Part shown: positions 1-64,000 of the stretch, one piece after another
How the letters are laid out: each line of letters opens with the position of its first letter
Numbering within the stretch: position 1 is the stretch's first letter
Source of the DNA: a virus
Lineage: Duplodnaviria; Heunggongvirae; Uroviricota; Caudoviricetes
Strand: one strand, 5' to 3'
IMG/VR virus record: IMGVR_UViG_3300033075_001920
DNA: 64,000 nucleotides
Program-made: the position numbers and the translations under genes
The notes under the pieces: generated by a model
Databases searched by the model: none
Told to the model about the DNA's origin: nothing
Seen by the model: the letters and a program-made list of their open reading frames with translations, nothing else

Positions 1-59
1 AATTTCCAAAAGGATATTTAAAAGCCCCAACCTTATTTCCCTCAACCGATTCGGACAAT

Positions 60-686
60 ATGAATTGTGAATTGTGCGGTAAAACACCCATACGCACGAT
101 GTACTGGCTTCAAAATGATAAAATGAAGTGGACAATGGGTGTAGGCTCTGAATGTGTAACACACTTTGGAGATGGCGCTTCCGGAAAGGACAATGTTAGA
201 CAGTATAAAATTAACCGAGCCATTGTTTTAGACAATGATCTTTTGAATCTAAAAAAACTAATCCGTGAAAAAACATCAAAAATCAGACACATAGGATACG
301 GCAAAGAAGTCAGAGAATGGAATAGTGCTAACTTCTATGATGATTCCGGAAATGATAGAATTCAAGAGTTTTACGATTTAGTAAAAGAAAATAAATTGGA
401 TTTATTGTTTGAAGTTGGTAAAACTGGCCGAAACCGGTCCAATAAAAAAACAATATACTGGGATTATGTGTATGGAGCAATACCAATATTTGGTTATAAA
501 AGAGATATTCTAATGGCTGAGGGGCAGGGTAGAACCAAGGAAAGGATAGAAAAGGATCTTCTGAGCTGGTATTCAAAGAATGAAAAAATAGCTGTAGAAA
601 TGATGCAGCAGTCCATTATGGCTCTTGAATCAGCCTATTCGACAAAAGTAGATTTTAACTCTGAATATATGCAACAACAACCATGA
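60..686 (+). CDS. hypothetical protein
   Basis: 208-aa ORF with ATG start and an N-terminal Cys pair (MNCELCGK). No family recognised by eye. Confidence 0.55.
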   Translation: MNCELCGKTPIRTMYWLQNDKMKWTMGVGSECVTHFGDGASGKDNVRQYKINRAIVLDNDLLNLKKLIREKTSKIRHIGYGKEVREWNSANFYDDSGNDRIQEFYDLVKENKLDLLFEVGKTGRNRSNKKTIYWDYVYGAIPIFGYKRDILMAEGQGRTKERIEKDLLSWYSKNEKIAVEMMQQSIMALESAYSTKVDFNSEYMQQQP

Positions 687-744
687 AACCCATGTTATCC
701 AACCCTGTGCATAACTGAGGGCAATGTCTTAGATATTAGGCATG

Positions 745-752
745 TATTTTTG
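745..752 (+). promoter_or_regulatory. Bacteroidota-type -7 promoter box (TATTTTTG)
   Basis: Exact match to TAnnTTTG, 18 nt upstream of the ATG at 770. The same 8-mer recurs before four other late genes. Confidence 0.45.
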
Positions 753-769
753 ATGAAAATATAAGATAT

Positions 770-1306
770 ATGCGTAATATTAATAAAGTCCTTTCTGCAA
801 ATGGACTTGAACTTGCAAATTTACCGGAAGAATTTCAAACCAGAATTAACAATCTGGAAGCGCAATTTATTGCCTACAATGAAAAGTGCGATGATATAGA
901 GCAAAATCCGGGCAACTACACAGCAGAACAAACCGATGAAGTCTTCCAGGAAGGAAATGGGTTAGATGTTCTTGATGCTGAACTCAGTGGAGAAATAAAA
1001 GCTTGGTACAAATCGGAAAAAGACAGGCTTAAAAAAGAAGCTGCAGAGAACAAAAAGAAAGAGGAAGATCGCCTGAAAGCTGAACAGGAACAAGCCGAGA
1101 AGGAAGCTGCCGATAGAGCTGAAGCTGAACGGTTAGAGAAGGAAAAGGCGGATAGAGAAGCTGCCGATAGAGCAGAAGCTGAAAGGATTGCTGCCGAGCA
1201 GAAACAGAACGATGAAAAGAAAGGATCAGGAGCACTGGGCCTTTTTGTGGGCTTAGGTCTTACTATAATAACACTCGGAGTATACAACGCGTTTAAAGAA
1301 AAATAA
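770..1306 (+). CDS. coiled-coil protein with C-terminal membrane anchor
   Basis: 178 aa with a highly charged K/E/A/R helix region. It contains the direct repeat AADRAEAER (DNA 1103-1132 and 1157-1186). C-terminal hydrophobic helix GALGLFVGLGLTIITLGVY. Confidence 0.6.
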   Translation: MRNINKVLSANGLELANLPEEFQTRINNLEAQFIAYNEKCDDIEQNPGNYTAEQTDEVFQEGNGLDVLDAELSGEIKAWYKSEKDRLKKEAAENKKKEEDRLKAEQEQAEKEAADRAEAERLEKEKADREAADRAEAERIAAEQKQNDEKKGSGALGLFVGLGLTIITLGVYNAFKEK

Positions 1307-1311
1307 TCATA

Positions 1312-1977
1312 ATGGCGTATTTGGATACATTATCAACCTCCGCAATTGCAAATGCTAAGATCTTAGCAGAAACATGCCGGTCAAGAGGTGTATCCAATCC
1401 GGTTTCTATTGCTGCGGCAATGTCAGTTGTATCCAAGGAGTCAGGCTTTATTCCCAAGTTCGAAACCGGTTATTCCGGAACTTCTATAAGCCGAATCAGG
1501 GAGATATTCCCTTCTACATTAAAAAACTTTTCCGATGCCCAACTCGTAAAACTCAAAGCGGATGATGTTAAATTTTTTAATGTCATTTATGGTGGAAGGT
1601 ATGGTAATGGTCCAGACGAAGGGTATAAGTACCGTGGTGGTGGACTGAACCAGGTAACGTTTAAAAATAATTATAAAAAGCTTGCCCAATTAACCGGCCA
1701 CGATCTTGTTAACCATCCCGAGCTGATTAACGACATTCACGTAGCTTCGGAATGCATGGTTGAATATTTTAAATCCTGCTTTGTCAATTCTGCACCAATA
1801 GTGCTGAACCGGTACGGAGCCAAACATATTAATGATTTCACCAATTTGGAAACCGCTGCCAAAGCATTTTATAATGCCAATGCCGGGTTTGCCAAGGATA
1901 CCAGAAACAGTAAGATGGATGGATATAAAAGGACACTTGATCGGGTGGATGAATTATACAGTCTAATACATTTTTAA
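1312..1977 (+). CDS. glycoside hydrolase family 19-like muramidase/chitinase-like enzyme
   Basis: SKESGF..FE followed by YKYRGGGLNQVTFKNNYKKLAQLTGHDLVNHPELI. This matches the GH19 catalytic Glu region and the GRGxxQLTxxxNY core by eye. Confidence 0.7.
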   Translation: MAYLDTLSTSAIANAKILAETCRSRGVSNPVSIAAAMSVVSKESGFIPKFETGYSGTSISRIREIFPSTLKNFSDAQLVKLKADDVKFFNVIYGGRYGNGPDEGYKYRGGGLNQVTFKNNYKKLAQLTGHDLVNHPELINDIHVASECMVEYFKSCFVNSAPIVLNRYGAKHINDFTNLETAAKAFYNANAGFAKDTRNSKMDGYKRTLDRVDELYSLIHF

Positions 1978-2226
1978 ATGACAGAATTATATATCATATG
2001 GTTTGAAACAGCCAAAGAACTAGAAATCAGCCAAGCGGCTAGTTTTCTACAATTAGGACTTGGTGTTTTTTATGGTCCGGATGAAAACTGGCCAAACGGA
2101 TATAAAAGGCTCGAGCAACCATTAAATCAGGAACAGATTGAAATTGTCAATCAGTTGTGCGATCAGCATGTTGCTATTAATTGTGTAAGAGGACCTTATC
2201 CTCCGTATTCACCTACAGGTAGATGA
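1978..2226 (+). CDS. hypothetical protein
   Basis: 82-aa ORF abutting the previous stop (TAAATG). Its stop overlaps the next start (ATGA). Confidence 0.5.
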   Translation: MTELYIIWFETAKELEISQAASFLQLGLGVFYGPDENWPNGYKRLEQPLNQEQIEIVNQLCDQHVAINCVRGPYPPYSPTGR

Positions 2227-2702
2227 AAAATCAATTTAAAATCACAGAGATGGCTAAATTTATGCTGGCAATGTGTTTAAGAACCTTAGAACACAGATAT
2301 TACTGCTATGGGCTTTTCAATAGCCGTATTATCAATATCGTGTTACTGTGGTCTATTATTCCAATTGGAATACTTGCTTATCTGATCATGTACAAGTGGC
2401 TTCCTGCAGATGCAATTTATCAGCAATGGGATGCCAACTTTATTTCCGAGAGCATACAATTCTTTTTTATGGGTCTTTTGATTTATTCGTCGTTTCAAGG
2501 TACCAGACATGCCGGCATGGCAACATCAGTACTGATATACTTTATTTTTCACCTGATCAATAGTATTCGTGGCGTGTACATGAAGGTCTGGTGGTTTGGT
2601 CTATCGTGGAAACTGGTTTTGCTGGGGATGGTCTTTTTTACCTTTTACAAATATTTTAAAGGGGCTAAAAAAGATAACCATGTCGAACGAACAATTAAAT
2701 GA
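2223..2702 (+). CDS. multi-pass membrane protein (holin-like candidate)
   Basis: 159 aa with about four hydrophobic segments (IINIVLLWSIIPIGILAYLIMY, FFFMGLLIYSSF, SVLIYFIFHLI, LVLLGMVFFTFY). Confidence 0.55.
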   Translation: MKNQFKITEMAKFMLAMCLRTLEHRYYCYGLFNSRIINIVLLWSIIPIGILAYLIMYKWLPADAIYQQWDANFISESIQFFFMGLLIYSSFQGTRHAGMATSVLIYFIFHLINSIRGVYMKVWWFGLSWKLVLLGMVFFTFYKYFKGAKKDNHVERTIK

Positions 2703-3012
2703 ATGGCTCGGAGTACTGCTTTGGCTGGCAGTAGTATCGCTTACGAAAATAGCATCAGCTTCAAAGGATAAAAAATTAACCACAGCTGAGATGGTTTCAG
2801 AAGTTGCACATGCCTTTTTTGGAGGCATTTTTGCATATCTTTCCATACGCGCTTACAAGGATTTTCAGTGGAAGTGGGCGGTCATTACCGGTGGGGCTGC
2901 AGCAGGAGCTGAACTAATGAAATTTTTTACCCTCAATGTTAAAGCCGGTCTTCGAACGGTAGGAAAAAAAGTTCAAAGTAAAGTCGACAATATTGATAAT
3001 TTAGAAAAATAG
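2680..3012 (+). CDS. membrane protein
   Basis: The track ORF opens at 2596, but the ATG at 2680 (MSNEQLNEW) avoids a long overlap. Hydrophobic helices WLGVLLWLAVVSL and FFGGIFAYLSI. Confidence 0.5.
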   Translation: MSNEQLNEWLGVLLWLAVVSLTKIASASKDKKLTTAEMVSEVAHAFFGGIFAYLSIRAYKDFQWKWAVITGGAAAGAELMKFFTLNVKAGLRTVGKKVQSKVDNIDNLEK

Positions 3013-3014
3013 TC

Positions 3015-3022
3015 TATTTTTG
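3015..3022 (+). promoter_or_regulatory. Bacteroidota-type -7 promoter box (TATTTTTG)
   Basis: TAnnTTTG match 30 nt upstream of the ATG at 3052. Confidence 0.4.
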
Positions 3023-3051
3023 AATTTTCAAAACCATTAAATATTATACAT

Positions 3052-3300
3052 ATGGATAGTCAACCAACCCAAGAAGGCAGACCCCTTACCTATGGAGAAA
3101 AAGCCGTAGGTCTTTCTTTTAATCCATCAGGAGATCCGGCAGTAAATGAATGTAAAAGCATTTTTGCAAGAGCGATTGATCAGATGAATGATCTAAGAGA
3201 AAAATCCGAAAGTAATGAGCAGAAGCGCCATTGTTCTATTGCCATTACCGATATGGAGACAGCCCAGATGAGAGCTGTTAAAGCTATTACCTGGAAATAA
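3052..3300 (+). CDS. hypothetical protein
   Basis: 82-aa soluble ORF followed by an intrinsic terminator. Confidence 0.5.
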   Translation: MDSQPTQEGRPLTYGEKAVGLSFNPSGDPAVNECKSIFARAIDQMNDLREKSESNEQKRHCSIAITDMETAQMRAVKAITWK

Positions 3301-3333
3301 CGATCTGAAATTGTACTGTTCCACCACTTAAAA

Positions 3334-3367
3334 GAAGCCGGTTCGAAAGAATTCGGCTTCTTTTATT
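3334..3367 (+). terminator. rho-independent terminator
   Basis: GAAGCCG (3334-3340) pairs with CGGCTTC (3354-3360), followed by a TTTTATT run. Confidence 0.7.
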
Positions 3368-3401
3368 ACATTTGTATAGTATTTTTATTTTTTATTTTGG
3401 T

Positions 3402-3433
3402 ATCTGAGTCCTGTAGCAATATAGGACTCAGAT
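3402..3433. other. perfect 11-bp stem hairpin in a non-coding gap
   Basis: ATCTGAGTCCT (3402-3412) and AGGACTCAGAT (3423-3433) form a perfect inverted repeat with a 10-nt loop. No T-run follows. Confidence 0.6.
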
Positions 3434-3516
3434 ATTGTAAATCAAACAATTATAAAAAATGTGTTTAAAATAATATACAGATTCTGAATCTAAAAAAATA
3501 TCCTTTTTATTATCTA

Positions 3517-3524
3517 TATTTTTG
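3517..3524 (+). promoter_or_regulatory. Bacteroidota-type -7 promoter box (TATTTTTG)
   Basis: TAnnTTTG match. The extended CTATATTTTTG resembles the box at 7945-7954. It ends 1 nt before the ATG at 3526, so the ATG at 3544 may be the real start. Confidence 0.4.
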
Positions 3525-3525
3525 T

Positions 3526-3807
3526 ATGATAAATCAAAGGATTATGCAAAATTTTTTAAATACAGCTCTCGGCTCATATCTTAAAGTTTTACTTGCTATG
3601 GTCTTAGCTATTGTATTAAAAGACATTGAGTCCGGCAAGACTCTTATGGATATTCTTCACAAAAGCAATCTCAATACCTATGGTACAATTTTGCTCAGTG
3701 GGCTTATTCCTATTATAATCAATGCCCTGAATCCAAAAGATCTTCGCTATGGTAAAAAACCAAAGCCAAAGGATTTCGAAACCAAAACAGACAAACCCAC
3801 TAATTAA
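3526..3807 (+). CDS. membrane protein
   Basis: 93 aa with two hydrophobic helices (YLKVLLAMVLAIVL, GTILLSGLIPIIINAL). An alternative start at 3544 is possible. Confidence 0.55.
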   Translation: MINQRIMQNFLNTALGSYLKVLLAMVLAIVLKDIESGKTLMDILHKSNLNTYGTILLSGLIPIIINALNPKDLRYGKKPKPKDFETKTDKPTN

Positions 3808-3818
3808 TCATAGTTATT

Positions 3819-3935
3819 ATGGCAACAACAGAAAAAACTCCGTCATTAGGAATGGCTATCCTCGGCTTAGGTATATCACTGGCAGTGGTATTTACAGTAG
3901 CCTATGTAGCCGGAAAAGGCTGGAAAAAAGCGTGA
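3819..3935 (+). CDS. micro-ORF, single-helix membrane peptide (38 aa)
   Basis: Not in the track because it is under 60 aa. MATTEKTPSLGMAILGLGISLAVVFTVAYVAGKGWKKA. Its TGA overlaps a GTG in the next frame (GTGA). Confidence 0.4.
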   Translation: MATTEKTPSLGMAILGLGISLAVVFTVAYVAGKGWKKA

Positions 3936-4417
3936 ATAAAGTTTTCGAGCATATCGGTGGTGCTGCTAAGGGTAGTTTGTCCGGAGCATTGGTATACGCA
4001 GGCATAATAGGTCTGATGCTTACCGATGCTGTTCTGACACCTGGGGATATCGCTGCCGACATGCGTGAAAAATCACTCAGGGATAAAATGAGTGAGGGCA
4101 CTATCACTTCCGGGCAATATCAGAAAAAGGCTTCCAATGCTTTTACCTTATATCCTCCCGCATGGTGGGCTCTTGTTCTTGGTCTGGTTTATGTTTCAAA
4201 GGGCGATTATGTTCAGAAAGCAAAATTTGCCGGTATACTCATTGGTTCGGGTGCACTTGCCGCTTTAGCCTTGAATACAAAAAAGCCGGATATTTTGACC
4301 GTAAGAGATAATATGCCGAAGTCAAAACCGGTATCCAGCACCCTGCCTTTCAACGGCCCGAACAAAAAGAAACGAATGGCTCTTATGAGCGGAAATAAAT
4401 TAAAATTCATCAAGTAA
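3932..4417 (+). CDS. membrane protein
   Basis: The track ORF opens at 3749, but its first ~60 codons are R/S/N-rich, overlap two better ORFs and look non-coding. GTG 3932 (VNKVFEHIGG) is proposed instead. Hydrophobic segments GALVYAGIIGLMLT, WWALVLGLVYV and ILIGSGALAALAL. Confidence 0.45.
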   Translation: MNKVFEHIGGAAKGSLSGALVYAGIIGLMLTDAVLTPGDIAADMREKSLRDKMSEGTITSGQYQKKASNAFTLYPPAWWALVLGLVYVSKGDYVQKAKFAGILIGSGALAALALNTKKPDILTVRDNMPKSKPVSSTLPFNGPNKKKRMALMSGNKLKFIK

Positions 4418-4744
4418 ATGGATCCAACACCCAGCCCTACACCGCCAGCATTTGGCTCAGGTCCTCCGCCACCGCCACCAGCGCCACCTGCACCGCCAGC
4501 AACTCCACCAGCGCCACCAATGGCTGAGGGTGGTCAAACTCAATCATCAACTGATGTGGGACAATGGGTTGCTATTGTACTCATTTCGCTTACGTTGGTG
4601 AATTTAGTTCTACAAATATCTTTAAATAGGAAACAGCATGCTCAAATCGGTAAAACCGACGACCAGATAAAAAGAGATATCAAAGAACTTAAACTGAACG
4701 TCCAAAAATCGATGGGAGATAAATATGAACCAGTCACAGTCTGA
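4418..4744 (+). CDS. proline-rich single-pass membrane protein
   Basis: 108 aa with an N-terminal GPPPPPPAPPAPPATPPAPP tract, then helix WVAIVLISLTLVNLVLQI and a charged tail. Confidence 0.6.
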   Translation: MDPTPSPTPPAFGSGPPPPPPAPPAPPATPPAPPMAEGGQTQSSTDVGQWVAIVLISLTLVNLVLQISLNRKQHAQIGKTDDQIKRDIKELKLNVQKSMGDKYEPVTV

Positions 4745-5387
4745 TTTCCTTGATAAAGTAGTTTATGGAACACCCACAGACAGCGATAAGCCGTTTTTGG
4801 TCAAATCTGAATTCGATGAAGTTTTAACCTCTCTTTACATTAAACCTTTCCCGGCATCCGGAAGCGAGGCGACCAAGGATGAAATCCGTGAGCTGATTGC
4901 ACTTCAGCAAGATGCAGCTCAAATGGACCCGAAAATCTCCGGAAGATACCTGCGCTACGACCAGGATATCATTGGTAGTCTTAAAATTATCATTGCCAAA
5001 CATATTCCGGATGAATCAATATCCGGGCTTATTGATCAGATAGTGCAGGATTGCCTGCCGATCATCACCAAATTAAAATACAAATTTCAACGACCAAGGC
5101 CAAATCAGATAGCGCAGTATTTAAAAGCAGCACTGTTTCCCCTTAAAAGTGTTTCCGCATTAAGCCCATCATATCCTTCTGCCAGTGTATTTTATACTCA
5201 GGCTATTTGTGAAGTAATCGGGAGTAAATATCCGGATAAACATGAACTGCTTGAAGAGTTGACTTTCGATGTGGCAACCAGTCGCCTGTATCATGGATTG
5301 AACTATGCAACAGATAATGAATTTGCCATTTACGCGGCAAAGCAGTTATGTAAGCTAAAAGCATTTACAACTAAGTACGGAATATAA
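4725..5387 (+). CDS. PAP2 (acid phosphatase/haloperoxidase) superfamily-like protein, catalytic His residues substituted
   Basis: KLKYKFQRP fits K-x6-RP. SYPSAS sits where PSGH would be. SRLYHGLNYATD sits where SR-x5-H-x3-D would be, with His replaced by Asn. Confidence 0.45.
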   Translation: MNQSQSDFLDKVVYGTPTDSDKPFLVKSEFDEVLTSLYIKPFPASGSEATKDEIRELIALQQDAAQMDPKISGRYLRYDQDIIGSLKIIIAKHIPDESISGLIDQIVQDCLPIITKLKYKFQRPRPNQIAQYLKAALFPLKSVSALSPSYPSASVFYTQAICEVIGSKYPDKHELLEELTFDVATSRLYHGLNYATDNEFAIYAAKQLCKLKAFTTKYGI

Positions 5388-5855
5388 ATGTCAATAAAAA
5401 AGAAGATGTCAAGAAACTTAACACAGGATAACCGTCAGCTCAGGGAGTTTTTAAGCGTATTAACTTCTTCAATAGATAATTTGGGTATTATGCAAACTAC
5501 TCAGATACTCAAGAAAGCACGTAATTCCACAACCATTAATACAGATCTTGCGCATGCAACATATATTGTTGCCGAAATCTTTCAGCTAGCCCCGGATGCT
5601 CTTTTTGGCAAAAGCAGGAAATACCCAAGAAAGTATGCATTTGCAATTTGGGCATTTATAGCATCTGCAGATCTGAATTATTCACTCAAAGACACTTCCT
5701 TATATTGTAAAGCATCAGAAAGCACTTTAAGTAAAAATATAAAGTTTGCCAGAGAATTCCCGGAAAAGACGAAATTTGAAAAGGATATAAAGTTAAAATT
5801 CAATCAATGCCGAGAACGCATTAAAGAACAAATAGTAAATAAATATAGTAAATAG
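5388..5855 (+). CDS. hypothetical protein
   Basis: 155-aa ORF that starts directly at the previous stop (TAAATG). Confidence 0.5.
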   Translation: MSIKKKMSRNLTQDNRQLREFLSVLTSSIDNLGIMQTTQILKKARNSTTINTDLAHATYIVAEIFQLAPDALFGKSRKYPRKYAFAIWAFIASADLNYSLKDTSLYCKASESTLSKNIKFAREFPEKTKFEKDIKLKFNQCRERIKEQIVNKYSK

Positions 5856-5859
5856 TATT

Positions 5860-7002
5860 ATGACCATAGAAAAGAATGACGAATCCGTTTTTTCCCCGTT
5901 TGAAGGAAATGTAAGAGACAGATCATACACCAAACCTGCGATATCACAGAATGAAGTAGGCGGCGAAATTCCTGAGCCTGTATATACCCCTCCTACTATG
6001 GGGCAGATGCAGGAAGCCATGAACGATAAGGCTTTTGAAAATAATCTCGGGGGATTTGGTGCAAAACCTCAATCAAATACCACTTCCAGCACTTCCGGCT
6101 CAGGAAATTCTTCTTCTGGTGGTGATAAAGTAACACCTCCGCCAAAAGCACCTATGCAACCGGTCAATCCGGTCATGAACGAACTGGAGGATACTGAAAA
6201 AAGAAAAGCGGCTCAGATAGCAGTTGAAGCTGCTATGGACGGATACAAAGGTTTGAATAAGTTTGGAAACAGTAAAATCATGTTCAACCTTCCGAAGATT
6301 TCCAAGATGGTTAAGGAAGGAAAGGTAGACCCGCGTATTATTCTCGAACCGGAACCCGGTATAAAGATGCCACTTTTGGAATATATGAAGACATATAACG
6401 CCAATGTGGATGGTATAATCAGTGTTAGCCCTGAATTTGAAAAAAAGGTAAAACCGATTATGACCAGGGTGTTTATGAAAAGGGGAATTGGTATGTCTGA
6501 TGAAGGGCTTTTAGCTTATTACTTCGGAATGGATATTCTGACCAAAACCAAATTGCTCTACGACCTGAATAAGACACTCAAAGATCTGACAGGTGATATT
6601 ATTGAAAGGTCAGCTATTACATTAGCCGGCTCTCCAATCGCGTCCCAGACTTCATATCAACCCGACGTTACTGAGCCTCAGGAAAAAAGAAGTCATCCCG
6701 AGCCTGACCCAACGCCCTCAGGTGGAAACAACTCAGGTGGAGAAAGAGAATTTATAGAACCCCAACAGGAAATAAGCCGTACTTTTGAAGAACCGGAAGA
6801 AAAATCTGCTGTAAAAGAGGAAGTTCATCACGAACCAATTTCTGTCAGCACTGTAAAGGAAAGAACAGGTTCCGAAAAAGTAGAGCAGCCAGTTATTGTT
6901 ACTTCGAAAAGAAAAAGCAAACCTCCTCAATTTGGCAATCCTGAAATATTGAGTGATATGGAACGTGTGGCTAAAAAGGGTACAACAAGAAAAAGAAGAT
7001 AA
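5860..7002 (+). CDS. low-complexity virion/assembly protein with basic C-terminus
   Basis: 380 aa with S/G/T/P/E-rich disordered ends and a C-terminal KKGTTRKRR. It lies immediately upstream of, and is translationally coupled to, the packaging ATPase (TAATG). Confidence 0.5.
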   Translation: MTIEKNDESVFSPFEGNVRDRSYTKPAISQNEVGGEIPEPVYTPPTMGQMQEAMNDKAFENNLGGFGAKPQSNTTSSTSGSGNSSSGGDKVTPPPKAPMQPVNPVMNELEDTEKRKAAQIAVEAAMDGYKGLNKFGNSKIMFNLPKISKMVKEGKVDPRIILEPEPGIKMPLLEYMKTYNANVDGIISVSPEFEKKVKPIMTRVFMKRGIGMSDEGLLAYYFGMDILTKTKLLYDLNKTLKDLTGDIIERSAITLAGSPIASQTSYQPDVTEPQEKRSHPEPDPTPSGGNNSGGEREFIEPQQEISRTFEEPEEKSAVKEEVHHEPISVSTVKERTGSEKVEQPVIVTSKRKSKPPQFGNPEILSDMERVAKKGTTRKRR

Positions 7003-7850
7003 TGGAAGAACTACGCGAACCATTATTAGGTGTGGCCATTGGCAAAAAAGGGGTTGGAAAATCATATCAGACCGATAAACTGATATCGGGCTATATTGCC
7101 GGTAATCCATCTAAGGGTATAAAGGGAAGAAAAGTATTAATCATAGATCCCAACGATGAGTATACCCATATCAAGGCTATTGCATTACAGGATGTAGTTC
7201 GCTTCTCGGTCAGCCCGGTAGTGGAAGCCAGAAGAATTCGTCCATATATCATTGATAAAAATGGTAACACCGAAAGAATGCGATTGGAAGATCTATCCAA
7301 TACTTTAAATATTGTAATGGATGCTTTTTCCGGAGGTCTTCTATTAGTAGAGGATATTAACCGCTATGTGGGAGATAATATGAAGCAGGACGTTATGGGT
7401 GCCATAGCAACCAACCGTCATAGAGATCAGGATATTATTTTGCATTATCAAGGTATTGGACGTATCGGTCCTAAGGTATGGCAGAATTTAAACTGGCTCA
7501 GGTTCCATAAAATCACAGAACCGGTTCACCGCCATAAAAACAAATTCATAGACAAATATGAATTATTGCGTATTACCGAGATTATGGTCAATAATGAATT
7601 CTTCAATGACAATATCCGCTATTTTATTTATGTCGATTGCGACAATATGAAACTGCAGGGAAATATTGATTCTGAAAAATTCAATAAGGCTTGTCTGGAA
7701 TACCTGGAAGAAAACTATTCAACTACCATAGGTCCGATGCTTAGAAGCAGGGGAGATGGTGGCAAAAAAAGATACACTTATGAATCCGCGCTTGCCCATG
7801 AGAAGGACAGGCTTACTAAGTTGTATTTAAAATCAAAGTCTAAAGATTGA
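7002..7850 (+). CDS. FtsK/HerA-superfamily genome-packaging ATPase (A32/PRD1-P9-like)
   Basis: Walker A GKKGVGKS, LIIDPNDEY, Walker B LLLVED, then NRHRDQDIILHYQ (RH-x9-Q signature). Small size of 282 aa. Confidence 0.6.
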   Translation: MEELREPLLGVAIGKKGVGKSYQTDKLISGYIAGNPSKGIKGRKVLIIDPNDEYTHIKAIALQDVVRFSVSPVVEARRIRPYIIDKNGNTERMRLEDLSNTLNIVMDAFSGGLLLVEDINRYVGDNMKQDVMGAIATNRHRDQDIILHYQGIGRIGPKVWQNLNWLRFHKITEPVHRHKNKFIDKYELLRITEIMVNNEFFNDNIRYFIYVDCDNMKLQGNIDSEKFNKACLEYLEENYSTTIGPMLRSRGDGGKKRYTYESALAHEKDRLTKLYLKSKSKD

Positions 7851-7946
7851 ATAATAGCAAGGCTTTTGCCTCTTTATTCAAATAAAATCAACTTTCAACT
7901 TGCTTTTACATCGTGTTGGTAATGAGTTATTACCGAGGATGTGTTA

Positions 7947-7954
7947 TATTTTTG
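7947..7954 (+). promoter_or_regulatory. Bacteroidota-type -7 promoter box (TATTTTTG)
   Basis: TAnnTTTG match in the gap after the ATPase gene. It implies a ~90-nt leader before the ATG at 8050. Confidence 0.45.
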
Positions 7955-8049
7955 AATTCGATTATCAGTCTGTGCTGAAAATCACCCAAGACTCATCGAG
8001 AAAACGACAACAAAAATTTTTACAACACATTAAAAACACCCTTCAAAAA

Positions 8050-8769
8050 ATGAGACAAAACAATAACATCCGTCAATACTTGGATGAAGCGTCTAACAAC
8101 GCACATCAGAAGTTTTTGAACGCGGACGGTTTCTTTGATGACGATCTGAGCTTCACAGCCGGAGAAGACTTCATGAATACCGACGGCAACGCGGTCAGTA
8201 ATGGACCTGCTCCAACCTCTCAGCCATACATCATCATTGTAACAAACACAGGTTCTGCTGTTTCGAACTTTGATTTCCTTGGCTCTAACCAGTACTTGTT
8301 CGATACTGCGACATCAGCATGGACTACCGCCGGTAATCTGGTGGTAAGTAACATCACGATTTCCAGTGGTATCCCGAACATCACGTACCGTGAGGCTCTT
8401 CAACAATTCCAGCAATCGCCGTTCAGTGTGGGTCTTACCTACATTCAGTCGTCTTCTGCTTCTCAGTTGTTACAGGCCATTTCCGTAAACACCAGAGACG
8501 CTAATGGTAACTTGGCGCAAAAACCATTGATTCCAACCATTGACCCGTATCAGCAACAAACTACAGTGCTGGCCATGAAATTTGGCTACCGCATTGATGG
8601 TTTCACAAAGCTGATCATCAACTCAGTGCTGGCTTCAACAACAGTAACCTTCAACATCTACCCATCAGACAACATCAACATCGCTCGTGGTCTGACTGGA
8701 AAACAGGTGTCAAGAGAGTTCGCTTCTCCTGGTATCGTGAAATCACAGACAGTACGTCTGGTTCAGTAA
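8050..8769 (+). CDS. candidate major capsid protein (small beta-rich, jelly-roll-sized)
   Basis: 239 aa from the ATG at 8050; the track ORF opens at 7900 inside the promoter/leader. Beta-strand-like S/T/N/I/V-rich body. It follows the ATPase and is bracketed by its own promoter and the strongest terminator in the window. Function is inferred from context only. Confidence 0.4.
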   Translation: MRQNNNIRQYLDEASNNAHQKFLNADGFFDDDLSFTAGEDFMNTDGNAVSNGPAPTSQPYIIIVTNTGSAVSNFDFLGSNQYLFDTATSAWTTAGNLVVSNITISSGIPNITYREALQQFQQSPFSVGLTYIQSSSASQLLQAISVNTRDANGNLAQKPLIPTIDPYQQQTTVLAMKFGYRIDGFTKLIINSVLASTTVTFNIYPSDNINIARGLTGKQVSREFASPGIVKSQTVRLVQ

Positions 8770-8795
8770 CCAAACCACCCAACACAAAATTCCAA

Positions 8796-8836
8796 AACGG
8801 GGCTGAATGCTGTCTAAGCTCAGCTCCGTTTTTTTT
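8796..8836 (+). terminator. rho-independent terminator
   Basis: AACGGGGCTGA (8796-8806) pairs with TCAGCTCCGTT (8820-8830) over 11 bp with one G-U pair, followed by T8. Confidence 0.8.
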
Positions 8837-8850
8837 AAAACAAAAATCAC

Positions 8851-9288
8851 ATGAGCATGTATGACTATATAGCCAGGAGAGATCCAAGAGGAGCAGTAAA
8901 AGTTCTTTCTGATTTCGGCTATCGTGTTACAGAACCAAGAACAATGGGAAACAACCTTCGCCTTTTGGTTCAAAAAGAAGGTCAACCGGCTCTGATTGCT
9001 ATTTTAGGATTACATCCGGACAAGGATGTAATTTTAGAAGCTTTCGGAGAAGAACAATCCACCCCGCAGGAAAAACCATGCGGATGCAAAGGTTGTTCAG
9101 AAAACAAAAGTTTCGTTAATGCCGATGGAAGCAAGGGTTTAACCTTAAATGAGCTTCTCCCAACCATGAATGCAAATATGCAGGCAAATAACGACGCTAA
9201 TAAACTCGCATCAACCAATAATGCCCTGATCATAGCAGGCGCATTGTTGTTTTCAACCCTCATATTCGTCAACATCAAAAACAAATAA
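8851..9288 (+). CDS. C-terminally anchored membrane protein with FVNADG motif
   Basis: 145 aa with KSFVNADGSKGLTL and the C-terminal helix ALIIAGALLFSTLIFV. Confidence 0.6.
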   Translation: MSMYDYIARRDPRGAVKVLSDFGYRVTEPRTMGNNLRLLVQKEGQPALIAILGLHPDKDVILEAFGEEQSTPQEKPCGCKGCSENKSFVNADGSKGLTLNELLPTMNANMQANNDANKLASTNNALIIAGALLFSTLIFVNIKNK

Positions 9289-9293
9289 CGACA

Positions 9294-9902
9294 ATGGCAA
9301 CATTAAAACCCGAAGATAAACTTTTTACCGCGATGGCTTATACCATCGATAAAAAGCCTAAGGAAACATTGGCTGTAATCAGAAGAAATGGCATATTGCT
9401 TCCTTCCAATGCCAGCCGAAAAGACATCCAGGGAGCTGTTGCTTCCCTTTCCATGAGAAGTAAACCTTTCTGGAAGGATTTTTCGCTTTTAGTTCAAAAG
9501 ACAGGCGAAGAAAATTTCAAAGGATTTGTCCATGCTGACGGAACCCAAGGCTTGAACGATAGTGTAAAGGACAGTAAGAGTAAAGAAAAGAAGGACTATG
9601 CCGACTCTACCTTAGGGAAGGTATTTACTCCAGACTTTATTCAAAATATCCTTGGAACCGGAGTTCAGGTATGGGCTAACAAGCAAAACTCCAAGGCCGG
9701 TGTATCAGGTGTCAATAATGACATCAATTCCGGAAGGAGCAATTACTCCAATGAAGTATCCGGTTCTTCCGGAGATGGTACAGGCAATCCTCCACCTTCA
9801 AAAGGAATCGGGACTACCGGTATCATTTTGATTTCAGTGGGCGCTATTGCATTGATAGGCACAGTGGTCTATTTTGCAATGAAGAGTAAAAAAGGAAAAT
9901 GA
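9294..9902 (+). CDS. C-terminally anchored membrane protein with FVHADG motif
   Basis: 202 aa with GFVHADGTQGLN and the C-terminal helix GIILISVGAIALIGTVVYFAM. Confidence 0.6.
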   Translation: MATLKPEDKLFTAMAYTIDKKPKETLAVIRRNGILLPSNASRKDIQGAVASLSMRSKPFWKDFSLLVQKTGEENFKGFVHADGTQGLNDSVKDSKSKEKKDYADSTLGKVFTPDFIQNILGTGVQVWANKQNSKAGVSGVNNDINSGRSNYSNEVSGSSGDGTGNPPPSKGIGTTGIILISVGAIALIGTVVYFAMKSKKGK

Positions 9903-10141
9903 GTGAGGAAAATAAATATCAAGCTGCATTAGCAAAAGTCAGGAGAGAAAAAACCAACCTTTTAACAGATCAGTCAGGTGAAACGATGAATCTGGTAAAG
10001 GGAAGTGCTTTTGGACTTTTAGCTGGAGCCGGATATGGATTTTTCAAAAAGAAAAACGTATACGTCTGTGCCGTTTTAGGGGCGGTAATAGGCGGAGTGA
10101 TTAACGGAATTGTAATCCCCTATGCAAGTGAGAATATATGA
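9899..10141 (+). CDS. small glycine-zipper membrane protein
   Basis: 80 aa with GSAFGLLAGAGYGFF and VCAVLGAVIGGVINGIVI. ATGA coupling at both ends. Confidence 0.55.
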   Translation: MSEENKYQAALAKVRREKTNLLTDQSGETMNLVKGSAFGLLAGAGYGFFKKKNVYVCAVLGAVIGGVINGIVIPYASENI

Positions 10142-10386
10142 GTAAAGCTGAAAAAATAACACTTGTCTGTATTGCCGTTGGAGCACTGGCTCTTATTGGC
10201 TTGTACGGCAAAAAGATTTCGAGCTATTCATCATCAGACCCTGATGCACCGGTAGGCGACGAAACAGATTTTAATGCAGATGGAAGTCAGTTTAATTACA
10301 ATGCACATGGAAGTAAATTTTCAGATCGCCTGCAACAAAGACAAGTAAAAACCAAAAAGAAACTAACCTTAAATAACCTGTTATGA
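10138..10386 (+). CDS. N-terminally anchored membrane protein with FNADG motif
   Basis: 82 aa with helix ITLVCIAVGALALIGLYG, then DFNADGSQFNYNAHGSKF. Confidence 0.55.
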   Translation: MSKAEKITLVCIAVGALALIGLYGKKISSYSSSDPDAPVGDETDFNADGSQFNYNAHGSKFSDRLQQRQVKTKKKLTLNNLL

Positions 10387-10490
10387 ACAAAACAACCAAA
10401 ATCGTATTTACCATTGCCTTAGTTGGCATTGCAGCATTTTTAATATTCAAAAAACCGGCAGTTGTAGATCCGCCAAAAGAAGTCAAGTAA
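10383..10490 (+). CDS. micro-ORF, single-helix membrane peptide (35 aa)
   Basis: Not in the track. MNKTTKIVFTIALVGIAAFLIFKKPAVVDPPKEVK. Its ATG overlaps the previous TGA and its stop lies 1 nt before the next ATG. Confidence 0.45.
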   Translation: MNKTTKIVFTIALVGIAAFLIFKKPAVVDPPKEVK

Positions 10491-10491
10491 T

Positions 10492-11019
10492 ATGAAATCA
10501 AAAACCCTCATAAAGATTGCAGGAGCCGGATTGCTTGTTTATTTGATTTTCAAATCTTCAAAAAAGTCTGAAGCTCCGAAGGAAACTCCTAAATCTTCCG
10601 GTGGGGGTGGTGGAGGCGGTATGGCATCCAGCCCGATAATTCCTATTTATCCATCCTTTGGTGTTCCTTCAACAACAATAAATACTGTTGTTGGACCAAA
10701 TACCGGAGGCACCCTGTTTAATCCAAATCCTAATTTAATTACTCAGAAGGAAACAACAGGTACCAAGGCTGAAACCACAAAAACCGGAGATAACCAGAAC
10801 ACTACCTATAAAACCCAGGGAGAAGTAACAGGCGGTGGTATTACAGGCGGAGGCACAGGTCAAGGTACCGGATACACGACATCCGGAGGTTCTGGCAGTA
10901 ATGTTTTGACCAAGGATGGAGCAGGCTCCGGAACTAATACAGGAGGCGGACTGGTAGTAAACATGGATGGATTTTCCAAACCAAAAAAAGGCTTACATTT
11001 AGATCATTTCAGAAAATGA
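10492..11019 (+). CDS. N-terminally anchored Gly/Thr-rich membrane protein
   Basis: 175 aa with helix IKIAGAGLLVYLIF, a GGGGGGG tract, G/T-rich repeats and VVNMDGFSKPKKGLHL near the C-terminus. Confidence 0.55.
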   Translation: MKSKTLIKIAGAGLLVYLIFKSSKKSEAPKETPKSSGGGGGGGMASSPIIPIYPSFGVPSTTINTVVGPNTGGTLFNPNPNLITQKETTGTKAETTKTGDNQNTTYKTQGEVTGGGITGGGTGQGTGYTTSGGSGSNVLTKDGAGSGTNTGGGLVVNMDGFSKPKKGLHLDHFRK

Positions 11020-11342
11020 ATAAAACAATTAAAACAGGACTAATGGTGGTAGGTGGCATTGCGGTAGTAATGTTTGCTGCAGGATTCATGGGTAAAAGAA
11101 AAGCTGCTGAAACAGCTTCACCAACCCCGAGCAAACCGGAAGAAAGACCTTCCGATAATGCAAAAGATACGACCACGGCCAATTCGTATGACCCTACGAA
11201 ATTTGGATACAATCCGGGAGCAAAACCTCCGGACATTAAAATAAGTAGTGGCCCTATTCCAACTGAAGTAAATCCGGATTCGAAAACAGTCTTTACTGCT
11301 TTTGATGGTGGGTTAACACTGTCAAAAATACCAAGACGATGA
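11016..11342 (+). CDS. N-terminally anchored membrane protein
   Basis: 108 aa with helix GLMVVGGIAVVMFAAGF and C-terminal FTAFDGGLTLSK. Confidence 0.55.
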   Translation: MNKTIKTGLMVVGGIAVVMFAAGFMGKRKAAETASPTPSKPEERPSDNAKDTTTANSYDPTKFGYNPGAKPPDIKISSGPIPTEVNPDSKTVFTAFDGGLTLSKIPRR

Positions 11343-11662
11343 AAAAGATATTATACATCATAGTGCCAATTGGTCTTGCAGCTGCAGGATTTTTGGTGTA
11401 TAAGAAGTTTTCATCTTCCGGCTCTACCGATGCAGGACCGGTTGAAACTACTCCGGAATTAAAAGATCCGGCTCAAACCCCGTCGGCTCCAAAATTCGAT
11501 ACAGCCAAGGTACCGGCCGTAAACAGCGATAGCAATATTGCAAAAAGCGGAACAGGAAGCTGGATGGCTCCATCAGGTGGCGCAAGCGGCGTGGTTGCAA
11601 ACTTTTCAGGAACAGAAAAAAAAGGATTGTACATAAATGATATCGGCAAATCAGGAATATAA
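11339..11662 (+). CDS. N-terminally anchored membrane protein
   Basis: 107 aa with helix ILYIIVPIGLAAAGFLVY and C-terminal VVANFSGTEKKGLYIN. Confidence 0.55.
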   Translation: MKKILYIIVPIGLAAAGFLVYKKFSSSGSTDAGPVETTPELKDPAQTPSAPKFDTAKVPAVNSDSNIAKSGTGSWMAPSGGASGVVANFSGTEKKGLYINDIGKSGI

Positions 11663-11909
11663 GCTCTCAGGATCAACTTTGCCTTTCGCCCAGTGGCTTG
11701 AAAGGGAAAAAACAAAAGGCAGATTCATTCCCAACAAGGGAGCGACAGAGGAATTCATGAATTTTGCAGGAGCGGAAAAATATCCATCTCCGGATGGAAG
11801 TGAACCAATTCCTGCAGCAAACTACGTGGTTCCAAACCTGCTTAGAACAGCTGCTTTGATTGGTGTTGTTTACATAGTTTATAGAGTATACAAAAATGCC
11901 CAAAAATAA
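11637..11909 (+). CDS. C-terminally anchored membrane protein
   Basis: 90 aa with EEFMNFAGAEK and the C-terminal helix LLRTAALIGVVYIVY. Confidence 0.5.
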   Translation: MISANQEYKLSGSTLPFAQWLEREKTKGRFIPNKGATEEFMNFAGAEKYPSPDGSEPIPAANYVVPNLLRTAALIGVVYIVYRVYKNAQK

Positions 11910-12153
11910 GGTTGTAAAATATGCGCTCATTACACTTGGACTTATAGTATTATATGTCAACAGAGCTATTTTCAACCCTGTAAAATTGCCATTGAATGCA
12001 GATGCCGGTGCCAAAGGAGAAGATGCTAACGTAGCCGATCCCGAAAACGCCAAGAGTGATAACCAGACAGCAATTGACCGTGCATTACTCAAAATCAAGA
12101 CAGGTTCTGTAAAAGTAAATCCAACATCGAAGGAGGCGAGCCAGAGCCTATGA
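11896..12153 (+). CDS. N-terminally anchored membrane protein
   Basis: 85 aa with helix VVKYALITLGLIVLYV, then LPLNADAGAKGE. Confidence 0.5.
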   Translation: MPKNKVVKYALITLGLIVLYVNRAIFNPVKLPLNADAGAKGEDANVADPENAKSDNQTAIDRALLKIKTGSVKVNPTSKEASQSL

Positions 12154-12944
12154 AGTATAGAGTAACGACTAACAACGCACCGATTCGTCTGGAAATAAAA
12201 GTTAAAACATCAAAACCCGAAACGCTGTGTGTATTGGTCTATGATGAAAAGAATCCGGAAGGTACTGTATTTACAAACCGGTGGAAAACAATCAATGGAG
12301 AGGAAACATTTTCCGTCCGTCTTCCATTGAGTCCGGCAACTGCCATTGTGGAGGTTTATAACAAAGCACTTGGCCGTGGAATAAAAAGGGAAAATGAAAC
12401 TTCGTTCTCTATAGAATCAGTTGAAAAGAAAGCACTTGAGCGCAAACTTGCACCAAGCGATATTGCCAATGCCGATATAAGGTCCTTTGTTGACTTTGCG
12501 TGTGCAGTGGCATATAACCTTGGCACAATGGAGCCGGATAAGGCTTACCAAAGTGATGACGGCAAATTCTTCATTAAACTCTCCGGCAGAATGCTGGATA
12601 AACAGGGAAATGAAGTAACCACCCCGGCAAGGATTAACCGCCATACAGGTGTAATTCAGGTATCTAAAAAGCAGATGCTTAAAATGACTGTTCCAATGCG
12701 TTTTGCAATCTTAATGCATGAATTCAGCCATTATTATCTGAATGAAAAGATTGACGATGAGATGGAAGCAGACTTAAACGGCCTGCTGATTTATCTCGGA
12801 TTGGGATTCCCGAGAATAGAAGCATATCAGGCTTTTCTTGAAACCTTCAAGAACCGCCCGAGCGAACTAAATAAAGACCGGTATGATATTATAAATAAAT
12901 TCATTACCGATTTTGAAAACATAGGAATAGTGATCAACAAATGA
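12150..12944 (+). CDS. putative zinc metallopeptidase (HExxH)
   Basis: 264 aa containing FAILMHEFSHYYLNE (HExxH) with a downstream E/D-rich segment. Embedded in the membrane-protein run. Confidence 0.5.
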   Translation: MKYRVTTNNAPIRLEIKVKTSKPETLCVLVYDEKNPEGTVFTNRWKTINGEETFSVRLPLSPATAIVEVYNKALGRGIKRENETSFSIESVEKKALERKLAPSDIANADIRSFVDFACAVAYNLGTMEPDKAYQSDDGKFFIKLSGRMLDKQGNEVTTPARINRHTGVIQVSKKQMLKMTVPMRFAILMHEFSHYYLNEKIDDEMEADLNGLLIYLGLGFPRIEAYQAFLETFKNRPSELNKDRYDIINKFITDFENIGIVINK

Positions 12945-13081
12945 CAAAGAAAATAATTATCATATCGCTTTTGTCAGCCGGGTTAATAGCACTTGGAATC
13001 CATTATGTATCCAAAGATAAAAAGATGCGTATGGGCTCAAAAGAAGCTAATCAGGCGCTGGAAGGTATGAAAATGTATTAA
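12941..13081 (+). CDS. micro-ORF, single-helix membrane peptide (46 aa)
   Basis: Not in the track. MTKKIIIISLLSAGLIALGIHYVSKDKK... ATGA overlap with the previous gene. Confidence 0.45.
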   Translation: MTKKIIIISLLSAGLIALGIHYVSKDKKMRMGSKEANQALEGMKMY

Positions 13082-13084
13082 CAG

Positions 13085-13936
13085 ATGGCAGACCAGTATG
13101 GATATCGTGCAGTAATGATTAACCAGGCTAATCCGGGTTATCCGGCCGGTGCTGTGGCTATCATTAATTTTCTTAAGGATAAATACCGTAAGGAAATAGA
13201 TGCAGCTGCAGACAGGTGGAAAGTTCCGCCACCCATTCTGTATTCGTTCTTTGGAGTTGAATCAGGAAGGGGAGGTAACGATTTGGATTCTTTTGATAAG
13301 CGCACAGTTGGAGGCGTAACAGTTCCCAACACATATGCGCTATGTCAGACCAATTCGATTGGAATTAATGGAGCAATCAAATCCTGTCTGGCAGGCGATT
13401 GCACCCTTGGTCAGATCTATCCGGTTTATGATGCCTTTCCGATAGCGTTTAAGATTGTAAAGAATCTTCCTCCAAAGGCAGATTTCTGGAAAGATGAGTA
13501 CAAGACCAAGAGAAATGAGAAGGCCAGTGATTATTTTGAACTCAGTGATGCTGCCAGAGCTTTTGAAAAAGCAAAGGGAAACATTAAGTCGTATTGGGAT
13601 GCCGGCGCTAAAAAATTAAAATCAGATCCGGGCTTCTCTACCAATATTGGAGCAATACTTTTGAGCAAATATCTCTTAGAGGATTTATCAAAGGTAAAAG
13701 AGGAGGAAATTGATGGAAAGAAAGTAAAGATGGCAAGGCTCGACTGGGTAATTACCAAGTACAATGCCGGTCCGAATGCTTTCAAAAACATGGAGGAGAA
13801 AAAAAATGACAAGGTACAAGCTGATACCACAGTGTTTATTACGATTGTTCCCAGCTATACCAAGTCGTATATTATAAAATTGGTAGGCAAGGATGGTCTA
13901 CTGGATGTACAAAAAAGAGGACTTGTAAAAGTGTAA
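13085..13936 (+). CDS. lytic transglycosylase (SLT domain) protein
   Basis: FFGVESGRGG (catalytic E-S), ALCQT and ITKYNAGPNAF match SLT motifs by eye. Confidence 0.65.
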   Translation: MADQYGYRAVMINQANPGYPAGAVAIINFLKDKYRKEIDAAADRWKVPPPILYSFFGVESGRGGNDLDSFDKRTVGGVTVPNTYALCQTNSIGINGAIKSCLAGDCTLGQIYPVYDAFPIAFKIVKNLPPKADFWKDEYKTKRNEKASDYFELSDAARAFEKAKGNIKSYWDAGAKKLKSDPGFSTNIGAILLSKYLLEDLSKVKEEEIDGKKVKMARLDWVITKYNAGPNAFKNMEEKKNDKVQADTTVFITIVPSYTKSYIIKLVGKDGLLDVQKRGLVKV

Positions 13937-13937
13937 T

Positions 13938-14381
13938 ATGGCAGTTAACACATGGAATATCGCACCGGATTATGATGAATGGGGAGTTGATTCTTCCTGG
14001 ACAGCAGCCGATTGGATTCAGTGGCATAAGCTGCTTAAGGAAAAATTTGGCAAAGACAAAGCAAAAATTGCCTGGGAATATGCCTATGCGAAAAATGGTG
14101 CTTTTGCCAAGGCTTGGGATTACCGAGTGTTTAATTCAGGTTTCCGCCAGTATGTTCAGGATGAAAACCTTGATCCGTATGTCAATGCCGGGTTATTCGA
14201 TCCTCTTTTGAAAGGATACGCAACCGTATCGGATGTATTTGATTCTGTAACGGATGGTATATCTGGAGTATTCGGAGGAAGCAAGACAGGAAAAACCGTA
14301 GTTACGGTTATACTTATTGCCGGTATTTCGTTTGCGGTTTTCAAAGGAGTTCAGGCATTTAAAATGTTAAAATCAGAGTGA
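13938..14381 (+). CDS. Trp-rich protein with C-terminal membrane anchor
   Basis: 147 aa. The C-terminal helix is TVVTVILIAGISFAVF. Confidence 0.55.
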   Translation: MAVNTWNIAPDYDEWGVDSSWTAADWIQWHKLLKEKFGKDKAKIAWEYAYAKNGAFAKAWDYRVFNSGFRQYVQDENLDPYVNAGLFDPLLKGYATVSDVFDSVTDGISGVFGGSKTGKTVVTVILIAGISFAVFKGVQAFKMLKSE

Positions 14382-14545
14382 TGACAGAGAGTAAAAAAAC
14401 CATATTGATTGTAATCTCCACTGTGCTGATAAGCGGTACCATTATCGGTATGGCGATACATAAAGTGCGTAAGGAGAAGATGAATCTGGTTAATGATAAG
14501 GATTTTCAGGAATTAATGAAAAAAATTGACAATGCCAAAAAGTAA
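14381..14545 (+). CDS. micro-ORF, single-helix membrane peptide (54 aa)
   Basis: Not in the track. MTESKKTILIVISTVLISGTIIGMAIHKVRKEK... TGATG overlap with the previous gene. Confidence 0.45.
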   Translation: MTESKKTILIVISTVLISGTIIGMAIHKVRKEKMNLVNDKDFQELMKKIDNAKK

Positions 14546-15023
14546 AGTATACATATTTTCAGGTCTGGCCATTTCGCTCTCGATTGTAGCTTACTTTTTT
14601 ATAACCAAAAAGAAAAAGTTACCGCCAAGTGAAATACCAAAAGTGGATGCTTCCGGTGAAGAAATTACCAAGGAGCAAACAGTCATTCCTGAATCTTTGG
14701 CAGCTCTGATGAAGCTATCGGCAGCTAATGCGACCAAAGCGCTTAGGGGTAAGGATGTATATACTAAACTGAATGATGCCAACGCGCGGGAAGTTGCCTG
14801 GGTAAACAATGGGGTTATAAATAATCTCATAGGTACCATTAAGACCAAGGGCACTTATGTCGGAAAAATACTGGATGTGGAAGAGGATGGCAATGGAGCA
14901 AGAAACGGAGACAGAATATACAAGTGGGTAATGATTGCCCCAACAAGCAAGGAAGCGCGTAAAGACCTGGGAACCGATAGACCAATTTATTTAAGAGAAG
15001 ACGTAATTAATTTGACAAAATGA
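14532..15023 (+). CDS. N-terminally anchored membrane protein
   Basis: The track start at 14526 is TTG; the ATG at 14532 (MPKSKVYIFSGLAISLSIVAYFFI) is preferred. Confidence 0.55.
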   Translation: MPKSKVYIFSGLAISLSIVAYFFITKKKKLPPSEIPKVDASGEEITKEQTVIPESLAALMKLSAANATKALRGKDVYTKLNDANAREVAWVNNGVINNLIGTIKTKGTYVGKILDVEEDGNGARNGDRIYKWVMIAPTSKEARKDLGTDRPIYLREDVINLTK

Positions 15024-15649
15024 ACAGAACATTAAAATACAGCCTTTATTTTGGCGTAGCAGCATTATCAACACTAATTCTTGTCAAGTTGCTAAGGAAA
15101 AAAGAAGAGGAGCCTGTAATCGATTTACCTTCACCTTCCGGCGGAGTGACTTTGAATAACATTCCAAAGTCTATAAACAGATCTGCTATTTTAGTTTTTG
15201 GTTCAAAAGGAGCGGAAGTAAAAGAACTGCAGAAGATACTGGGAGTTACTGCCGATGGCATATTTGGGAAAGATACTCAGGCGGCTTTGGCTGCAAAAAC
15301 CGGTCAAACTTCAGCATCGCTTAATACCGTAAGTAGAATCATGGCTGAGTATGCCGCTAAGAAAGCGCTTGAAGCTAAACTCAGTGGTATTAAATCCACT
15401 TTCCCGGTTGGCAAACCGGTTACGGCTGCGGCAACATTCAGGGCGTTTGCTTATCAATTCCGGAATGGGGATTGGTACCCAACGGATGCTAATGGCAAAT
15501 CACTTCCGAGCAAAGAATTTTTGAAAACAGCCGATATGGGTAAGGTATTCGGATATGGAAAAGCAGATCCGAATCTTATCATTATTGAACTGCCTCAGAC
15601 AATAGAGGGATGGAGATATGCAGGTGTAAAATCGACTTGGATTAAGTAA
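15020..15649 (+). CDS. membrane-anchored peptidoglycan-binding domain protein
   Basis: N-terminal helix YSLYFGVAALSTLILV. GSKGAEVKELQKILGVTADGIFGKDTQAAL matches the PG_binding_1 repeat by eye. Confidence 0.6.
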   Translation: MNRTLKYSLYFGVAALSTLILVKLLRKKEEEPVIDLPSPSGGVTLNNIPKSINRSAILVFGSKGAEVKELQKILGVTADGIFGKDTQAALAAKTGQTSASLNTVSRIMAEYAAKKALEAKLSGIKSTFPVGKPVTAAATFRAFAYQFRNGDWYPTDANGKSLPSKEFLKTADMGKVFGYGKADPNLIIIELPQTIEGWRYAGVKSTWIK

Positions 15650-16146
15650 TGGATATTGATGTATTCTATCGCAATGGTGACGCCAGTTTTGGTGTAGATG
15701 GAAATAAAAATTTCGTAGAGGAATTTTCATGGCCAATGATAAATGCGTCAGGTCCGGAGCAGGAAGCACTTTCTTCTTACAGAAAGCAGCTTACCCCAAA
15801 GATGAAATCCGATTGTGCGGCTTTGGCTACTCTTCTATCGCAGGTTAAAAGCGAAATAGAAATAGCGACTGCAGGTAAAATTGCAGCTAAGTCATCGGAG
15901 AAAAAGAAGATTGAACAAAAGATCGCCGGACTTGAAAAGGCGAAAAACGAGATACAGGCAGCATACAATTCCGGAAAATGCGATGCTAAAATAGCGCAGA
16001 AAGACCAGGATGCTCTTTATGCTGCATTAGGTGTAGGAAAAGGTCCGGATGTGGCAAAAGTAGGAACCTACCTTATTGTAGGCGGAATCGGAGTGGTGGC
16101 GTTGGCTGTAGGTGTAATATTGTATAGAAAATTTAGAAAAAAATGA
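15649..16146 (+). CDS. coiled-coil protein with C-terminal membrane anchor
   Basis: 165 aa. The C-terminal helix is TYLIVGGIGVVALAVGVILY. Confidence 0.55.
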   Translation: MDIDVFYRNGDASFGVDGNKNFVEEFSWPMINASGPEQEALSSYRKQLTPKMKSDCAALATLLSQVKSEIEIATAGKIAAKSSEKKKIEQKIAGLEKAKNEIQAAYNSGKCDAKIAQKDQDALYAALGVGKGPDVAKVGTYLIVGGIGVVALAVGVILYRKFRKK

Positions 16147-16817
16147 GCGACATTTCAAAACAACTTGGACTAAGGGTAATTCCGGAAATTAAAAACACAA
16201 AGACCATTGATCAGGAATTGGGTATTGGTGTTAATAAGGAAGGTATTGTAAAGGTTTCTCAGCCTAATGAATTCAATTTTTTAGGTATAGGGGAAGGTAA
16301 ACAAAAAGCCAAAAAAACCTATGGAAAGATAGGTCAGCCGAATGCGACACTTATCCAGGAAGCCCGTAACAGGATTTTAGCAGAATTCCCTTTTGAAAAA
16401 TCAAGAGCTGCCAGTTCTACAGAAATCGGAGCAATGATCAGTAAAGCTGATCAGGAGATGGACCATGCTTTAAATCAGATGGGAGAATCCAGAAAAAGCA
16501 TAGGAAAATTCATCGGTACCGATTTTAAAGGCAATGGAACATGCGGAGATAACATAGAGTGCGTGAATAAAGCGTTTGCATCCTATCAACAATGGGATAA
16601 ACGCAGAACTGAGCTGGTAAAAGACCAGATAGATGCCGTGGCAAGAGAAGAAAAAGCAGCCGAAAAAGCCGCATCTGATTCAGCCCCTTCGCCTAAAAGT
16701 AAGCCGGGAGCTGGTAATATCACGGCAAACATAAAAAACAACTGGTTGTGGTGGACTCTTGGTTCAGCGGCAGCCATATCAATTGTAGTATTTATTTACA
16801 AAAAACGAAATGGATAA
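16143..16817 (+). CDS. protein with C-terminal membrane anchor
   Basis: 224 aa. The C-terminal helix is WLWWTLGSAAAISIVVFIY. Confidence 0.55.
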   Translation: MSDISKQLGLRVIPEIKNTKTIDQELGIGVNKEGIVKVSQPNEFNFLGIGEGKQKAKKTYGKIGQPNATLIQEARNRILAEFPFEKSRAASSTEIGAMISKADQEMDHALNQMGESRKSIGKFIGTDFKGNGTCGDNIECVNKAFASYQQWDKRRTELVKDQIDAVAREEKAAEKAASDSAPSPKSKPGAGNITANIKNNWLWWTLGSAAAISIVVFIYKKRNG

Positions 16818-17079
16818 TTTTACAGAATTTTTTAACGACACAGGGTCATCCATTGACAGTTTTCAAGTCAATCAGACCATTGAGAAAGCAAAAACATTTT
16901 CTCAAAAGCTTCAAGACCTAATCGGTCCGGAAGCCGGTAAATTCATTGCTCAGGAACAAGCAAGGGCAGACAGGCTCAATGCCAAGGAAGCCATTGTTCC
17001 GAATGTGCCAAACAGCGCATTGTATTACATTGCTGCAGCTGGAGCACTTTATCTGGGATACAGACTGTTATTTAAATGA
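16810..17079 (+). CDS. small protein with C-terminal membrane anchor
   Basis: 89 aa. The C-terminal helix is ALYYIAAAGALYLGYRLLF. Confidence 0.5.
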   Translation: MDNFTEFFNDTGSSIDSFQVNQTIEKAKTFSQKLQDLIGPEAGKFIAQEQARADRLNAKEAIVPNVPNSALYYIAAAGALYLGYRLLFK

Positions 17080-17591
17080 AAAAAAGCACCATCATATTGC
17101 TAACCGGAGGCGCTGTGGTAGCGGGGCTTATGGGCAGGTATGTGTACAGAAATATTGTACTTGCAAAAGACTACGATTTCAAGTTCAATGGTTTCATACC
17201 TACCGGAATTCGTCTTACAGGAGATGATCCTAAAATTTCAGGCAAGGCATCGCTGCAGTTTATCAATAAGAGCGATATCAAAGCTGTCATTAAGGATATC
17301 AATATACAGGTGTTCAGTAAAAATGTTCGCCTGGGAGCAATTGAAAAGCCGGAAGTAGTTTCTATAGCACCAAAAGGATTTACAACATTCAATTTTGATA
17401 TTTCCTTTAATCCAAAATCGGTTGTAGATAATTGGCGCATTTTAACATCAACAATAATCAACGATAAGAACATACCTATGGATTTTGTTGGTCAGTTAAA
17501 AGTGGATACTGCTTTTGGATTTATAAAGATTCCGATTAAGTATTCCACAACGGGTAAAGATTTGTATGCGCTTTATCAACAGTACTACTAA
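17076..17591 (+). CDS. N-terminally anchored beta-sandwich (LEA_2/NDR1-like) protein
   Basis: 171 aa with helix IILLTGGAVVAGLMG. The alternating beta pattern (ASLQFINKSDIKAVIKDINIQVFSKNVRLG) resembles LEA_2 domains. Confidence 0.4.
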   Translation: MKKSTIILLTGGAVVAGLMGRYVYRNIVLAKDYDFKFNGFIPTGIRLTGDDPKISGKASLQFINKSDIKAVIKDINIQVFSKNVRLGAIEKPEVVSIAPKGFTTFNFDISFNPKSVVDNWRILTSTIINDKNIPMDFVGQLKVDTAFGFIKIPIKYSTTGKDLYALYQQYY

Positions 17592-17599
17592 TAAAGAAC

Positions 17600-17607
17600 T
17601 ATTTTTG
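17600..17607 (+). promoter_or_regulatory. Bacteroidota-type -7 promoter box (TATTTTTG)
   Basis: TAnnTTTG match 18 nt upstream of the ATG at 17626. Confidence 0.45.
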
Positions 17608-17625
17608 TATAAATATTAAATATAT

Positions 17626-18078
17626 ATGTTACATAAGATGATTGGTCAAGCGTTCGGACCCAAAATAGAGCGCAATTTCATTAACGGATTAAAAAAATTT
17701 GCTAGTGAGAGTTCAGTTCTGATAAATGAAGTTCAGGTACGAATCACTCCTTCCGTTGTCAATGATCAACCGGCGCTTATTTACCACAAGGCGGTTAATT
17801 GGCAGGTTATGGAAGAGGTTACGTTTAAAAGAATCATGGATTTAAACTTAGATCTTTTAAACTTAGAGGCAAACATATCTCCGGCTATATTTCAAATTAT
17901 AGCTGAGCAGAGCGAAAAACTCTCTATCGAACCGAATATGATTTCTGCATGGATGTTTTTGGTTCAGCAGGAAGAAGCTTCAGAGCCGACGATAATGGTA
18001 TTCTTCTACAATGGCACCGAGCCGGTAAAAGGATATCCGATATTAGAATTATTTGAAACAGAAGAAGAACCAACGTAA
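17626..18078 (+). CDS. hypothetical protein
   Basis: 150-aa soluble acidic ORF, the first gene after the promoter box. Confidence 0.5.
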   Translation: MLHKMIGQAFGPKIERNFINGLKKFASESSVLINEVQVRITPSVVNDQPALIYHKAVNWQVMEEVTFKRIMDLNLDLLNLEANISPAIFQIIAEQSEKLSIEPNMISAWMFLVQQEEASEPTIMVFFYNGTEPVKGYPILELFETEEEPT

Positions 18079-18084
18079 TAAATT

Positions 18085-20157
18085 ATGTCACTTACAGCCA
18101 GTTTAGCCCAGACAATCAAAACCATAGAAGGTAATGGACTTGCCGTTTTTATCAATGAACAAGGAGTTCTTATGCTTAAAGACGTACACGGACAACTGGC
18201 AACGGTGCAATCCTTTATTTCCGGCGGCGGTGGAAGTTCTGACCTTACGGTAGGAACTACTCCAATTCTTTCCGGAGGTTTAAAGCGCGTCCTGTTCGAA
18301 GGAGCTGGTAATATACTTCAAGAATCTTCAAATTTTGTATGGGATTATACCAATAATCGCCTTGGTGTAGGTACAAGCGATCCGGATACAGACATCGCGG
18401 TACAAAAAGCATCAGCAGATGTTGTATTTCAAATTTCAGGTACCTCTGATTTTGACCGCAAGGTGAAATTCAGTTCCTTGGACGGCGGAAGCAATCTTGG
18501 TCGTTTCTCATTTAAGATTACCGGAAACGAAAGCGGATCAGATGCAGGTTCTGATTTATATATTGAGAGATATGATGATGCCGGAGATGTAATAGCCAAT
18601 GCTATGTTTATAGAAAGGGCTACTGGCTTTGTGGGTGTTAATACAAGTTCACCTGCCGGATTCTTTCATATTTTCGGAGCATCTTCTACTACCAATTCAA
18701 TTATAGACGCCAGCAACAATATTGACAGAAACCTTCAATATAGAACCGATGATGTAATACGCTGGAATCTGAATGTTACAGGAGATGAAACCGGTTCGAA
18801 TGCCGGGGCAAATATTGCTTTTAATCGCTACAGCGATGGAGGTGCATTAATTGATGCTGCATTATCCATCACCAGATCGAATGGAAGGGTGGTAGTACTT
18901 AATAACGCCAATGTTGGTGGAGTGCTCGCTCAGACTGCAAGATTAGATGTTGTAGGAAGCAGCGATGTGTCCGGTTCTGCATTGTATATTGGTTCATTAA
19001 GCAATGAAGCTTACCGTATCTATAACAATCGTACAATTGTCTATGGAGGAAGTTCTGCAGCAGCCAGCACACATATCACAGTAAACAACGTCGGAGGTTC
19101 TTCCGGCTCATCCACTTATGCTCAGCAGTGGATAGGCTCAGGTGGAGATAACATTGTGCGAATCTCCAATAACGATGGTTCAAACACCGGTGGTATACAA
19201 ATTTTAAGAACCCAGGCATCGACTTCAAGAACTTCAATTACTGTTGCCGTAGGCTCTACCACTTATTTCAACGTAATGAGCAATGGTATGCTGTATTTTC
19301 CAACAAGAGGTACATGGTTTGATGATGGAACAGCTGCGCATATCCAGTACGTAAATACAGCGGCCGGTAATGCCAATCAGGGATTATGGTTTAATATTGA
19401 AACCGGTTCAGAGGATAGCTTTGTTTTCCATAAATCTCGTTCGAGCGGCGCTATTTCAACAGCGCCATTTATGAGATGGTTCTCAACCTTCACCGATTCC
19501 GGACAGCCGATAACAGGTACCCAAACCATGTTGCGAATAGATCCTACAACCACTTTTACCGGTTCTGGTTCTATCAATCTGGTTGGTATAGAATATAATC
19601 CTACATTAACAAATATCAATGGTGTAAACTATGCTTTGTTAATGAAATCAGGTAGAAATGGTTTTGGTCTTGGTTCTACACTTCCAACTGCAATAATTGA
19701 CATAACCGGTTCGACTACCGGTGTATCCTCCCTGCGCATGCGCTCAGGTACAGCGCCAAGTTCTCCGAATGATGGGGATGATTGGTATACCGGAACAGTA
19801 AGACAATTCAGGGTAGGTTCTACAACACGTACATACGAGTTTACACCTGTTACTCAGACAGTAAATGCAACTACAGCTACTACTACAATTGATTTATCGC
19901 TTGCTCAGATAACAATTTTAAATCTACAGACAGCTACTACAGCCCTTACTTTAACAAATCCGGCGGTAGGAACATATATCATTAAAGTCAAGCAGGATGC
20001 TACCGGAAGCCGCTTACTGACCTATACAACTATTATCGCGTGGGCGGGCGGTTCATCTCCAACACTTACAACAACTGCCAATTACAGCGATGTAATTACA
20101 CTGGTATACGATGGAACTAACTTGCTGGCAACATTTACTGCAAACTTTAACGTATAA
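18085..20157 (+). CDS. fibre/spike-like receptor-binding protein
   Basis: 690 aa, G/S/T/N-rich and beta-rich. The N-terminal ~45 aa are shared with ORF 21176 (TIKTIEGNGLAVF...KDVHGQ). Confidence 0.5.
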   Translation: MSLTASLAQTIKTIEGNGLAVFINEQGVLMLKDVHGQLATVQSFISGGGGSSDLTVGTTPILSGGLKRVLFEGAGNILQESSNFVWDYTNNRLGVGTSDPDTDIAVQKASADVVFQISGTSDFDRKVKFSSLDGGSNLGRFSFKITGNESGSDAGSDLYIERYDDAGDVIANAMFIERATGFVGVNTSSPAGFFHIFGASSTTNSIIDASNNIDRNLQYRTDDVIRWNLNVTGDETGSNAGANIAFNRYSDGGALIDAALSITRSNGRVVVLNNANVGGVLAQTARLDVVGSSDVSGSALYIGSLSNEAYRIYNNRTIVYGGSSAAASTHITVNNVGGSSGSSTYAQQWIGSGGDNIVRISNNDGSNTGGIQILRTQASTSRTSITVAVGSTTYFNVMSNGMLYFPTRGTWFDDGTAAHIQYVNTAAGNANQGLWFNIETGSEDSFVFHKSRSSGAISTAPFMRWFSTFTDSGQPITGTQTMLRIDPTTTFTGSGSINLVGIEYNPTLTNINGVNYALLMKSGRNGFGLGSTLPTAIIDITGSTTGVSSLRMRSGTAPSSPNDGDDWYTGTVRQFRVGSTTRTYEFTPVTQTVNATTATTTIDLSLAQITILNLQTATTALTLTNPAVGTYIIKVKQDATGSRLLTYTTIIAWAGGSSPTLTTTANYSDVITLVYDGTNLLATFTANFNV

Positions 20158-20191
20158 TAAGCAAATCCGGTCAACTTTTAAATAAAATAAC

Positions 20192-20653
20192 ATGCAAGAT
20201 ATTCTTAAACTTCAAACAGCACTGGAACTTACCGATTGGACAAATCGCGGTCTTACACACAGTGTTTCAGATGATCCTGTAACCGGTAAGAACAGAATTG
20301 CCTTAATGGGTGGATTTGATCACATAGACTTCAATAACAACAAGCTCGGAGTTTATGTGGTTATCTACAATTTGGACGACAATGGCAAACCGCTCAATGG
20401 CAGACTGTCTAAGGCAGATGGGTCTATCTATCCCAAAGAGATATTGATTCAGGCCAACAATGAAACATTTGTTTCGCTTCCCGGTTTAACTGTTATTCCA
20501 AATGAGGATGTTACAGACGACATGCGAAATAATGTTGATTACGGAAATGGATATATGCGCGAGTTTGACGCCTATTTTGCCGTAGCCCAAGCGGGAGCAA
20601 TCAACTTGTTTGATTTAATCAGAAACGCTATAGACACATCTTCCCAGGTATGA
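20192..20653 (+). CDS. hypothetical virion-associated protein
   Basis: 153-aa ORF between the fibre-like genes. Confidence 0.45.
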   Translation: MQDILKLQTALELTDWTNRGLTHSVSDDPVTGKNRIALMGGFDHIDFNNNKLGVYVVIYNLDDNGKPLNGRLSKADGSIYPKEILIQANNETFVSLPGLTVIPNEDVTDDMRNNVDYGNGYMREFDAYFAVAQAGAINLFDLIRNAIDTSSQV

Positions 20654-21165
20654 TTCAGACAGGTGATATAGCAATGGTGCATACACCGTTTAACTGGAGA
20701 CAGCCGCTTACAATTATCAGTTTTCTGATTCGAAAAGTCACCGGATTCTTCTGGAACCACAATATGACATTTTATACTGTGGACGGATTAGTATTTGTAG
20801 TTGAAAGCGATATTTCCGGAGTTGTCATATATCCCATATACAACATCAATCCGAGTAAAATAGTCAAAATATACAGATTGCCTGATCCGGGGGATAAGAA
20901 CAGACTCCTGAGTAGGATCCATAAAACCAAGTATGATTTTCGCGGGTTATTCATTCACGGGTTAGTCAAAGAATATTTAGGCATCTGGATAGGTCCAACT
21001 TGTCCGGGCGCTCAATACGAAAAATTCACCTGTTGTGAGTTTGTTCTCTGGTGGAGAAAGCAACCGGATGCATATAAATCAAAACCATCTGACGTTGAAA
21101 AATACTGTCTTGAAAATCAAGGAACTGTTGTATATGAAGGATCTGTAAAAAATATAATGTCGTAA
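20650..21165 (+). CDS. putative permuted papain-like (YiiX/C92, NlpC/P60-related) amidase
   Basis: WNHNMTF..VFVVESDISGV (His, then a Glu-bearing strand) followed by a late FTCCEFVLWW. The order fits permuted papain-fold amidases. Weak call made by eye. Confidence 0.3.
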   Translation: MIQTGDIAMVHTPFNWRQPLTIISFLIRKVTGFFWNHNMTFYTVDGLVFVVESDISGVVIYPIYNINPSKIVKIYRLPDPGDKNRLLSRIHKTKYDFRGLFIHGLVKEYLGIWIGPTCPGAQYEKFTCCEFVLWWRKQPDAYKSKPSDVEKYCLENQGTVVYEGSVKNIMS

Positions 21166-21175
21166 TGATTACTTA

Positions 21176-21664
21176 ATGATTACTAGGAGTTTACCACATA
21201 CCGTCAAAACTATTGAAGGCAATGGCTTAGCGGTTTTCGTGGACGATACAGACTCCGAATTAAAAGTTAAAGATGTCAATGGTCAGGTTTTTAATATTGC
21301 AGATCTAATTTCAAATGCATTAGAGAACAGAATATCATTTACAAAAGCTTTTTCATTACATGATCCCGACACTTCAGATATCATTCTTCTCAGAACAGAC
21401 CACCAATATCTTATTCAGGAAGTGTATTCACTGGCTCAGGGAGTTAATCCTGAAATTTCATACAACATTTATTTTGCTCCCAGTTATAGCGATACCCCTA
21501 CACAACTGTGGGATGAGGATAAGCTTATTACCGGCGAAAGTGCGTTTACGGAATTTGATCATTCAAGAATTGACAGCGCTAATGTTATTTGGTTTAAAAT
21601 TAATTCTTTATCCGGAAGCGACTTAAAATTTCATACAACCATCACTTTTATAAAAATTCATTAA
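21176..21664 (+). CDS. short fibre/adaptor protein sharing an N-terminal module with ORF 18085
   Basis: 162 aa. The N-terminus SLPHTVKTIEGNGLAVFVDDTDSELKVKDVNGQ is paralogous to 18085. Confidence 0.5.
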   Translation: MITRSLPHTVKTIEGNGLAVFVDDTDSELKVKDVNGQVFNIADLISNALENRISFTKAFSLHDPDTSDIILLRTDHQYLIQEVYSLAQGVNPEISYNIYFAPSYSDTPTQLWDEDKLITGESAFTEFDHSRIDSANVIWFKINSLSGSDLKFHTTITFIKIH

Positions 21665-21670
21665 TCCAAA

Positions 21671-22093
21671 ATGTCAGTAGTAGCATTAACCCTTTATCCT
21701 TCATTTGTCGAAGGTAAAAACGAAGGAAAACACAATCTTCAAACCGACCAGATTATGGTTGCATTCACTAATGCAGCCCCTAACCCTGCTCATACCGTTT
21801 TGGCTGATTTAAGCCCGATAAACCATGCAAATATGTCATCCAGGGTGCTGTCAATGGTGTCATCATCAATGAGCGGAGGCACATACCGGTTTATAGTTGC
21901 GGATAATACCATCACCTCTTCCGGCGGTTCATCCGGTCCGTATCAGCATATACACATATACAACAATACGGCAACAAATAAGGATTTGATTGCTTACGGA
22001 AGCTTTGCCGCTGCAAAAACCTTGGAAGATACCGATCAGCAGGTTTTGGATTTTGATGGAACAGAAGGACTTTTAAAAGATGTTATCGTTTAA
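21671..22093 (+). CDS. hypothetical virion protein
   Basis: 140-aa ORF. Confidence 0.45.
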   Translation: MSVVALTLYPSFVEGKNEGKHNLQTDQIMVAFTNAAPNPAHTVLADLSPINHANMSSRVLSMVSSSMSGGTYRFIVADNTITSSGGSSGPYQHIHIYNNTATNKDLIAYGSFAAAKTLEDTDQQVLDFDGTEGLLKDVIV

Positions 22094-22095
22094 TT

Positions 22096-22476
22096 ATGGA
22101 ACAAGAAATATTACAACAAATCAGTCAGCTTCGCTCTCAATATCACGATAATATTGACAAGATGACCATAGCTCAGGAAGCAGATCTTTCATCGGCTATC
22201 AAAAAAGCATGCTCCCAGCTTCAAGACTTTTACTTAAAAGGTGTTAAAATACCTGGTAATGTCAATGGCAATGTGCTGGGTATGAGAAAAAACGAGCATA
22301 CTATTGAAATTGGCTGCCAAGTGATGGTAACAATCGGCAAAAAAGTAACCCCTGTTTTTATTAAATCCCAGGGTGTAACCCAAGAGTTAGCTGCAGCCAG
22401 TTGGAATGCGGATGATTTTATCAATAAGGCAGGACTTAAACTTGTTTGGAAGGGAGATGATATAGTATGTCAATAA
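22096..22476 (+). CDS. hypothetical protein
   Basis: 126-aa ORF. Confidence 0.45.
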   Translation: MEQEILQQISQLRSQYHDNIDKMTIAQEADLSSAIKKACSQLQDFYLKGVKIPGNVNGNVLGMRKNEHTIEIGCQVMVTIGKKVTPVFIKSQGVTQELAAASWNADDFINKAGLKLVWKGDDIVCQ

Positions 22477-23276
22477 CCACTCTCGACGGTGTTATTGCCG
22501 GTGCCAAGCCTCCAGTATGGTTTGCAAAGGCAATTACTCCTACTCTTGTAGCGGGTAAGCCTCAAAGCCTATGGGGATTAGGTGGCAATCCCGGTGCGGG
22601 TGCTTTCAGTGGCTCATTGGCAGGTGCTGCATTGTCATCCTCAGGTGGATTGGTAGCAGGTCAGCTGCCTTATAGCGATCCAAGCAATAATTCATATTTG
22701 AGCCTGTTTTCAGCGATGGCAACGCAGGCCGGTATGCTCTTACTATGCGATAGATTATGGCATAACGGTGGTTTTACAATTACCTCCAACACTTCTCAAA
22801 CAGTGAACTCAGTTGCTTTCCCTGCCAGAGATAATAATGGATCCGCTAATGGCGAAGGTGTTCTTTTAGGTCTTGAAATTTCCTCGGGAGCCGGCGCCGC
22901 TGCTCCAACCATCACAGTAAGTTATACCAATAGCGATAATACCGCAGGAAGAACAGCTCTCAATTCATTTGCTACAGCAAACTCCCCTGCTGCAGGTTCG
23001 TTTTTTCCAATTGGTCTGCAGGCAACCGATAAGGGAGTCAGAAGTGTTCAGAGTTTAACATTATCGGCATCCTGGCTTTCCGGTACCATGAACTTAGTGG
23101 CTTACAGGGTTCTTGCAGCAATTGAGCTTATAGGGGCAAACATCCCTAATGCCATAGATGCTGTCACCGGGGGCTTTCCAAAATTACACAACGGCACTGT
23201 TCCGTTTCTTATTTTCATTCCCAATACTACTACTGCTTCATATGTGAACGGAAGGGTAGTGTACTCACAAGACTAA
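22467..23276 (+). CDS. beta-rich structural protein (second capsid/vertex candidate)
   Basis: 269 aa, G/A/S/T-rich with no hydrophobic helix. The size is compatible with a jelly-roll protein. Context-based call only. Confidence 0.35.
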   Translation: MSITTLDGVIAGAKPPVWFAKAITPTLVAGKPQSLWGLGGNPGAGAFSGSLAGAALSSSGGLVAGQLPYSDPSNNSYLSLFSAMATQAGMLLLCDRLWHNGGFTITSNTSQTVNSVAFPARDNNGSANGEGVLLGLEISSGAGAAAPTITVSYTNSDNTAGRTALNSFATANSPAAGSFFPIGLQATDKGVRSVQSLTLSASWLSGTMNLVAYRVLAAIELIGANIPNAIDAVTGGFPKLHNGTVPFLIFIPNTTTASYVNGRVVYSQD

Positions 23277-24214
23277 TGCATCAGCTCTTATCCTCATATG
23301 GCATTCAATCTAAGTTCTTGAAAAGAAGAGCTCGGCTCCTGAATTTAGAAAAGACCAATATGGCTTTTCCAAATACAGATACAGCTTCGAGTGTCATTTG
23401 GCAGGATTGGTATAGCAGAGGACAAAGTTTAAACACTGTACATAATGATAGTTTTACGACCGGCCGCATAAATGCATCAGCAGTTTCTTTAAATTCCAGA
23501 ACCGTTAGAAATGATTCTGCCAGCGGTGATCAGTCCGATAGTTCTGTGATTTCAATTTCTGCCATAGCAGTGAGAAAAGAGGCTATTTCAGTGTCTCAAA
23601 CAAATAATACAGCCGTCTCCCTGATTCAAAGAATTATTTATCGTGCCACAATTCCCAAGGCAGAAAATAGTTCTCAAAGCGTAAATATCCAAGCTTTCAC
23701 CAAAGCAACAGCTCAGCATGCGACGGTCCAAACGCAAAATCAATCTAACGCGATAAATCAAAGCACGGTTTATAATGGGCTATTCACCCCGTCTGTCCTA
23801 AACAGCCAGAGCGAACCGGTAAGCTATAGAATGGTTTATTCCCGGCAACTGACTCCATCCGGGCAGCAATCCCAGGCAAATGTTATAGATGGACGAAACA
23901 TAAAACGAAATACGGTCTCTCCGGCATCAAATCAAGCTGCGGCAGGAGAGATATCGGTTAAAAAAATCACTCCAAATCAGTTTCAAGATGCTCAATCATT
24001 GAGTTATGTGCCTGAAATTCAAAGTTTCAGTATTGTATCAGACACAGTGAATGCCGGGTTATCCCATGCTGTTAGTAATATAATGAATTCATACTCAGTG
24101 AGTCAATTTACTTTTGTAAAAGCAGTGGTTAATGCCTCCGGAATTAACATTCAGGAAAGCTTCATCCACAACACATCGCCGTCGATGTCCAAGAAAATAA
24201 TATTCATAATTTAA
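23276..24214 (+). CDS. Ser/Asn/Gln-rich hypothetical protein
   Basis: 312-aa low-complexity S/N/Q/V-rich ORF. Confidence 0.45.
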   Translation: MHQLLSSYGIQSKFLKRRARLLNLEKTNMAFPNTDTASSVIWQDWYSRGQSLNTVHNDSFTTGRINASAVSLNSRTVRNDSASGDQSDSSVISISAIAVRKEAISVSQTNNTAVSLIQRIIYRATIPKAENSSQSVNIQAFTKATAQHATVQTQNQSNAINQSTVYNGLFTPSVLNSQSEPVSYRMVYSRQLTPSGQQSQANVIDGRNIKRNTVSPASNQAAAGEISVKKITPNQFQDAQSLSYVPEIQSFSIVSDTVNAGLSHAVSNIMNSYSVSQFTFVKAVVNASGINIQESFIHNTSPSMSKKIIFII

Positions 24215-24224
24215 ATAGATACAT

Positions 24225-24608
24225 ATGGACAAATCAAAAAACAAACGAAATCCAGATCAAGTGCCTCCAAAAGAACACTTGGTCGAAGCAAAGGTAGAGC
24301 CGGCAAAAGACGGCAAAATCTATGTTACAAAATCTGAGCTTGATTACATCAAGAAAAAAGATACTGTTACTGCGCAGATGAAGGACCGCATTAGTGATAT
24401 CACCATCAATATAATGGTTCTTGAAGAACAGAGAAAGAATGTATTTTCTCAGTTGAAAGACCATTTAAGGCAGTTTGATGAATGGCAAGGAGAATTCATT
24501 TCGCCAAAATACGGAAAGGGTAACATCAACCTTGAAACAGGTGAATTTATTGCCCAGGCGAAGGAAGTACCAAAACAGGAAGTAACGTTAGAAGCCGCCG
24601 CAAAATGA
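24225..24608 (+). CDS. hypothetical coiled-coil protein
   Basis: 127-aa K/E-rich ORF. Confidence 0.45.
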   Translation: MDKSKNKRNPDQVPPKEHLVEAKVEPAKDGKIYVTKSELDYIKKKDTVTAQMKDRISDITINIMVLEEQRKNVFSQLKDHLRQFDEWQGEFISPKYGKGNINLETGEFIAQAKEVPKQEVTLEAAAK

Positions 24609-25081
24609 TTGTAGTGTTTTACGGCGCCCGAGACAGCGGTAAAACGACACTATGCAAATTGTTTCACAGCTGGCTACGGAGCGAGACGAATTATAAAAAG
24701 ATACATTACATTGATTCTGATAAAATCAAGTATGTATTTAGTAAAGGACAGACCATGTATGATATAGCATCATTTGGACTCCACGACAGGGCAGTTATAT
24801 GTGCCCGTTACGAAGAATCGCTTAATGAAGTGGTCCTTATGGCTATGCCTTTTCCTACTCAGAAAGAACGAGATCTTTTATCCGATCATCCAAACACACT
24901 TTGGTTGTATTTAAAAGATATAAATTCGGCCAGAGAATTAAAGAATAAAAAGCCCATTATTCCATTTGAAGAGCCAAGTGATCAGATTATCGATACAGGT
25001 CTTAATAATGAAATCAAAACCCTTGATATCGTTATTGAAAAATTTAAACAATTTACATTTAACCAGGTAATGAAAAACTAA
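24605..25081 (+). CDS. P-loop NTPase/kinase-like protein
   Basis: N-terminal MIVVFYGARDSGKTTLCK (Walker A directly after beta-strand 1), 158 aa. This layout is typical of small nucleotide or APS-type kinases. Confidence 0.45.
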   Translation: MIVVFYGARDSGKTTLCKLFHSWLRSETNYKKIHYIDSDKIKYVFSKGQTMYDIASFGLHDRAVICARYEESLNEVVLMAMPFPTQKERDLLSDHPNTLWLYLKDINSARELKNKKPIIPFEEPSDQIIDTGLNNEIKTLDIVIEKFKQFTFNQVMKN

Positions 25082-25083
25082 CC

Positions 25084-25782
25084 ATGCAGGTACCATTCGG
25101 ATTTATGTCATCTACTCCTTCCATAGGCACAGCCAGAGTTCTTCGGGTTGCTGGCGGTGGTGGGGGTGGTGAATATAATGGCGGTGGTGGCAGTGCGGGT
25201 GAATTTTTAGACACGCCCTCTGAGGTTATTCCCCAAGGCGCCAATACCGTTACAGTAGGTATTGGTGGTCCGGGTGCGCCCGGTTCAGGTTCTCCCGAGG
25301 CAGGCGATGACGGAGGCGATACAACCTTTAATGGTGTAACAGTATCGGGAGGTGCGGGAGGTGGAGGAGATACAGGTCTTGGTGGAAACGGTGCCGGTTC
25401 TGCAGGCTCAGGTAGAGACGCAGGAGATGGATTGTCAAGCGATATTTCCGGTTCTACGCTATTTTATTCAGGTGGTGGTGGAGCGTCCGATGGTGGAAGC
25501 ACATTGCACGTGGGTGGTAGTGGAGTGGGAGGAGATGGCTCGGTTAATGATACTGCAACCCCTGCCACAAGTGGAGTAGCGAACAGGGGATCAGGAGGAG
25601 GTGGAGACTGGTTTGGTATAGATGCCGGTGATGGTTCAGACGGTGTAGTAGTGATTGCTTACAAGACAGATGGTTCTGATGGTATTTCAAATTCATCTAC
25701 CGGAGGAACAATTACCACAAGCGGAGCATACACAATTCATACATTTACCACAAGCGGAACCTTTACATGCGTGTATTCATAA
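25084..25782 (+). CDS. glycine-rich fibre-associated protein
   Basis: 232 aa with GGGGGG/GGAGGGG/GSGGGG tracts. The N-terminus MQVPFGFMSS is shared with ORF 25822. Confidence 0.5.
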   Translation: MQVPFGFMSSTPSIGTARVLRVAGGGGGGEYNGGGGSAGEFLDTPSEVIPQGANTVTVGIGGPGAPGSGSPEAGDDGGDTTFNGVTVSGGAGGGGDTGLGGNGAGSAGSGRDAGDGLSSDISGSTLFYSGGGGASDGGSTLHVGGSGVGGDGSVNDTATPATSGVANRGSGGGGDWFGIDAGDGSDGVVVIAYKTDGSDGISNSSTGGTITTSGAYTIHTFTTSGTFTCVYS

Positions 25783-25821
25783 CAGGAAAACATGAAATAA
25801 AACAAAACTAACGAAAATAGA

Positions 25822-28800
25822 ATGCTGGTACCATTTGGATTTATGTCTTCGGACGCGGAAGTTAACACAGACAATTATAACTTTACGTTATCTGCGCCGG
25901 CAATGGTGAGTGCCGGTGTTTATGATTCTGATGATTATCTGCTGAGGGTTCTTTTCCAGGGGGAATATTTAGAAGCAGGCAATCACGTATTTACATGGGA
26001 TAAACTCGACAGACAAGGTAATCCCGTTACGGGCACTCCCGGTGTTGATTGGGTTATAAAGTATTTGAGGTCTGAGGCAAATATTGTCTATCAATCTCCT
26101 TTAATAGGAAACTCCTCCACCGTTGAGCATGGCCGGCATAAACTCAGATCATTCAATCCGCTGCAGTGCGCCGTATTGGATGGTAATATTATGACCTTTG
26201 GATGCGGATATGCCGAAGGTATCAGCTCTGCCCACCAATTACTTTACGATAACAAGGGAGAAAAACTTAATGACCTTCTAGATGGTATATTTGGTGAAAA
26301 TGGTCAGGAAACAGAATTTATATGCTCAGACGGAACTATTGTTTATCTGGCCGGCTTTGACCCGTACAACAACGTTACTTCATGGGTCTTTGGAGTATTA
26401 CTGAACAATACAACAGAATTTGAATTTGCGGATGGTGTTCCATACACATGCTCTATCGGACGAACATATAACTGGTGTATTGGATACATGGATGGCGGCA
26501 CCGATGAACAAATAACCGGAATAGCCGTATCGGATTCATATCTATACATTGCCAGAGGCGGCATTGATACTATTCAGATTTTAAATAAACTTACCGGTGA
26601 ACTCCTTGTGACCAACACGGATTATACGAACCCGAGGGCTATATCTATCATTGGAGATAAAATGACGATGATTACCGGCACTTCAGGAGCGGGTGATGTT
26701 GATACATATACACTCTCAGGCACTACAATTACCCTGGATGTATCACTAGCCAGTCTGGTTGACCCGTTAAATACGGCTATGAGCGTTAGGCTTATAGAGT
26801 ACCTGCAATCAACAAACAGTTCAATTTCCGGATACGATACACTTCAAACATGGAGACCGGTTTCAACCCAGGAAGTAGTAACGGTAACAACTACCAATGT
26901 AAGCACAGAATATCTTTTAAAAGCTTTCAATACCGGCGCCATTGGTCTTACATCCATTCCTGCATGCGATTGGGAATTTAACACCTATTGCAGAGCTTCG
27001 CTGGCTAATCAGAAGCTGGTTTACAGGGTTTATAAACGCGCAGTCGACACCACGGAAACACAATTATTTACCGTAACGTCTGCAAATATGACAAACGGAA
27101 GTGTTCCGCCATACGATTTATTGACTACAACCAGTTCACAGGGTGCATTCACAATAGACCCTACTGATATAATTGTTGTAAAAATATACGCATACAGAAC
27201 TACCGGCTCGGCTGCGACAGTTAATATCGCCTACGACGGGGCTACTTACATGTCTTACTTTAAGGCAGTTCCTACCACGCCATACATATATATTATTGAT
27301 GGTGGTTCAAGTATGCAAATTAAGCGTTATGATCTGGCCGGTAGCAGTGTAGATACATTTGGAACAGCAGGAGGGTATATCACAAATTCACCTGCAGTAA
27401 CAAATGCTAAATTTGCTTTTGACGATGTTACTGTTCCTTATGGAGAAAGTAATGGATTCAGACCGTTTATTTTACCGGTATTTGATTCAACCTATTGGGT
27501 AATGGATCCGGGGCTGGAAAGATTCCAGCATTATGATTCAAGTAATACGTACATAGAACGCATTAACTGGCTGATCAACTCATACATTGTTATGGGTGTT
27601 ACCGCTGACCCTACAAGGGTATTTAATAAGCTCAATGAATACAGCGTGCCACTGGAAACCCCAGAAGATGCTCAAACCCCTGTAAACTACTGGGCAGGAA
27701 AATTAACGGCAGATTATTTCGACCAGTGGGTGCAGTCATACAGGCAAATTGTAGAGTTTCCTAACGGGGAAACCTATATGCTGTTAAACCATCCGTCAGA
27801 AGGTACATACGAACTTGTCAGGTTAGATCCAACCGTAGGTATTGTTTACTTGGGTATAGATACCGATGCCGACTATGGAACAAGGGTATGGATTGATGAA
27901 GCCACAGGTGATTGGTATTGGGCTGATACAACCTTCTCGGTTGGCGATCCAATTTACATTAAAAAAAGAACCGTTACAGGTTATTCAGGCGGAGGACTTA
28001 TTCCTACATACAGCGCATGGGCTGTCAACACTACCACTCCTGATATTGTAGCAAATTCTGTTACTGCGGATGCTTCCAACAATATCTTCGATACATTCCC
28101 GGTAAAAACATTAAGCGGAAAATTTGCGCTTTATAATCCTGAAAAAACCAATTTAGGATACCACCAAAATATCATAAGAGAGGGAGATAATGCCTGGGAT
28201 TCAGTTTCACATCCTGCCACCTGGTTTGGATCTGCAACTGATAACCCCTATGGTGTTCCGGATGGGTATTATGGAGGATATCCGGATAAGGGATATCATG
28301 ATATAGCCAACCACGTTCAATATGCAGGCTCGAGAATGTTTACGGCCAATAACTTCCTTATACTGCTTTATAGAGGGGAATTCTGGCACGATACGCAGAC
28401 CAATAAGATGTTCCTGTATAACGATATGGGTCTGATGGTTGGTATTATTGGAATAACAGCCGATTCATCCAGAGCTTTAAATGATGATCCATATTATTCA
28501 GCGCAGGCAACGCCGTACATGGTTGGAAATGCATTTACAGCTGCATTCTTTTATTCAGGAACTACTCTTTACATACGTCAAAACGATGAAAGCTATCAGT
28601 CAGCGGTGACTCCTTGGAAAATTGAAAATATGGACTCAGTGGTTGTGGCCAATGCAACCATAGGTGGAACTCTTATTGATGATGGATATGTAAGCTTGCT
28701 TGATGATGTTCCGGTAAGGGACGACGAAGTTCTGTCCGTTGGAAATTTAGTTCGTACTCCAAACAGCCAGTACCATAACGTGCCATCGGGAGATAACTGG

Positions 28801-29370
28801 TGGAATGTCATTTCCGGACATTACAGTTATTTACCGGGCACAAATGACGTTTCTGTTCGCGGAAGAAGCACATTAGGTGCAACATTGAGCTTTGACTTTG
28901 AAATAGATCCTTCGCCGGTGGTTTCTTCTGAATTTACAGTAAGGGGAGGTATTATACTTGCGGCTCCGTTCCCAACCAATGAGGATGTTGGTATTCAATT
29001 CCAGATATTGGACGATACGGATAAAGTTATTGCAAGGATGAAACCAATGTCCTATAATGGTTTCCCATATCCGGTTTTCAGAATGCTGATGAACGACGAT
29101 GATTCCATGTTCCAGCTCGAAGGATATGACTTCTCATACGGTCCGTATTTTAAAGATAATGCAGATTTTTCAATCAGGGTATATTCAGGTGGCTGCGACT
29201 TTACTTTTGGAGATGAAGATCCGCTCACAGGTGTTGCGCTTATGGATCCGACTGCAGACAGGTTCTCTCCTGCAAAAGTCAGAATATTAATAGTAACCAC
29301 CGATGGATTGGATAATTGGACAAACGATAATTTAATGATCATAAAAGCCTTAGAAATCAAAAAAGAATGA
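25822..29370 (+). CDS. large fibre/spike or host-recognition protein
   Basis: 1182 aa, the largest ORF. The N-terminus is MLVPFGFMSS. The body is beta-rich and aromatic-rich with no membrane helices. Confidence 0.5.
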   Translation: MLVPFGFMSSDAEVNTDNYNFTLSAPAMVSAGVYDSDDYLLRVLFQGEYLEAGNHVFTWDKLDRQGNPVTGTPGVDWVIKYLRSEANIVYQSPLIGNSSTVEHGRHKLRSFNPLQCAVLDGNIMTFGCGYAEGISSAHQLLYDNKGEKLNDLLDGIFGENGQETEFICSDGTIVYLAGFDPYNNVTSWVFGVLLNNTTEFEFADGVPYTCSIGRTYNWCIGYMDGGTDEQITGIAVSDSYLYIARGGIDTIQILNKLTGELLVTNTDYTNPRAISIIGDKMTMITGTSGAGDVDTYTLSGTTITLDVSLASLVDPLNTAMSVRLIEYLQSTNSSISGYDTLQTWRPVSTQEVVTVTTTNVSTEYLLKAFNTGAIGLTSIPACDWEFNTYCRASLANQKLVYRVYKRAVDTTETQLFTVTSANMTNGSVPPYDLLTTTSSQGAFTIDPTDIIVVKIYAYRTTGSAATVNIAYDGATYMSYFKAVPTTPYIYIIDGGSSMQIKRYDLAGSSVDTFGTAGGYITNSPAVTNAKFAFDDVTVPYGESNGFRPFILPVFDSTYWVMDPGLERFQHYDSSNTYIERINWLINSYIVMGVTADPTRVFNKLNEYSVPLETPEDAQTPVNYWAGKLTADYFDQWVQSYRQIVEFPNGETYMLLNHPSEGTYELVRLDPTVGIVYLGIDTDADYGTRVWIDEATGDWYWADTTFSVGDPIYIKKRTVTGYSGGGLIPTYSAWAVNTTTPDIVANSVTADASNNIFDTFPVKTLSGKFALYNPEKTNLGYHQNIIREGDNAWDSVSHPATWFGSATDNPYGVPDGYYGGYPDKGYHDIANHVQYAGSRMFTANNFLILLYRGEFWHDTQTNKMFLYNDMGLMVGIIGITADSSRALNDDPYYSAQATPYMVGNAFTAAFFYSGTTLYIRQNDESYQSAVTPWKIENMDSVVVANATIGGTLIDDGYVSLLDDVPVRDDEVLSVGNLVRTPNSQYHNVPSGDNWWNVISGHYSYLPGTNDVSVRGRSTLGATLSFDFEIDPSPVVSSEFTVRGGIILAAPFPTNEDVGIQFQILDDTDKVIARMKPMSYNGFPYPVFRMLMNDDDSMFQLEGYDFSYGPYFKDNADFSIRVYSGGCDFTFGDEDPLTGVALMDPTADRFSPAKVRILIVTTDGLDNWTNDNLMIIKALEIKKE

Positions 29371-29564
29371 GCACTATTACCCAACTTCCGGAGCAATTAA
29401 AAATCGTAAGAACGCCTAACAATATGCCAAACGATATGGTTTGCACTTGTGGTAAAAAACTGCAAGTCCCCATAGATTTAAAACAGTGGATTTTGCCGAA
29501 AGTAGAAGAGAGAATACAGAAATTCTACGATGAGCACAAGAAATGCAAACCATTGAGTAAGTAA
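29367..29564 (+). CDS. small Cys-containing hypothetical protein
   Basis: 65-aa ORF with ATGA coupling to the previous gene. Confidence 0.45.
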   Translation: MSTITQLPEQLKIVRTPNNMPNDMVCTCGKKLQVPIDLKQWILPKVEERIQKFYDEHKKCKPLSK

Positions 29565-29612
29565 GAGAAAAGGCACTTGCACTTACGTTTTATGCCTTTT
29601 AGAAATAATTTG

Positions 29613-29620
29613 TAAATTTG
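29613..29620 (+). promoter_or_regulatory. Bacteroidota-type -7 promoter box (TAAATTTG)
   Basis: TAnnTTTG match 4 nt upstream of the ATG at 29625. Confidence 0.35.
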
Positions 29621-29624
29621 TACT

Positions 29625-29915
29625 ATGTCTATTATAGCAATTGGAGAAGTTGCAGCTGTTCTTACCAAAGCGGGAATAGATTTGCACGATAGTAACCAGC
29701 GAAGAAAATTCGACCAGGCGGTTGCGGGTATGAATGCCGCCAAGCAAAGAGAACTGGCCGATAAGCTTGCCAAAGAGCAGAGCAATGCCATGCGTATGCA
29801 GATTATAGCCGATGCTATAAAAAAGCAGCAACAGAATCAATATATTCCCATATATATTGGAGCCGGTTTACTATTGACAGGACTCATTGTAACGCTTATT
29901 ATACTTAAAAAATAA
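29625..29915 (+). CDS. protein with C-terminal membrane anchor
   Basis: 96 aa. The C-terminal helix is IPIYIGAGLLLTGLIVTLIIL. Confidence 0.5.
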   Translation: MSIIAIGEVAAVLTKAGIDLHDSNQRRKFDQAVAGMNAAKQRELADKLAKEQSNAMRMQIIADAIKKQQQNQYIPIYIGAGLLLTGLIVTLIILKK

Positions 29916-29918
29916 ACC

Positions 29919-30242
29919 ATGTTTGACAAAACAAAAATAAAATACTTTATCGGTATAGTTGCCATTACAGGTTTGCTCATTTTTGTGCTTAAGCCTAAGG
30001 ATAAGAGCGGAATAAAAACACCGTCACTAGCGGATAAGAAAAAAATTGACGAGAAAGAAAACGCCAGAATTGCGTTGGATGCATATCTGAATGCCGTGGA
30101 AGCCGGGGAAAACCAGCAGGCTTTACTGAAGTTGAATGCAATTATGTCCGAGCAGTTTGGTATCAGAGTAGCGAGAAAAAAAGATGGCACATGGGTTGCC
30201 AGATCTTCCGATGGAAGGGATATATTGTATGTAAGAGCATAA
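29919..30242 (+). CDS. N-terminally anchored membrane protein
   Basis: 107 aa with helix YFIGIVAITGLLIFVL. Confidence 0.5.
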   Translation: MFDKTKIKYFIGIVAITGLLIFVLKPKDKSGIKTPSLADKKKIDEKENARIALDAYLNAVEAGENQQALLKLNAIMSEQFGIRVARKKDGTWVARSSDGRDILYVRA

Positions 30243-30691
30243 TGGCATCAAAGAAGCCCAAAAGACGAACTGACAAGACAGTTCCCCAAAAGCAGCAAGA
30301 AGGGGATAAAAAAGGTACGTCCGTGGGTAAGGGTAACTCATCAACAGCCCAGACAAGTTCTCAGGGAGCATTCTTTTTTCAATTTGACAATGACCGGCCT
30401 GAGTACATTAAAGGTCAGAAAGAAGGTCAAAATCTCTCTATACGTGTTCTTCCAAGTATTGATGGTGGCTTTAAAGCGCAGTGTAACGATAAGACATTTG
30501 AACTGTATTACGATGCACTTATTGGATTTTATTGTTTCCGGTTCAACAGACGATTCACAACAATATTTCCATTAATTTCACATGCTCCTGTTGATCTGTT
30601 AATTTCCCTTACAAGGGTTTCTTCCTCAATTGCTGTGTTTAATGATTTTGTAGGACATTCCTTTAAAATTTTCTATAAAGAACATGCCTGA
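30242..30691 (+). CDS. hypothetical basic protein
   Basis: The track ORF opens at 30191. The ATG at 30242 (MASKKPKRRTDK) abuts the previous stop (TAATG). Confidence 0.45.
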   Translation: MASKKPKRRTDKTVPQKQQEGDKKGTSVGKGNSSTAQTSSQGAFFFQFDNDRPEYIKGQKEGQNLSIRVLPSIDGGFKAQCNDKTFELYYDALIGFYCFRFNRRFTTIFPLISHAPVDLLISLTRVSSSIAVFNDFVGHSFKIFYKEHA

Positions 30692-31127
30692 TTACATACC
30701 AACTTTAACTACTTCATCGACTCCTTTTATAGAAGTAACTTCAGCAGGTGGTGTCAGCTACACTGAAATACAGAACTCTATTGGAACTTATGTTTACCAG
30801 ATATTGAACTTATACCAGAGAGCCAGTAGTATAAGTCAGATAATGCAGAACATCCTTTTGAGAAAATACGACAAATTTGGTAATCGTCAGCTCAGATTGA
30901 TGGAAATGAACATTGATCCGTTTCAGTTTCAGGCTTCACTTAATAAAAACATGCGGAATCTTGACTACCGTTTTGACAACAATAACAATATGTACATGAC
31001 GGTTGAAGGCAATACATTGATAAACATTGTTATAGATATGATAGAATTGAACCGGGCTGATATGCTCGGTCCCAATGATACATTTAAGGAGATTGAATTT
31101 TTGAAGGATTATAATATTGATTTTTAA
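30684..31127 (+). CDS. hypothetical protein
   Basis: 147-aa ORF. Confidence 0.45.
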   Translation: MPDYIPTLTTSSTPFIEVTSAGGVSYTEIQNSIGTYVYQILNLYQRASSISQIMQNILLRKYDKFGNRQLRLMEMNIDPFQFQASLNKNMRNLDYRFDNNNNMYMTVEGNTLINIVIDMIELNRADMLGPNDTFKEIEFLKDYNIDF

Positions 31128-31430
31128 ATGGCAAAGATATATTCTGTAGAAAATCAACCCGGCATGTTTGGATTTTATTGTCCCGGATGTAAGATGGATC
31201 ATGGATTTACCATTGCGCATCCGGATATGGACCATAAAATCAAGTGGGTATGGAATGGCAGTTTTGATGCTCCCACGGTCAGGGATAGTATACGGGTTGT
31301 GTATCCTTGGGGAGATCCGCCGGTTCAAATGCTTTGTCATTTATATTTGGACGATGGGTTTATCCGGTTTTTAGATGACTGCACGCATGGATTGAAGGGG
31401 CAAATAATACCAATGAATGAAGTAGAATGA
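31128..31430 (+). CDS. small Cys/His-rich (putative Zn-binding) protein
   Basis: 100 aa with CPGC...H...H...LCH...DDCTH spacing. It resembles small phage metal-binding proteins of unknown function. Confidence 0.4.
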   Translation: MAKIYSVENQPGMFGFYCPGCKMDHGFTIAHPDMDHKIKWVWNGSFDAPTVRDSIRVVYPWGDPPVQMLCHLYLDDGFIRFLDDCTHGLKGQIIPMNEVE

Positions 31431-31789
31431 AACAGAAGCAGATTATATTGCAGGTTCAGAACAATATGAGCATTCAGGCTCCCATATCTCTTTTTGGCGG
31501 TATGTTTGACCCAAATGGCAATACAGTTAATACGCACAACCGCTGGGCATGGGATATCAGTGCTCAGACTTACGTAGGACTATCATTGTTCCAGTTGCAA
31601 TATAGAAGAGTAGGGGTAATTCCCTATACCACCATCAGCATGCCTGTACCGGGCAATTTTGCAGATGTAATCCGGATTTTAAATTTACAAGGTCTTGGAA
31701 CGTTTTGGGCTGTAAGTTTGATTCTGCCACCACTGATGATTTATACTATGTCCGATACTCTGCAGTTTAATCAGCTTTCAATAGCATAG
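31427..31789 (+). CDS. hypothetical protein
   Basis: 120-aa ORF, the last gene of the + block. It converges with and overlaps the - strand methyltransferase end by 23 nt. Confidence 0.45.
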   Translation: MKQKQIILQVQNNMSIQAPISLFGGMFDPNGNTVNTHNRWAWDISAQTYVGLSLFQLQYRRVGVIPYTTISMPVPGNFADVIRILNLQGLGTFWAVSLILPPLMIYTMSDTLQFNQLSIA

Positions 31790-33011
31790 CCTCATATTGT
31801 TCGATTGCTTTTGCAATTTGCATAAACACTTGTGGTACAATTGCATTACCGCCTGCCTTTATAGATTGTTCTCTCCACCGTGTAAAGGTTTTTTTTGGTT
31901 TTACGTTGTTTCTTCTTGGGTCTTGATAAACGGCAGTAGGGTCCAATCGGGAGGGAATCCCATCATTTCCATCACAAAAAGGGGAGACAGTTGGCCACTC
32001 GTCCCAGTATGATCCTGCATTACTGCGCAGAGATAATCCTTTTCTGACATGTGTACATGACTCTTTGAGTTTAGCGGTCCTACTCCCTTCCACTCCGATG
32101 CTCGAGGGGTTGGAATTAGCCCATTTTCTTTCAAAACTGTTTTCAAGGCTTTGCCCCCTTGTGCGAAATTTGTGTTTCTGTCCGCCCCCGATGTTGGCGT
32201 CGGAATTAGTCCCTGTATTTGAAGATATTCCAAATGGCTCTCTAAGTATGACATTGCGACTAAATGACCCTTTCTTTCCGCTCTGGTATGGTATCCTTCC
32301 TGTCCGCCAACTCGAGGAGTTGGAATAAGACCGTGCATTATTGTGTCTGTCAGATTCAAACTGTGGCTGTTGCCGTTTGCCGCTTTTCTGCGTCCAGTTT
32401 TTGTTAATTCCGCTTTGGGGTGTGGAGTTTCTTGTGTTGTTACTGTAGGCAATAAACCAGACTCTATATCTCCGGTGGGGTGCTCCGACACCAGCAGCTG
32501 GAAGTACAAACGGGAGAACCTCATATCCTTCGGACTCGAGCTGCTGCGTCTGATCACTGTCTTTGAACGCAGCTCCCAAGTCAGCTTGCACCTCGTCGAA
32601 GACCATCCCGGCATTCCAATTAATAAGCCCGAGAACGTTCTCGCCCACGACCCAACGGGGACGAACCTCTCGAATGACTCTAAGCATCTCTGGCCAGAGG
32701 TGGCGTTCATCCTCTTTTCCTTTTTGTTTTCCTGCGACTGAGTAAGGTTGGCATGGTCATCACGGGAACCCTCCGACGAGAACAATGTCATTTGTCCTCC
32801 AGAGGGTTCCTTTTGTTTTTGAAATTTCTTCATTTAATTTTTGGTAATTGAGAGTATGAATATCGTCATGATGATAAGCATCAGGCCAATAGTATTTTAG
32901 TAGATGTCTGCAAAAAGGATTTATTTCGCATGAGGATAGAACTTCCCAACCTAAGGCAGAAGCCCCAAGTTCAAACCCACCCATTCCGGAAAAAAGGCTA
33001 ATTAATTTCAA
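31767..33011 (-). pseudogene. DNA (cytosine-5) methyltransferase, interrupted by in-frame tandem TGA-TGA inside motif IV
   Basis: Motif I FSGMGGFELG and GGFP, then TGA TGA (32757-32762). The same frame continues PCQPYSVAGKQKG, ENV, GAPHRRYRVWFIAY and GNAIVPQV. A second frame carries GLIPTP repeats and MGFPPDWT. Confidence 0.75.
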
Positions 33012-33014
33012 TAC

Positions 33015-33575
33015 TTATGGATCTAAACGCATTGAATTACAGATTCCGGACTTCACATTAATAAATCCATCCCATTCTAAAGATCCTGATCTGGTTCTGG
33101 CAGACCATCCATAACTACCCTCTTTGGCTATAATGGTAACAAATCCATCTGCATTACAGGCCGGCTCTCCGGAAATAACATATTTGGTAATTGTGCCTAC
33201 ATAGCTGCCATTTACCGATATATCAATAACTTCCCCGAAATTATGGTTCACATAAAACACGCAGGTACCCCTTACGTTTTCTATGTTTACAATTTGGGAA
33301 GCGGAAGAGGAAACATTGTCGATACTTGTAGCTTTTAGATTCACAAGGTAAGAACCATTTTTGCTATACTTATGGGTTGTATGCTTTGATGTGGAACTTG
33401 CGCCATCTCCAAAATCCCAATTGAATTTTTCTCCGTTGGAGGTATTATTGGTAAAGGTAACGCTCCCTTCATCGGTGGGAGAGATAAAGTATGAGAAACC
33501 GGTTTCCGGTGTTACTTTTTTGCAGCCGCTTACGGTTGCAAGCAGGGTAATTAAAATTAATTGTATTATTTTCAT
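33015..33575 (-). CDS. lipoprotein with PKD domain
   Basis: Lipobox signal MKIIQLILITLLATVSGC. FNWDFGDGASSTSKHTTHKYSKNGSYLVNLKA matches the PKD domain core. Confidence 0.7.
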   Translation of the reverse strand: MKIIQLILITLLATVSGCKKVTPETGFSYFISPTDEGSVTFTNNTSNGEKFNWDFGDGASSTSKHTTHKYSKNGSYLVNLKATSIDNVSSSASQIVNIENVRGTCVFYVNHNFGEVIDISVNGSYVGTITKYVISGEPACNADGFVTIIAKEGSYGWSARTRSGSLEWDGFINVKSGICNSMRLDP

Positions 33576-33603
33576 ATTTGTTCAATATTCAAAGCTTGTG
33601 CCA

Positions 33604-34290
33604 TTATTTCTTGTAGAAATACTTTGGAGTAGAATCCGGCACATCCAGCATCTTTGGTTTAATCTTTTTAAGCTTGAAGAAGTCCTTACAAGCTTTTTGA
33701 GCACCCTCCAAAGCCCAATCGTCGATAATAATGATTCCTCCTTTTGAAACAAAGGGATATAGGTTCATTAAAGCATAAAGGGTAGGATCGTAAATATCCA
33801 TATCCAAACGTAGGATAGAAATAGCCCCTATTTTATTAATTGTCTGCGGGAGGGTATGTTGTATCCATCCTTCGACCAATTCAATGTCCAGTGAGCCATA
33901 AAGACCCCAATCGGTTAAATTTTTGATTACCTGCTGGCGGGATACGGAGGTAACACCACTGGATTTCAGAAGTTCCTCTTCAGGTACATTGACATCGTGG
34001 GTGATAGTACCTATACCTGGCTGTTCTTTATCATTCTTACCGGCAAGCTGAATTCCCTGAAAAGAGTCAAAACCCCAGAATTTTCTTCCCGATGGTCCTC
34101 CGGCGTCAAGTACACCGAGCATCATACTGGCAAAGTTTCCTGCTGCAGCCACTCCGCATTCAATAATATCTCCGGGAATGTTTTGCTCAATGATTTCTTT
34201 ACCACACTGGTAGCTGTGCAGCTGAGTTTGTTTGGTTGAATAGACATACTGTCCGATACGGTCCAGTTTTGCCTGAGTATTTATATCCAT
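33604..34290 (-). CDS. TylF/macrocin-O-methyltransferase-like class I SAM methyltransferase
   Basis: IECGVAAAGN (SAM-binding loop) and ISILRLDMDIYDPT...GGIIIIDDW match TylF-family hallmarks by eye. Confidence 0.6.
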   Translation of the reverse strand: MDINTQAKLDRIGQYVYSTKQTQLHSYQCGKEIIEQNIPGDIIECGVAAAGNFASMMLGVLDAGGPSGRKFWGFDSFQGIQLAGKNDKEQPGIGTITHDVNVPEEELLKSSGVTSVSRQQVIKNLTDWGLYGSLDIELVEGWIQHTLPQTINKIGAISILRLDMDIYDPTLYALMNLYPFVSKGGIIIIDDWALEGAQKACKDFFKLKKIKPKMLDVPDSTPKYFYKK

Positions 34291-34360
34291 AATCGTTGGA
34301 ACTTATTTTTTGGTAAAAATAATATTTTTTAAGTTATTCGAAAGTAAAAAGCTATAAACG

Positions 34361-34368
34361 CAAATTTA
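34361..34368 (-). promoter_or_regulatory. Bacteroidota-type -7 promoter box (TAAATTTG on - strand)
   Basis: + strand CAAATTTA is the reverse complement of TAnnTTTG, ~70 nt upstream of the start at 34290. Confidence 0.3.
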
Positions 34369-34383
34369 TAAAATACATTAAAA

Positions 34384-35010
34384 TTAGAATAATTTCAACT
34401 GTTTTTTGTATTGATTGAACCTTTTAACACCAGCATCAAAATAAGTAGTATTTATTTCGCATATATCTAAATCATATCCCATTTCATCGCAGGCAATAGC
34501 AATACTCATTGAACCTCCATGTGTATCTAAAATTTTAGCATTTGCAACACCTGACCCAAATTTATCAAGAAGGTACTTATACAATTTGACCGGTTTTTGT
34601 GTAGGATGGATTTTATCTTCATTTGTCCTTACAGTTGATTGTCTAAATATTTTTGATGGTTTGTCAAACGAAGTCCATGCATATTCTGCTGCGCTAAAAT
34701 TTTCAAAAGGCTGTTCTTTATCCCATATAACAAAACATCTGTTAGGAGGAAGATCGAAGTAATTCCCCCCCCATATAATTTGATTCTTTGAAACCCTAAA
34801 CAATTCGTTAAAATATTCTTCACTTGGCGCGGTATCCCATTCTTGAATATTACCTCTATTTAAAATTCTGTTTTTTAATTTACCGCTCCCTTGAGAAGAG
34901 CTTTTTGGCATTCCATATGGAGGATCGACAATTGCTAATTCATAAATCTTATCTTCTTTTCCTTTCAAGAAATCCATAGCATCGACATTGTAAAATTCAA
35001 TATTGCTCAT
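34384..35010 (-). CDS. DNA methyltransferase, N6-adenine/N4-cytosine (beta class, DPPY)
   Basis: IVDPPYG (motif IV) comes first, then HPTQKPV and LDTHGGSMS (motif I). Confidence 0.8.
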   Translation of the reverse strand: MSNIEFYNVDAMDFLKGKEDKIYELAIVDPPYGMPKSSSQGSGKLKNRILNRGNIQEWDTAPSEEYFNELFRVSKNQIIWGGNYFDLPPNRCFVIWDKEQPFENFSAAEYAWTSFDKPSKIFRQSTVRTNEDKIHPTQKPVKLYKYLLDKFGSGVANAKILDTHGGSMSIAIACDEMGYDLDICEINTTYFDAGVKRFNQYKKQLKLF

Positions 35011-35441
35011 TTTCTCTTTTTTCTATGATCTTCCATATCGATGTGCAAATCCGGTTTAAAATTAGGGTTTGCTATACACTTTTGTTCGTGTTGTACCAAA
35101 ACCCTCAAAGCTTCTTCTTTGGAAGGGAATCGCGTATTATGTAGGTATTCGTCTGTCCGAGAGGATGGAATGGGTTCATACACATATTTTGTGCCCTGTG
35201 TCAGGCTTTTTGCTAAAGCCCAGGTATTATCCATTAAAACCTTCCAAAGAACTGTTCCATCTCTCTGAATGGCTTTATGGATATAAATTTCCCGACCGAA
35301 TGAACCATCGTTCATCCTATAAGCTCTGGATTCACCAATATAAAAACTATCAGCAGCTAAGTTCCAGTCGAACGGAAGCATTCCGCAAATCTGTTGGTCA
35401 AAATTTTCTTGTATATCTTTTGGTACGTTCATTTTTTTCAA
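35007..35441 (-). CDS. hypothetical protein
   Basis: 144-aa ORF coupled (ATGA) to neighbours. Confidence 0.45.
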   Translation of the reverse strand: MKKMNVPKDIQENFDQQICGMLPFDWNLAADSFYIGESRAYRMNDGSFGREIYIHKAIQRDGTVLWKVLMDNTWALAKSLTQGTKYVYEPIPSSRTDEYLHNTRFPSKEEALRVLVQHEQKCIANPNFKPDLHIDMEDHRKKRK

Positions 35442-35689
35442 TGTATATTTTTCCCCCGAATATCTTTAATTAAATCTTCCTCAAATCCATTTTCCTTAAG
35501 TAATTTAATGGCATCAGTATATGCTTTCACTAGTTTTTGGTTATCAATCACAGCCAGATTGTAAAATGTGGGATGAATCTCATCCTTTCGTTGTTCCATC
35601 CGTAATGCAATATCTTTTACTGCATCCAAGTGCTCTTTAAGGGATTTTATCGGTCCGAGTGGATTTTTAATTGAACTTTTACCGTACAT
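35438..35689 (-). CDS. hypothetical protein
   Basis: 83-aa ORF. Confidence 0.45.
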   Translation of the reverse strand: MYGKSSIKNPLGPIKSLKEHLDAVKDIALRMEQRKDEIHPTFYNLAVIDNQKLVKAYTDAIKLLKENGFEEDLIKDIRGKNIH

Positions 35690-36473
35690 AGGGGAATTGT
35701 CTTATTTTTAAACTTTCAGGAAAATTATTTATGTCATTGCCGTGGCGATCTGAGCCAAGTTGCAATTTTTGGGCAATATGGGTACCAAGCTGCTTTACAA
35801 AGACCGGTACACCCATAGACTGACAATGACCAGCGATAGACTGAATCCATTCTACTTCACATTTGCGGTACCGGTATTTACCGTTTTCATTTCCGGATTC
35901 CCCGCCTATGATTACCCAGTCAATTGTGCCAATTTCAAACTTTCTTGTATTGTCAAGAAATTTGTCAAGCCAGAAAGAAAATAAATCCACCGGCCCTATA
36001 AGAGGTTCGCAGCTCAGGAATCTAACCTTTGCCGGCACCGAAAGAAGCGTAGGGATTCTCTTTCTGGCAAACTCATCATTTTCAACAGAAACGCCTAACC
36101 AGACATTATTCCATCCATCGCCCCAGTCGGGGGGTAAACATTGAAGTATTCTATCTTCACGTTTGGTAAGAATCTGCCAAATAAGATCAGGACGGGAGCG
36201 AATGATATCCCATGCAGCCGGCCTCCACTGGTCAGCTTCTTCTATAAAGAAGTCAGACCAAGAGCATGTAAATATCTTATCTCCGGGCTTTGCCTTACGC
36301 AGTACCTCATTGATAGTTTTTTGCTTTACCTGGATAACCTGTGATGGATCCAGCCCATATCTTTCCTTATCCCGGTACATATAGCAAAATTTACATCCAG
36401 GCGATGTCTTGCGGCATCCTGTCCAAAAGTTCAAGGTATGATCAGTCCATTCAATGGAGGAGTTGGTTGTCAT
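35679..36473 (-). CDS. phage Gp37/Gp68 family (DUF5131) protein
   Basis: The N-terminus SIEWTDHTLNFWTGCRKTSPGCKFCY is the characteristic IEWT...GC...GC..CY signature. Also WVIIGGESG. Confidence 0.7.
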   Translation of the reverse strand: MTTNSSIEWTDHTLNFWTGCRKTSPGCKFCYMYRDKERYGLDPSQVIQVKQKTINEVLRKAKPGDKIFTCSWSDFFIEEADQWRPAAWDIIRSRPDLIWQILTKREDRILQCLPPDWGDGWNNVWLGVSVENDEFARKRIPTLLSVPAKVRFLSCEPLIGPVDLFSFWLDKFLDNTRKFEIGTIDWVIIGGESGNENGKYRYRKCEVEWIQSIAGHCQSMGVPVFVKQLGTHIAQKLQLGSDRHGNDINNFPESLKIRQFPYVR

Positions 36474-36475
36474 AA

Positions 36476-36733
36476 TTAATCGATAAATCCAATTACTGTT
36501 GTTATGTCTCCGTTTACGATGGACTGCTTCCGTTTTCCTTCTTCCATTAATGGCTTAGGATTCATAGGACCGATGATATGCTTTACAATAAACTTTTTTT
36601 GCTTAATAAGATCATCACTCTGATCTTGGTTGAATGCTTGCCCAAAATGAAGATTCCCTTCTTTGTCAGTCCATTTGATTACAAAACCTCCTTTTTCCCG
36701 ATTACCCATAATATCTTTGCCGTTGTATGACAT
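36476..36733 (-). CDS. hypothetical protein
   Basis: 85-aa ORF. Confidence 0.45.
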   Translation of the reverse strand: MSYNGKDIMGNREKGGFVIKWTDKEGNLHFGQAFNQDQSDDLIKQKKFIVKHIIGPMNPKPLMEEGKRKQSIVNGDITTVIGFID

Positions 36734-37035
36734 TATTTTGTTTCCAAATTGACCGGTGGGTTATTCCCGATTTGAACGGATTGGGTTTTATAGAATTCAA
36801 TTTCCTTAGCAGTCAATTCCCTGCACTTGGATTTTGGGAATAGCACATCTATTAAGCCAAAACCTGTCACCCAGTTTCCAATGTAATAGTCTGGTGTTTC
36901 ATGGGTTGCCACAAGTAAATCTTCTTCGGTCCGACTGATTTCTCCCAGTGTGTGGTGAGCCGTAGTCCCCATCATGTATTTAAGTTCAATGGGAGTTTTC
37001 TGGTTTAATTGTTCTTGAATTTCTTTGTCTTTCAT
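36733..37035 (-). CDS. hypothetical protein
   Basis: 100-aa ORF. Confidence 0.45.
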   Translation of the reverse strand: MKDKEIQEQLNQKTPIELKYMMGTTAHHTLGEISRTEEDLLVATHETPDYYIGNWVTGFGLIDVLFPKSKCRELTAKEIEFYKTQSVQIGNNPPVNLETK

Positions 37036-37466
37036 GATTTTAAAGTTAAAGTGGTTAAATCTATGGCAAACCCTTTTGGAATGAGATTAAATATATCAAA
37101 CTTTTTAGAAAGAAGCCATAGTGTTACATCTATTCCTCTTTGGGAATGATGCCAATTAATGATAGGTCCTGCCTGAATTTCCGGTAGAATGTTTTTGGTG
37201 GATGTTGAAGATAAATCTCTGTGAAATTCACGTTTTTCCGAATCTGTCATGCTGGATAAAGGTCGGAGCAATAGTTTAAATGGAAGTGGCATTTCATTTT
37301 TATCTTCAATTTGCCACAAGAGATCAATTAAGGGATGTCCGGTCGAAGAATATCCACCCACTTCATCAATATTAATATTGTCAATTTTTCCAGAATCATT
37401 CCATATGATTTTTAAATCAAAAGGAATATATGAAGCGAATTGTTGAAATGTCAGTTTATTTTTCAT
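37032..37466 (-). CDS. hypothetical protein (paralog family with C-terminal ..GFAIDLTTL)
   Basis: 144 aa. The C-terminus LWLLSKKFDIFNLIPKGFAIDLTTL resembles the C-terminus of ORF 58353. Confidence 0.45.
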   Translation of the reverse strand: MKNKLTFQQFASYIPFDLKIIWNDSGKIDNINIDEVGGYSSTGHPLIDLLWQIEDKNEMPLPFKLLLRPLSSMTDSEKREFHRDLSSTSTKNILPEIQAGPIINWHHSQRGIDVTLWLLSKKFDIFNLIPKGFAIDLTTLTLKS

Positions 37467-37512
37467 CCCTGTATTATTTTTGATTTTTATTGATTTTAAA
37501 TTCCTTGATTAT

Positions 37513-38055
37513 TTAAGTAACATTTTTTATAAATTCATCCCAATCTTCGATTGTATCAGCTTCTTCACCTTCTATAAAAAGACTTTTTCCACCTCTGCCT
37601 CTAAAATAACAGCAGCCCTTACATCTGTCTATTCCGTGCAATCTTTGAGATTTACAACCAAGACATCCACAGTGAAATATAATATTTGGATTATTGCCAG
37701 ATATAATAATCCCATTTGGATATTGTTCGGTAAGCCATTCAGTTCTATAAGCGTCCGCATACATTTTGTATTCAATGTAATCATCATCAGATAGAAACTC
37801 TATACACCTCATAGGTTTGTCGTAGTTCTGAGTATCAATCCAGAAATGCTTGAATGCTTCTTTTCGGTCATTTGGAAACATAGCAAAGTAGTCAATGTAG
37901 TATATATCCTTCATTTTTTCCTCATACTCTATTTGTGCCGCAATTCTTTCGCGCTCATCAATCTCAAAATGCTTTGTATTTGTTGGCAAATTCTCAACCT
38001 TATGTGTCATGTATATAAGCCATGCAACTACAATAATTGTAATTAATATTTCCAT
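37513..38055 (-). CDS. N-terminally anchored Cys-rich protein
   Basis: 180 aa with helix ILITIIVVAWLIYM and the C-terminal cluster HCGCLGCKSQRLHGIDRCKGCCYF. Confidence 0.5.
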   Translation of the reverse strand: MEILITIIVVAWLIYMTHKVENLPTNTKHFEIDERERIAAQIEYEEKMKDIYYIDYFAMFPNDRKEAFKHFWIDTQNYDKPMRCIEFLSDDDYIEYKMYADAYRTEWLTEQYPNGIIISGNNPNIIFHCGCLGCKSQRLHGIDRCKGCCYFRGRGGKSLFIEGEEADTIEDWDEFIKNVT

Positions 38056-38117
38056 TTTATTTTCACATTTGATTGTATTGCTTTCATCTTAAAAGTAATC
38101 TGCATTAAAACATTAAT

Positions 38118-38531
38118 TTATAGGGCTTTTAATCGATTGATTACATCAGCCGGTGTATGGCCATCAAACTCAAATAATGCTCTATCTTTTGCGGGGATTC
38201 TAAACAGATCCCAATCCTCTCTTTTGTAGTGATTAGTTATCTGTCCTGTAGGGAGCATGGCAACCACTACAAACCAATTTTCATCTCCGAAGCAATATTC
38301 GCCGTCAGCATGCCTAACGGATTTATGCACATCATACATTCCGGCTGCAGCCCATTGATTAAAGAGTGCGGCATTATAAACTTTCCGAAACTCATACAAT
38401 TCATCAAACGTATGATATCCGTCTGATATGTCTTTACTTATACAGAACTTCCCAATTACATCATTAACGATTTTGGTATTGTATAGCTTATCTTTCTCGT
38501 CAGATCTTAGTGATATTGGCATTGTTTTCAT
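38118..38531 (-). CDS. hypothetical protein
   Basis: 137-aa ORF containing YHTFDELYEFR...HADG...WFVVVAMLPTGQITNHY, a widely seen phage family of unknown function. Confidence 0.45.
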   Translation of the reverse strand: MKTMPISLRSDEKDKLYNTKIVNDVIGKFCISKDISDGYHTFDELYEFRKVYNAALFNQWAAAGMYDVHKSVRHADGEYCFGDENWFVVVAMLPTGQITNHYKREDWDLFRIPAKDRALFEFDGHTPADVINRLKAL

Positions 38532-38535
38532 TTTT

Positions 38536-38688
38536 TTATCTGGGTTTATGTTTTATATACCGAAAACGATTATTTGACATTAAATCACAAATACTATCAC
38601 AAGTTGAGCGCATCCAAGTCCATTGCTCTAATTGTTTATCCCAAAGTTTGATCCAATCACCCCTGAGTTTTGCAAAATTTGGTTTCAT
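38536..38688 (-). CDS. micro-ORF (50 aa)
   Basis: Not in the track. MKPNFAKLRGDWIKLWDKQLEQWTWMRSTCDSICDLMSNNRFRYIKHKPR. ATGA overlap with the upstream gene. It fills the gap exactly. Confidence 0.4.
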   Translation of the reverse strand: MKPNFAKLRGDWIKLWDKQLEQWTWMRSTCDSICDLMSNNRFRYIKHKPR

Positions 38689-38906
38689 TTGATTGTATCT
38701 CCTATTTGATATTTTTTACAGGAATCTTCGAACAAGTGTAAGTTATAGTCTGAATAATATTCATACATACAGATACACGGCATCAGTTTCTTTCTTGGCT
38801 CGAAGGAATACGACTTTGATGCTATAACTTTACCTCTCGGTTTTGGAGTATAACCGCAACCACTGAATACCAAAATTGATAGTATTAAGGCGATAAGTTT
38901 TTTCAT
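38685..38906 (-). CDS. small lipoprotein
   Basis: Signal plus lipobox MKKLIALILSILVFSGC. Confidence 0.55.
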   Translation of the reverse strand: MKKLIALILSILVFSGCGYTPKPRGKVIASKSYSFEPRKKLMPCICMYEYYSDYNLHLFEDSCKKYQIGDTIK

Positions 38907-39142
38907 TATTTAAATGTTTCTTGATAATATTCTCCGCCTTCTGTGAACAAGGTATTATCACCTATATCGTTAGTGCTATTACTAAATCCTTTGTTAAAAG
39001 CATCTATGATAACCTGTTTTTCGGTTGGTAGTTTACGAATAGCGAGTTGTTTACAGTATAGATATACTTGCCTGTTAGAAATAGGACCTCTTTTGGCAGC
39101 TTTATCAAATTCCTCTATTAATTGTTGCAATGGTGTTTTCAT
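38906..39142 (-). CDS. hypothetical protein
   Basis: 78-aa ORF. Confidence 0.45.
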   Translation of the reverse strand: MKTPLQQLIEEFDKAAKRGPISNRQVYLYCKQLAIRKLPTEKQVIIDAFNKGFSNSTNDIGDNTLFTEGGEYYQETFK

Positions 39143-39327
39143 TTCTTTTCGCTTAAAAGTGTTTCAATTTCAGAATCCGTGATTTGCCCAGTATGGTCGT
39201 AGCCCTTATTAAGGCCGTAAACCAATACCTTTCTTACCTGTTCTTTGGTCATCGGTTTGCCGTTATGGACAAAAGCTCTATATGACTTATTTATCTGGGC
39301 TAATGCCCCTTTGATATCTGCATTCAT
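39139..39327 (-). CDS. hypothetical protein
   Basis: 62-aa ORF. Confidence 0.4.
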   Translation of the reverse strand: MNADIKGALAQINKSYRAFVHNGKPMTKEQVRKVLVYGLNKGYDHTGQITDSEIETLLSEKK

Positions 39328-39875
39328 TTCAATAATTCTTTAGCTTTTACTTCCATGTCCCGGATGTCTCCATTATTGTTAATAGATCTACCATGTTCAG
39401 CAAGTGCTTGAAAATTATCATAAAAGAATCTTAAACAGGCTCTGAGCCTTTCATTCTCACTTTTTAAAACCTCAAATCTTGCAGACTGTTCTTTCATTCC
39501 TGATGTTAAAGTTTCTATTATAACATTTCTCCCTTCTAACTGTTCTTTTAAAACCTCTATCTCGGAAGGTTCAGCACTTTTCAATGCAGGTTCGATAATT
39601 TCAGAACGATATTTGTCTTTAAGAGAAGGTTCAGCACTTTCTATGATATTACCACTTGAATCTAAAAAGACTTCGGTGTAGCCTTTAGGTGGGATATCGG
39701 AATTATAAGTAATATAATCAGCATTGTCAACAATACCTTCATAATCAATAAACCAATATTCGCCAATTATCGGAGCATCAACTTCCCAAAGATTGTTCTC
39801 CCCTCCCAATTTTTCAAGTGCAGGAATAACAAACTGTTTGTTTTCTTCTGTTACTCTTATGTATCTTTTTCTCAT
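39324..39875 (-). CDS. hypothetical protein
   Basis: 183-aa ORF with a C-terminal coiled coil. Confidence 0.45.
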   Translation of the reverse strand: MRKRYIRVTEENKQFVIPALEKLGGENNLWEVDAPIIGEYWFIDYEGIVDNADYITYNSDIPPKGYTEVFLDSSGNIIESAEPSLKDKYRSEIIEPALKSAEPSEIEVLKEQLEGRNVIIETLTSGMKEQSARFEVLKSENERLRACLRFFYDNFQALAEHGRSINNNGDIRDMEVKAKELLK

Positions 39876-39879
39876 GGCT

Positions 39880-40050
39880 TTAATCGTTACGCGATTTTAA
39901 ATATTCAAAAATATCCTTTGGAAATCCGAACCATAATTCCCGGAAACCTTCCGATTTAGCGAACATTATCATACCAATGATGGTGCAGCAAATAAGAGCA
40001 GTGGCGGCAAGCCAGATCGTTAAAAGAATGGAAAGAAAGAATAATTTCAT
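39880..40050 (-). CDS. small membrane protein
   Basis: The internal ATG at 40050 (MKLFFLSILLTIWLAATALICCTIIGMIMF) avoids overlap with the upstream gene. Confidence 0.45.
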   Translation of the reverse strand: MKLFFLSILLTIWLAATALICCTIIGMIMFAKSEGFRELWFGFPKDIFEYLKSRND

Positions 40051-40057
40051 AATTTGA

Positions 40058-40525
40058 TTAAATAAGAAAGTAATTACCCACCTTTGAATAAACAACATTG
40101 TTCTTCAACATCTCCATCCACTCTTCTTTAGAGGCGGTATAATTAGCAAATGTTGTGCAGTTTTCAGCAGCATATTCACAAAGCTTTTCCAGTTCATCTG
40201 CTTTAAATACAGGGCTTTCGGGTGTTCCTTCTGATGTCTCTTCGTATAACTGAATATGGGTTAGTTCCTCTGGAGTATATTTTTTGGTTTGATATCGTTC
40301 TATCTCAGGAGCGTCTCCATTCCACATAGCATAAAACGGGTATTTTTCTTTTGAGGCATCCCCGCTTAACAAATCAGGATGCGTTCCGGCTTCCCATAAT
40401 TGATGGTTATGTAACCACTCATTTAATGCATCGCCATAATATTTATTAAACATAGGGATGTAATTCCCATCACTGTCCTTTGGATGCTCCCATCCTTCGG
40501 GAACTTTTCTAATTATTCTACCCAT
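40058..40525 (-). CDS. hypothetical protein
   Basis: 155-aa ORF. Confidence 0.45.
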   Translation of the reverse strand: MGRIIRKVPEGWEHPKDSDGNYIPMFNKYYGDALNEWLHNHQLWEAGTHPDLLSGDASKEKYPFYAMWNGDAPEIERYQTKKYTPEELTHIQLYEETSEGTPESPVFKADELEKLCEYAAENCTTFANYTASKEEWMEMLKNNVVYSKVGNYFLI

Positions 40526-40531
40526 AATGAT

Positions 40532-41467
40532 TTATTTTGGGAGTTGTACAATTGCTCCGGAGTTTGGGGAAAGCACAGTAGTAGGATTTACCCCATTCCA
40601 TGTTTTAACTTTTAGATATTCAATATAAAGCGGAGTAAGCTGCATCTGCTCTTTCTTTATTGCTTCCGCGCGTCCGGATGCGGCGATCACAGCCTGGGCA
40701 GAATCTCCTCTGGCTGTGGCTATTTTTCGCAGAGCTTCCGCTGCAGCTACCTTGGTTTGGCTTTCGGCTACCATAACATCCTGTATTGCTTTGGTTTTCT
40801 GAACAATTGATTCTTTAAGGGCATCGGGAGGCATAATATTGGTTCTAAGTTGCGATATCGTAAACCACTTTCCGGTACGTTTTATAGTTTCAGCAATGAT
40901 CGACATTTCAAATAGTTCTCTGTGATTAAAAATACTATCTACGGTCCAGCTATTACTTACATCATTTATAGAGCTGGTAATGGCGGTTTTAAGCCATAAT
41001 TGTTCTACTTCTTTCAAGGGAAGTCTAAGGTTGGAAAACATATCTCCTACCGTGCCCGGAATAAGTGAATAGTTAAAGGAAGGTTTTATAATAGTTGGAA
41101 ATCCACCCTTGGTAATTACCGGCTGCTCAGGATAATCGACATGTTGCTGGAAGATCTGGTATTCGTATAGTTTTGAAAACCAACTATTATAAACCACCCA
41201 TCCGCCTTTTAATTCGTATTTCGAAATTCCTCTTTCATTTCCGGATAAGCGAAAAACTATACCTACACTCCCGGCATCGACTCGTTTAATTGTAAATGGC
41301 TGGATAAATGAAAAAACGATTCCGCCTGAGAAGATGGAAAAGGTGATAATAGCTGCTTTGATTTTTGAGCTTGCGCTGGCGTCAGAATCAGTAAAAACGC
41401 TTAATTTTTTGAAGATGTACCAAACGGTAATTGCTATCGTTAAAAGTACGAAAATTGTAGTAATCAT
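40532..41467 (-). CDS. SPFH/band-7 (prohibitin-homology) domain membrane protein
   Basis: N-terminal helices, then VDAGSVGIVFRLSG... and a C-terminal Ala/Glu-rich helix (VAAAEALRKIATARGDSAQAVIAASGRAEAIKKEQ) typical of SPFH proteins. Confidence 0.6.
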   Translation of the reverse strand: MITTIFVLLTIAITVWYIFKKLSVFTDSDASASSKIKAAIITFSIFSGGIVFSFIQPFTIKRVDAGSVGIVFRLSGNERGISKYELKGGWVVYNSWFSKLYEYQIFQQHVDYPEQPVITKGGFPTIIKPSFNYSLIPGTVGDMFSNLRLPLKEVEQLWLKTAITSSINDVSNSWTVDSIFNHRELFEMSIIAETIKRTGKWFTISQLRTNIMPPDALKESIVQKTKAIQDVMVAESQTKVAAAEALRKIATARGDSAQAVIAASGRAEAIKKEQMQLTPLYIEYLKVKTWNGVNPTTVLSPNSGAIVQLPK

Positions 41468-41679
41468 TGTTGTGGGTTATTTTTTTTTGGTTTTAAAATT
41501 TCGATTAACAATCCGAGGAGTATAAGACTCACTCCCAGTATAGCTACAGCGCAGCCCATCTGAAGCCAGGTATCACTACTTTCGCTGAAAAGGCTGAATA
41601 GGTAATCAAGAATCATCATCCAGCCAATTAGTATAATGGAAGTGAGCATGATTTTTTTGAAGATGGTTATTTTGTTCAT
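41464..41679 (-). CDS. two-helix small membrane protein
   Basis: 71 aa with LTSIILIGWMMILDYLF and CAVAILGVSLILLGLLI. ATGA-coupled upstream of the SPFH gene. Confidence 0.5.
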   Translation of the reverse strand: MNKITIFKKIMLTSIILIGWMMILDYLFSLFSESSDTWLQMGCAVAILGVSLILLGLLIEILKPKKNNPQQ

Positions 41680-41811
41680 ACAGATTTGATAATTAAGTTT
41701 TTTTGATTTTACCGGTTGCTACTTCCTTCTTTGACTTACTACTTGAAATACAATCCAAAATGAGCAGGATCAAAGAAAGGATTGCAACAGTCCTGAAAAA
41801 GCAATTTCTTC

Positions 41812-42204
41812 TCACTTGGCTTTAATAATTAAGGATGATTCGTCTAAGGTAATAGAATACGGCTTTTTGCACGCCGAGCATTCAAATGCTGTGTCGTTAA
41901 AAACAATTTTCATATTTTGAATAGCTTCTTCCTGTCTGTCCACATGATGCGATTCATAAGAAAAGAGCTTCTTCCTTCCGCATATGCAGGTAAATGTCCC
42001 GCCGGCCACTATGGATGATACTTCTTCATTGCTGTATAAGACCAGAACAGAGAGAATAATTCCAGAAAGCAGATCATCGTGGTACTTTTGAGTTTTTTTA
42101 AAAGCCCGGATATGTTCACTGTTGTGTATCTGAGGTATGATTTTTCTGCCGTTGGCAAGCATTGTTCCGTCAGTAGAAACGGAGTAAATTATTCTATTTT
42201 CCAT
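41812..42204 (-). CDS. hypothetical Cys-containing protein
   Basis: 130 aa with CICG...H and CSACKK pairs. Confidence 0.45.
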   Translation of the reverse strand: MENRIIYSVSTDGTMLANGRKIIPQIHNSEHIRAFKKTQKYHDDLLSGIILSVLVLYSNEEVSSIVAGGTFTCICGRKKLFSYESHHVDRQEEAIQNMKIVFNDTAFECSACKKPYSITLDESSLIIKAK

Positions 42205-42257
42205 TGTAATTGTGATTCAACATTATACCATTGTTTTAATATTTCCAAATAAATTAT

Positions 42258-42821
42258 CTAAGGGTATTGAACAGGGTTTTTTGAGAAAACCAAGATCTTT
42301 CCCTCAAATGAGGGCATATACTTGTTTTCATTAGAATTAAACCATTCTAAAAAATTTCTATGTCCAAGTCCATCATTCTCTGCTAGTTTATTGATTGTAT
42401 CATCGTAATGATCAAAAAGCCATTCGCCTCCATTGAATTTTATAGCATCAAGTCCAAAGCCTAATTCAACCGGGATAATTTGATTAATTGTGGAGCACGC
42501 AAATATCATCTGAGCTGTGCGGTATGGTCTGCCGCTCCAAACGCGTAAAGAAGCCGGTTCTCCTTCCTTAAAACGGGAGGTCCTTCGGATAGTGTGAATT
42601 TTGGTTCTTGTGGTTTCAAAGTCAAGGTAGAGGGAATCAAAAAAGCTGTTAATCTGTTTTAACGAAAACCGGTCGCTATTTTCTTTGATCAGGAACTGAC
42701 GGTATTTTTCATTTATAGGAATATGCAGTCCTTTTAGAACAGATTCCACAAAATAAGTAGATTGGCCAGCCCTTGGATGGTAATGGGGGAATTCCCTGGA
42801 AAATGATAATACCTTTGCCAT
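42258..42821 (-). CDS. hypothetical protein
   Basis: 187-aa ORF. Confidence 0.45.
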   Translation of the reverse strand: MAKVLSFSREFPHYHPRAGQSTYFVESVLKGLHIPINEKYRQFLIKENSDRFSLKQINSFFDSLYLDFETTRTKIHTIRRTSRFKEGEPASLRVWSGRPYRTAQMIFACSTINQIIPVELGFGLDAIKFNGGEWLFDHYDDTINKLAENDGLGHRNFLEWFNSNENKYMPSFEGKILVFSKNPVQYP

Positions 42822-43027
42822 TATTGATTTGCTTCGTTAAAGATTTTCCATCCTCGATTAAAATGCTCCTGGTTTCTGTAAGCCCAAAATTCCTTAGGGG
42901 AGCATCGAACCCCGTCTTCCATCACATATTCATCCTCTTCCTGTTTTACCCATTCGCCACTAGAAAAATATTCATGAGTAAGTACTTTTCCGGCAAGCAG
43001 AGCTTGTTTTGCTTCTAGCATGTTCAT
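42821..43027 (-). CDS. small hypothetical protein
   Basis: The track start at 43123 overlaps the methyltransferase gene by 73 nt. The ATG at 43027 (MNMLEAKQALLAGKVL...) removes the overlap. Confidence 0.4.
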   Translation of the reverse strand: MNMLEAKQALLAGKVLTHEYFSSGEWVKQEEDEYVMEDGVRCSPKEFWAYRNQEHFNRGWKIFNEANQ

Positions 43028-43049
43028 ATCTGATAATATTTGTAAGTGG

Positions 43050-44570
43050 TTATAATTTTTCCGGTAATGTTTGCCCTTTAATCTTCGCATATCTCTGCAT
43101 AAGTCTGGCCCAGACGTTTTCATCTTTGAACTTTAAGTGCAGGCTTCCTTTCATATATCCCTTAATTTCAAAGAAACCCCAATCCATCCACTTGCCAAAT
43201 TCAGATTTCTGTTCTACAATTTCAAGTTCAACACCTACTTTGGCAGCCTCCTGCTTTACATGAACCAGCGAATCGTATTTATCTTCGTGCAGGTATTTAT
43301 ATTCTCCCCATGATCGGATAAACTGTCCGTCTTTTTTAACATGGAATGAGTACCTTGTTAAATTGTACAAATCCGGTATGGTGTCATAGTCAATTCCTTC
43401 ATTGGCGGCAATAACCTTTACAAGGTCATTTAAGCGCTGTGCGTTCGAATAAGAACTGTGGGCGGATTTGGCGTACATACGACCTACTTTGTATCCTTTT
43501 TCAGTCATGTAGTCAAGGATGAATTTTTTGTTCAACATATAACCGGAATTGGTTTTCCATCCTTCTACGTTGTAGCGGTTTTCGTGCGTATGGCGCGTAA
43601 AGTTATCGACGGCCTCTTCCAAAGCTTTATTAAAAATCTGGTCTTTGGTCCCACGGATAATATCAAACATTTTGTAGATATTTCTCATAGTGAAAGGGAT
43701 TTGAGTCTGAGTTTCTACAAACTTATTGATTTCACCAATTACACCAGCAGTGAGATACTTAGACATATTCATTTCATTGAATAAATGCTCCCATGCTTTC
43801 TTCTGAAGTGCTTTTTTAAACTCGTCATGCGTACATACAGTATCGTTGTACCCAACTTGGAAGGTAAAACCACCCACGCCGAAAGGAGCGGTATACTTGT
43901 TCATTTTTTTATTTAATTCCAAATGCTCATCAAAGCACTTTACAGAGCCGATATATCTTTGGACAATATCACGAACATAATTGTATTTCATGATTCCTTC
44001 CCTTGCCGGTCCTTCGGGTTCTTCCTCGAGAAAAAATCCATCAAATTCATTGTTTTCATCTGCAGGCTTGAATAAGCGTATTAAGCCGACATGGACATCG
44101 GTACTGCGCTCAGCATCTGAAAAGGGATTACCTAAGTTTTCAAGACTTCCATATGATTCAATAATTGGAAACAGTTCCTGTGCTGCAGTTCTATACTGGT
44201 TTTTAATGCTGCTATGGTTTACCAGTGAAACAATTTCACATCCTGCAGGAGCAATCTTCCATGCATGCAAAATATGGGCGCAATCGTTGGAAAAAGGAGG
44301 ATTCATAACTATAGCCCCAATATGGCTTACTTCATTAGGAACTACCTGTAAAAAGTCGTTTTTCAAAAACTGAGCTTTACTACTGATAATTTTAGCAAGA
44401 TCCATATGAATTTCACAAGCCAAAACTTTTGCCCCATAGCTTTTAAGCACATCTACAATGTTACCTTTACCGGCTGATGGCTCTAAAACAGTTTTACCAT
44501 TTACGTCCATTCCATGCAGCATTGTATGTATGGTATTTTCGGGGGTTGGATAGAAATCTGAATTAAACAT
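43050..44570 (-). CDS. N6-adenine DNA methyltransferase (gamma class, NPPF) with large C-terminal domain
   Basis: FYPTPENT, VLEPSAGKGN (motif I) and IVMNPPFS (motif IV), followed by ~300 aa of unassigned domain. Confidence 0.7.
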   Translation of the reverse strand: MFNSDFYPTPENTIHTMLHGMDVNGKTVLEPSAGKGNIVDVLKSYGAKVLACEIHMDLAKIISSKAQFLKNDFLQVVPNEVSHIGAIVMNPPFSNDCAHILHAWKIAPAGCEIVSLVNHSSIKNQYRTAAQELFPIIESYGSLENLGNPFSDAERSTDVHVGLIRLFKPADENNEFDGFFLEEEPEGPAREGIMKYNYVRDIVQRYIGSVKCFDEHLELNKKMNKYTAPFGVGGFTFQVGYNDTVCTHDEFKKALQKKAWEHLFNEMNMSKYLTAGVIGEINKFVETQTQIPFTMRNIYKMFDIIRGTKDQIFNKALEEAVDNFTRHTHENRYNVEGWKTNSGYMLNKKFILDYMTEKGYKVGRMYAKSAHSSYSNAQRLNDLVKVIAANEGIDYDTIPDLYNLTRYSFHVKKDGQFIRSWGEYKYLHEDKYDSLVHVKQEAAKVGVELEIVEQKSEFGKWMDWGFFEIKGYMKGSLHLKFKDENVWARLMQRYAKIKGQTLPEKL

Positions 44571-44574
44571 GCAA

Positions 44575-44582
44575 CAAAATTA
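44575..44582 (-). promoter_or_regulatory. Bacteroidota-type -7 promoter box (TAATTTTG on - strand)
   Basis: + strand CAAAATTA is the reverse complement of TAnnTTTG. It lies 4 nt upstream of the start at 44570 and 2 nt from the palindrome. Confidence 0.45.
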
Positions 44583-44584
44583 AA

Positions 44585-44602
44585 GTTATTTTACAAAATA
44601 AC
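44585..44602. promoter_or_regulatory. 18-bp palindromic operator GTTATTTT-AC-AAAATAAC (copy 1 of 3)
   Basis: Perfect 8-bp inverted arms with a 2-bp spacer. Identical arms occur at 51088-51105 and 53838-53855. Confidence 0.65.
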
Positions 44603-44779
44603 AATAAATATTTTCATAAAATTGGTAAAATGCAGAAAATCAGCAATAAAAAATAAATACATGAATAAAATACGTAGTATTAAGTAAATATTAACCGGAT
44701 ATACCTTTTTAATATTTTTTTTATTGTGAACAAATATTATGTAATTTGTAATATATAAGCAATTAAAACTTACACAGTG

Positions 44780-45445
44780 ATGGAAAAAATAGATATAAAA
44801 AAAGATTTTGTAATATCAAATCTATTCCGAAAATACAAAAGGGAACTTGATGAACAAAAAATATCGACTAAGGGATTAAGAAAATCATTAGAACTTATCG
44901 GAGATGGTGAAATAATTGAAAAATCGGAATACAATATCGAGGGTGATAATTTAATGTATAAAGAATTTTCTAAGGATCAAACAAAAATATTTGTTGTTCA
45001 TGCGCAAATTGCGAGAAGTCCTTATGGTGGGCCATTCGGATATGCTTATGAAATAGGTGTTTATTTAAATGATCCAAGCACTATTCAGATAGGTGGTGGT
45101 TATGGGACGTCGGGAATAATTCAAATAAAACATACCAGTCTATTTGCAAAAGGTTTTGGAGATGAAGTTTATTTTAATGAAAATATCATTTCAAAGGTTT
45201 GTGATGTTATTAAAGATTACTTTGATTTTTCAATTAAAATGAGTCAAGGTGGATCAATAGGAAATAAAGGTACATTTAAATCGCTTGGCTCAGCAAAAGA
45301 ATTAGGAATAAAACCAGATATTAAATCGCATGATATGATTGCTATCTGTGATTGCGGGGGAAAATTCAGCTATCAAAATTCAAAGAAAAATATACCCTGG
45401 CAATGCCCCGAATGTAACAAAATAAAACGGATTAAAACTGTTTAA
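44780..45445 (+). CDS. hypothetical protein with C-terminal zinc ribbon (opposite-strand island gene)
   Basis: The ATG at 44780 follows a GTG at 44777. C-terminal CDCGG...CPECNK. It is the only + strand gene inside the - strand block. Confidence 0.5.
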   Translation: MEKIDIKKDFVISNLFRKYKRELDEQKISTKGLRKSLELIGDGEIIEKSEYNIEGDNLMYKEFSKDQTKIFVVHAQIARSPYGGPFGYAYEIGVYLNDPSTIQIGGGYGTSGIIQIKHTSLFAKGFGDEVYFNENIISKVCDVIKDYFDFSIKMSQGGSIGNKGTFKSLGSAKELGIKPDIKSHDMIAICDCGGKFSYQNSKKNIPWQCPECNKIKRIKTV

Positions 45446-45498
45446 ATTTACTGAGAGAGGTTTTTCTGATAGGATACTATTGGCATACCAAATAATTT

Positions 45499-45765
45499 TT
45501 ATAGAAGTTCAATCGCTTTTACAATCATACTCTCGTATTCTGAAATATCGGTATCCGGTTGATCGTTTAGAGTTTGATTAGGATTTGCCTTCAATTCATC
45601 GTGCATGACATGAGCTTGTGGAGGATTTTTACTCTTCCAGGACTCAATAGCACCAAGCTCGGTCTTAAGCATATTTTTTGCTAAGTCCGGTCCATATTTC
45701 TTCCGCATAAAGCTTGATAACTCCTCGGCGGAATGAAACATCACAAATATTTCTGGTTTATACAT
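45499..45765 (-). CDS. hypothetical protein
   Basis: 88-aa ORF. Confidence 0.45.
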   Translation of the reverse strand: MYKPEIFVMFHSAEELSSFMRKKYGPDLAKNMLKTELGAIESWKSKNPPQAHVMHDELKANPNQTLNDQPDTDISEYESMIVKAIELL

Positions 45766-46360
45766 AAAGTCTTTGTATTATATCGATTCCATAAAAAACA
45801 TGATCACCTCTCTGCAGTGGAAGTGTACCTGGGAGATAAAGTGGATGAGCTGGTGAACCGTCGCTGTTGAGTTTGATATGAAATCCATCCGGGAAATTTG
45901 ATTTCAACCATTTGTCTTTTTTAAACTGTGCTCCATCCTTTCCCCAAGCGTACACGACGCAGGCAGAATCTTTAGCCATTTCCTTTAAATAGAACAAATT
46001 TTGCTCCACAATTTCAACGGTTTCACTTTGAGCGTATTGCGAAAATAATTCTTTCGGGTTTGGAGTTCTGAAAGTCCATAAATTACCAACATAGAACCCG
46101 CCGGCCTTCCAGTATTTTGAAAAAGAGATAAGTCTTCTTATAGTAGCATCATTGATATTGTGGGAAGCGGTCGAAGGATTAAGCATTACAAAAAGAATCT
46201 TTGGCCTGTCATCCCAGTAGCGATACAAGGTATATCGGTGGGACATATCTTCGGAAAATGTTGCACTGGACAAAATCTTTCCATTTTGATCGTTGGTACT
46301 GAGTGTTTTGGTTTTTAACCAAGCTCTGTCTTGTATCATTTCATTCATAATTTTTGCCAT
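45758..46360 (-). CDS. DUF1643 family protein
   Basis: ILFVMLNPSTAS...DATIRRLISF...GGFYVGNLWTFRTPNPKEL matches the DUF1643 signature by eye. Confidence 0.65.
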   Translation of the reverse strand: MAKIMNEMIQDRAWLKTKTLSTNDQNGKILSSATFSEDMSHRYTLYRYWDDRPKILFVMLNPSTASHNINDATIRRLISFSKYWKAGGFYVGNLWTFRTPNPKELFSQYAQSETVEIVEQNLFYLKEMAKDSACVVYAWGKDGAQFKKDKWLKSNFPDGFHIKLNSDGSPAHPLYLPGTLPLQRGDHVFYGIDIIQRLYV

Positions 46361-46611
46361 GCCATTCCGTTCCAGGTATGTTTTATACCCTGAACAATTT
46401 TTTCACTTACTCCGGATATTAATTCTTCGGTTGTTTCGTTAACTATATTTTGAATTCTGTAGCCATGATTGTAATATTTAGGATCATCGCATACGGTCTC
46501 GAGTTTCTGTTTTGCAATAAACTTATCAGGAGCCTCAATGGTAATTGGCTTTTCAATATCCTTAAAAAAAAATTTATACCGGTTCATTCTATTTAAAAAG
46601 CGGGTGTCCAT
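46345..46611 (-). CDS. hypothetical protein
   Basis: 88-aa ORF. Confidence 0.45.
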   Translation of the reverse strand: MDTRFLNRMNRYKFFFKDIEKPITIEAPDKFIAKQKLETVCDDPKYYNHGYRIQNIVNETTEELISGVSEKIVQGIKHTWNGMAWQKL

Positions 46612-47000
46612 TCTGCTTCAACCCATTCTGCAGGAGCGATAAGAAAAATTAAATTTTCATCTTTACTGATTCTATCTTCAAAGCACATTCGATACACATT
46701 TGCCAAAGAATCGGGATGTTCCATAATAAACCGGTCAGTCGTTTTTACTTTTCCGCAGTACAATTCGTATGGAGGATAGTATCCTTTTATAGCCGGGATA
46801 TCATACATTTGATAATCCCCATTGAGAATTAATTTTTTATCGCTTACACAATTGATGACATTGTATTTATCGATGTAATAAAATCCATTGGGGTCATCGC
46901 CTTTGTGGTTGTAATAATTTACTCCATTATCTCGTAATAGATAAGAAATAATGATGTTTCCTGTTTTTTTGGTACCGTCTGATGCAAATACTGCTTTCAT
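46593..47000 (-). CDS. hypothetical protein
   Basis: The internal ATG at 47000 (MKAVFASDG) abuts the upstream stop. The track start at 47066 would overlap by 67 nt. Confidence 0.45.
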   Translation of the reverse strand: MKAVFASDGTKKTGNIIISYLLRDNGVNYYNHKGDDPNGFYYIDKYNVINCVSDKKLILNGDYQMYDIPAIKGYYPPYELYCGKVKTTDRFIMEHPDSLANVYRMCFEDRISKDENLIFLIAPAEWVEAEWTPAF

Positions 47001-47215
47001 TATACAATTGTTGGAATTTTTGCGCGGTTGAGTCTTTGATAAAATACTTTCAGGCAGTCGGGACAAAATTGTTTCATGTCTTTCTGCCTAAGAGCATCTG
47101 ACCAAGAACAGCATGATTGGTTATACCGTTTTTTCATCGTATTCTTAATAGATGGAGACATGCTTGAATTCATCAAGCAAAAAATATTTCCATCTCTTTT
47201 AATATGAGTTGCCAT
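47000..47215 (-). CDS. small Cys-containing protein
   Basis: 71-aa ORF containing CCSWSD...CPDC. Confidence 0.4.
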   Translation of the reverse strand: MATHIKRDGNIFCLMNSSMSPSIKNTMKKRYNQSCCSWSDALRQKDMKQFCPDCLKVFYQRLNRAKIPTIV

Positions 47216-47550
47216 TATTGTATTAAATTTTCATATCCCCTGAGACATCTGGAATAGTTCAGCCACTGGGCAGCATCAATAATATATTTGTCCTGATTAA
47301 TGCTTATGTCAATGGAATTGTTGCGCCTTACGCGATATTTAAGATCGATCCTCGAACCAACTCCATATCTGGGCTCACGAAACTTTCCGGTTTTTACAGG
47401 TTCAACCCGCTTGGTATTATCTTCCAAAATCCAAACCTTGGAGTGTTTACTGCTCGTATAAGCGACGATTGTGCCAGCGCTGTCCATATGCTCGCTTTTT
47501 GAGCAACCGAAGCACCAGGTGGCAAATATGGCAAAAATCAGAGTTTTCAT
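47215..47550 (-). CDS. lipoprotein
   Basis: The internal ATG at 47550 gives MKTLIFAIFATWCFGC (signal plus lipobox) with ATGA coupling to the upstream gene. Confidence 0.55.
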   Translation of the reverse strand: MKTLIFAIFATWCFGCSKSEHMDSAGTIVAYTSSKHSKVWILEDNTKRVEPVKTGKFREPRYGVGSRIDLKYRVRRNNSIDISINQDKYIIDAAQWLNYSRCLRGYENLIQ

Positions 47551-48287
47551 AAATTCAATGTGAAAGATCCGCCAAAGTGAAGTTTGCCATCGTAAAAACC
47601 ATTCAGCCCGAAGCGCTTTCTTTTTGACAATACACACAGGCCGGCATTGGGCAGGTTGTTATAAAGTCCGCCATTAACAAGCAGACCTTTGTAAAGGGAG
47701 CGATAAAGCTGAATGTTTATTACCATAGGGCTTGATTTAACCTCGGATTTATTGGCATAGTACCTCAGGCTGGATTCAAACCCTATATGACGGCTGTATC
47801 CGTTAAATCCGGCTCTTAATCCTGTCTGGTATTTAGAACGGTCAAAACGACCATCTACACCAACATGCCAATATCCCTTCATATTGATAAAGCCCATAAA
47901 GCTAAAAAGGCATTCAGTGCTCTGCGCGTAGCTGATGTTTAAATTTGCTCTTTTAAGCAAATCATCATAAGAAAATCCCGCAAATATGAATTTTGGCCTT
48001 TTCATATCCTCGTCAGGTAGTAAGTTCTGATTGTTTACCATTATTAGCAGTTCGGAATTAAACCTAATGTTTGTAAGCATGCCGCTTTCTGAATTTCCAA
48101 AATGTCCATAAGCTTTTTCCGGAACTGTTGAAGCAGGTTGCGTAAAGTGGCCTAACGTGGTCCGGAGCACCGGAGTCTTTACCCCAAAATTTAATCGAAG
48201 CAAAGACATGTCTTCTCCGTTAATCCGGATTGATTGCCCCTGGACTGCAGTGGCAATTACAATGAGTAAAAAAAGTATTGATTTCAT
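47547..48287 (-). CDS. secreted beta-barrel outer-membrane-like protein
   Basis: Signal peptide MKSILFLLIVIATAVQG. The body has alternating hydrophobic/polar beta patterns rich in G/Y/F/N/R. Fold is inferred only. Confidence 0.4.
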   Translation of the reverse strand: MKSILFLLIVIATAVQGQSIRINGEDMSLLRLNFGVKTPVLRTTLGHFTQPASTVPEKAYGHFGNSESGMLTNIRFNSELLIMVNNQNLLPDEDMKRPKFIFAGFSYDDLLKRANLNISYAQSTECLFSFMGFINMKGYWHVGVDGRFDRSKYQTGLRAGFNGYSRHIGFESSLRYYANKSEVKSSPMVINIQLYRSLYKGLLVNGGLYNNLPNAGLCVLSKRKRFGLNGFYDGKLHFGGSFTLNL

Positions 48288-48748
48288 GGTTGTTTGTTCT
48301 GATCGTTTCTGATTGGAATAGGAATCTGAATTCTAAAATATAGAGATCTGATAAGGCTATACCATCTGAATTTTTGAAGATAAGTATTGATGGATTTTAA
48401 TCCCTGATGGAACGTTTGCTGATTGGACGGTGCTGGTTTCCTGCGCTCTACCTTCGTGTAGTTATCGATGCGCTTGTCTAAAAACCGGTTAAAATCATCC
48501 CCAAGGTCTTTCTTGTATGGGGATCTATACCATTTGGCAAAAGCGGCAGTATCAAATCCCCGCATGCGCATATCCCGGAACATCCAAACCATATGGGGTA
48601 TTGGTTTTTCTTGTTTTTTAACATTTTTAGGGCGATTACCGAGCATTTCTCCCAAGACGAGTATAACACCAATCATTAGCGCCATCCAGACACCAATTGG
48701 CAAATTAATGAGATTGTAAAGTATATTCATAAGTAGTTTGTTAATCAA
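48284..48748 (-). CDS. N-terminally anchored membrane protein
   Basis: 154 aa with helix INLPIGVWMALMIGVILVLGEML. Confidence 0.5.
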   Translation of the reverse strand: MINKLLMNILYNLINLPIGVWMALMIGVILVLGEMLGNRPKNVKKQEKPIPHMVWMFRDMRMRGFDTAAFAKWYRSPYKKDLGDDFNRFLDKRIDNYTKVERRKPAPSNQQTFHQGLKSINTYLQKFRWYSLIRSLYFRIQIPIPIRNDQNKQP

Positions 48749-48754
48749 TTTTAT

Positions 48755-49057
48755 TTAAGTTTTGTCAATCCCTTCTATCAGTAATTCAAAAAGGGCAGCC
48801 CTTGCGGCGTCTCTAAAAGAAGAGTATTGCATACGACCAATTTTATTTTGTATCTTCTTGCAAAATTCAAGATTATCCTTAATATTTTGCTTCACCAATT
48901 CAACGCATTCTAAAAACATGCAAGCAAATTGTTCATCATTTCCATCAATGTGCTCACTTGCAAATTTAATAATTTCCGACTGAGGTTTATAGCTATTATA
49001 CATGGCAACCATTTCAGTCTTTAATTTCCAAAGTCTGTCAATTTCCTGTTGTTCCAT
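48755..49057 (-). CDS. hypothetical protein
   Basis: 100-aa helical ORF. Confidence 0.45.
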   Translation of the reverse strand: MEQQEIDRLWKLKTEMVAMYNSYKPQSEIIKFASEHIDGNDEQFACMFLECVELVKQNIKDNLEFCKKIQNKIGRMQYSSFRDAARAALFELLIEGIDKT

Positions 49058-49277
49058 TTTTTAAAAAATAAATACGTAAGTTAATTCGAAGTAAAGAATC
49101 GATTGTAACACCAAATAAATCACTCATTTTGACAATGATTTCTATAGGAGGATTACAACGGGATTCTTCATATGCCCCAACGGCGGATCTGGAAACACTG
49201 AGCTGCTGAGCCAAATCACTTTGAGTCATCTTCCTTTTGCTACGTAAAAATACAATATTTTCACTCCAAATGCTCAT
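49038..49277 (-). CDS. XRE/Cro-C1-type helix-turn-helix transcriptional regulator
   Basis: FLRSKRKMTQSDLAQQLSVSRSAVGAYEESRCNPPIEIIVKMSDLFGVTIDSLL is a canonical HTH_3 pattern. Confidence 0.8.
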   Translation of the reverse strand: MSIWSENIVFLRSKRKMTQSDLAQQLSVSRSAVGAYEESRCNPPIEIIVKMSDLFGVTIDSLLRINLRIYFLKNGTTGN

Positions 49278-49687
49278 AATTTGATAGCAAAGGGCAGTAG
49301 AGACGGATAATTCTCTTCACATTCTATACAAAGTCCATTAAAGATGGTAAAAGCGTCTTCTCTGGATTTAGCCTTTTCTTTTCCGGCATTGAAAAACAGA
49401 TAGATGTTTCCGGTCTCCGAGTCCCATGCCCCGAACGAGAACTGTCTTGTAAGGTTTTTGTTCTTTAATTTAATGGGATTTGCAATCCGGAACTTCCTTT
49501 TGCTTTCGACAAATTCATTTATGGCTATATGGTATTTACCTTGCCATATTATTGTCTGTTTGCAGCCCTTTATAAGCTTATCATTGCGCTCTAGTAGTAT
49601 TTCAGGATTCTGATCGTAATGCATAAGCGATTCCGAGTCAAATAACTGGGAAGGGGATGCTAAAAATAACTTTATTGGTTCTGCCAT
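49274..49687 (-). CDS. hypothetical protein
   Basis: 137-aa ORF coupled to the HTH gene. Confidence 0.45.
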   Translation of the reverse strand: MAEPIKLFLASPSQLFDSESLMHYDQNPEILLERNDKLIKGCKQTIIWQGKYHIAINEFVESKRKFRIANPIKLKNKNLTRQFSFGAWDSETGNIYLFFNAGKEKAKSREDAFTIFNGLCIECEENYPSLLPFAIKL

Positions 49688-49712
49688 GTTCTATATGATA
49701 ATTTTATACTTT

Positions 49713-50159
49713 TTATTTCTGACACATTTTTAAGTGACGCGAATAACCTCCCATTTGTGTACCAATAATTCTTTCACATTTAGGGCATTTAATATACATA
49801 TAACTTCCTGCTCTACCTGTTGGGAATTTGCCATCTATTTCGCTTACAAAAAAACCACGATGCGATTCAAAAAATTTTTTATTTAAAAACCCATCAACGA
49901 GCCAGACCTGACTATATTCAGATTTTCTAATAAATTCACATCTAAAACTTCCACTATTGGTTCTGTATCCATTTTCTAAAATAAATTCATGTCCTCCGTT
50001 AATAGTGTACACAAGATGCCACATTTGATCGGTAGACTTTCTTACGCGCTTTACTTTTAATACATCCTCACCATTGTTTATATATGCCGATTCTCCAATA
50101 GAAAGAAATAATTTATTGTCGCCAATTGTGAATTCGTATTTATATTTTTTTTGTTTCAT
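49713..50159 (-). CDS. hypothetical protein with C-terminal C2HC-like finger
   Basis: 148 aa with CPKCERIIGTQMGGYSRHLKMC. Confidence 0.45.
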   Translation of the reverse strand: MKQKKYKYEFTIGDNKLFLSIGESAYINNGEDVLKVKRVRKSTDQMWHLVYTINGGHEFILENGYRTNSGSFRCEFIRKSEYSQVWLVDGFLNKKFFESHRGFFVSEIDGKFPTGRAGSYMYIKCPKCERIIGTQMGGYSRHLKMCQK

Positions 50160-50197
50160 AATTATTTTAGGTTAGTTATACATATAATAACCTTTAT

Positions 50198-50950
50198 TTA
50201 TGCTTTCTTTTTCTTCTTATCTTCGAATACCAGCTGTTTGAAATTAAATCCAAGTTTTCTAAGGTAGTTGTGTACTATTTTTCTGTTTTCTTTCGTGCCT
50301 CTGTAATAGATACAATCGGTCCTGTAAGCTTCAAACTCATTTCCGAGAAGTGCAGCCATGTCATTCATCATTTCATAACACTTGTATCTGATTGACCTGT
50401 ACATGTCTTTCATTTTTGGGTGTTCAGGTTCAATGATCACCGGCTTGGTTTTATCGAGCTTCCCCTTTTCGAAATTCTGATAAGCAGTATTTCTGCCAAG
50501 TACAGCTAAGGCAGCCAGACGAACTCTTTTATATTCATCCCCGCCGGCTCTTTTAAAGGTATTATCAGAAATCATTCCAAGGCGGTATGCCATTACCCAG
50601 TAAGCTGAATCAATATCGGTACCTTCCAGTTCGCCGTAGGAATCATCGTAATCGTAGTTTGTTACATTGGTTGGAAGTTTTTTTGGAGCTTCCCAATCAG
50701 GGTGTACCTGAAGGAACTTTCTTGCATCCATTTTTACAGATCTGAAAACCCATAATTGATTGATTGCAAAACCCTCCTCATTCCGGTTTGGAAATGAATA
50801 ATCGATGTTATTATGAATGATGGTGGTCATGTAACTGGTCTGACGGAACAAAAAAGTCTTACCTTTTTTTTCGAGTGTTTTCTTTAACACCCCAGGCTTG
50901 CGTCTGGCGTTAAACCTTGTTTCAATAATTTCCAAATCCTTTCTAACCAT
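50198..50950 (-). CDS. hypothetical protein
   Basis: 250-aa basic ORF. See the rejected polymerase-motif note. Confidence 0.5.
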   Translation of the reverse strand: MVRKDLEIIETRFNARRKPGVLKKTLEKKGKTFLFRQTSYMTTIIHNNIDYSFPNRNEEGFAINQLWVFRSVKMDARKFLQVHPDWEAPKKLPTNVTNYDYDDSYGELEGTDIDSAYWVMAYRLGMISDNTFKRAGGDEYKRVRLAALAVLGRNTAYQNFEKGKLDKTKPVIIEPEHPKMKDMYRSIRYKCYEMMNDMAALLGNEFEAYRTDCIYYRGTKENRKIVHNYLRKLGFNFKQLVFEDKKKKKA

Positions 50951-50953
50951 ACG

Positions 50954-51067
50954 TTATCTATCTAAGAAGTGGGGCTTTTTACGCATAAGATATCTGCCCA
51001 AACAATACAAGGTTATTGGCATAGAAATCATAAGCGCGATACCGATCCAAAAATATACTATTTCCAT
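50954..51067 (-). CDS. micro-ORF, single-helix membrane peptide (37 aa)
   Basis: Not in the track. MEIVYFWIGIALMISMPITLYCLGRYLMRKKPHFLDR. It starts 10 nt after a -7 box and ends 3 nt before the next ATG. Confidence 0.4.
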   Translation of the reverse strand: MEIVYFWIGIALMISMPITLYCLGRYLMRKKPHFLDR

Positions 51068-51077
51068 AATTACGGGA

Positions 51078-51085
51078 CAAATATA
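51078..51085 (-). promoter_or_regulatory. Bacteroidota-type -7 promoter box (TATATTTG on - strand)
   Basis: + strand CAAATATA is the reverse complement of TAnnTTTG. It lies 2 nt from palindrome copy 2, the same spacing as at copy 1. Confidence 0.45.
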
Positions 51086-51087
51086 GT

Positions 51088-51105
51088 GTTATTTTTTAAA
51101 ATAAC
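51088..51105. promoter_or_regulatory. 18-bp palindromic operator GTTATTTT-TT-AAAATAAC (copy 2 of 3)
   Basis: Perfect 8-bp inverted arms identical to those of copies 1 and 3. Confidence 0.65.
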
Positions 51106-51115
51106 AAGAGATATT

Positions 51116-52156
51116 TTAAATTTCTCCCCCTTTTTCGAATTTAGATATAGCCAGATTGGTTTGTTCTATAAGGGCATTGCTCTGAGCGAGGTAGTCTTTT
51201 TTACTGATAATTTTATCTCTGAGCAGTCTTTCCAATCTGTCGAGTTGTTTTTCCTGACGGTCCATAATAGCCTGAATATTTGCAGCTCTTTCTGAGCCGG
51301 ATATTTTACCCGGTTTCGGAGCAGGAGGTGGTACCGGTGGCGCTGGGGGTTGCTTACCTACTTTTACTTTAACTTCTGGGCGCTTACGCTTACGCTTCTC
51401 TTTTTTAGATAATTCCTCTTTGCGCCTCTTTTCAAGTTCTTTTTGCCTTTCAATGACATCCTTCCTTCTTTCTTTCCTGATTTCCGGGCTTGGCTGGGGA
51501 AGTTCTATTTCGGATTCTTCAAACGTCTGTGTGGGCGGGATGGGCTCACCATTGGTATCAACTAGGGTAAACTGGATAAAATAACTACTGGCTTTACCAT
51601 CATCCTGCTTTCCTTTTCGAATAACAACAGATCCAACCCACTCAGGGCCGGATTTGTTTTCAATATCCATCCTCAGATTTTCAACAATCTGATTGAGCCC
51701 GGAAGAAAAGTATTCGTATTTAAATCCTCCATTGGGCATGTATAGGCTCAGCATGCCCGTGGTACCATATTGGTCGCCGGCATTACATTCAAAACGAATA
51801 TTAAGCGGAGTGACCATAGCTGCAAAGTCCGTGGTAAGAAAGTCATCAATTTCCCACCAGGGGATACCGGTGAGGGATGCGATGTCTAATTGCAGTGGAT
51901 TGAAGTATCGTTCAGCTTTAACTTCTTTATCTCCAAATTCGAGATCGAAGGCTGTTTTCCGGATATCCTTTACTTTAACCTTTCTAAAATTCTGTCCTTT
52001 ATAGGAGAGATAAGTTTCATGAATTAAGGCTTTTTCCTGTTCAGGCGTTAATTCAAGTTTATTGGATTTTAGTTCTTTTAGTACACTTCTTTTGACCTTC
52101 TGATAGAGCCGAGAGGAAGCTTTTATCTTTTGAGATTTAGACTTTGATCTGGTCAT
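51116..52156 (-). CDS. basic/coiled-coil protein, first gene of the leftward early unit
   Basis: 346 aa with a K/R-rich N-terminus, a central beta-rich domain, a K/E-rich coil and a PPAPPVPPPAPKPG tract. Confidence 0.5.
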   Translation of the reverse strand: MTRSKSKSQKIKASSRLYQKVKRSVLKELKSNKLELTPEQEKALIHETYLSYKGQNFRKVKVKDIRKTAFDLEFGDKEVKAERYFNPLQLDIASLTGIPWWEIDDFLTTDFAAMVTPLNIRFECNAGDQYGTTGMLSLYMPNGGFKYEYFSSGLNQIVENLRMDIENKSGPEWVGSVVIRKGKQDDGKASSYFIQFTLVDTNGEPIPPTQTFEESEIELPQPSPEIRKERRKDVIERQKELEKRRKEELSKKEKRKRKRPEVKVKVGKQPPAPPVPPPAPKPGKISGSERAANIQAIMDRQEKQLDRLERLLRDKIISKKDYLAQSNALIEQTNLAISKFEKGGEI

Positions 52157-52173
52157 AAAGTAAAGGTGGGATG

Positions 52174-52181
52174 CAAATGTA
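52174..52181 (-). promoter_or_regulatory. Bacteroidota-type -7 promoter box (TACATTTG on - strand)
   Basis: + strand CAAATGTA is the reverse complement of TAnnTTTG, 17 nt upstream of the start at 52156. No palindrome is adjacent. Confidence 0.4.
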
Positions 52182-52367
52182 TTATAAAAATTATTATTTC
52201 AAAATATTAATAGTTATTGTAATTGCAAGTCATTGCAGGAGTAAGGAGAAAAAACTATTTATGTCAAATATTATAAATAATTATTCACATTAACGAATTA
52301 ATATTTGCACAGATTAAATTTAATGTATTTATTTGTGAACTTTTCATTAAAAAAGTAATTGGTAAAG

Positions 52368-52400
52368 CAGGGACTTCTTCGGGAGCCCCTGTTTTATTTT
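52368..52400 (+). terminator. orphan terminator-like hairpin with C(UUCG)G tetraloop
   Basis: CAGGGACTTC/TTCG/GGGAGCCCCTG forms a ~9-bp stem with one mismatch, followed by TTTTATTTT. No + strand ORF lies upstream. Confidence 0.45.
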
Positions 52401-52414
52401 ATCGCAATGTATTG

Positions 52415-52422
52415 TATATTTG
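52415..52422 (+). promoter_or_regulatory. Bacteroidota-type -7 promoter box (TATATTTG)
   Basis: TAnnTTTG match 5 nt upstream of the GTG start at 52428. Confidence 0.4.
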
Positions 52423-52427
52423 CCTAA

Positions 52428-53114
52428 GTGAAGTTTAAAACCGAATATATTTTATTTGTACTTGGCGGATTGTTTTCCATAATTCTATTAACCAGCTCTA
52501 AGGCAAAAGGCAAAAGGATTAATCCAAAGGGTATGACCGTCGCGTTTATAGGTGATAGTCAAATGGCAAATTTCACAGCATCCGGATGGCAAAATCAGAT
52601 GATTAGGGAATACGGAATGAAATTATTGCCGGTACCCATGAACAATGGAACAGGGGCTTCAAAAAACAGCAATCTGGCACAGGTTGGTAAAACTACCACT
52701 TGGATGAAGAATATACTTTCTAAATTCTATAGTACCTGGCTTTTCCGGCCGGATATACTATTTATATACGGAGGAGGTAATGATATATCCAATGGAATCT
52801 CTCCAGAGTCAGTAGTAAAGAACACTCAGGACATGGTGGATCTTGCCAGAAAATATGGAACAAAACATATTTATGTTATTCCAGGATATCGGAGCAGTAA
52901 AGTATCTTTAAAGGCAAAAGCAATCTCAGAATCCGATGCTCAATTACGGGATTCTTATAAACAGATGTTAACAACCCAAATTAAAGGGGCAACAGTTCTG
53001 CCAATATGGGAACAAGCCGATTCAACTTATTCGAGCGATGGTTTACATATATCCGATCAGGCAAAGCTCAAACAGTTTAGCGATTTTATTTCTAAAGCAA
53101 TATTTGTCAAATGA
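52428..53114 (+). CDS. membrane-anchored SGNH/GDSL hydrolase (esterase)
   Basis: N-terminal helix YILFVLGGLFSIILLT. FIGDSQ (block I), IYGGGNDI (block III) and SSDGLHIS (block V, DxxH). Confidence 0.65.
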   Translation: MKFKTEYILFVLGGLFSIILLTSSKAKGKRINPKGMTVAFIGDSQMANFTASGWQNQMIREYGMKLLPVPMNNGTGASKNSNLAQVGKTTTWMKNILSKFYSTWLFRPDILFIYGGGNDISNGISPESVVKNTQDMVDLARKYGTKHIYVIPGYRSSKVSLKAKAISESDAQLRDSYKQMLTTQIKGATVLPIWEQADSTYSSDGLHISDQAKLKQFSDFISKAIFVK

Positions 53115-53758
53115 GAATAGACAGGAATATACGTATAGCAATGGGACTTGGCATACTGGCCGGTGCACTTCTGAGTATTAAAGTTGGTCGGGAGGTATAT
53201 GTAAAAACTGTTATCTCTGATAAGATGTTTTCTGACTCTGCAAAGTTGCTAGGTATTGACGAAGCTTTCCTTAGAGCCATAGCGGAAAAGGAGGGTGGAG
53301 GAAAAGGTTTTTATATCAATGGAAAACCTATAGTAAGACTGGAAAATCATATTTTAGAAAAATATTACCTGAGTAAGGGTAAAACTATTGATGCAGATAA
53401 GCTGTACGGAAGTAACAAATCCGGAATGAGTGAATATTCTCGCTTTGTAAGAGCATACAATGATGATCCGGAAGCTGCCATCTATGCAACTTCATTTGGT
53501 GCATTCCAAGTGATGGGATTTAATGCTATTCCAATTGGATATAAATCTTTGTATGAATTTTATAACAAGATGCACCAGTCTGCCGATAATCAATTCGAAG
53601 CAGTGGTTCGCTTTATAAAGAAGAATAATCTGACACCATATATTAAGAATCGGGATTATAACGGTTTTGCAAAAAAATACAATGGTTCTGTTTCATATGC
53701 GCAAGGTCCGAATGGAATTGCAGCTTTACATAAAAAGTGGCTTTCTAAAACCACGTAA
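53111..53758 (+). CDS. N-acetylmuramidase (DUF3380-type endolysin) with N-terminal signal-anchor
   Basis: SFGAFQVMGFN...GY.SLYEF...ADNQFEAVVRFI...DYNGFAKKYNG matches the DUF3380 muramidase family. The N-terminus IRIAMGLGILAGALLSI is Gly/Ala-rich and SAR-like. Confidence 0.7.
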   Translation: MRIDRNIRIAMGLGILAGALLSIKVGREVYVKTVISDKMFSDSAKLLGIDEAFLRAIAEKEGGGKGFYINGKPIVRLENHILEKYYLSKGKTIDADKLYGSNKSGMSEYSRFVRAYNDDPEAAIYATSFGAFQVMGFNAIPIGYKSLYEFYNKMHQSADNQFEAVVRFIKKNNLTPYIKNRDYNGFAKKYNGSVSYAQGPNGIAALHKKWLSKTT

Positions 53759-53837
53759 ATAAAAACAAAACAAGATAAAATAAAAATTAAATGCTCTGAA
53801 AAACAGCATTTTAAAACTATTTCACAAAAAATATGTC

Positions 53838-53855
53838 GTTATTTTATAAAATAAC
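53838..53855. promoter_or_regulatory. 18-bp palindromic operator GTTATTTT-AT-AAAATAAC (copy 3 of 3)
   Basis: Fully self-complementary 18-mer, 12 nt upstream of the -7 box at 53868. Confidence 0.65.
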
Positions 53856-53867
53856 AAAAAAAGGAAT

Positions 53868-53875
53868 TATGTTTG
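53868..53875 (+). promoter_or_regulatory. Bacteroidota-type -7 promoter box (TATGTTTG)
   Basis: TAnnTTTG match 33 nt upstream of the ATG at 53909. Confidence 0.4.
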
Positions 53876-53908
53876 CTGTACAATTACTAACAATTACAAA
53901 GAAAAGTT

Positions 53909-54508
53909 ATGACTACAACCGCAAAACCATCTCAGTATGCTTCCGTTGATTTGAAATACAACATTGAATTAAAAAATGTAAAAATATTTGTACCCGGAAG
54001 CCAAGAAACAATCAACTTCGTAGCCGATATTCATATCAATGGAAAACATGCAGGTTACGCTAATAATGAAGGTCAGGGAGGTCCAACTTCTGTTCAATCA
54101 AAAGATCCACAAAGCAGAGAAGTGTTAAATCAAGTAGAGCAATACTTTGGAACACTTCCTAAAATGCAGTATCAAGGTATGAAAACAGAACTTACCTTTC
54201 AACCTACATTAGATGGCTACATAGATGAAATTATCAATGACCTTTTTAATGAAAAGGAAAGATCAAAGTATGAAAAAAAACTTCAGAAGGATTGCGAAGT
54301 GGGTATTTGTTTTGGGTCGGAAAATCACTATGCAATGGCGTACTGGAATGACCCAAGGAATACGCGTAAAAAAATCGCATTAGCTCAAATGCTTACCATG
54401 CCAAAAGGTAAAGAAACCATTGTGGCTAGAATAGCTGAAATACGCGCTACTTTGGAAGAAGGAGAAAGAATTTTAAACACCAATCTTCCATCTGAAATAC
54501 TTGCTTAA
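53909..54508 (+). CDS. hypothetical protein
   Basis: 199-aa ORF, the first gene after operator copy 3. Confidence 0.5.
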   Translation: MTTTAKPSQYASVDLKYNIELKNVKIFVPGSQETINFVADIHINGKHAGYANNEGQGGPTSVQSKDPQSREVLNQVEQYFGTLPKMQYQGMKTELTFQPTLDGYIDEIINDLFNEKERSKYEKKLQKDCEVGICFGSENHYAMAYWNDPRNTRKKIALAQMLTMPKGKETIVARIAEIRATLEEGERILNTNLPSEILA

Positions 54509-54722
54509 AATGGAAATAAAAGTAAGAATGGTACTCATGTCGCATCTAAGTGATTTATCACTAAAAGCTTCTATGCAGCAAAATGAATATTCAAAAGACA
54601 TATTGGAGCATATTGAGTTCTGCAAGTTTTTGATTCTCGAACACACGGATACAGACAAAGAGATTAATCCGGATACCGAATACCAAAGATTCTTAGAATT
54701 AATAAATAAACGTAAAGGATAG
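54501..54722 (+). CDS. hypothetical protein
   Basis: 73-aa ORF. Confidence 0.4.
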   Translation: MLKMEIKVRMVLMSHLSDLSLKASMQQNEYSKDILEHIEFCKFLILEHTDTDKEINPDTEYQRFLELINKRKG

Positions 54723-54724
54723 TT

Positions 54725-55042
54725 ATGAATACTGCAGACAATTTCGCCTTCAATTTTTTATGTAAAAGAAATGTGCTTTCTGATACTCATGATCAGAGTG
54801 ATTACGTTTTTTTGCTTATGGAATTTGAAAGAATCCACGGAGCCGAAGGGCTTAAGAAACTGGCTGGTTTCTATTGCTTTGTGATAGACCATAAAAAGGA
54901 TGCAAAAGCTCAGATAAGAGCGCTCCAAGAGGTATTTTATCACGATTTAATGGGTGCATCTGAAAAGGGCTTTTTGCCGCGTTCGGACGACTATTTGGAA
55001 TATTGGAACATTGAACTTGAAAAACACCAACTAGTTAACTAA
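54725..55042 (+). CDS. hypothetical protein
   Basis: 105-aa ORF. Confidence 0.45.
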   Translation: MNTADNFAFNFLCKRNVLSDTHDQSDYVFLLMEFERIHGAEGLKKLAGFYCFVIDHKKDAKAQIRALQEVFYHDLMGASEKGFLPRSDDYLEYWNIELEKHQLVN

Positions 55043-55047
55043 ATACC

Positions 55048-55413
55048 ATGAACACAATTGCAATAGGAGCAAGCCTTTCTGTCGATGATGCAAAGATATT
55101 GATGCAAAGCATTAAGACCAATATTGACCAATGGAATTCAGGTAGGATTCCTACTTCAGTTTCTTACATAGACTGGGGTAGTAAAAAAAGAGGCCAAGGG
55201 CGTCGATCCGGTAGCACTATTCTAGGTTCTATGTCTGCTGCTCGCTATGGAATCGTAAAGTATGTTGGCGTAGACTTTAGAAAATATAAAGCAGATTGGA
55301 ATGGAGAAATAATGAAACTGCTTTCATATGATGGTTCTCGGATGAGTCGGTATTACAAAGCTCGGGAATTTGGCTGCAATCAGATTGAGGCAAGACTTTA
55401 CGCCATAATATAA
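55048..55413 (+). CDS. hypothetical protein
   Basis: 121-aa ORF. Confidence 0.45.
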   Translation: MNTIAIGASLSVDDAKILMQSIKTNIDQWNSGRIPTSVSYIDWGSKKRGQGRRSGSTILGSMSAARYGIVKYVGVDFRKYKADWNGEIMKLLSYDGSRMSRYYKAREFGCNQIEARLYAII

Positions 55414-55419
55414 CACTGT

Positions 55420-55704
55420 ATGAATAAAATCGAATTATTAAGCCAAGGCAAACCGATAATAACATCAGAGAAAGGGAATTCTATGTCCCCGAGAATACTA
55501 TCCGGACAAAAACATGAATTAACTCCATGTACACTGGATGATATTATTGTGAATGATATCGTATACTGTAAAGTGCATGGTCGGTTTTATACCCATCTTG
55601 TTAAAGCCAAAGATCCGCTAAAAGGAGTATTGATTTCCAACATGAAAGGCAGAATTAATGGATGGACAAAAAATGTATATGGCAAGGTAACAAAAGTACT
55701 ATAA
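55420..55704 (+). CDS. S24 (LexA/signal-peptidase-like) peptidase-fold mini-protein
   Basis: EKGNSMSPRILSGQ resembles the G-[DN]-S-M-x-P Ser motif and a later LVKAK supplies a candidate Lys. At 94 aa it has no DNA-binding domain. Confidence 0.35.
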   Translation: MNKIELLSQGKPIITSEKGNSMSPRILSGQKHELTPCTLDDIIVNDIVYCKVHGRFYTHLVKAKDPLKGVLISNMKGRINGWTKNVYGKVTKVL

Positions 55705-56222
55705 TGGCAAAAGTAAAAACATATCTGTTTGAAAATATGCATTTAGCTTCCAGTCAAACTATTGAGTTTGTAAAAAGTATCGATCATGAATACGTAGAAA
55801 TTGATACTGAAACAGGAGAATATAGGAGGGAGCGTGATTTTTATACTATGCAGTTACTTATTAATCCGTCTATAGAAAATATAGTCAGCTGCTCCGATTT
55901 TCTTAATATTATGGGACATAAAGCAGAATACAGTTTTCATCGGAGAGATGGTGAGAATAGATACCTTCAAATAGAGCATTTTGCATGGTTAATACGCATT
56001 GCTCTTAGAATAAGAGAAGAAAATAGGTCAAAACACTTAACCATTCATCTTAATTATTTTGGAACTGATTTTTTGCAAGACCTCAAGGATGAAGTATTCG
56101 GAGAAAATACAAAAACTCATTTAATGCTAATTTTAAGACAACAAACAAATGTTACTTTCAAAATTTACAGTGAATATAAATTAGTGAAGACCCTTACAAA
56201 AGAAGAAGACCTTGAACTATAA
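55704..56222 (+). CDS. hypothetical protein
   Basis: The ATG at 55704 (MAKVKTYLF) overlaps the previous TAA. The track start at 55662 overlaps by 43 nt. Confidence 0.45.
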   Translation: MAKVKTYLFENMHLASSQTIEFVKSIDHEYVEIDTETGEYRRERDFYTMQLLINPSIENIVSCSDFLNIMGHKAEYSFHRRDGENRYLQIEHFAWLIRIALRIREENRSKHLTIHLNYFGTDFLQDLKDEVFGENTKTHLMLILRQQTNVTFKIYSEYKLVKTLTKEEDLEL

Positions 56223-56422
56223 TGGCAAAAAAACTAAAAGACTTATCAAGCTATACAAAGCCACAGAACTGCACCGATATAAACGATGCTACTTTGGGGC
56301 TATTAGAACTCACAAACTTCGTTAGGAACGCAAAAAACCCGCCAAAAACAGCATACATTCGAATTAATAAACTTAATCAAAAGATTCAACTATGGAACAA
56401 GAAATTCAACCAAATGTCTTAA
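56222..56422 (+). CDS. hypothetical protein
   Basis: 66-aa ORF. Confidence 0.4.
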   Translation: MAKKLKDLSSYTKPQNCTDINDATLGLLELTNFVRNAKNPPKTAYIRINKLNQKIQLWNKKFNQMS

Positions 56423-56730
56423 TTAAAGCTCAGGTAATGCACTTCCGCAAACCAAAGGGGCAGAATAGCCCAATTTGGCAGAAGTCCGGCTTTAAGGTAT
56501 TTCTATTAACCATCAACCCTGATTACATAGGAAGTCAGGCAATACTTGCAGTAAAGGCTATTGAAGATGTTTTAGAAGATGCAGGCAATCCAAACACTAA
56601 GTTTGTCTACCACGAGCATGAATTCCTTACACATGAAAGCCATTTCTTAAATCCTGATCTGTTTGAAAAACACTTTCAGGAGCGCTTTAAAGCTTATCGC
56701 GAAAAAAAGACACAATCACAAATCAGCTAA
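56392..56730 (+). CDS. hypothetical protein
   Basis: 112-aa ORF. The true start may be the internal MHFRKPKG. Confidence 0.4.
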   Translation: MEQEIQPNVLIKAQVMHFRKPKGQNSPIWQKSGFKVFLLTINPDYIGSQAILAVKAIEDVLEDAGNPNTKFVYHEHEFLTHESHFLNPDLFEKHFQERFKAYREKKTQSQIS

Positions 56731-57420
56731 ATGAATACCAACGATCAACTACGCCTGTTTGGCGAACCAACAACACCGGCCACTGATACAAGAGTACAAA
56801 AGATTGATATCAGCGTATTATCAGCTCATGACATGCTGGGTATGCTGCTTAAAAAGCTAAAACAACCAGGCAGTGTTGATGCGCCTTTGGATGCAATTTT
56901 ACAAGCAGCTCAGGATATGTTGGACTTTGTGCCCAAAGAGCCGGCTCCGGTTACTTTAAGGGATGCCAGAGAAGAAGTCTTTTCTATGCGCACTCAGGGC
57001 ATCAAATGTCCTTGCTGCGATCAGTTTGCCAAGGTATACCGGCGCAATTTGAATTCAAGTATGGCTTCCGGGTTAATCCGTTTTTATATGGCCACTCAGG
57101 ATATCAATAAATTTCATCATGTGCCTACAGTGTTTACCAGAATGAAGATGAACTTTATGAATACCGAATTTTCAAAACTTAGGTACTGGGGACTGGTTGA
57201 GGAGCAGACAAGTGATGATGTTCAGGAAAAGAAAACTTCCGGATACTGGAGAGTTACCGAGAAAGGCCGCGATTTTGCCTTGGCTATGATTACGGTACCT
57301 AAATACATTTACCTTTACGATTCTCAGATTTGTGAAAACTTTTCAGACCCTACCCAGATTGATATCAATCAAGCTTTGGGCTCGAGATTCAACTATCAGG
57401 AATTAATGAGGGCAATTTAA
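56731..57420 (+). CDS. zinc-ribbon plus winged-helix-like putative DNA-binding protein
   Basis: CPCCDQ...YRRNLNSSMASGLIRF...LRYWGLVEE...GYWRVTEKGRDFA. Lies immediately upstream of a PP-loop protein. Confidence 0.4.
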   Translation: MNTNDQLRLFGEPTTPATDTRVQKIDISVLSAHDMLGMLLKKLKQPGSVDAPLDAILQAAQDMLDFVPKEPAPVTLRDAREEVFSMRTQGIKCPCCDQFAKVYRRNLNSSMASGLIRFYMATQDINKFHHVPTVFTRMKMNFMNTEFSKLRYWGLVEEQTSDDVQEKKTSGYWRVTEKGRDFALAMITVPKYIYLYDSQICENFSDPTQIDINQALGSRFNYQELMRAI

Positions 57421-57423
57421 TCT

Positions 57424-58350
57424 ATGACAGAAACCAAGCCAATAGCGCTCACAGTTGTATCGTTCGGTGCCGGTCAGGACACAATCTATTTTGTGCACAG
57501 ACTTTTAAACGACCAGACTTTCTACGATAGACACGTAAAGGGCGATCTTGTTATTGTTGGCTCGGATACCGGCAATGAGCACCCGCATACTTACCAAGCC
57601 ATTCATCATATAAAAGAATTATGCAATGGCCGGTTTGGATTTTTCTGGCTTACTCCTGACATGGGCTTTCATCCTATTACCTGGCAGAGCCTTACATATC
57701 AATATAAATTGAACAGCAGATGCGGCTCAGCTGCATTTCCTCAGACCTGCACAGACAATTTAAAGGTCAAAGTGGTAGATAATTTTGTCGAATGGTATAT
57801 TGGCAGGATGTATCTAAACATTGAACTTCCTCAATTTGTTAACCGCAAATATGTAGGTAGTAATAAGAAAAACTACCATCAATTCTATGAGAATCATGGT
57901 AAGATAAGGCTTATTTTAGGCTTTGCCGATCAAGAGGAGAGCCGGACAAAGAACGGTAATAAGTTTGATCCTGTTTGGAAAAAAAAGGTAATAGAAAGAT
58001 ATTATCCTCTTATTGAAGACAAAACAGACCGTCAGCAGGCTATTGATTACAATGAAGCCAATATTGAAATGAAAATATTCCCGAGCAATTGTATGATTTG
58101 TTTCTATTCATCCGATCAGGAAATACTTTGGCTTTACCGGAACTATCCACAGGTATTCTATGAGTGGGTGGATATCGAAAAGAAAAAGCTCGAAAAAAGT
58201 GCTGACAAAGAAAAGAATTATGGGGTATATGGGAAAATTACCCTGCAGCAGAAATTAGAAAAGGCTGAGAAACTTTATGGGCATTGGTCCGACGATCAGC
58301 TCACTGAATATAAATACTCCCACGGACATTGTATAAAATCAAGATATTGA
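57424..58350 (+). CDS. PAPS reductase-like (PP-loop ATPase fold) protein with degenerate P-loop
   Basis: VVSFGAGQDTIYF sits in place of SGGKDS. Also VGSDTGNEHPHTY (DTG.E.P.T) and QTCTDNLKVKVV (WCT..LK-like). Confidence 0.5.
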   Translation: MTETKPIALTVVSFGAGQDTIYFVHRLLNDQTFYDRHVKGDLVIVGSDTGNEHPHTYQAIHHIKELCNGRFGFFWLTPDMGFHPITWQSLTYQYKLNSRCGSAAFPQTCTDNLKVKVVDNFVEWYIGRMYLNIELPQFVNRKYVGSNKKNYHQFYENHGKIRLILGFADQEESRTKNGNKFDPVWKKKVIERYYPLIEDKTDRQQAIDYNEANIEMKIFPSNCMICFYSSDQEILWLYRNYPQVFYEWVDIEKKKLEKSADKEKNYGVYGKITLQQKLEKAEKLYGHWSDDQLTEYKYSHGHCIKSRY

Positions 58351-58352
58351 AT

Positions 58353-58841
58353 ATGATAAAAATTTTACCGGAACAACAGATGCAGGTATACGCCAGATAT
58401 TGGGGCTGTAAATATTTACTTACAATAAATATTGAAGGCAATCCGGTTGTTCAAACTTTAAGAAGTAGATTCATGTTAGATTTAGAACCTGATTTAGAAA
58501 ACAGACGAGATCTTATTTTAGTCAGAAAAATCGAAAATATAACAGATGAGCATGTATGGGATCTTCTAGCATTGCTTCATGAAAATGAAGAAACAAAAAG
58601 AAAAGACGAAGCTTTGCATTATGGAATAAAATCAGCAATTATTAATGGCTTTCCTAATGCGTGGAAATGGAATTACTGGTCAGCGGTCAAAATCTATACA
58701 TTTCTTATTTCAAAAGGCTACAATATGCCAACATTTATTGGATTTAACGACGTCAAAAGCACTCCGCTGGATTTAGGGATGGCTATTGATGTAGATGAAT
58801 TAAATAAAACTCTTCACCCTCAATACAGAATAACATTATGA
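58353..58841 (+). CDS. hypothetical protein (paralog family with C-terminal ..GMAIDVDEL)
   Basis: The ATG at 58353 follows the previous TGA. The C-terminus FLISKGYNMPTFIGF...LDLGMAIDVDEL resembles ORF 37032. Confidence 0.45.
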   Translation: MIKILPEQQMQVYARYWGCKYLLTINIEGNPVVQTLRSRFMLDLEPDLENRRDLILVRKIENITDEHVWDLLALLHENEETKRKDEALHYGIKSAIINGFPNAWKWNYWSAVKIYTFLISKGYNMPTFIGFNDVKSTPLDLGMAIDVDELNKTLHPQYRITL

Positions 58842-59188
58842 ACTTGGAAGAATTTAATGAAAAACTAAAAAAGCTGATTGAAGAATCCGGTGAGGGGTTT
58901 ACTTTTGGCTTTATAATCTCCTGTATACAGGGCTTACCTGGTAGAGATGCAAAGGGAAATAAGGCAGAGCAGATTCTGCTGTTCAATATCAGACATTCAG
59001 AGCTTTACTATAGTTTACGCAACATAATGGACAATAACGATCAGATGGCTAAGGTAATTTTGGATGTAGCCTTAGGCTATATGGCTGAAAAGAATATCGA
59101 GCCGGTCCTTCCTAATAATAATGGGGAGGGTGAAATTGGCTTGCCGATTATGATGATGCCGGGAAAGAAGGATAAATATGTTAATTAG
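58838..59188 (+). CDS. hypothetical protein
   Basis: 116-aa ORF. Confidence 0.45.
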   Translation: MNLEEFNEKLKKLIEESGEGFTFGFIISCIQGLPGRDAKGNKAEQILLFNIRHSELYYSLRNIMDNNDQMAKVILDVALGYMAEKNIEPVLPNNNGEGEIGLPIMMMPGKKDKYVN

Positions 59189-59196
59189 CAATAATT

Positions 59197-59460
59197 ATGG
59201 CAAAAACATTTAATAAAGAACAAACCGGCAATACTCAGGCACAACCAGATATCATTCATATTGTCGATTATAAGGGGCAAAAGGAAACAAATATCATATG
59301 GGATAGAACCAGGGATGTTGTATACAATGGAGACCAATTACAAATGAATACATATTCATGTTCAAGTTGTGAAAAAGTTTACTATTTCGAACAAATAAAA
59401 CATAGTTTCTGTCCTTTTTGTGGCATAAAATTCAAATACGAAACCGATGTTTCAGTATAA
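59197..59460 (+). CDS. zinc-ribbon protein
   Basis: 87 aa with CSSC...CPFCG. Confidence 0.5.
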   Translation: MAKTFNKEQTGNTQAQPDIIHIVDYKGQKETNIIWDRTRDVVYNGDQLQMNTYSCSSCEKVYYFEQIKHSFCPFCGIKFKYETDVSV

Positions 59461-59508
59461 AATCGATAACTAAATAATTCAAATCAAAAATAAAAAATCA
59501 AATTAATC

Positions 59509-60342
59509 ATGAACAATACCACAACAATCGCAATCATTATCATTGTCTGTCTTCTTATTATCATTTATTGGAAGAAGATAGTAATCAAAATTCTGTCTTT
59601 CTACACAGCGACAGCCATCACTTTGCACACCGCAAAACTCAATGCAAAGAAAGAAAAAAAACCGATTCCTACGCTTACACCTCTTGACCATTTTGCTAAC
59701 CATGCACCGGCTTGTCCGCACTGGTTTGAACCAAAAATGGCAAGAAAGAGTCCAATTATACGCAAGCATCCCAATATGGGCTCCATTGGTCCAGTTACTC
59801 TCCCCAGCGGTGAAATATTGTCGGAAGATGAGGCTCGCAAATATTTAGATGTTCATTATTCCGAAGATGGTGAATGGATCCAAAATCCAGAAGTGGTAAA
59901 TTTGGATTTATGGGGGAAGTACATTACTCTACCGGAAGGATTTAAGGAGTACATTGACAATTATGTTGCCGAATGGGATAAGGAATGTAAGGCTCATCAG
60001 AAATGGTCAAACGATTATGAACTTCAAAGGAATGTCCAGTGGAGATATTATTTTGCCTCTGCAATGGAAGTTCAATCAAAGAAACAGACTACCCAAAATG
60101 ATTGGTTAATCTTACTTGGGGCATTCTCTTCTCTTTTATCAACCATATCTGCAAAAGACGTAATTGAAAAGTATACTAAGAAAGCCGAATCACATGAATC
60201 TCCAATTGAAGAAAATGAAAAAGCCGAATCAAACGCCAAGCTCGAACCATTACCAGATGAAGTTACTGAGCCTGAAAATACTCTATCCCCTACAGATCAG
60301 AAGCCGGAAGGTATAGACGATAAGGCTTTGGAAAATCAATAG
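59509..60342 (+). CDS. N-terminally anchored membrane protein
   Basis: 277 aa with helix TIAIIIIVCLLIIIYW and an acidic C-terminal tail. Confidence 0.5.
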   Translation: MNNTTTIAIIIIVCLLIIIYWKKIVIKILSFYTATAITLHTAKLNAKKEKKPIPTLTPLDHFANHAPACPHWFEPKMARKSPIIRKHPNMGSIGPVTLPSGEILSEDEARKYLDVHYSEDGEWIQNPEVVNLDLWGKYITLPEGFKEYIDNYVAEWDKECKAHQKWSNDYELQRNVQWRYYFASAMEVQSKKQTTQNDWLILLGAFSSLLSTISAKDVIEKYTKKAESHESPIEENEKAESNAKLEPLPDEVTEPENTLSPTDQKPEGIDDKALENQ

Positions 60343-60377
60343 GAAAATTTGACGTTACAAACTATATAAAAAGTATC

Positions 60378-60719
60378 ATGACTGATCACGAATACCTCGT
60401 AAAGAGCACCATTTTCCGGATATACAACCCAACCACAGTTTTTGTTAAATATGGTCGCGGAATCTGCGATTGTAAAGGCTTTATCATATTGGAAGGAAAG
60501 CATAGGCTATATCTTGATATAAATGGCGGGGAATGGGTGGATATTGAAGAAGTTAAATTAATATTAAGGTCTGGCAGATTTACAAATACGATAGAAACCC
60601 ATTGGAATCTGATTAATCAGGGATATTCAATTCCTGTGAGTGTTCCGGGTGAAAATGGGGCAATCCAGATGGTAAACCCTATTGATATTCCTGATTTAGT
60701 AGTTTTAAAAACAGAATGA
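60378..60719 (+). CDS. hypothetical protein
   Basis: 113-aa ORF. Confidence 0.45.
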   Translation: MTDHEYLVKSTIFRIYNPTTVFVKYGRGICDCKGFIILEGKHRLYLDINGGEWVDIEEVKLILRSGRFTNTIETHWNLINQGYSIPVSVPGENGAIQMVNPIDIPDLVVLKTE

Positions 60720-61348
60720 ATCGAAATTATCAATTTAAAGTAGGTCAAAAGGTCAAGATGCTGGATGAAAGCATATTGGAAGAATGGTGGATGCATGGAG
60801 AAGTTGAAGGTATTTGTTCTGATGCTGTTTTCATCCTTTTTGAAGGGGAAACTGAGTCAACCAGGGTAGAGCCAGCCAACTTCAATTTGATCAGGTTCTT
60901 AAATTGTATTACAATAGGCAAAATAGGTATGTCTACTTATTACCAACCATTTGGATTTGTGGCAAGTTCTGATGTTACTATTCTAAAACCTAACTTTCAA
61001 ATGAGTGTTTATACTGCAATGTTTATAGTATCAATATTGAGTATGGATAAATATAAATGGAGTTATGGACGACAAATACGATTAAATGATTCACAAAAAT
61101 TGTCTGTGATGTTTCCTGTAAATTCTGATGGAGAACCAGATTGGAATTTTATGGACTATTACATAAAAAGTCTACCATATAGTAAAAATTTAGATTCTAT
61201 AAAGCATATTAGTAACGCTCCATTGTCTGATGAACAACTTGTTTCAAAATATGAATCAGGGGGAATTGAATTAGCTACCGCGATGGAACCTATGTTACAA
61301 ACACCAAGCAATTCATCAACACTAAAAAAATCAAAGAAAAAGACCTAA
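60716..61348 (+). CDS. type I S-subunit TRD-like (specificity-domain-like) protein with N-terminal SH3/Tudor-like extension
   Basis: GKIGMSTYYQPFGFVASSDVTILKP...YTAMFIVSIL...KWSYGRQIRLNDSQKLSVMFPVNSDGEPDWNFMDYYIKSL resembles a half HsdS target-recognition domain. Weak call made by eye. Confidence 0.3.
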   Translation: MNRNYQFKVGQKVKMLDESILEEWWMHGEVEGICSDAVFILFEGETESTRVEPANFNLIRFLNCITIGKIGMSTYYQPFGFVASSDVTILKPNFQMSVYTAMFIVSILSMDKYKWSYGRQIRLNDSQKLSVMFPVNSDGEPDWNFMDYYIKSLPYSKNLDSIKHISNAPLSDEQLVSKYESGGIELATAMEPMLQTPSNSSTLKKSKKKT

Positions 61349-61398
61349 AATTTAGGTTTATTTGGTACACTAAACTATATAATTGCCTAAATAAAAAT

Positions 61399-62217
61399 AT
61401 GATTATACATGGATATTCTGAAAAAGAATTACTAAAGATAGCTGATAGTAGTATTGATTTAATAATAACATCACCACCATACGCGGATCGTCGAAAAAAA
61501 ACATATGGTGGTATATCAGAGGATGAATATGTAGAATGGTTTAAGCCTATTGCTATTCAAATAAAAAGAATTTTAAAACCCTCAGGTAGTTTTTTTTTAA
61601 ATATAAAGCCACACACCAACAATGGAGAGCGAAGTTTATATGTCTTTGATTTAATACTCATGCTCACCAGGGAATTAAAATTTAGATTTTGCGATGAATT
61701 TTGTTGGACAAAATTGGGCGTTCCAGGTAGATTTAAAGGGCGTTTCAAAAATGCCTTTGAACCTATATATCATTTTACATTAGAATCTGGATATAAACAC
61801 AATCCATATAGTGTTGCTGAAAAAGCAAAAGAGACTTCAATAAAAAGATATAAAAGAAAAGCATGCGGGGAAAGTAAAAATGGTAGCGGCTTTGCTGGTA
61901 TGCGAAAAGAAATTACTAGCCATCTTGCACTACCCAGCAATCATTTACATATTCCACAAAAATCTAATCAATATACCATTGAAAAAAAACATTCAGCGGT
62001 TTTTCCAGTTGCACTATCTAGTTTTTTTATAAAAGCCTTTAGTGATGAAGGTGATACAATTTTAGATTGTTTCGGAGGAAGTGGAACGGTTGCTATATCG
62101 TGTATTGAAACAAATCGAAACTATATTATAATTGAAAAAGAGAAGGCGAATGTAAAATTGATTAACAAGCGAATAAAAATGAAAATTGGGTTGGATAAAA
62201 ATAATAACGATATTTGA
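61399..62217 (+). CDS. DNA methyltransferase, N4-cytosine/N6-adenine (beta class, SPPY)
   Basis: LIITSPPYA (motif IV), HSAVFPVAL and ILDCFGGSGT (motif I). Confidence 0.8.
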   Translation: MIIHGYSEKELLKIADSSIDLIITSPPYADRRKKTYGGISEDEYVEWFKPIAIQIKRILKPSGSFFLNIKPHTNNGERSLYVFDLILMLTRELKFRFCDEFCWTKLGVPGRFKGRFKNAFEPIYHFTLESGYKHNPYSVAEKAKETSIKRYKRKACGESKNGSGFAGMRKEITSHLALPSNHLHIPQKSNQYTIEKKHSAVFPVALSSFFIKAFSDEGDTILDCFGGSGTVAISCIETNRNYIIIEKEKANVKLINKRIKMKIGLDKNNNDI

Positions 62218-62224
62218 ATTATAC

Positions 62225-62880
62225 ATGAACTTACTCGAATTATTCGCTGGTAGCCGATCTATTGGTAAGATTGCGGAAAAACACAATATAAATGTTTTCA
62301 GTTCGGATATTGAACCATTTACTGATATTGATTATGTTGTAAATATTCTTAATTTTGATTGCTCCAAAGTGCCATTTATTCCCGATATAATATGGGCATC
62401 CCCCCCCTGCACTTTCTTCTCTGTGGCATCAATTGGGCGGCATTGGCACATCAATAATACCCCGAAGACAGAAAACGCTGTCTTGGGCGTTAAAATCGTT
62501 CAGAAGACAAGAGATATTATTGAATACTTTTTAAAATTGAATCCTGATCTTATTTGGTTTATGGAAAATCCGCTTGGCAAATTAAGAAAATTACCGGTTG
62601 TGGAAGGTTTGCCTCGGGCGACAATTACTTATTGCAGCTATGGAGATACCCGCATGAAACCAACGGATATTTGGTCCAACCATATTTAATTTATGATTCA
62701 AAGTTCAGATTGAATGGATGGAAGCCAATTGAAAGGTGCCTGCCATCAACTCAAACATGTCATCATGAAAAGGCGACTAGGGGAAGCAAGACTGGAACGC
62801 AAGGTCTGAAAGGATCATATCTTCGAAGTAAAATACCAGAAAAATTGTGTGAGGCAATTATTTCGTCTACATTGGCATGA
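62225..62880 (+). pseudogene. small DNA (cytosine-5) methyltransferase, frameshifted
   Basis: LELFAGSRSIG (I), ASPPCTFFS (IV, PC) and FMENP (VI) in one frame stop at TAA 62687-62689. The conserved tail (RLNGWKP..C..TCHHEKATRGSKTGTQGL...IPEKLC) continues in the -1 frame. The break is at a short T-run (62685-62687). Confidence 0.7.
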
Positions 62881-62899
62881 CTATTGGACATAATAATGT

Positions 62900-63865
62900 A
62901 TGACTGGAATGGAGTCTTATGATAAATACATTGTTGCCTTCTCTGGTGGCAAGGATTCAACGGTATGTTTCTTACATCTGCTGGATCTCGGAATTCCAAA
63001 AGAAAAGATTGAATTATGGCACTGTCTGATTGATGGTAAAGGACCGGTCTATATGGATTGGGAAGTTACCGAGGACTATTGCAGAAAATTTGCGGAAGCT
63101 TTCGGGGTTAAAATTTACTTTGCATGGAAGGAAGGTGGTTTCAAAAAGGAAATGTACAGAGAAAATGCTCTGACAGCTCCAACCACATTTGAAATTCCGG
63201 AAGGCGGAACTAAGACTATTGGAGGCGTCCGTGGCAAACTCACCACAAGGCGTAAATTTCCGCAGGTAAGCCCCGATCTGAATGTGAGATGGTGTAGTGC
63301 CTATCTGAAAATAGATGTGTGCTCTGCTGCCATCAGAAATCAGTCAAGGTTTGACGGATTAAAGACAATTGTGATATCCGGTGAGCGCGGGGAAGAATCT
63401 GCTGCCCGTGCAAAATATGCTGAATTTGAAGTGGATAGGGCGGATGGAAGAAATGGCAGAGGAAAGCGGCACGTCGATCGCGGCAGGTTGATAAAGGATT
63501 GGACCGAGGCTCAGGTATGGGATATCATATCAAAATACAAAGTTGTGGTGCATCCATGTTACTATATGGGATGGTCAAGGTGCAGTTGTAAGTTCTGCAT
63601 CTTTGGCAATGCTGACCAATTTAAATCAGCCTACACGGTTTCTCCGACTCAGGGGGAACTGCTTATATCAGCCGAGGAAGAATTCGGTGTCACAATGAAG
63701 CGGAAAGGTTCTATAAGGGATTTGGTGAGTGCTGGCAATGATTACCCGGGCATATCATCAAGCACAATCGAACTAGCCACCAATCACATCTATACCGGCC
63801 AGATATTTACTCAGCAATGGAATCTTCCAATGGGAGCATTCGGAAATGGATGTGGACCATCTTGA
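62900..63865 (+). CDS. PAPS reductase family (PP-loop ATPase) protein
   Basis: IVAFSGGKDST (SGGxDS PP-loop), VRWCSAYLKIDV and a C-terminal Cys cluster (CYYMGWSRCSCKFCIF). Confidence 0.7.
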   Translation: MTGMESYDKYIVAFSGGKDSTVCFLHLLDLGIPKEKIELWHCLIDGKGPVYMDWEVTEDYCRKFAEAFGVKIYFAWKEGGFKKEMYRENALTAPTTFEIPEGGTKTIGGVRGKLTTRRKFPQVSPDLNVRWCSAYLKIDVCSAAIRNQSRFDGLKTIVISGERGEESAARAKYAEFEVDRADGRNGRGKRHVDRGRLIKDWTEAQVWDIISKYKVVVHPCYYMGWSRCSCKFCIFGNADQFKSAYTVSPTQGELLISAEEEFGVTMKRKGSIRDLVSAGNDYPGISSSTIELATNHIYTGQIFTQQWNLPMGAFGNGCGPS

Positions 63866-63893
63866 TTTGAAATCTCGAAAAGTTTCTGGACCG

Positions 63894-63918
63894 GCCGCCT
63901 GATGAGGGCGGTTTTTTT
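63894..63918 (+). terminator. rho-independent terminator
   Basis: CCGCC (63895-63899) pairs with GGCGG (63907-63911), extendable by G-U pairs, followed by T7. Confidence 0.6.
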
Positions 63919-63946
63919 ATGCCGGGATGAAATGGTTTCCCGGCAT
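63919..63946. other. perfect 9-bp stem hairpin at the right edge of the AT-rich element
   Basis: ATGCCGGGA (63919-63927) and TCCCGGCAT (63938-63946) with a 10-nt loop. Sequence to the right becomes GC-rich. Confidence 0.55.
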
Positions 63947-64000
63947 TCAAAGTGTCCGTCAGGCAGCGAAGAAGTGAGAGAGCATCGCGCGCACGCCCTG

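What the first reader, a model, noticed from the sequence alone, without database searches (positions are those of the whole stretch)
4725..5387. PAP2-superfamily-like protein in the virion block with both catalytic histidines replaced
The three PAP2 motifs can be laid onto the sequence in order. KLKYKFQRP fits K-x6-RP. SYPSAS aligns with PSGH, with the His replaced by Ser. SRLYHGLNYATD aligns with SR-x5-H-x3-D, with the nucleophilic His replaced by Asn. The scaffold residues (K, RP, PS, SR, D) are kept while the catalytic His residues are lost, which is the pattern of a pseudoenzyme or a re-purposed lipid/phosphate-binding module. Sitting among membrane proteins of a putatively lipid-containing virion, it could bind lipid phosphate head groups or undecaprenyl-phosphate-type ligands.
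Basis: partly seen in the sequence, partly recalled or inferred. Interest (0 to 1): 0.5.

Follow-up and report, generated by a model that had tools for sequence, protein, structure and literature searches.

The report
Viral acid-phosphatase-like protein without catalytic histidines
This gene of an uncultured virus encodes a soluble protein with the fold of a bacterial acid phosphatase that has lost both catalytic histidines but kept its phosphate-holding residues, so it probably binds rather than cleaves a phosphorylated molecule, and relatives in other viruses have made the same switch many times.

Summary
ORF 4725..5387 (+) encodes a 220-aa protein of the PAP2 superfamily. It is the soluble class A acid-phosphatase type, with no membrane helix and no signal peptide.

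- **Membership:** the window protein alone is sub-threshold for Pfam PAP2 (E 0.0036). A profile built with its homologues hits a P. aeruginosa class A acid phosphatase (7f17, E 1e-8). The AlphaFold model (pLDDT 82) matches the same structure (TM 0.67).
- **Lost residues:** gap-free alignments put S154 at the proton-donor His and N193 at the nucleophile His. Relatives at 35-45% identity keep PSGH and SRxxxGxH.
- **Motif 1:**
- **H190:** it falls in a hydrophobic family column and does not align with the nucleophile.

The gene holds a fixed position in an uncultured virus lineage, about 3-5 kb upstream of a HerA-like ATPase and a jelly-roll protein. Of 143 full-length family representatives, 63 lack at least one His. 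The nucleophile is replaced mostly by Asn, apparently many separate times. K118, R125, S152, R187 and D197 stay conserved.

Best reading: a non-catalytic phosphate-ester binder. Its ligand, and whether it sits in the virion, are unknown.

The parts
4725..5387 (+). Gene for the 220-aa soluble PAP2 / class A acid-phosphatase-like protein that lacks both catalytic histidines
   Evidence: The ORF is. The family profile hits 7f17 at E 1e-8. The AF2 model has pLDDT 82 and Foldseek gives 7f17 at TM 0.67. No 19-aa hydrophobic window exceeds 1.01.
5076..5102 (+). Motif C1 in the homologous register, K118-Y-K-F-Q-R-P-R125-P126 (phosphate-binding Lys and Arg retained)
   Evidence: It aligns to KKHFARPRP of 7f17. 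K118 is 100% except in one small group, R125 100% except 93% in one group, and P126 98-100% in the family.
5175..5186 (+). Motif C2, degenerate: P151-S152-A153-S154 in place of PSGH (proton-donor His replaced by Ser, codon AGT; Gly replaced by Ala)
   Evidence: Alignments. This column is His in 110 of 157 family rows and variable in the rest.
5280..5315 (+). Motif C3, degenerate: S186-R187-L-Y-H190-G191-L-N193-Y-A-T-D197 in place of SRx5Hx3D (nucleophile His replaced by Asn, codon AAC at 5301-5303, one transversion from CAC)
   Evidence: The alignment is gap-free and anchored on the G191 and D197 columns, which are near-invariant across the wider family. The column is H 98, N 40, C 7, S 4.
4418..4744 (+). 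Upstream gene overlapping the PAP2-like start by 20 nt: a 108-aa protein with a Pro-rich N-terminus and one TM helix, conserved next to the PAP2-like gene in related viruses
   Evidence: Synteny and BLASTP hits to L004, L008, L009, L011, L013-L015 and L019. TM segment at residues 51-69.
3749..4417 (+). Upstream 222-aa membrane protein, syntenic in the closest relatives
   Evidence: BLASTP to L008, L009 and L011 at 32-37% identity. One predicted TM segment.
5388..5855 (+). Downstream 155-aa protein. Its start abuts the PAP2-like stop. Other lineage members have RusA plus a ~146-aa protein here.
5860..7002 (+). Conserved 380-aa protein with low-complexity Ser/Gly/Pro/Glu-rich stretches; always lies between the PAP2-like gene and the ATPase
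   Evidence: BLASTP to 11 loci. No Pfam, PHROG or NCBIfam hit.
7002..7850 (+). 282-aa P-loop ATPase of the HerA/FtsK/VirB4 (DUF87) type, a candidate genome-packaging ATPase
   Evidence: Pfam DUF87 at E 9e-6, 26.4 bits against a cut-off of 23.2. Weak NCBIfam VirB4-like hit. 46-60% identical across the lineage.
8050..8769 (+). 239-aa jelly-roll beta-sandwich protein (the ORF is also callable from TTG at 7900), a candidate capsid protein and the most conserved gene of the lineage

Best explanation
The ORF is a functional gene for a cytoplasmic or particle-associated soluble protein of the PAP2 superfamily, of the class A non-specific acid-phosphatase type.

**Shown**
- It is the positional orthologue of a gene found in almost every member of an uncultured virus lineage. 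In most relatives that gene has a complete catalytic site.
- The window copy has lost the C3 nucleophile (His->Asn193), the C2 proton donor (His->Ser154) and the C2 glycine (->Ala153).
- It keeps the phosphate cradle (K118, R125, S152, R187) and the Asp that normally partners the nucleophile (D197).

**Inferred**
- It cannot form the phospho-histidine intermediate, so it is not a phosphatase by the PAP2 mechanism.
- It still binds the phosphomonoester or pyrophosphate ligand that its intact orthologues hydrolyse. It acts by holding, sequestering or presenting that ligand instead of turning it over.
- Enzyme and non-enzyme forms occupy the same genomic slot, and the switch has happened repeatedly, almost always to Asn. 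The family's core role therefore probably depends on binding, with hydrolysis dispensable.

**Unknown**
- The identity of the ligand (lipid phosphate, nucleotide or other).
- Whether the protein is packaged in the particle.
For: **Homology and fold:**

**Residue equivalence:**

**Fixed synteny:** the order is small TM proteins, the PAP2-like gene, 1-2 small genes, a 353-380-aa protein, the ATPase, then the jelly-roll protein. It is seen in L001, L004, L008-L014, L021-L024, L029, L030 and L034-L036.

**Family statistics**
- 128 representatives at 50% clustering score E<=1e-30.
- The nucleophile column is H 98, N 40, C 7, S 4.
- 80 of 143 full-length representatives keep both His.
- In the 33 representatives that lack both His, K118 is 100%, R125 100%, P126 100%, P151 100%, S152 90%, R187 81%, G191 93% and D197 96%. 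G153 drops from 96% to 33%.

**Repeated, non-random loss**
- An NJ tree needs about 22 state changes at the nucleophile.
- 22 of 53 non-His representatives have a His-type representative as their nearest relative.
- Seven amino acids are one nucleotide away from His, yet Asn makes up 40 of the 53 replacements.

**No sign of decay**
- Mean pairwise identity is 29.7% in the non-His group and 29.4% in the His group.
- The closest relative (L024, also Asn at the nucleophile, PCLM at C2) is a full-length ORF at 46% identity that keeps the scaffold residues apart from a Ser->Cys change at position 152.

**Mechanistic precedent**
- In PAP2 enzymes the C3 His is the nucleophile, the C2 His the proton donor and the C3 Asp the charge relay.
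- PgpB H207A is inactive but binds phosphate more tightly (Tm +17 C), held by the C1 Arg, C2 Ser and C3 Arg (PMC7413402).
Against: - No biochemical data exist, and no ligand has been identified.
- I could not inspect the model's coordinates, so the pocket geometry is inferred from alignment only.
- R187 is only 81% conserved among His-less members. G153 is lost, and a side chain at that position impaired PgpB (G162D dead, G162A partly active). Binding could therefore be altered as well.
- Conservation of K, R and D could reflect structural roles, not ligand binding.
- The gene evolves quickly relative to the ATPase and jelly-roll genes in both His and non-His lineages. That fits an accessory or conflict role as well as a structural one.
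- No relative close enough for dN/dS was found.
- His is mildly enriched at neighbouring positions 189, 190 or 192 in non-His members (8 of 53 against 3 of 98, p 0.017). This leaves a small door open to a relocated catalytic residue.
Confidence: 0.6

Rival explanations
1. The protein is still an active phosphatase or phosphotransferase that uses a substitute catalytic residue, for example H190 three residues before N193, or water activated by D197 and N193.
For: H190 lies in the loop between the two C3 helices. Nearby His residues at 189, 190 or 192 are somewhat enriched in non-His members: 8 of 53 against 3 of 98, Fisher p 0.017. A separate clade carries Cys at the nucleophile position, which could be a true alternative nucleophile.
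Against: The H190 column is hydrophobic (L, M or I) in 121 of 157 rows, so the side chain probably points into the core. The window protein is the only one of 53 non-His members with His at 190, and 45 of 53 have no nearby His at all. The proton-donor His and the C2 Gly are lost too. In PgpB, removing the C3 His abolishes activity (PMC7413402).
Confidence: 0.1
2. The gene is a decaying remnant. The enzyme lost its function in this virus and the ORF is drifting with no role.
For: Both catalytic His and the C2 Gly are gone. The gene diverges faster than the neighbouring ATPase and jelly-roll genes: 46% against 62% and 81% between the window and L024. One related locus (L036) has a copy whose reading frame breaks at motif C3.
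Against: The ORF is full length and tightly packed in the operon. The His-less state is shared with L024 at 46% identity, so it has persisted through long divergence without truncation. Pocket and scaffold residues are 81-100% conserved across 33 divergent His-less representatives, and overall divergence equals that of the His-type group. His-type pairs diverge just as fast (L022 and L029: 51% at 95% jelly-roll identity). Compact viral genomes are expected to delete useless genes quickly (general knowledge).
Confidence: 0.1
3. One reading: a structural, virion-associated lipid-phosphate-binding module. It docks onto phosphate head groups (PG-phosphate, phosphatidic acid, undecaprenyl-(pyro)phosphate) of an internal viral membrane or of the host envelope during assembly or entry.
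For: The gene is co-oriented and tightly packed with many single-pass membrane proteins, a HerA-type ATPase and a jelly-roll protein. That is the layout of membrane-containing PRD1/PM2-type viruses. A lysozyme-like gene lies 2.7 kb upstream. The weak best NCBIfam hit of intact orthologues is to the undecaprenyl-diphosphatase SepP (E 1e-6, far below cut-off).
Confidence: 0.2
4. An infection-stage effector in host-virus conflict. Intact family members destroy a phosphorylated host signal or precursor, and His-less members such as this one act as sponges that sequester it.
For: The same domain occurs at the N-terminus of 1031-1950-aa multidomain proteins, one with an HD phosphohydrolase domain, in a block of giant genes in another phage type. 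Related loci carry DUF2958 multidomain proteins a few kb upstream, including DUF2958-RelA/SpoT; RelA/SpoT domains are described in injected polyvalent proteins (PMC5512222), and treating DUF2958 as a marker of that class is my own inference. The gene evolves fast and switches catalytic state repeatedly.
Against: Its fixed position across a deeply divergent lineage is unusual for counter-defence genes, which usually sit in variable regions. The polyvalent-protein survey does not mention PAP2. No target is known.
Confidence: 0.15

Closest known systems
Bacterial class A non-specific acid phosphatases (P. aeruginosa acid phosphatase 7F17, Salmonella PhoN, Morganella PhoC, E. blattae EB-NSAP)
   Same: - Same soluble all-alpha fold over nearly the whole length (TM 0.58-0.67).
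- Profile match over residues 39-206 (E 1e-8).
- Same order and spacing of the C1, C2 and C3 motifs.
- Intact viral orthologues have the full K-x6-RP / PSGH / SRx5Hx3D signature.
   Different: - No signal peptide. Class A acid phosphatases are secreted and periplasmic (general knowledge, not tested here).
- The window protein lacks both catalytic His and the C2 Gly.
- Sequence identity is only 13-18%.
- It is encoded by a virus in a fixed operon position.
- No curated family claims it (Pfam below cut-off, no NCBIfam or PHROG hit).
Integral-membrane PAP2 lipid phosphatases (PgpB, BcrC/YodM, LpxE, SepP)
   Same: Same superfamily and catalytic signature. The PgpB H207A mutant shows that a PAP2 pocket without its nucleophile still binds phosphate, and binds it more tightly (PMC7413402).
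   Different: Those enzymes have 4-6 transmembrane helices, while the viral protein has none. Their structural match is weaker (TM 0.44-0.46).
Vertebrate PLPPR/PRG proteins (PAP2 pseudo-phosphatases)
   Same: PAP2-fold proteins with substitutions at catalytic residues, no phosphatase activity and a retained biological function (PMC9520309).
   Different: PLPPRs are six-pass membrane proteins, and their phosphate-binding residues are also disturbed. The viral family is soluble, keeps the phosphate-binding Lys, Arg and Ser, and has lost catalysis many separate times rather than once.

Membership tests
PAP2 superfamily (PF01569) | Significant sequence-profile match | tested here: met
   The window protein alone scores 17.5 bits against a cut-off of 27.2, which fails. 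Its homologues carry PF01569. The family profile hits PDB class A acid phosphatases at E 1.1e-8, and fused relatives score 30-48 bits. Membership is therefore by homology.
PAP2 superfamily (PF01569) | Core helix-bundle fold | tested here: met
   The AF2 model has pLDDT 82. In Foldseek the 33 best matches and most of the top 50 are PAP2 or haloperoxidase structures, the best being 7f17 at E 1.9e-5 and TM 0.67.
PAP2 superfamily (PF01569) | Motif C1, K-x6-RP | tested here: met
   K118..R125-P126 aligns to 7f17 KKHFARPRP.
PAP2 superfamily (PF01569) | Motif C2, PSGH (proton-donor His) | tested here: not met
   The window has PSAS. H->S154 and G->A153.
PAP2 superfamily (PF01569) | Motif C3, SR-x5-H-x3-D (nucleophile His) | tested here: not met
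   The window has SRLYHGLNYATD. S, R and D are present and the His is replaced by N193. H190 is not in the nucleophile column.
PAP2 superfamily (PF01569) | Phosphatase activity through a phospho-histidine intermediate | not testable with these tools
   Predicted absent, because the nucleophile is missing. An enzyme assay is needed.
Class A non-specific acid phosphatase | Soluble enzyme, full-length similarity including the N-terminal helices | tested here: met
   The profile aligns positions 39-206 to 7f17 residues 22-187. No TM segment is present.
Class A non-specific acid phosphatase | N-terminal signal peptide and periplasmic location | tested here: not met
   The N-terminus is hydrophilic. 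No family representative has an N-terminal hydrophobic stretch (KD15 above 1.8).
Membrane-containing jelly-roll viruses (PRD1/PM2/STIV-like morphogenetic module), as context for 'virion block' | FtsK/HerA-type small packaging ATPase | tested here: met
   Window 7002-7850 hits DUF87 at 26.4 bits against a cut-off of 23.2, and Walker A (GKKGVGKS) and Walker B (LLLVED) motifs are readable in the sequence. A role in packaging is not shown.
Membrane-containing jelly-roll viruses (PRD1/PM2/STIV-like morphogenetic module), as context for 'virion block' | Jelly-roll major capsid protein | tested here: inconclusive
Membrane-containing jelly-roll viruses (PRD1/PM2/STIV-like morphogenetic module), as context for 'virion block' | Cluster of small virion membrane proteins; lipid in the particle | tested here: inconclusive
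   16 of 27 ORFs in 770-16817 have one predicted TM segment. Lipid content and virion location cannot be tested here.

The most novel reading that the evidence does not exclude
The PAP2-like gene is a core component of a previously undescribed lineage of large (50-132 kb) prokaryotic viruses that build particles from a jelly-roll protein, a HerA-type ATPase and many small membrane proteins. Within that lineage a soluble acid phosphatase has been converted, repeatedly and convergently (His->Asn), into a non-catalytic trap for a phosphorylated lipid or signalling molecule. This would be a natural enzyme-to-sponge switch acting in virus assembly, entry or host takeover.
Probability: 0.15. Interest if true: 0.75.

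Novelty: new variant of a known kind. Interest (0 to 1): 0.45.

Why it matters
**Why it would matter if true**
- It would be the first described viral family of soluble PAP2 / class A acid-phosphatase-like proteins. Nothing comparable turned up in PHROGs, in the GenBank phage records searched, in NCBIfam or in the full-text papers searched.
- It offers a natural experiment. Active and inactive orthologues occupy the same genomic slot, and the nucleophile has been replaced by Asn many separate times.
- That makes the non-catalytic function directly testable by swapping His and Asn and comparing binding with turnover.
- It could reveal which phosphorylated host molecule these viruses need to hold or destroy.

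**Limits**
- PAP2 pseudoenzymes are already known in animals.
- The ligand and the role of this protein are unknown, so the finding is of moderate interest, not high.

Tried and rejected
**Searches that gave nothing useful**
- Single-sequence Pfam, PHROGs and NCBIfam gave no usable family assignment for the window protein. PHROGs also found nothing for five homologues.
- tblastn against 50,697 GenBank phage records found nothing for the window protein, the ATPase or the jelly-roll protein. An intact orthologue found only weak generic PAP2/BcrC hits.
- The look-up of encoding contigs does not have the window protein on record.
- The ATPase matched nothing informative in the PDB by sequence, and neither did the jelly-roll profile.
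- Literature searches for a phage or virion PAP2, and for PAP2 among polyvalent-protein domains, found nothing relevant.

**Attempts that failed**
- I looked for closer relatives of the window gene to compute dN/dS. Two metagenome scans and one viral-contig scan found none.
- The genome-collection scan with the PAP2 profile found nothing.
- I tried walking along an IMG/VR contig to look for terminase or portal genes. A DNA-pattern scan returns only about 4 kb, so I dropped it.
It was redone with database homologues.

**Readings rejected**
- A chance motif match is refuted by homology and fold.
- H190 as the true nucleophile is rejected on alignment and column composition.
- An integral-membrane lipid phosphatase is rejected because there are no TM helices.
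- A second, intact PAP2 copy in the window that would compensate does not exist.
Full report
**1. The observation**

Window 4725..5387 (+) is an intact 220-aa ORF. It starts at an ATG that lies 20 nt inside the end of the preceding gene. Its TAA stop is followed at once by the next ATG, so it sits in a tightly packed, co-oriented operon.

On its own the protein barely registers as PAP2:
- Pfam gives E 0.0036, 17.5 bits against a gathering score of 27.2.
- phmmer against PDB sequences gives E 0.07 to a P. aeruginosa acid phosphatase.

Homologues settle the question:
- Five metagenomic proteins at 37-39% identity carry precomputed PF01569 hits.
- A profile of the six sequences hits class A acid phosphatases in the PDB. 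These are 7f17 at E 1.1e-8, PhoN at 2.6e-5, EB-NSAP and PhoC, and also the membrane enzyme LpxE.
- An AlphaFold model built on that alignment (pLDDT 82, pTM 0.84; motifs C2 and C3 in blocks with pLDDT 88-95) has PAP2-fold structures as its 33 best Foldseek hits, led by 7f17 at E 1.9e-5 and TM 0.67.

**2. Residue equivalence**

MAFFT against the homologues and HMMER against 7f17/7f18 agree, and neither needs gaps in the motifs.
- PSAS aligns to PSGH.
- SRLYHGLNYATD aligns to SRxxxGxHxxxD, anchored on the G191 and D197 columns, which are near-invariant in the wider family.

The proton-donor His is therefore S154 (codon AGT). The nucleophile His is N193 (codon AAC, one transversion from CAC). The C2 glycine is A153.

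That column is probably buried.

One correction is needed. The 'KLK...RPRP' sequence allows two registers of K-x6-RP. The homologous register is K118..R125-P126, which aligns to KKHFARPRP of 7f17. K118 and R125 are 100% conserved in four of the five family groups (66% and 93% in the remaining one), and P126 is 98-100% conserved.

**3. What kind of PAP2**

This is the soluble class A acid-phosphatase type.
- The match to 7f17 runs over nearly the whole length.
- Membrane PAP2s match less well (TM 0.44-0.46).
- No 19-residue window exceeds a Kyte-Doolittle mean of 1.01.
- Neither this protein nor its relatives have an N-terminal hydrophobic segment.

It therefore lacks the signal peptide expected of a periplasmic class A acid phosphatase (general knowledge, not tested here). 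It should stay in the cytoplasm unless it is packaged into particles.

**4. The family**

A profile search of 1.84 billion representatives found 3349 hits at E<=1e-3, which include cellular PAP2s, and 128 at E<=1e-30. I aligned the best 150.

| Column | Residues observed (157 rows) |
|---|---|
| Nucleophile (193) | His 98, Asn 40, Cys 7, Ser 4 |
| Proton donor (154) | His 110, otherwise highly variable |

Among 143 full-length representatives, 80 keep both His.

The 33 representatives that lack both His still conserve the phosphate cradle and scaffold:

| Residue | Conservation in His-less group |
|---|---|
| K118 | 100% |
| R125 | 100% |
| P126 | 100% |
| P151 | 100% |
| S152 | 90% |
| R187 | 81% |
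| G191 | 93% |
| D197 | 96% |

Only G153 relaxes, from 96% to 33%.

Several lines suggest that the loss is recurrent and not random.
- A neighbour-joining tree needs about 22 state changes at the nucleophile.
- 22 of 53 non-His representatives have a His-type representative as their closest relative.
- Seven amino acids are one nucleotide away from His, yet Asn accounts for 40 of the 53 replacements.
- Mean pairwise identity is the same in the two groups, 29.7% against 29.4%.

The NJ tree rests on very divergent sequences, so the exact count is soft. The scatter itself looks robust.

The window's closest relative is L024, at 46% identity. It is also His-less (PCLM at C2, SRLFLGHNY at C3) and is full length. 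The inactive state has therefore survived long divergence.

His is mildly enriched at positions 189, 190 or 192 in non-His members: 8 of 53 against 3 of 98, p 0.017. I record this but do not think it rescues catalysis, because 45 of 53 have no such His.

**5. Context**

The gene holds a fixed position in an uncultured virus lineage. The order is:
1. Small membrane proteins.
2. The PAP2-like gene.
3. One or two small genes. In the window this is a 155-aa protein. In others it is RusA plus a roughly 146-aa protein.
4. A 353-380-aa low-complexity protein.
5. A 272-282-aa P-loop ATPase.
6. A roughly 230-aa protein.
7. More small tail-anchored membrane proteins.

This order recurs in contigs from ENA, Logan, JGI, IMG/VR and GTDB MAGs.

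The ATPase passes the Pfam threshold for DUF87, the HerA/FtsK/VirB4 type.

Sixteen of 27 ORFs between 770 and 16817 have one predicted transmembrane segment.

Three things sit awkwardly with it.
- The contigs are 50-132 kb.
- A tail-fibre-like C-terminal domain is present at 18085-20157.
- A recombination gene lies next to the PAP2-like gene in several relatives.

No terminase, portal or HK97-type capsid gene is recognisable in the 64-kb window, but the other half of the source contig was not visible to me. The lineage has no relative among GenBank phage records or PHROGs. In genome collections it appears only in MAG contigs with mutually inconsistent taxonomy, which suggests mis-binned viral DNA.

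**6. Mechanism**

The PAP2 mechanism is established. The C3 His attacks phosphorus and forms a phospho-histidine. The C3 Asp holds that His in a charge relay. The C2 His protonates the leaving group. The C1 Lys and Arg, the C2 Ser and the C3 Arg hold the phosphate (PMC7413402).

The same paper shows that PgpB without its nucleophile (H207A) is inactive but is stabilised by 17 C in phosphate. The anion can then sit deeper between the C1 Arg, the C2 Ser and the C3 Arg.

The window protein has lost exactly the residues needed for chemistry and kept exactly those needed for holding phosphate. My best explanation is a non-catalytic phosphate-ester binder that retains the ligand specificity of its intact orthologues.

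- Shown: homology, fold, residue losses, retention of the cradle, recurrence, and synteny.
- Inferred: loss of activity, retained binding, and a conserved role that depends on binding.
- Unknown: the ligand and the protein's location.

The rivals are set out in the Rival explanations section.

The last rival gets some support. The same domain occurs at the N-terminus of 1031-1950-aa multidomain proteins, one with an HD domain, in another phage type. DUF2958 multidomain proteins, including DUF2958-RelA/SpoT, lie a few kilobases upstream in related loci. RelA/SpoT domains are described in injected polyvalent proteins (PMC5512222).

The gene also evolves faster than its ATPase and jelly-roll neighbours, in both His-type and His-less pairs.

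**7. Comparison with known families**

The protein works like, and descends from, class A non-specific acid phosphatases. It fails three of their defining features: C2 His, C3 His and signal peptide. It should be filed as a PAP2-superfamily homologue, not as an acid phosphatase.

The nearest conceptual precedent is the vertebrate PLPPR/PRG group of PAP2 pseudo-phosphatases (PMC9520309). Those are six-pass membrane proteins whose phosphate-binding residues are also degraded, and they arose within one animal clade. Here the protein is soluble, the cradle is preserved, and the loss is recurrent.

**8. Verdict**

The finding is real and correctly read at the residue level, apart from the motif-1 register.
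- Novelty: a new variant of a known kind, namely an undescribed viral subfamily of soluble PAP2 proteins with frequent, convergent loss of the catalytic histidines.
- Interest: moderate, 0.45.
- What would raise it: identifying the ligand, or showing that the surrounding module really builds a large membrane-containing jelly-roll virus.

Noticed in passing
window 7002-9902, and loci L008-L014, L021-L024, L028-L037: A HerA/DUF87-type 282-aa ATPase is followed by an extremely conserved ~230-aa single jelly-roll protein (1559+ clusters) and by tail-anchored membrane proteins. The contigs are 50-132 kb. None resembles any GenBank phage record or PHROG. In genome collections the module appears only in MAG contigs with inconsistent taxonomy (Planktophila, Bathyarchaeia, Sediminibacterium, Chlamydiales, Flavobacteriales and others). 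This may be an undescribed lineage of large jelly-roll viruses. One MAG contig is 132,486 bp, against 132,469 bp for the window's source contig.
   Followed up: partly
family representatives P0053, P0061, P0072, P0076, P0093, P0094, P0095: A subgroup of the PAP2-like family has Cys at the nucleophile position (G-L-C-L-x-x-D) while keeping the C2 His (PS[MLA]H). This could be a switch to a thiol nucleophile and not inactivation.
   Followed up: no
P0123, P0140, P0147, P0152 (L025 2678-6706, L026 263-4291): The same PAP2-like domain, catalytically intact, forms the N-terminus of 1031-1950-aa proteins. P0123 also has an HD domain. It sits in a block of giant genes (586 and 1633 aa) next to SNase and sigma-70 region 4 genes, in a different phage type.
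   Followed up: partly
L008 6032-7147; L014 3540-5648; L012 4707-7547; L022 3-2315: A few kb upstream of the PAP2-like gene, related viruses carry multidomain proteins with an N-terminal DUF2958 fused to RelA/SpoT, ExoX-like or unknown domains. These resemble the injected 'polyvalent proteins' of phages and conjugative elements. The window has no detectable counterpart.
   Followed up: partly
L036 4348-4947: This lineage member's PAP2-like ORF keeps PSGH, but its reading frame breaks just after the SR of motif C3 (SRLYIWEFIF...). This suggests a frameshifted copy or an assembly error.
   Followed up: no
window 12150-12944: A 264-aa protein that is 47-60% identical across the lineage contains an HEFSH (HExxH) motif, so it may be a zinc metallopeptidase. 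It has no Pfam or NCBIfam hit.
   Followed up: no
window 4418-4744: The 108-aa protein just upstream has a striking proline-rich N-terminus (PPPPPPAPPAPPATPPAPP), then one TM helix and a charged C-terminal helix. It is conserved next to the PAP2-like gene in many loci.
   Followed up: no
window 33604-36473, 43050-44570, 57424-58350, 61399-63865: This part of the window is dense in DNA- and nucleotide-modification genes. There are three DNA methyltransferases (34384-35010, 43050-44570, 61399-62217), a TylF-like O-methyltransferase (33604-34290), DUF5131 (35679-36473) and two PAPS-reductase-like genes (57424-58350, 62900-63865). The window also holds a GDSL lipase (52428-53114) next to an N-acetylmuramidase (53111-53758), and an SPFH/Band 7 protein (40532-41467).
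   Followed up: no
window 1312-1977: A lysozyme-like protein (PHROG endolysin at E 2e-21; weak GH19 and phage-tail-lysozyme Pfam hits) lies 2.7 kb upstream of the PAP2-like gene. Related loci L001 and L024 have it at the same place, and L004 has an M23 peptidase there instead.
   Followed up: partly

What the first reader, a model, noticed from the sequence alone, without database searches (positions are those of the whole stretch)
8050..12153. Recurrent F-x-N-A-D-G-type motif links the capsid-candidate N-terminus to a run of single-pass membrane proteins
The translations show these instances: capsid candidate KFLNADGFF and DFMNTDGNA, both before the beta-rich body. 8851 has SFVNADGSKGLTL, 9294 has GFVHADGTQGLN, and 10138 has DFNADGSQF plus YNAHGSKF. 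10492 has VVNMDGFSKPKKGLHL, 11016 has FTAFDGGLTL, 11339 has VANFSGTEKKGLYI, 11637 has FMNFAGAEK, and 11896 has PLNADAGAKGE. Weaker variants occur in 5860 (YNANVDG), 13938 (YVNAGLF) and 15649 (FGVDGNKNF). The consensus is hydrophobic-x-N-[AF]-[DS]-G, often followed 2-4 residues later by G-L. The proteins are otherwise dissimilar apart from one membrane helix. A short shared motif on many virion components could be a maturation-cleavage site, by analogy with adenovirus protease sites on multiple virion proteins. The only peptidase-like gene in the module is the HExxH protein at 12150. A shared docking or assembly signal is the alternative.
Basis: seen in the sequence. Interest (0 to 1): 0.75.

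Follow-up and report, generated by a model that had tools for sequence, protein, structure and literature searches.

The report
Shared peptide tag on capsid and membrane proteins
A six-residue peptide motif recurs on the flexible N-terminal arm of a putative jelly-roll capsid protein and on many small membrane proteins of an uncultured, poorly annotated group of Bacteroidota viruses. It most likely acts as a common address or docking tag that ties the viral membrane proteins to the capsid, though a role as a protease cutting site is not excluded.

Summary
Every quoted instance is in the sequence. The motif [FYW]-x-[N/S/G]-[A/F/M/V]-[D/N/S/E]-G occurs 6 times in 1,350 aa of the module and 2 times in 18,935 aa elsewhere; shuffles predict 0.11. 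Codons differ between copies, so selection acts on the protein.

A scoring matrix built only from the N-terminal arms of 45 other, distant capsid homologues picks out the window's small membrane proteins (about 18-fold enrichment, p = 8.6e-5). In 13-18 related viral contigs the motif column is kept while the flanks drift. It occurs in 10 sequence families. Profile comparison aligns little between the families tested beyond the motif and the membrane helix.

Carriers are the arm of a single-jelly-roll capsid candidate (84% of 106 diverse homologues, often 2-3 copies) and tail-anchored small membrane proteins (55 of 121, against 14 of 168 N-anchored ones). The HExxH protein is a confident M48-like zincin and was present in every related locus long enough to check.

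Tandem copies 8 residues apart, and 41-42 aa proteins that are only a membrane helix plus the motif, favour a docking or tethering signal over a pure cleavage site. Cleavage remains possible. No described precedent was found.

The parts
7002..7850 (+). FtsK/HerA-superfamily ATPase, the putative genome-packaging ATPase, immediately upstream of the jelly-roll gene
   Evidence: Pfam PF01935 DUF87/HerA, 26.4 bits against a cutoff of 23.2. Weak PHROG terminase hit. Conserved in 14/14 loci.
8050..8769 (+). Single-jelly-roll protein, the capsid candidate (239 aa from ATG 8050). It has an N-terminal helix, then two motif copies, then the beta-barrel.
8113..8130 (+). Motif copy 1 on the capsid arm (FLNADG)
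   Evidence: The first copy starts at residue 19 (IQR 18-20) in 106 diverse homologues.
8170..8187 (+). Motif copy 2 on the capsid arm (FMNTDG)
8851..9288 (+). Tail-anchored membrane protein (145 aa, TM 124-142) with FVNADG at nt 9112-9129
   Evidence: The motif column is kept in 14/14 orthologues (SF[VML][NG]ADG, Y/FLNA[VA]G) while the flanks drift.
9294..9902 (+). Tail-anchored membrane protein (202 aa) with FVHADG at nt 9525-9542
   Evidence: Motif of at least 8 bits in 11/14 orthologues.
10138..10386 (+). N-anchored small membrane protein (82 aa) with DFNADG (10267-10284) and NYNAHG (10294-10311)
   Evidence: No orthologue was found in the 13 related loci.
10492..11019 (+). N-anchored protein with a Gly/Ser/Thr-rich linker and a C-terminal tail, VVNMDG (10954-10971) followed by KKGLHLDHF
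   Evidence: The family is present in 14 loci. Its C-terminal consensus is Phi-x-[PN]-[FM]-[DS]-G followed by L-x-L-[DE]-x-[LIF].
11016..11342 (+). N-anchored small membrane protein with C-terminal FTAFDG (11292-11309) followed by GLTL
11339..11662 (+). N-anchored small membrane protein with VANFSG (11594-11611) followed by KKGLYI
11637..11909 (+). Tail-anchored protein (90 aa) with FMNFAG (11754-11771). It is a paralogue of 13938-14381.
   Evidence: Orthologues carry EEF[VNY]NADG or EFQNFDG at the same position (11 of 14 loci at 8 bits or more).
11896..12153 (+). N-anchored small protein with PLNADAG (11989-12009)
   Evidence: Orthologues have PL[ND]AD.G in 8 of 11 members; the column is lost in the L009, L012 and L013 members.
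12150..12944 (+). N-terminal beta-sandwich plus M48-like zincin domain, HEFSH at nt 12717-12731. This is the candidate peptidase or motif receptor.
15649..16146 (+). Tail-anchored protein with weak copies (MINASG at 15736-15753; FYRNGD/FGVDG near the N-terminus)
   Evidence: Its family carries strong copies in relatives, such as DYSYANG and DYSYADG (10 of 12 loci).

Best explanation
The motif is a short linear docking peptide with consensus [F/Y/W]-x-[N/S/G]-[A/F/M/V]-[D/N/S/E]-G. On the capsid protein it sits directly after the N-terminal helix, in a region the model leaves unstructured. It is carried on two kinds of protein. One is the N-terminal arm of the jelly-roll capsid protein. The other is the cytoplasm-facing parts of virus-encoded small membrane proteins, mostly tail-anchored ones.

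Proposed mechanism (inferred): the membrane proteins insert into the host cytoplasmic membrane. Their motif-bearing segments and the capsid arms then meet at the capsid-membrane interface, where one shared receptor site binds the motif. The receptor is most simply a pocket at the base of the jelly-roll capsomer. Alternatively it is the beta-sandwich of the 12150 protein or another core module protein. This binding tethers the membrane patch to the growing shell and sorts the viral membrane proteins into the particle. Multiple copies would add avidity. Later trimming by the M48-like zincin would be compatible with this, as with T4 capsid-targeting sequences, but is not required.

Shown: the motif, its enrichment, its conservation, its carriers and its positions. 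Inferred: membrane topology, the identity of the receptor, and virion membership of every protein named here.
For: Reality and selection of the motif:
- It is enriched in the window.
- An independently trained PSSM finds it in the small proteins.
- Excluding the capsid gene, the modules of 13 related loci hold 24 strict hits, against 0.88 expected from shuffles, at 11 times the density of the rest of those loci.
- The motif column is conserved within families while the flanks drift.

It is a linear motif, not a domain:
- hhalign between the families compared aligns little beyond 11-13 columns at the motif and the membrane helices.
- Ten families carry it.

Carriers point to one face of the membrane:
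- 55 of 121 tail-anchored proteins carry it, against 14 of 168 N-anchored ones (odds ratio 9.2, p = 3e-13).
- The three L017 mini-proteins read MKK-TM-KPKKNS-xx-F[FY]x[AM]xG, so the positive-inside rule places the motif in the cytoplasm.

Features typical of multivalent docking:
- 44 of 106 diverse capsid arms have 2-3 copies. The first copy is fixed at residue 19, while arm length varies from 22 to 76 aa.
- Some arms carry 8-residue tandem arrays, for example YLSAEGDWSDANGDWTQAEGDWSDADAWTEAAGG.
- The 41-42 aa proteins are only a membrane helix plus the motif, 4-5 residues from the C-terminus.
- The conserved features are an aromatic anchor and a Gly. No catalytic-type side chain is conserved.

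Weak hint: in the AF2 model, residues 26-29 (DGFF) rise above pLDDT 50 and 27-28 are assigned as a strand or beta-bridge, while the rest of the arm is unstructured. The pairing partner could not be read from the summary.
Confidence: 0.45

Rival explanations
1. Maturation cleavage site. The M48-like zincin encoded at 12150-12944 cuts all carriers at the motif during particle maturation. A zincin would most plausibly cut before the hydrophobic A/F/M/V residue, i.e. [N/S/G]|[A/F/M/V]. Cleavage would remove the N-terminal helix of the capsid protein and release soluble domains or short tails from their membrane anchors.
For: - The zincin is a high-confidence fold with an invariant HExxH and downstream acidic residues.
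- It is embedded in the module in all 14 loci of the set plus L017 and L019.
- It has no signal peptide or membrane helix, which would place it in the same compartment as the inferred cytoplasmic motif side.
- The -2 position is always small or hydrophobic (A, F, V, M, L), as expected for the P1' site of a thermolysin-like zincin (general knowledge).
- A second copy often lies just upstream of the first barrel strand (median 23 residues, IQR 10-29), like a propeptide boundary.
- There is precedent for shared short sites on many virion proteins, in adenovirus and T4 (general knowledge).
Against: - No cleavage data exist.
- Tandem copies 8 residues apart and mini-proteins where cutting would remove only 4-5 residues make little sense as substrates.
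- An invariant Gly at P3' plus an aromatic residue at P3 is unusual for M48-type enzymes (general knowledge).
- The zincin's N-terminal domain resembles carbohydrate-binding and receptor-binding modules, and the best viral match, although weak, is to enhancin. This suggests a host-surface role instead.
- Prokaryotic jelly-roll viruses are not known to have maturation proteases (PMC6260650).
Confidence: 0.25
2. Receptor-free structural or interfacial element. The motif is a helix C-cap and turn that positions aromatic and acidic residues at the membrane surface, possibly bridging lipid head groups through Ca2+ or stabilising arm conformations. No dedicated protein partner or protease is involved.
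For: - In the capsid protein the motif directly follows the N-terminal helix (helix 6-21, motif 22-27).
- N, D and G are classic turn and cap residues (general knowledge).
- The capsid arms are rich in D, E, W, F and Y, which are typical interfacial residues.
- Membrane-containing marine phages such as PM2 depend on Ca2+ (general knowledge).
Against: - A generic structural cap would not be about 18-fold enriched in this module relative to the rest of the same proteome.
- The EF-hand or dockerin pattern DxNxDG...E is not met. The position that would need an acidic residue is aromatic, and N and D are replaced by G/S and S/A/N in orthologues.
- The carriers are already membrane-anchored, so they do not need a lipid-binding element.
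Confidence: 0.12
3. No function. The recurrence reflects composition, chance, or inheritance from a duplicated ancestor gene.
For: - 11637 and 13938 fall in one sequence cluster and are paralogues (weak hhalign support).
- By architecture, 10492, 11016 and 11339 may be too. This was not tested.
- Some window instances are weak, for example NYNAHG, FTAFDG and PLNADAG.
- 10138, 11016 and 11339 have no detected orthologues in the 13 related loci.
Against: Shuffles and the rest of the proteome give a far lower density. The motif is kept across capsid homologues down to 26-30% identity. It is shared by families with no other detectable similarity, including a jelly-roll protein and membrane proteins.
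Confidence: 0.03

Closest known systems
Adenovirus protease consensus sites, (M/I/L)XGX-G and (M/I/L)XGG-X, on several virion precursor proteins
   Same: A short, degenerate, Gly-containing motif is shared by several otherwise unrelated proteins of a virus built around a jelly-roll capsid protein and an FtsK/HerA-type ATPase.
   Different: The sequence pattern is different. No adenovirus-type cysteine protease appeared in the proteins scanned, and the only peptidase candidate is an M48-like zincin. Here the motif occurs in tandem arrays and on mini-proteins, and cleavage is unproven. In the published evolutionary model the maturation protease of this virus lineage was acquired in eukaryotic elements (PMC6260650).
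Phage T4 capsid targeting sequences and the gp21 prohead protease sites (general knowledge)
   Same: A short peptide shared by several proteins addresses them to the assembling particle, and can be removed afterwards. This shows that docking and cleavage are not mutually exclusive.
   Different: The T4 signal is strictly N-terminal, binds an internal scaffold core of a tailed phage, and is cut by a serine protease. Here the motif is internal or C-terminal, is carried by membrane proteins and by the capsid arm, and no scaffold or serine protease was identified.
Capsid-membrane linker proteins of PRD1 (P16, P30) and PM2 (P3, P6) (general knowledge)
   Same: Small virus-encoded membrane proteins contact the underside of a jelly-roll capsid and couple shell and membrane.
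   Different: No shared linear motif between capsid arm and membrane proteins has been described for those phages. There is no sequence similarity (no hits in the cultured-phage collection). FLiP, which also infects Bacteroidota, lacks the motif. Genomes here are about 60-130 kb rather than 10-15 kb, and the capsid candidate is a single rather than a double jelly roll.
Eukaryotic endocytic adaptor motifs (DPF/DPW, FxDxF, NPF) that bind beta-sandwich appendage domains (general knowledge)
   Same: Aromatic-plus-acidic/Asn/Gly peptides of 3-6 residues, in disordered regions, often in multiple copies for avidity, recognised by a beta-sandwich platform at a membrane-coat interface.
   Different: This is an analogy of logic only. 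There is no homology, and the receptor here is unknown.
M48 / minigluzincin metallopeptidases (BepA, HtpX, Ste24, projannalysin), as a comparison for the 12150 protein
   Different: No sequence-level family membership. It has a unique N-terminal beta-sandwich. It is soluble, with no membrane helices. Its substrate is unknown.

Membership tests
Adenovirus-type maturation cleavage system | Site consensus (M/I/L)XGX-G or (M/I/L)XGG-X | tested here: not met
   The consensus here is [FYW]-x-[NSG]-[AFMV]-[DNSE]-G. No instance fits the adenovirus pattern.
Adenovirus-type maturation cleavage system | Adenovirus/Ulp1-type cysteine protease encoded by the virus | tested here: inconclusive
   None was found among roughly 50 window proteins scanned against Pfam, PHROGs and NCBIfam. 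Not every ORF was scanned, and only 64 kb of a 132 kb contig was visible.
Adenovirus-type maturation cleavage system | Precursors are cut at the motif in mature virions | not testable with these tools
   This needs virion proteomics. No cultured relative was found.
Zincin metallopeptidase, M48-like / minigluzincin (12150 protein) | Invariant HExxH plus a downstream acidic third ligand | tested here: met
   H190, E191, H194, E204, E206 and D208 are invariant in 34 homologues of 48-63% identity. Which acidic residue is the ligand is not determined.
Zincin metallopeptidase, M48-like / minigluzincin (12150 protein) | Catalytic-domain fold similarity to M48 structures | tested here: met
Zincin metallopeptidase, M48-like / minigluzincin (12150 protein) | Sequence-profile membership (Pfam Peptidase_M48 or similar) | tested here: not met
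   No Pfam, NCBIfam or PDB sequence match.
Jelly-roll capsid plus FtsK/HerA ATPase morphogenetic module of membrane-containing tailless viruses (PRD1-like / sphaerolipovirus-like) | Jelly-roll capsid protein | tested here: inconclusive
Jelly-roll capsid plus FtsK/HerA ATPase morphogenetic module of membrane-containing tailless viruses (PRD1-like / sphaerolipovirus-like) | Adjacent FtsK/HerA-superfamily ATPase of about 250-280 aa | tested here: met
   PF01935 scores above its gathering threshold. The gene is adjacent to the jelly-roll gene in all 14 loci of the set.
Jelly-roll capsid plus FtsK/HerA ATPase morphogenetic module of membrane-containing tailless viruses (PRD1-like / sphaerolipovirus-like) | Cluster of small membrane proteins downstream; no tailed-phage hallmark genes | tested here: met
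   Nine or more single-pass proteins follow. No HK97 capsid, portal or terminase was detected in the 64 kb window. The rest of the contig was not visible.
Asn-dependent autoproteolysis (nodavirus N|A, tetravirus N|F, FlhB/YscU NPTH) | Strictly conserved Asn at the scissile bond | tested here: not met
   Asn is replaced by G, S or H in orthologues, for example SFMGADG, FVHADG and FLSANG.
EF-hand / dockerin Ca2+ loop (DxNxDG...E) | Acidic ligands at loop positions 1 and 12, and conserved positions 3 and 5 | tested here: not met
   The residue two positions before the N/S/G, where loop position 1 would fall, is aromatic in 41 of 45 arms. N and D are often substituted by G/S and S/A/N. There is no conserved acid six residues after the Gly.
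Sortase / exosortase-type C-terminal sorting signal | Motif immediately followed by a TM helix and a basic tail | tested here: not met
   The motif lies 31 to more than 250 residues from the C-terminus in tail-anchored carriers. It also occurs after N-terminal anchors and on the capsid protein, which has no membrane helix.

The most novel reading that the evidence does not exclude
An abundant, uncultured lineage of Bacteroidota viruses (contigs of about 60-130 kb) has a single-jelly-roll capsid protein, an internal membrane and no detectable tailed-phage genes. It uses one six-residue 'capsid address' peptide, carried both by the capsid arm and by tail-anchored membrane proteins, to select and tether its membrane proteome. 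It then processes these tethers with a virion M48-like zincin. That enzyme would be the first maturation protease, and the first shared sorting signal, described for a prokaryotic jelly-roll virus.
Probability: 0.15. Interest if true: 0.85.

Novelty: new variant of a known kind. Interest (0 to 1): 0.62.

Why it matters
How membrane-containing icosahedral viruses pick out their own membrane proteins, and how they couple a lipid vesicle to a protein shell, is poorly understood even for PRD1 and PM2. A single conserved peptide shared by the capsid arm and the membrane proteins gives a concrete, mutable handle on that step. Possible experiments are peptide pull-downs, co-folding, motif swaps and virion N-terminomics.

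The motif also gives a sequence signature for finding virion membrane proteins in metagenomes of a large, unannotated virus group. The capsid family alone has 813 clusters at 50% identity, and every member listed is either unnamed or called 'hypothetical protein'. If the zincin cuts the motif, it would be a new, non-cysteine solution to capsid maturation in jelly-roll viruses.

Tried and rejected
- **DNA-level repeat or regulatory site.** Rejected: codons differ at every position between copies.
- **EF-hand or dockerin Ca2+ loop, Asn-dependent autoproteolysis, sortase-like sorting signal.** Each fails a defining feature.
- **'G-L' second element as part of a general bipartite motif.** Rejected as general (5 of 76 instances against an 8.9% background). 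Retained only as a C-terminal tail seen in many members of the 10492 family.
- **Homology between the carrier proteins.** hhalign aligns short stretches that fall on the motif or the membrane helix in the pairs compared.
- **Same motif in another Bacteroidota membrane phage.** FLiP has none.
- **Cultured relatives.** tblastn of the ATPase and the capsid protein against 50,697 phage records found nothing.
- **Literature.** No paper on a 'NADG motif' and none describing this lineage was found.
- **Co-occurrence test of zincin and motif in distant lineages.** This failed. The alignment was too diverse for a pattern search. Three single-protein scans of viral contigs found nothing. The contigs of distant homologues were too short.
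- **Extending the view of the 132 kb contig beyond the window.** This failed: no exact gene record, or only short Logan contigs.
- **Viral fold search with the zincin model.** It gave only a weak enhancin-like hit and matches to the beta-sandwich alone.

Full report
**Setting.**
The window is phage-like. It encodes DNA methylases, DUF5131, PAPS reductase-like proteins, a muramidase and DUF4942. No HK97 capsid, portal or terminase was detected in about 50 proteins scanned.

Genes 7002-17600 form a co-directional block. It starts with an FtsK/HerA-type ATPase (PF01935 above threshold), followed by a 239-aa beta-rich protein. At least nine small single-pass membrane proteins follow, then an HExxH protein, then further membrane proteins.

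The window's own record is a 132,469-bp JGI contig. Close relatives are IMG/VR viral contigs, five of them 61-85 kb long, plus contigs binned with Sediminibacterium and Flavobacteriales MAGs. The host is therefore probably Bacteroidota, possibly from lakes. No cultured phage has a detectable homologue of the ATPase or the beta-rich protein.

Yes. Every quoted peptide is present. The strict regex [FYLVMIW].N[AFMT][DSA]G hits 6 times in 5 of the 10 module proteins (1,350 aa) and twice in the other 18,935 aa. Composition-preserving shuffles give a mean of 0.11 and never more than 2. An unbiased Gibbs sampler recovers the same motif as its best solution, above all 15 shuffled controls. Codons vary at every position between copies (AAC/AAT, GCG/GCC/GCT/GCA, GAC/GAT, GGT/GGC/GGA), so the signal is at the protein level.

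The regex was defined after seeing the data, so I built an independent model. It is a position matrix from the N-terminal arms of 45 other, diverse homologues of the beta-rich protein (26-56% identical). The window's own sequence and all membrane proteins were excluded. Its six-residue core finds 5 sites of at least 9 bits in the nine small proteins (1,074 aa) and 5 in the remaining 19,063 aa. That is 17.7-fold enrichment, Fisher p = 8.6e-5.

**Conservation.**
Thirteen related viral loci have a capsid-candidate protein 61-69% identical to the window's. Excluding that gene, their modules contain 24 strict hits against 0.88 expected. The density is 11 times that of the rest of the same loci.

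Orthologue alignments show the motif column kept while the flanks drift:
- 8851 family, 14/14 loci: SFVNADG, SFMGADG, NFFGADG, YLNAVG.
- 9294 family, 11/14 loci.
- 11637 family, 11/14 loci: EEF[VNY]NADG, EFQNFDG.
- 11896 family: PL[ND]AD.G in 8 of 11 members.
- 15649 family, 10/12 loci.

In all, ten sequence families carry the motif in two or more loci. In the family pairs compared by profile-profile alignment, the matched stretches are short. They fall on the motif (11-13 columns) or on the membrane helix.

The consensus is [F/Y/W]-x-[N/S/G]-[A/F/M/V]-[D/N/S/E]-G. The aromatic residue and the Gly are the most constrained positions, and no polar side chain is invariant.

**The capsid candidate.**

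The family is very large: 1,559 hits in one search, and 813 clusters at 50% identity in the other. Across 106 diverse representatives, 84% have the motif in the arm. The first copy starts at residue 19 (IQR 18-20), and 44 have two or three copies. The arm between the motif and the first strand (TSQPYI) varies from 22 to 76 residues and is rich in acidic and aromatic residues. Some arms carry 8-residue tandem arrays, such as YLSAEGDWSDANGDWTQAEGDWSDADAWTEAAGG.

**Who else carries it.**
I made a census of small proteins in the window and 17 related loci. The motif (at least 8 bits) occurs in 55 of 121 tail-anchored proteins and in only 14 of 168 N-anchored ones (odds ratio 9.2, p = 3e-13).

In tail-anchored proteins the motif lies in the N-terminal, presumably cytoplasmic, part. 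Three paralogous proteins in L017 (81, 42 and 41 aa) read MKK-TM-KPKKNS-xx-F[FY]x[AM]xG. In the two shortest only 4-5 residues follow the motif. The charge distribution places the motif of these proteins on the cytoplasmic face as well. In the PRD1 assembly model (general knowledge) that face contacts the capsid.

**The HExxH protein.**

The protein is present in all 14 loci of the set, and also in L017 and in L019, whose capsid candidate is 41% identical to the window's. There is no sequence-level family assignment. The beta-sandwich resembles carbohydrate-binding and receptor-binding modules. The best match among viral models is a weak one to baculovirus enhancin. A role at the host surface is therefore as plausible as a maturation role.

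**Interpretation.**
The motif is a selected short linear motif. It is shared by a jelly-roll protein's N-terminal arm and by the probably capsid-facing segments of viral membrane proteins. Two mechanisms fit: a common docking or tether signal, or a common cleavage site.

I favour docking (about 0.45) for four reasons:
- tandem copies at 8-residue spacing;
- proteins that are only a membrane anchor plus the motif;
- the fixed position of copy 1 after the helix, against a hypervariable arm;
- an 'aromatic anchor plus Gly' pattern with no invariant reactive residue.

These are features of multivalent peptide-pocket recognition and are awkward for protease sites.

Cleavage by the 12150 zincin (about 0.25) stays open. 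The enzyme is real and is a core gene of the module. The -2 position is always small or hydrophobic, as a zincin P1' residue would be. A second copy often sits shortly before the first barrel strand. The two mechanisms could also operate in sequence, as with T4 capsid-targeting sequences.

A receptor-free turn or Ca2+/lipid element gets about 0.12, and chance or paralogy about 0.03. The remainder is for roles not considered here.

**Limits.**
- Genes were called with a simple ATG/longest-ORF heuristic, and membrane helices with a hydropathy threshold.
- Related loci are not phylogenetically independent.
- Only 64 kb of the 132 kb contig was visible.
- No complex could be modelled, and no proteomic data exist.
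- The test of whether zincin and motif co-occur in distant lineages failed for lack of long contigs.

**Comparison with known systems.**
The motif does not match adenovirus protease sites, EF-hand or dockerin loops, Asn-autocleavage sites or sortase-type signals; each fails a defining feature. The closest functional analogies are T4 capsid-targeting sequences and the PRD1/PM2 membrane-capsid linker proteins. For neither is a motif shared between capsid arm and membrane proteins described.

In the published evolutionary model, the maturation protease of the jelly-roll virus lineage was acquired in eukaryotic elements (PMC6260650). Full-text searches found nothing on this motif or this lineage. 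I rate the finding a new variant of a known kind, namely a shared virion address or processing signal, in an undescribed virus group.

Noticed in passing
window 30684-31127 (+): A 147-aa protein is a weak paralogue of the jelly-roll capsid candidate. hmmsearch gives E = 5e-6 among the window ORFs, and it shares an IDPFQFQ / IDPYQQQ segment. It has no motif-bearing arm. It could be a second capsid or vertex protein.
   Followed up: partly
L021 9253-9918: A second copy of the jelly-roll gene lies directly upstream of the canonical one. Its N-terminus is replaced by a basic/hydrophobic segment and a C-terminal membrane helix is added, giving a membrane-anchored capsid paralogue. Similar motif-less N-termini occur in P0268, P0283 and P0301.
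   Followed up: partly
L024 656-1939; also P0246, P0291, P0303, P0322: Proteins of 320-427 aa contain two tandem copies of this jelly-roll domain. This could be a double jelly roll that arose by duplication within the family.
   Followed up: no
L028 1082-5055: A distant jelly-roll homologue without the motif sits next to a 1,009-aa protein carrying Topoisom_I and Pep_deformylase Pfam hits. This is a very different gene context from the window.
   Followed up: no
window 3052-3300 (+) (= L032 5338-5586): This 82-aa protein carries a precomputed Pfam hit to PF24729 (Acb2_Tad1_hairpin), the fold of anti-CBASS/Thoeris nucleotide sponges. It is probably an anti-defence gene.
   Followed up: no
window contig and L017 contig: The window's source contig (132,469 bp) and the Sediminibacterium-binned contig (132,486 bp) are almost the same length, yet their capsid proteins are only 61% identical. 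Many other long contigs of the group are about 61-75 kb, with some up to 92 kb or more. True genome size and completeness are unclear.
   Followed up: no
window 10492-11019 and orthologues in 14 loci: A run of 4-9 glycines directly follows the N-terminal membrane helix in every orthologue. A long Ser/Thr/Gly-rich linker and the C-terminal motif tail come after it.
   Followed up: no
window 7900-8049: The public gene call for the capsid candidate (289 aa, TTG start) is about 50 residues longer than all relatives (229-241 aa). ATG 8050 is the likely start.
   Followed up: yes
window 8851-9288 and orthologues; L017 644-772: Cys-rich patches (CGCKGC, CNCGCQ, C-terminal CGCGA) lie next to the motif in several carriers. 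They could be metal or disulfide sites.
   Followed up: no
window 40532-41467 (-): An SPFH/Band 7 (stomatin/flotillin-like) membrane-scaffold protein is encoded in the non-structural half of the window. This is notable for a virus that appears to remodel host membrane.
   Followed up: no
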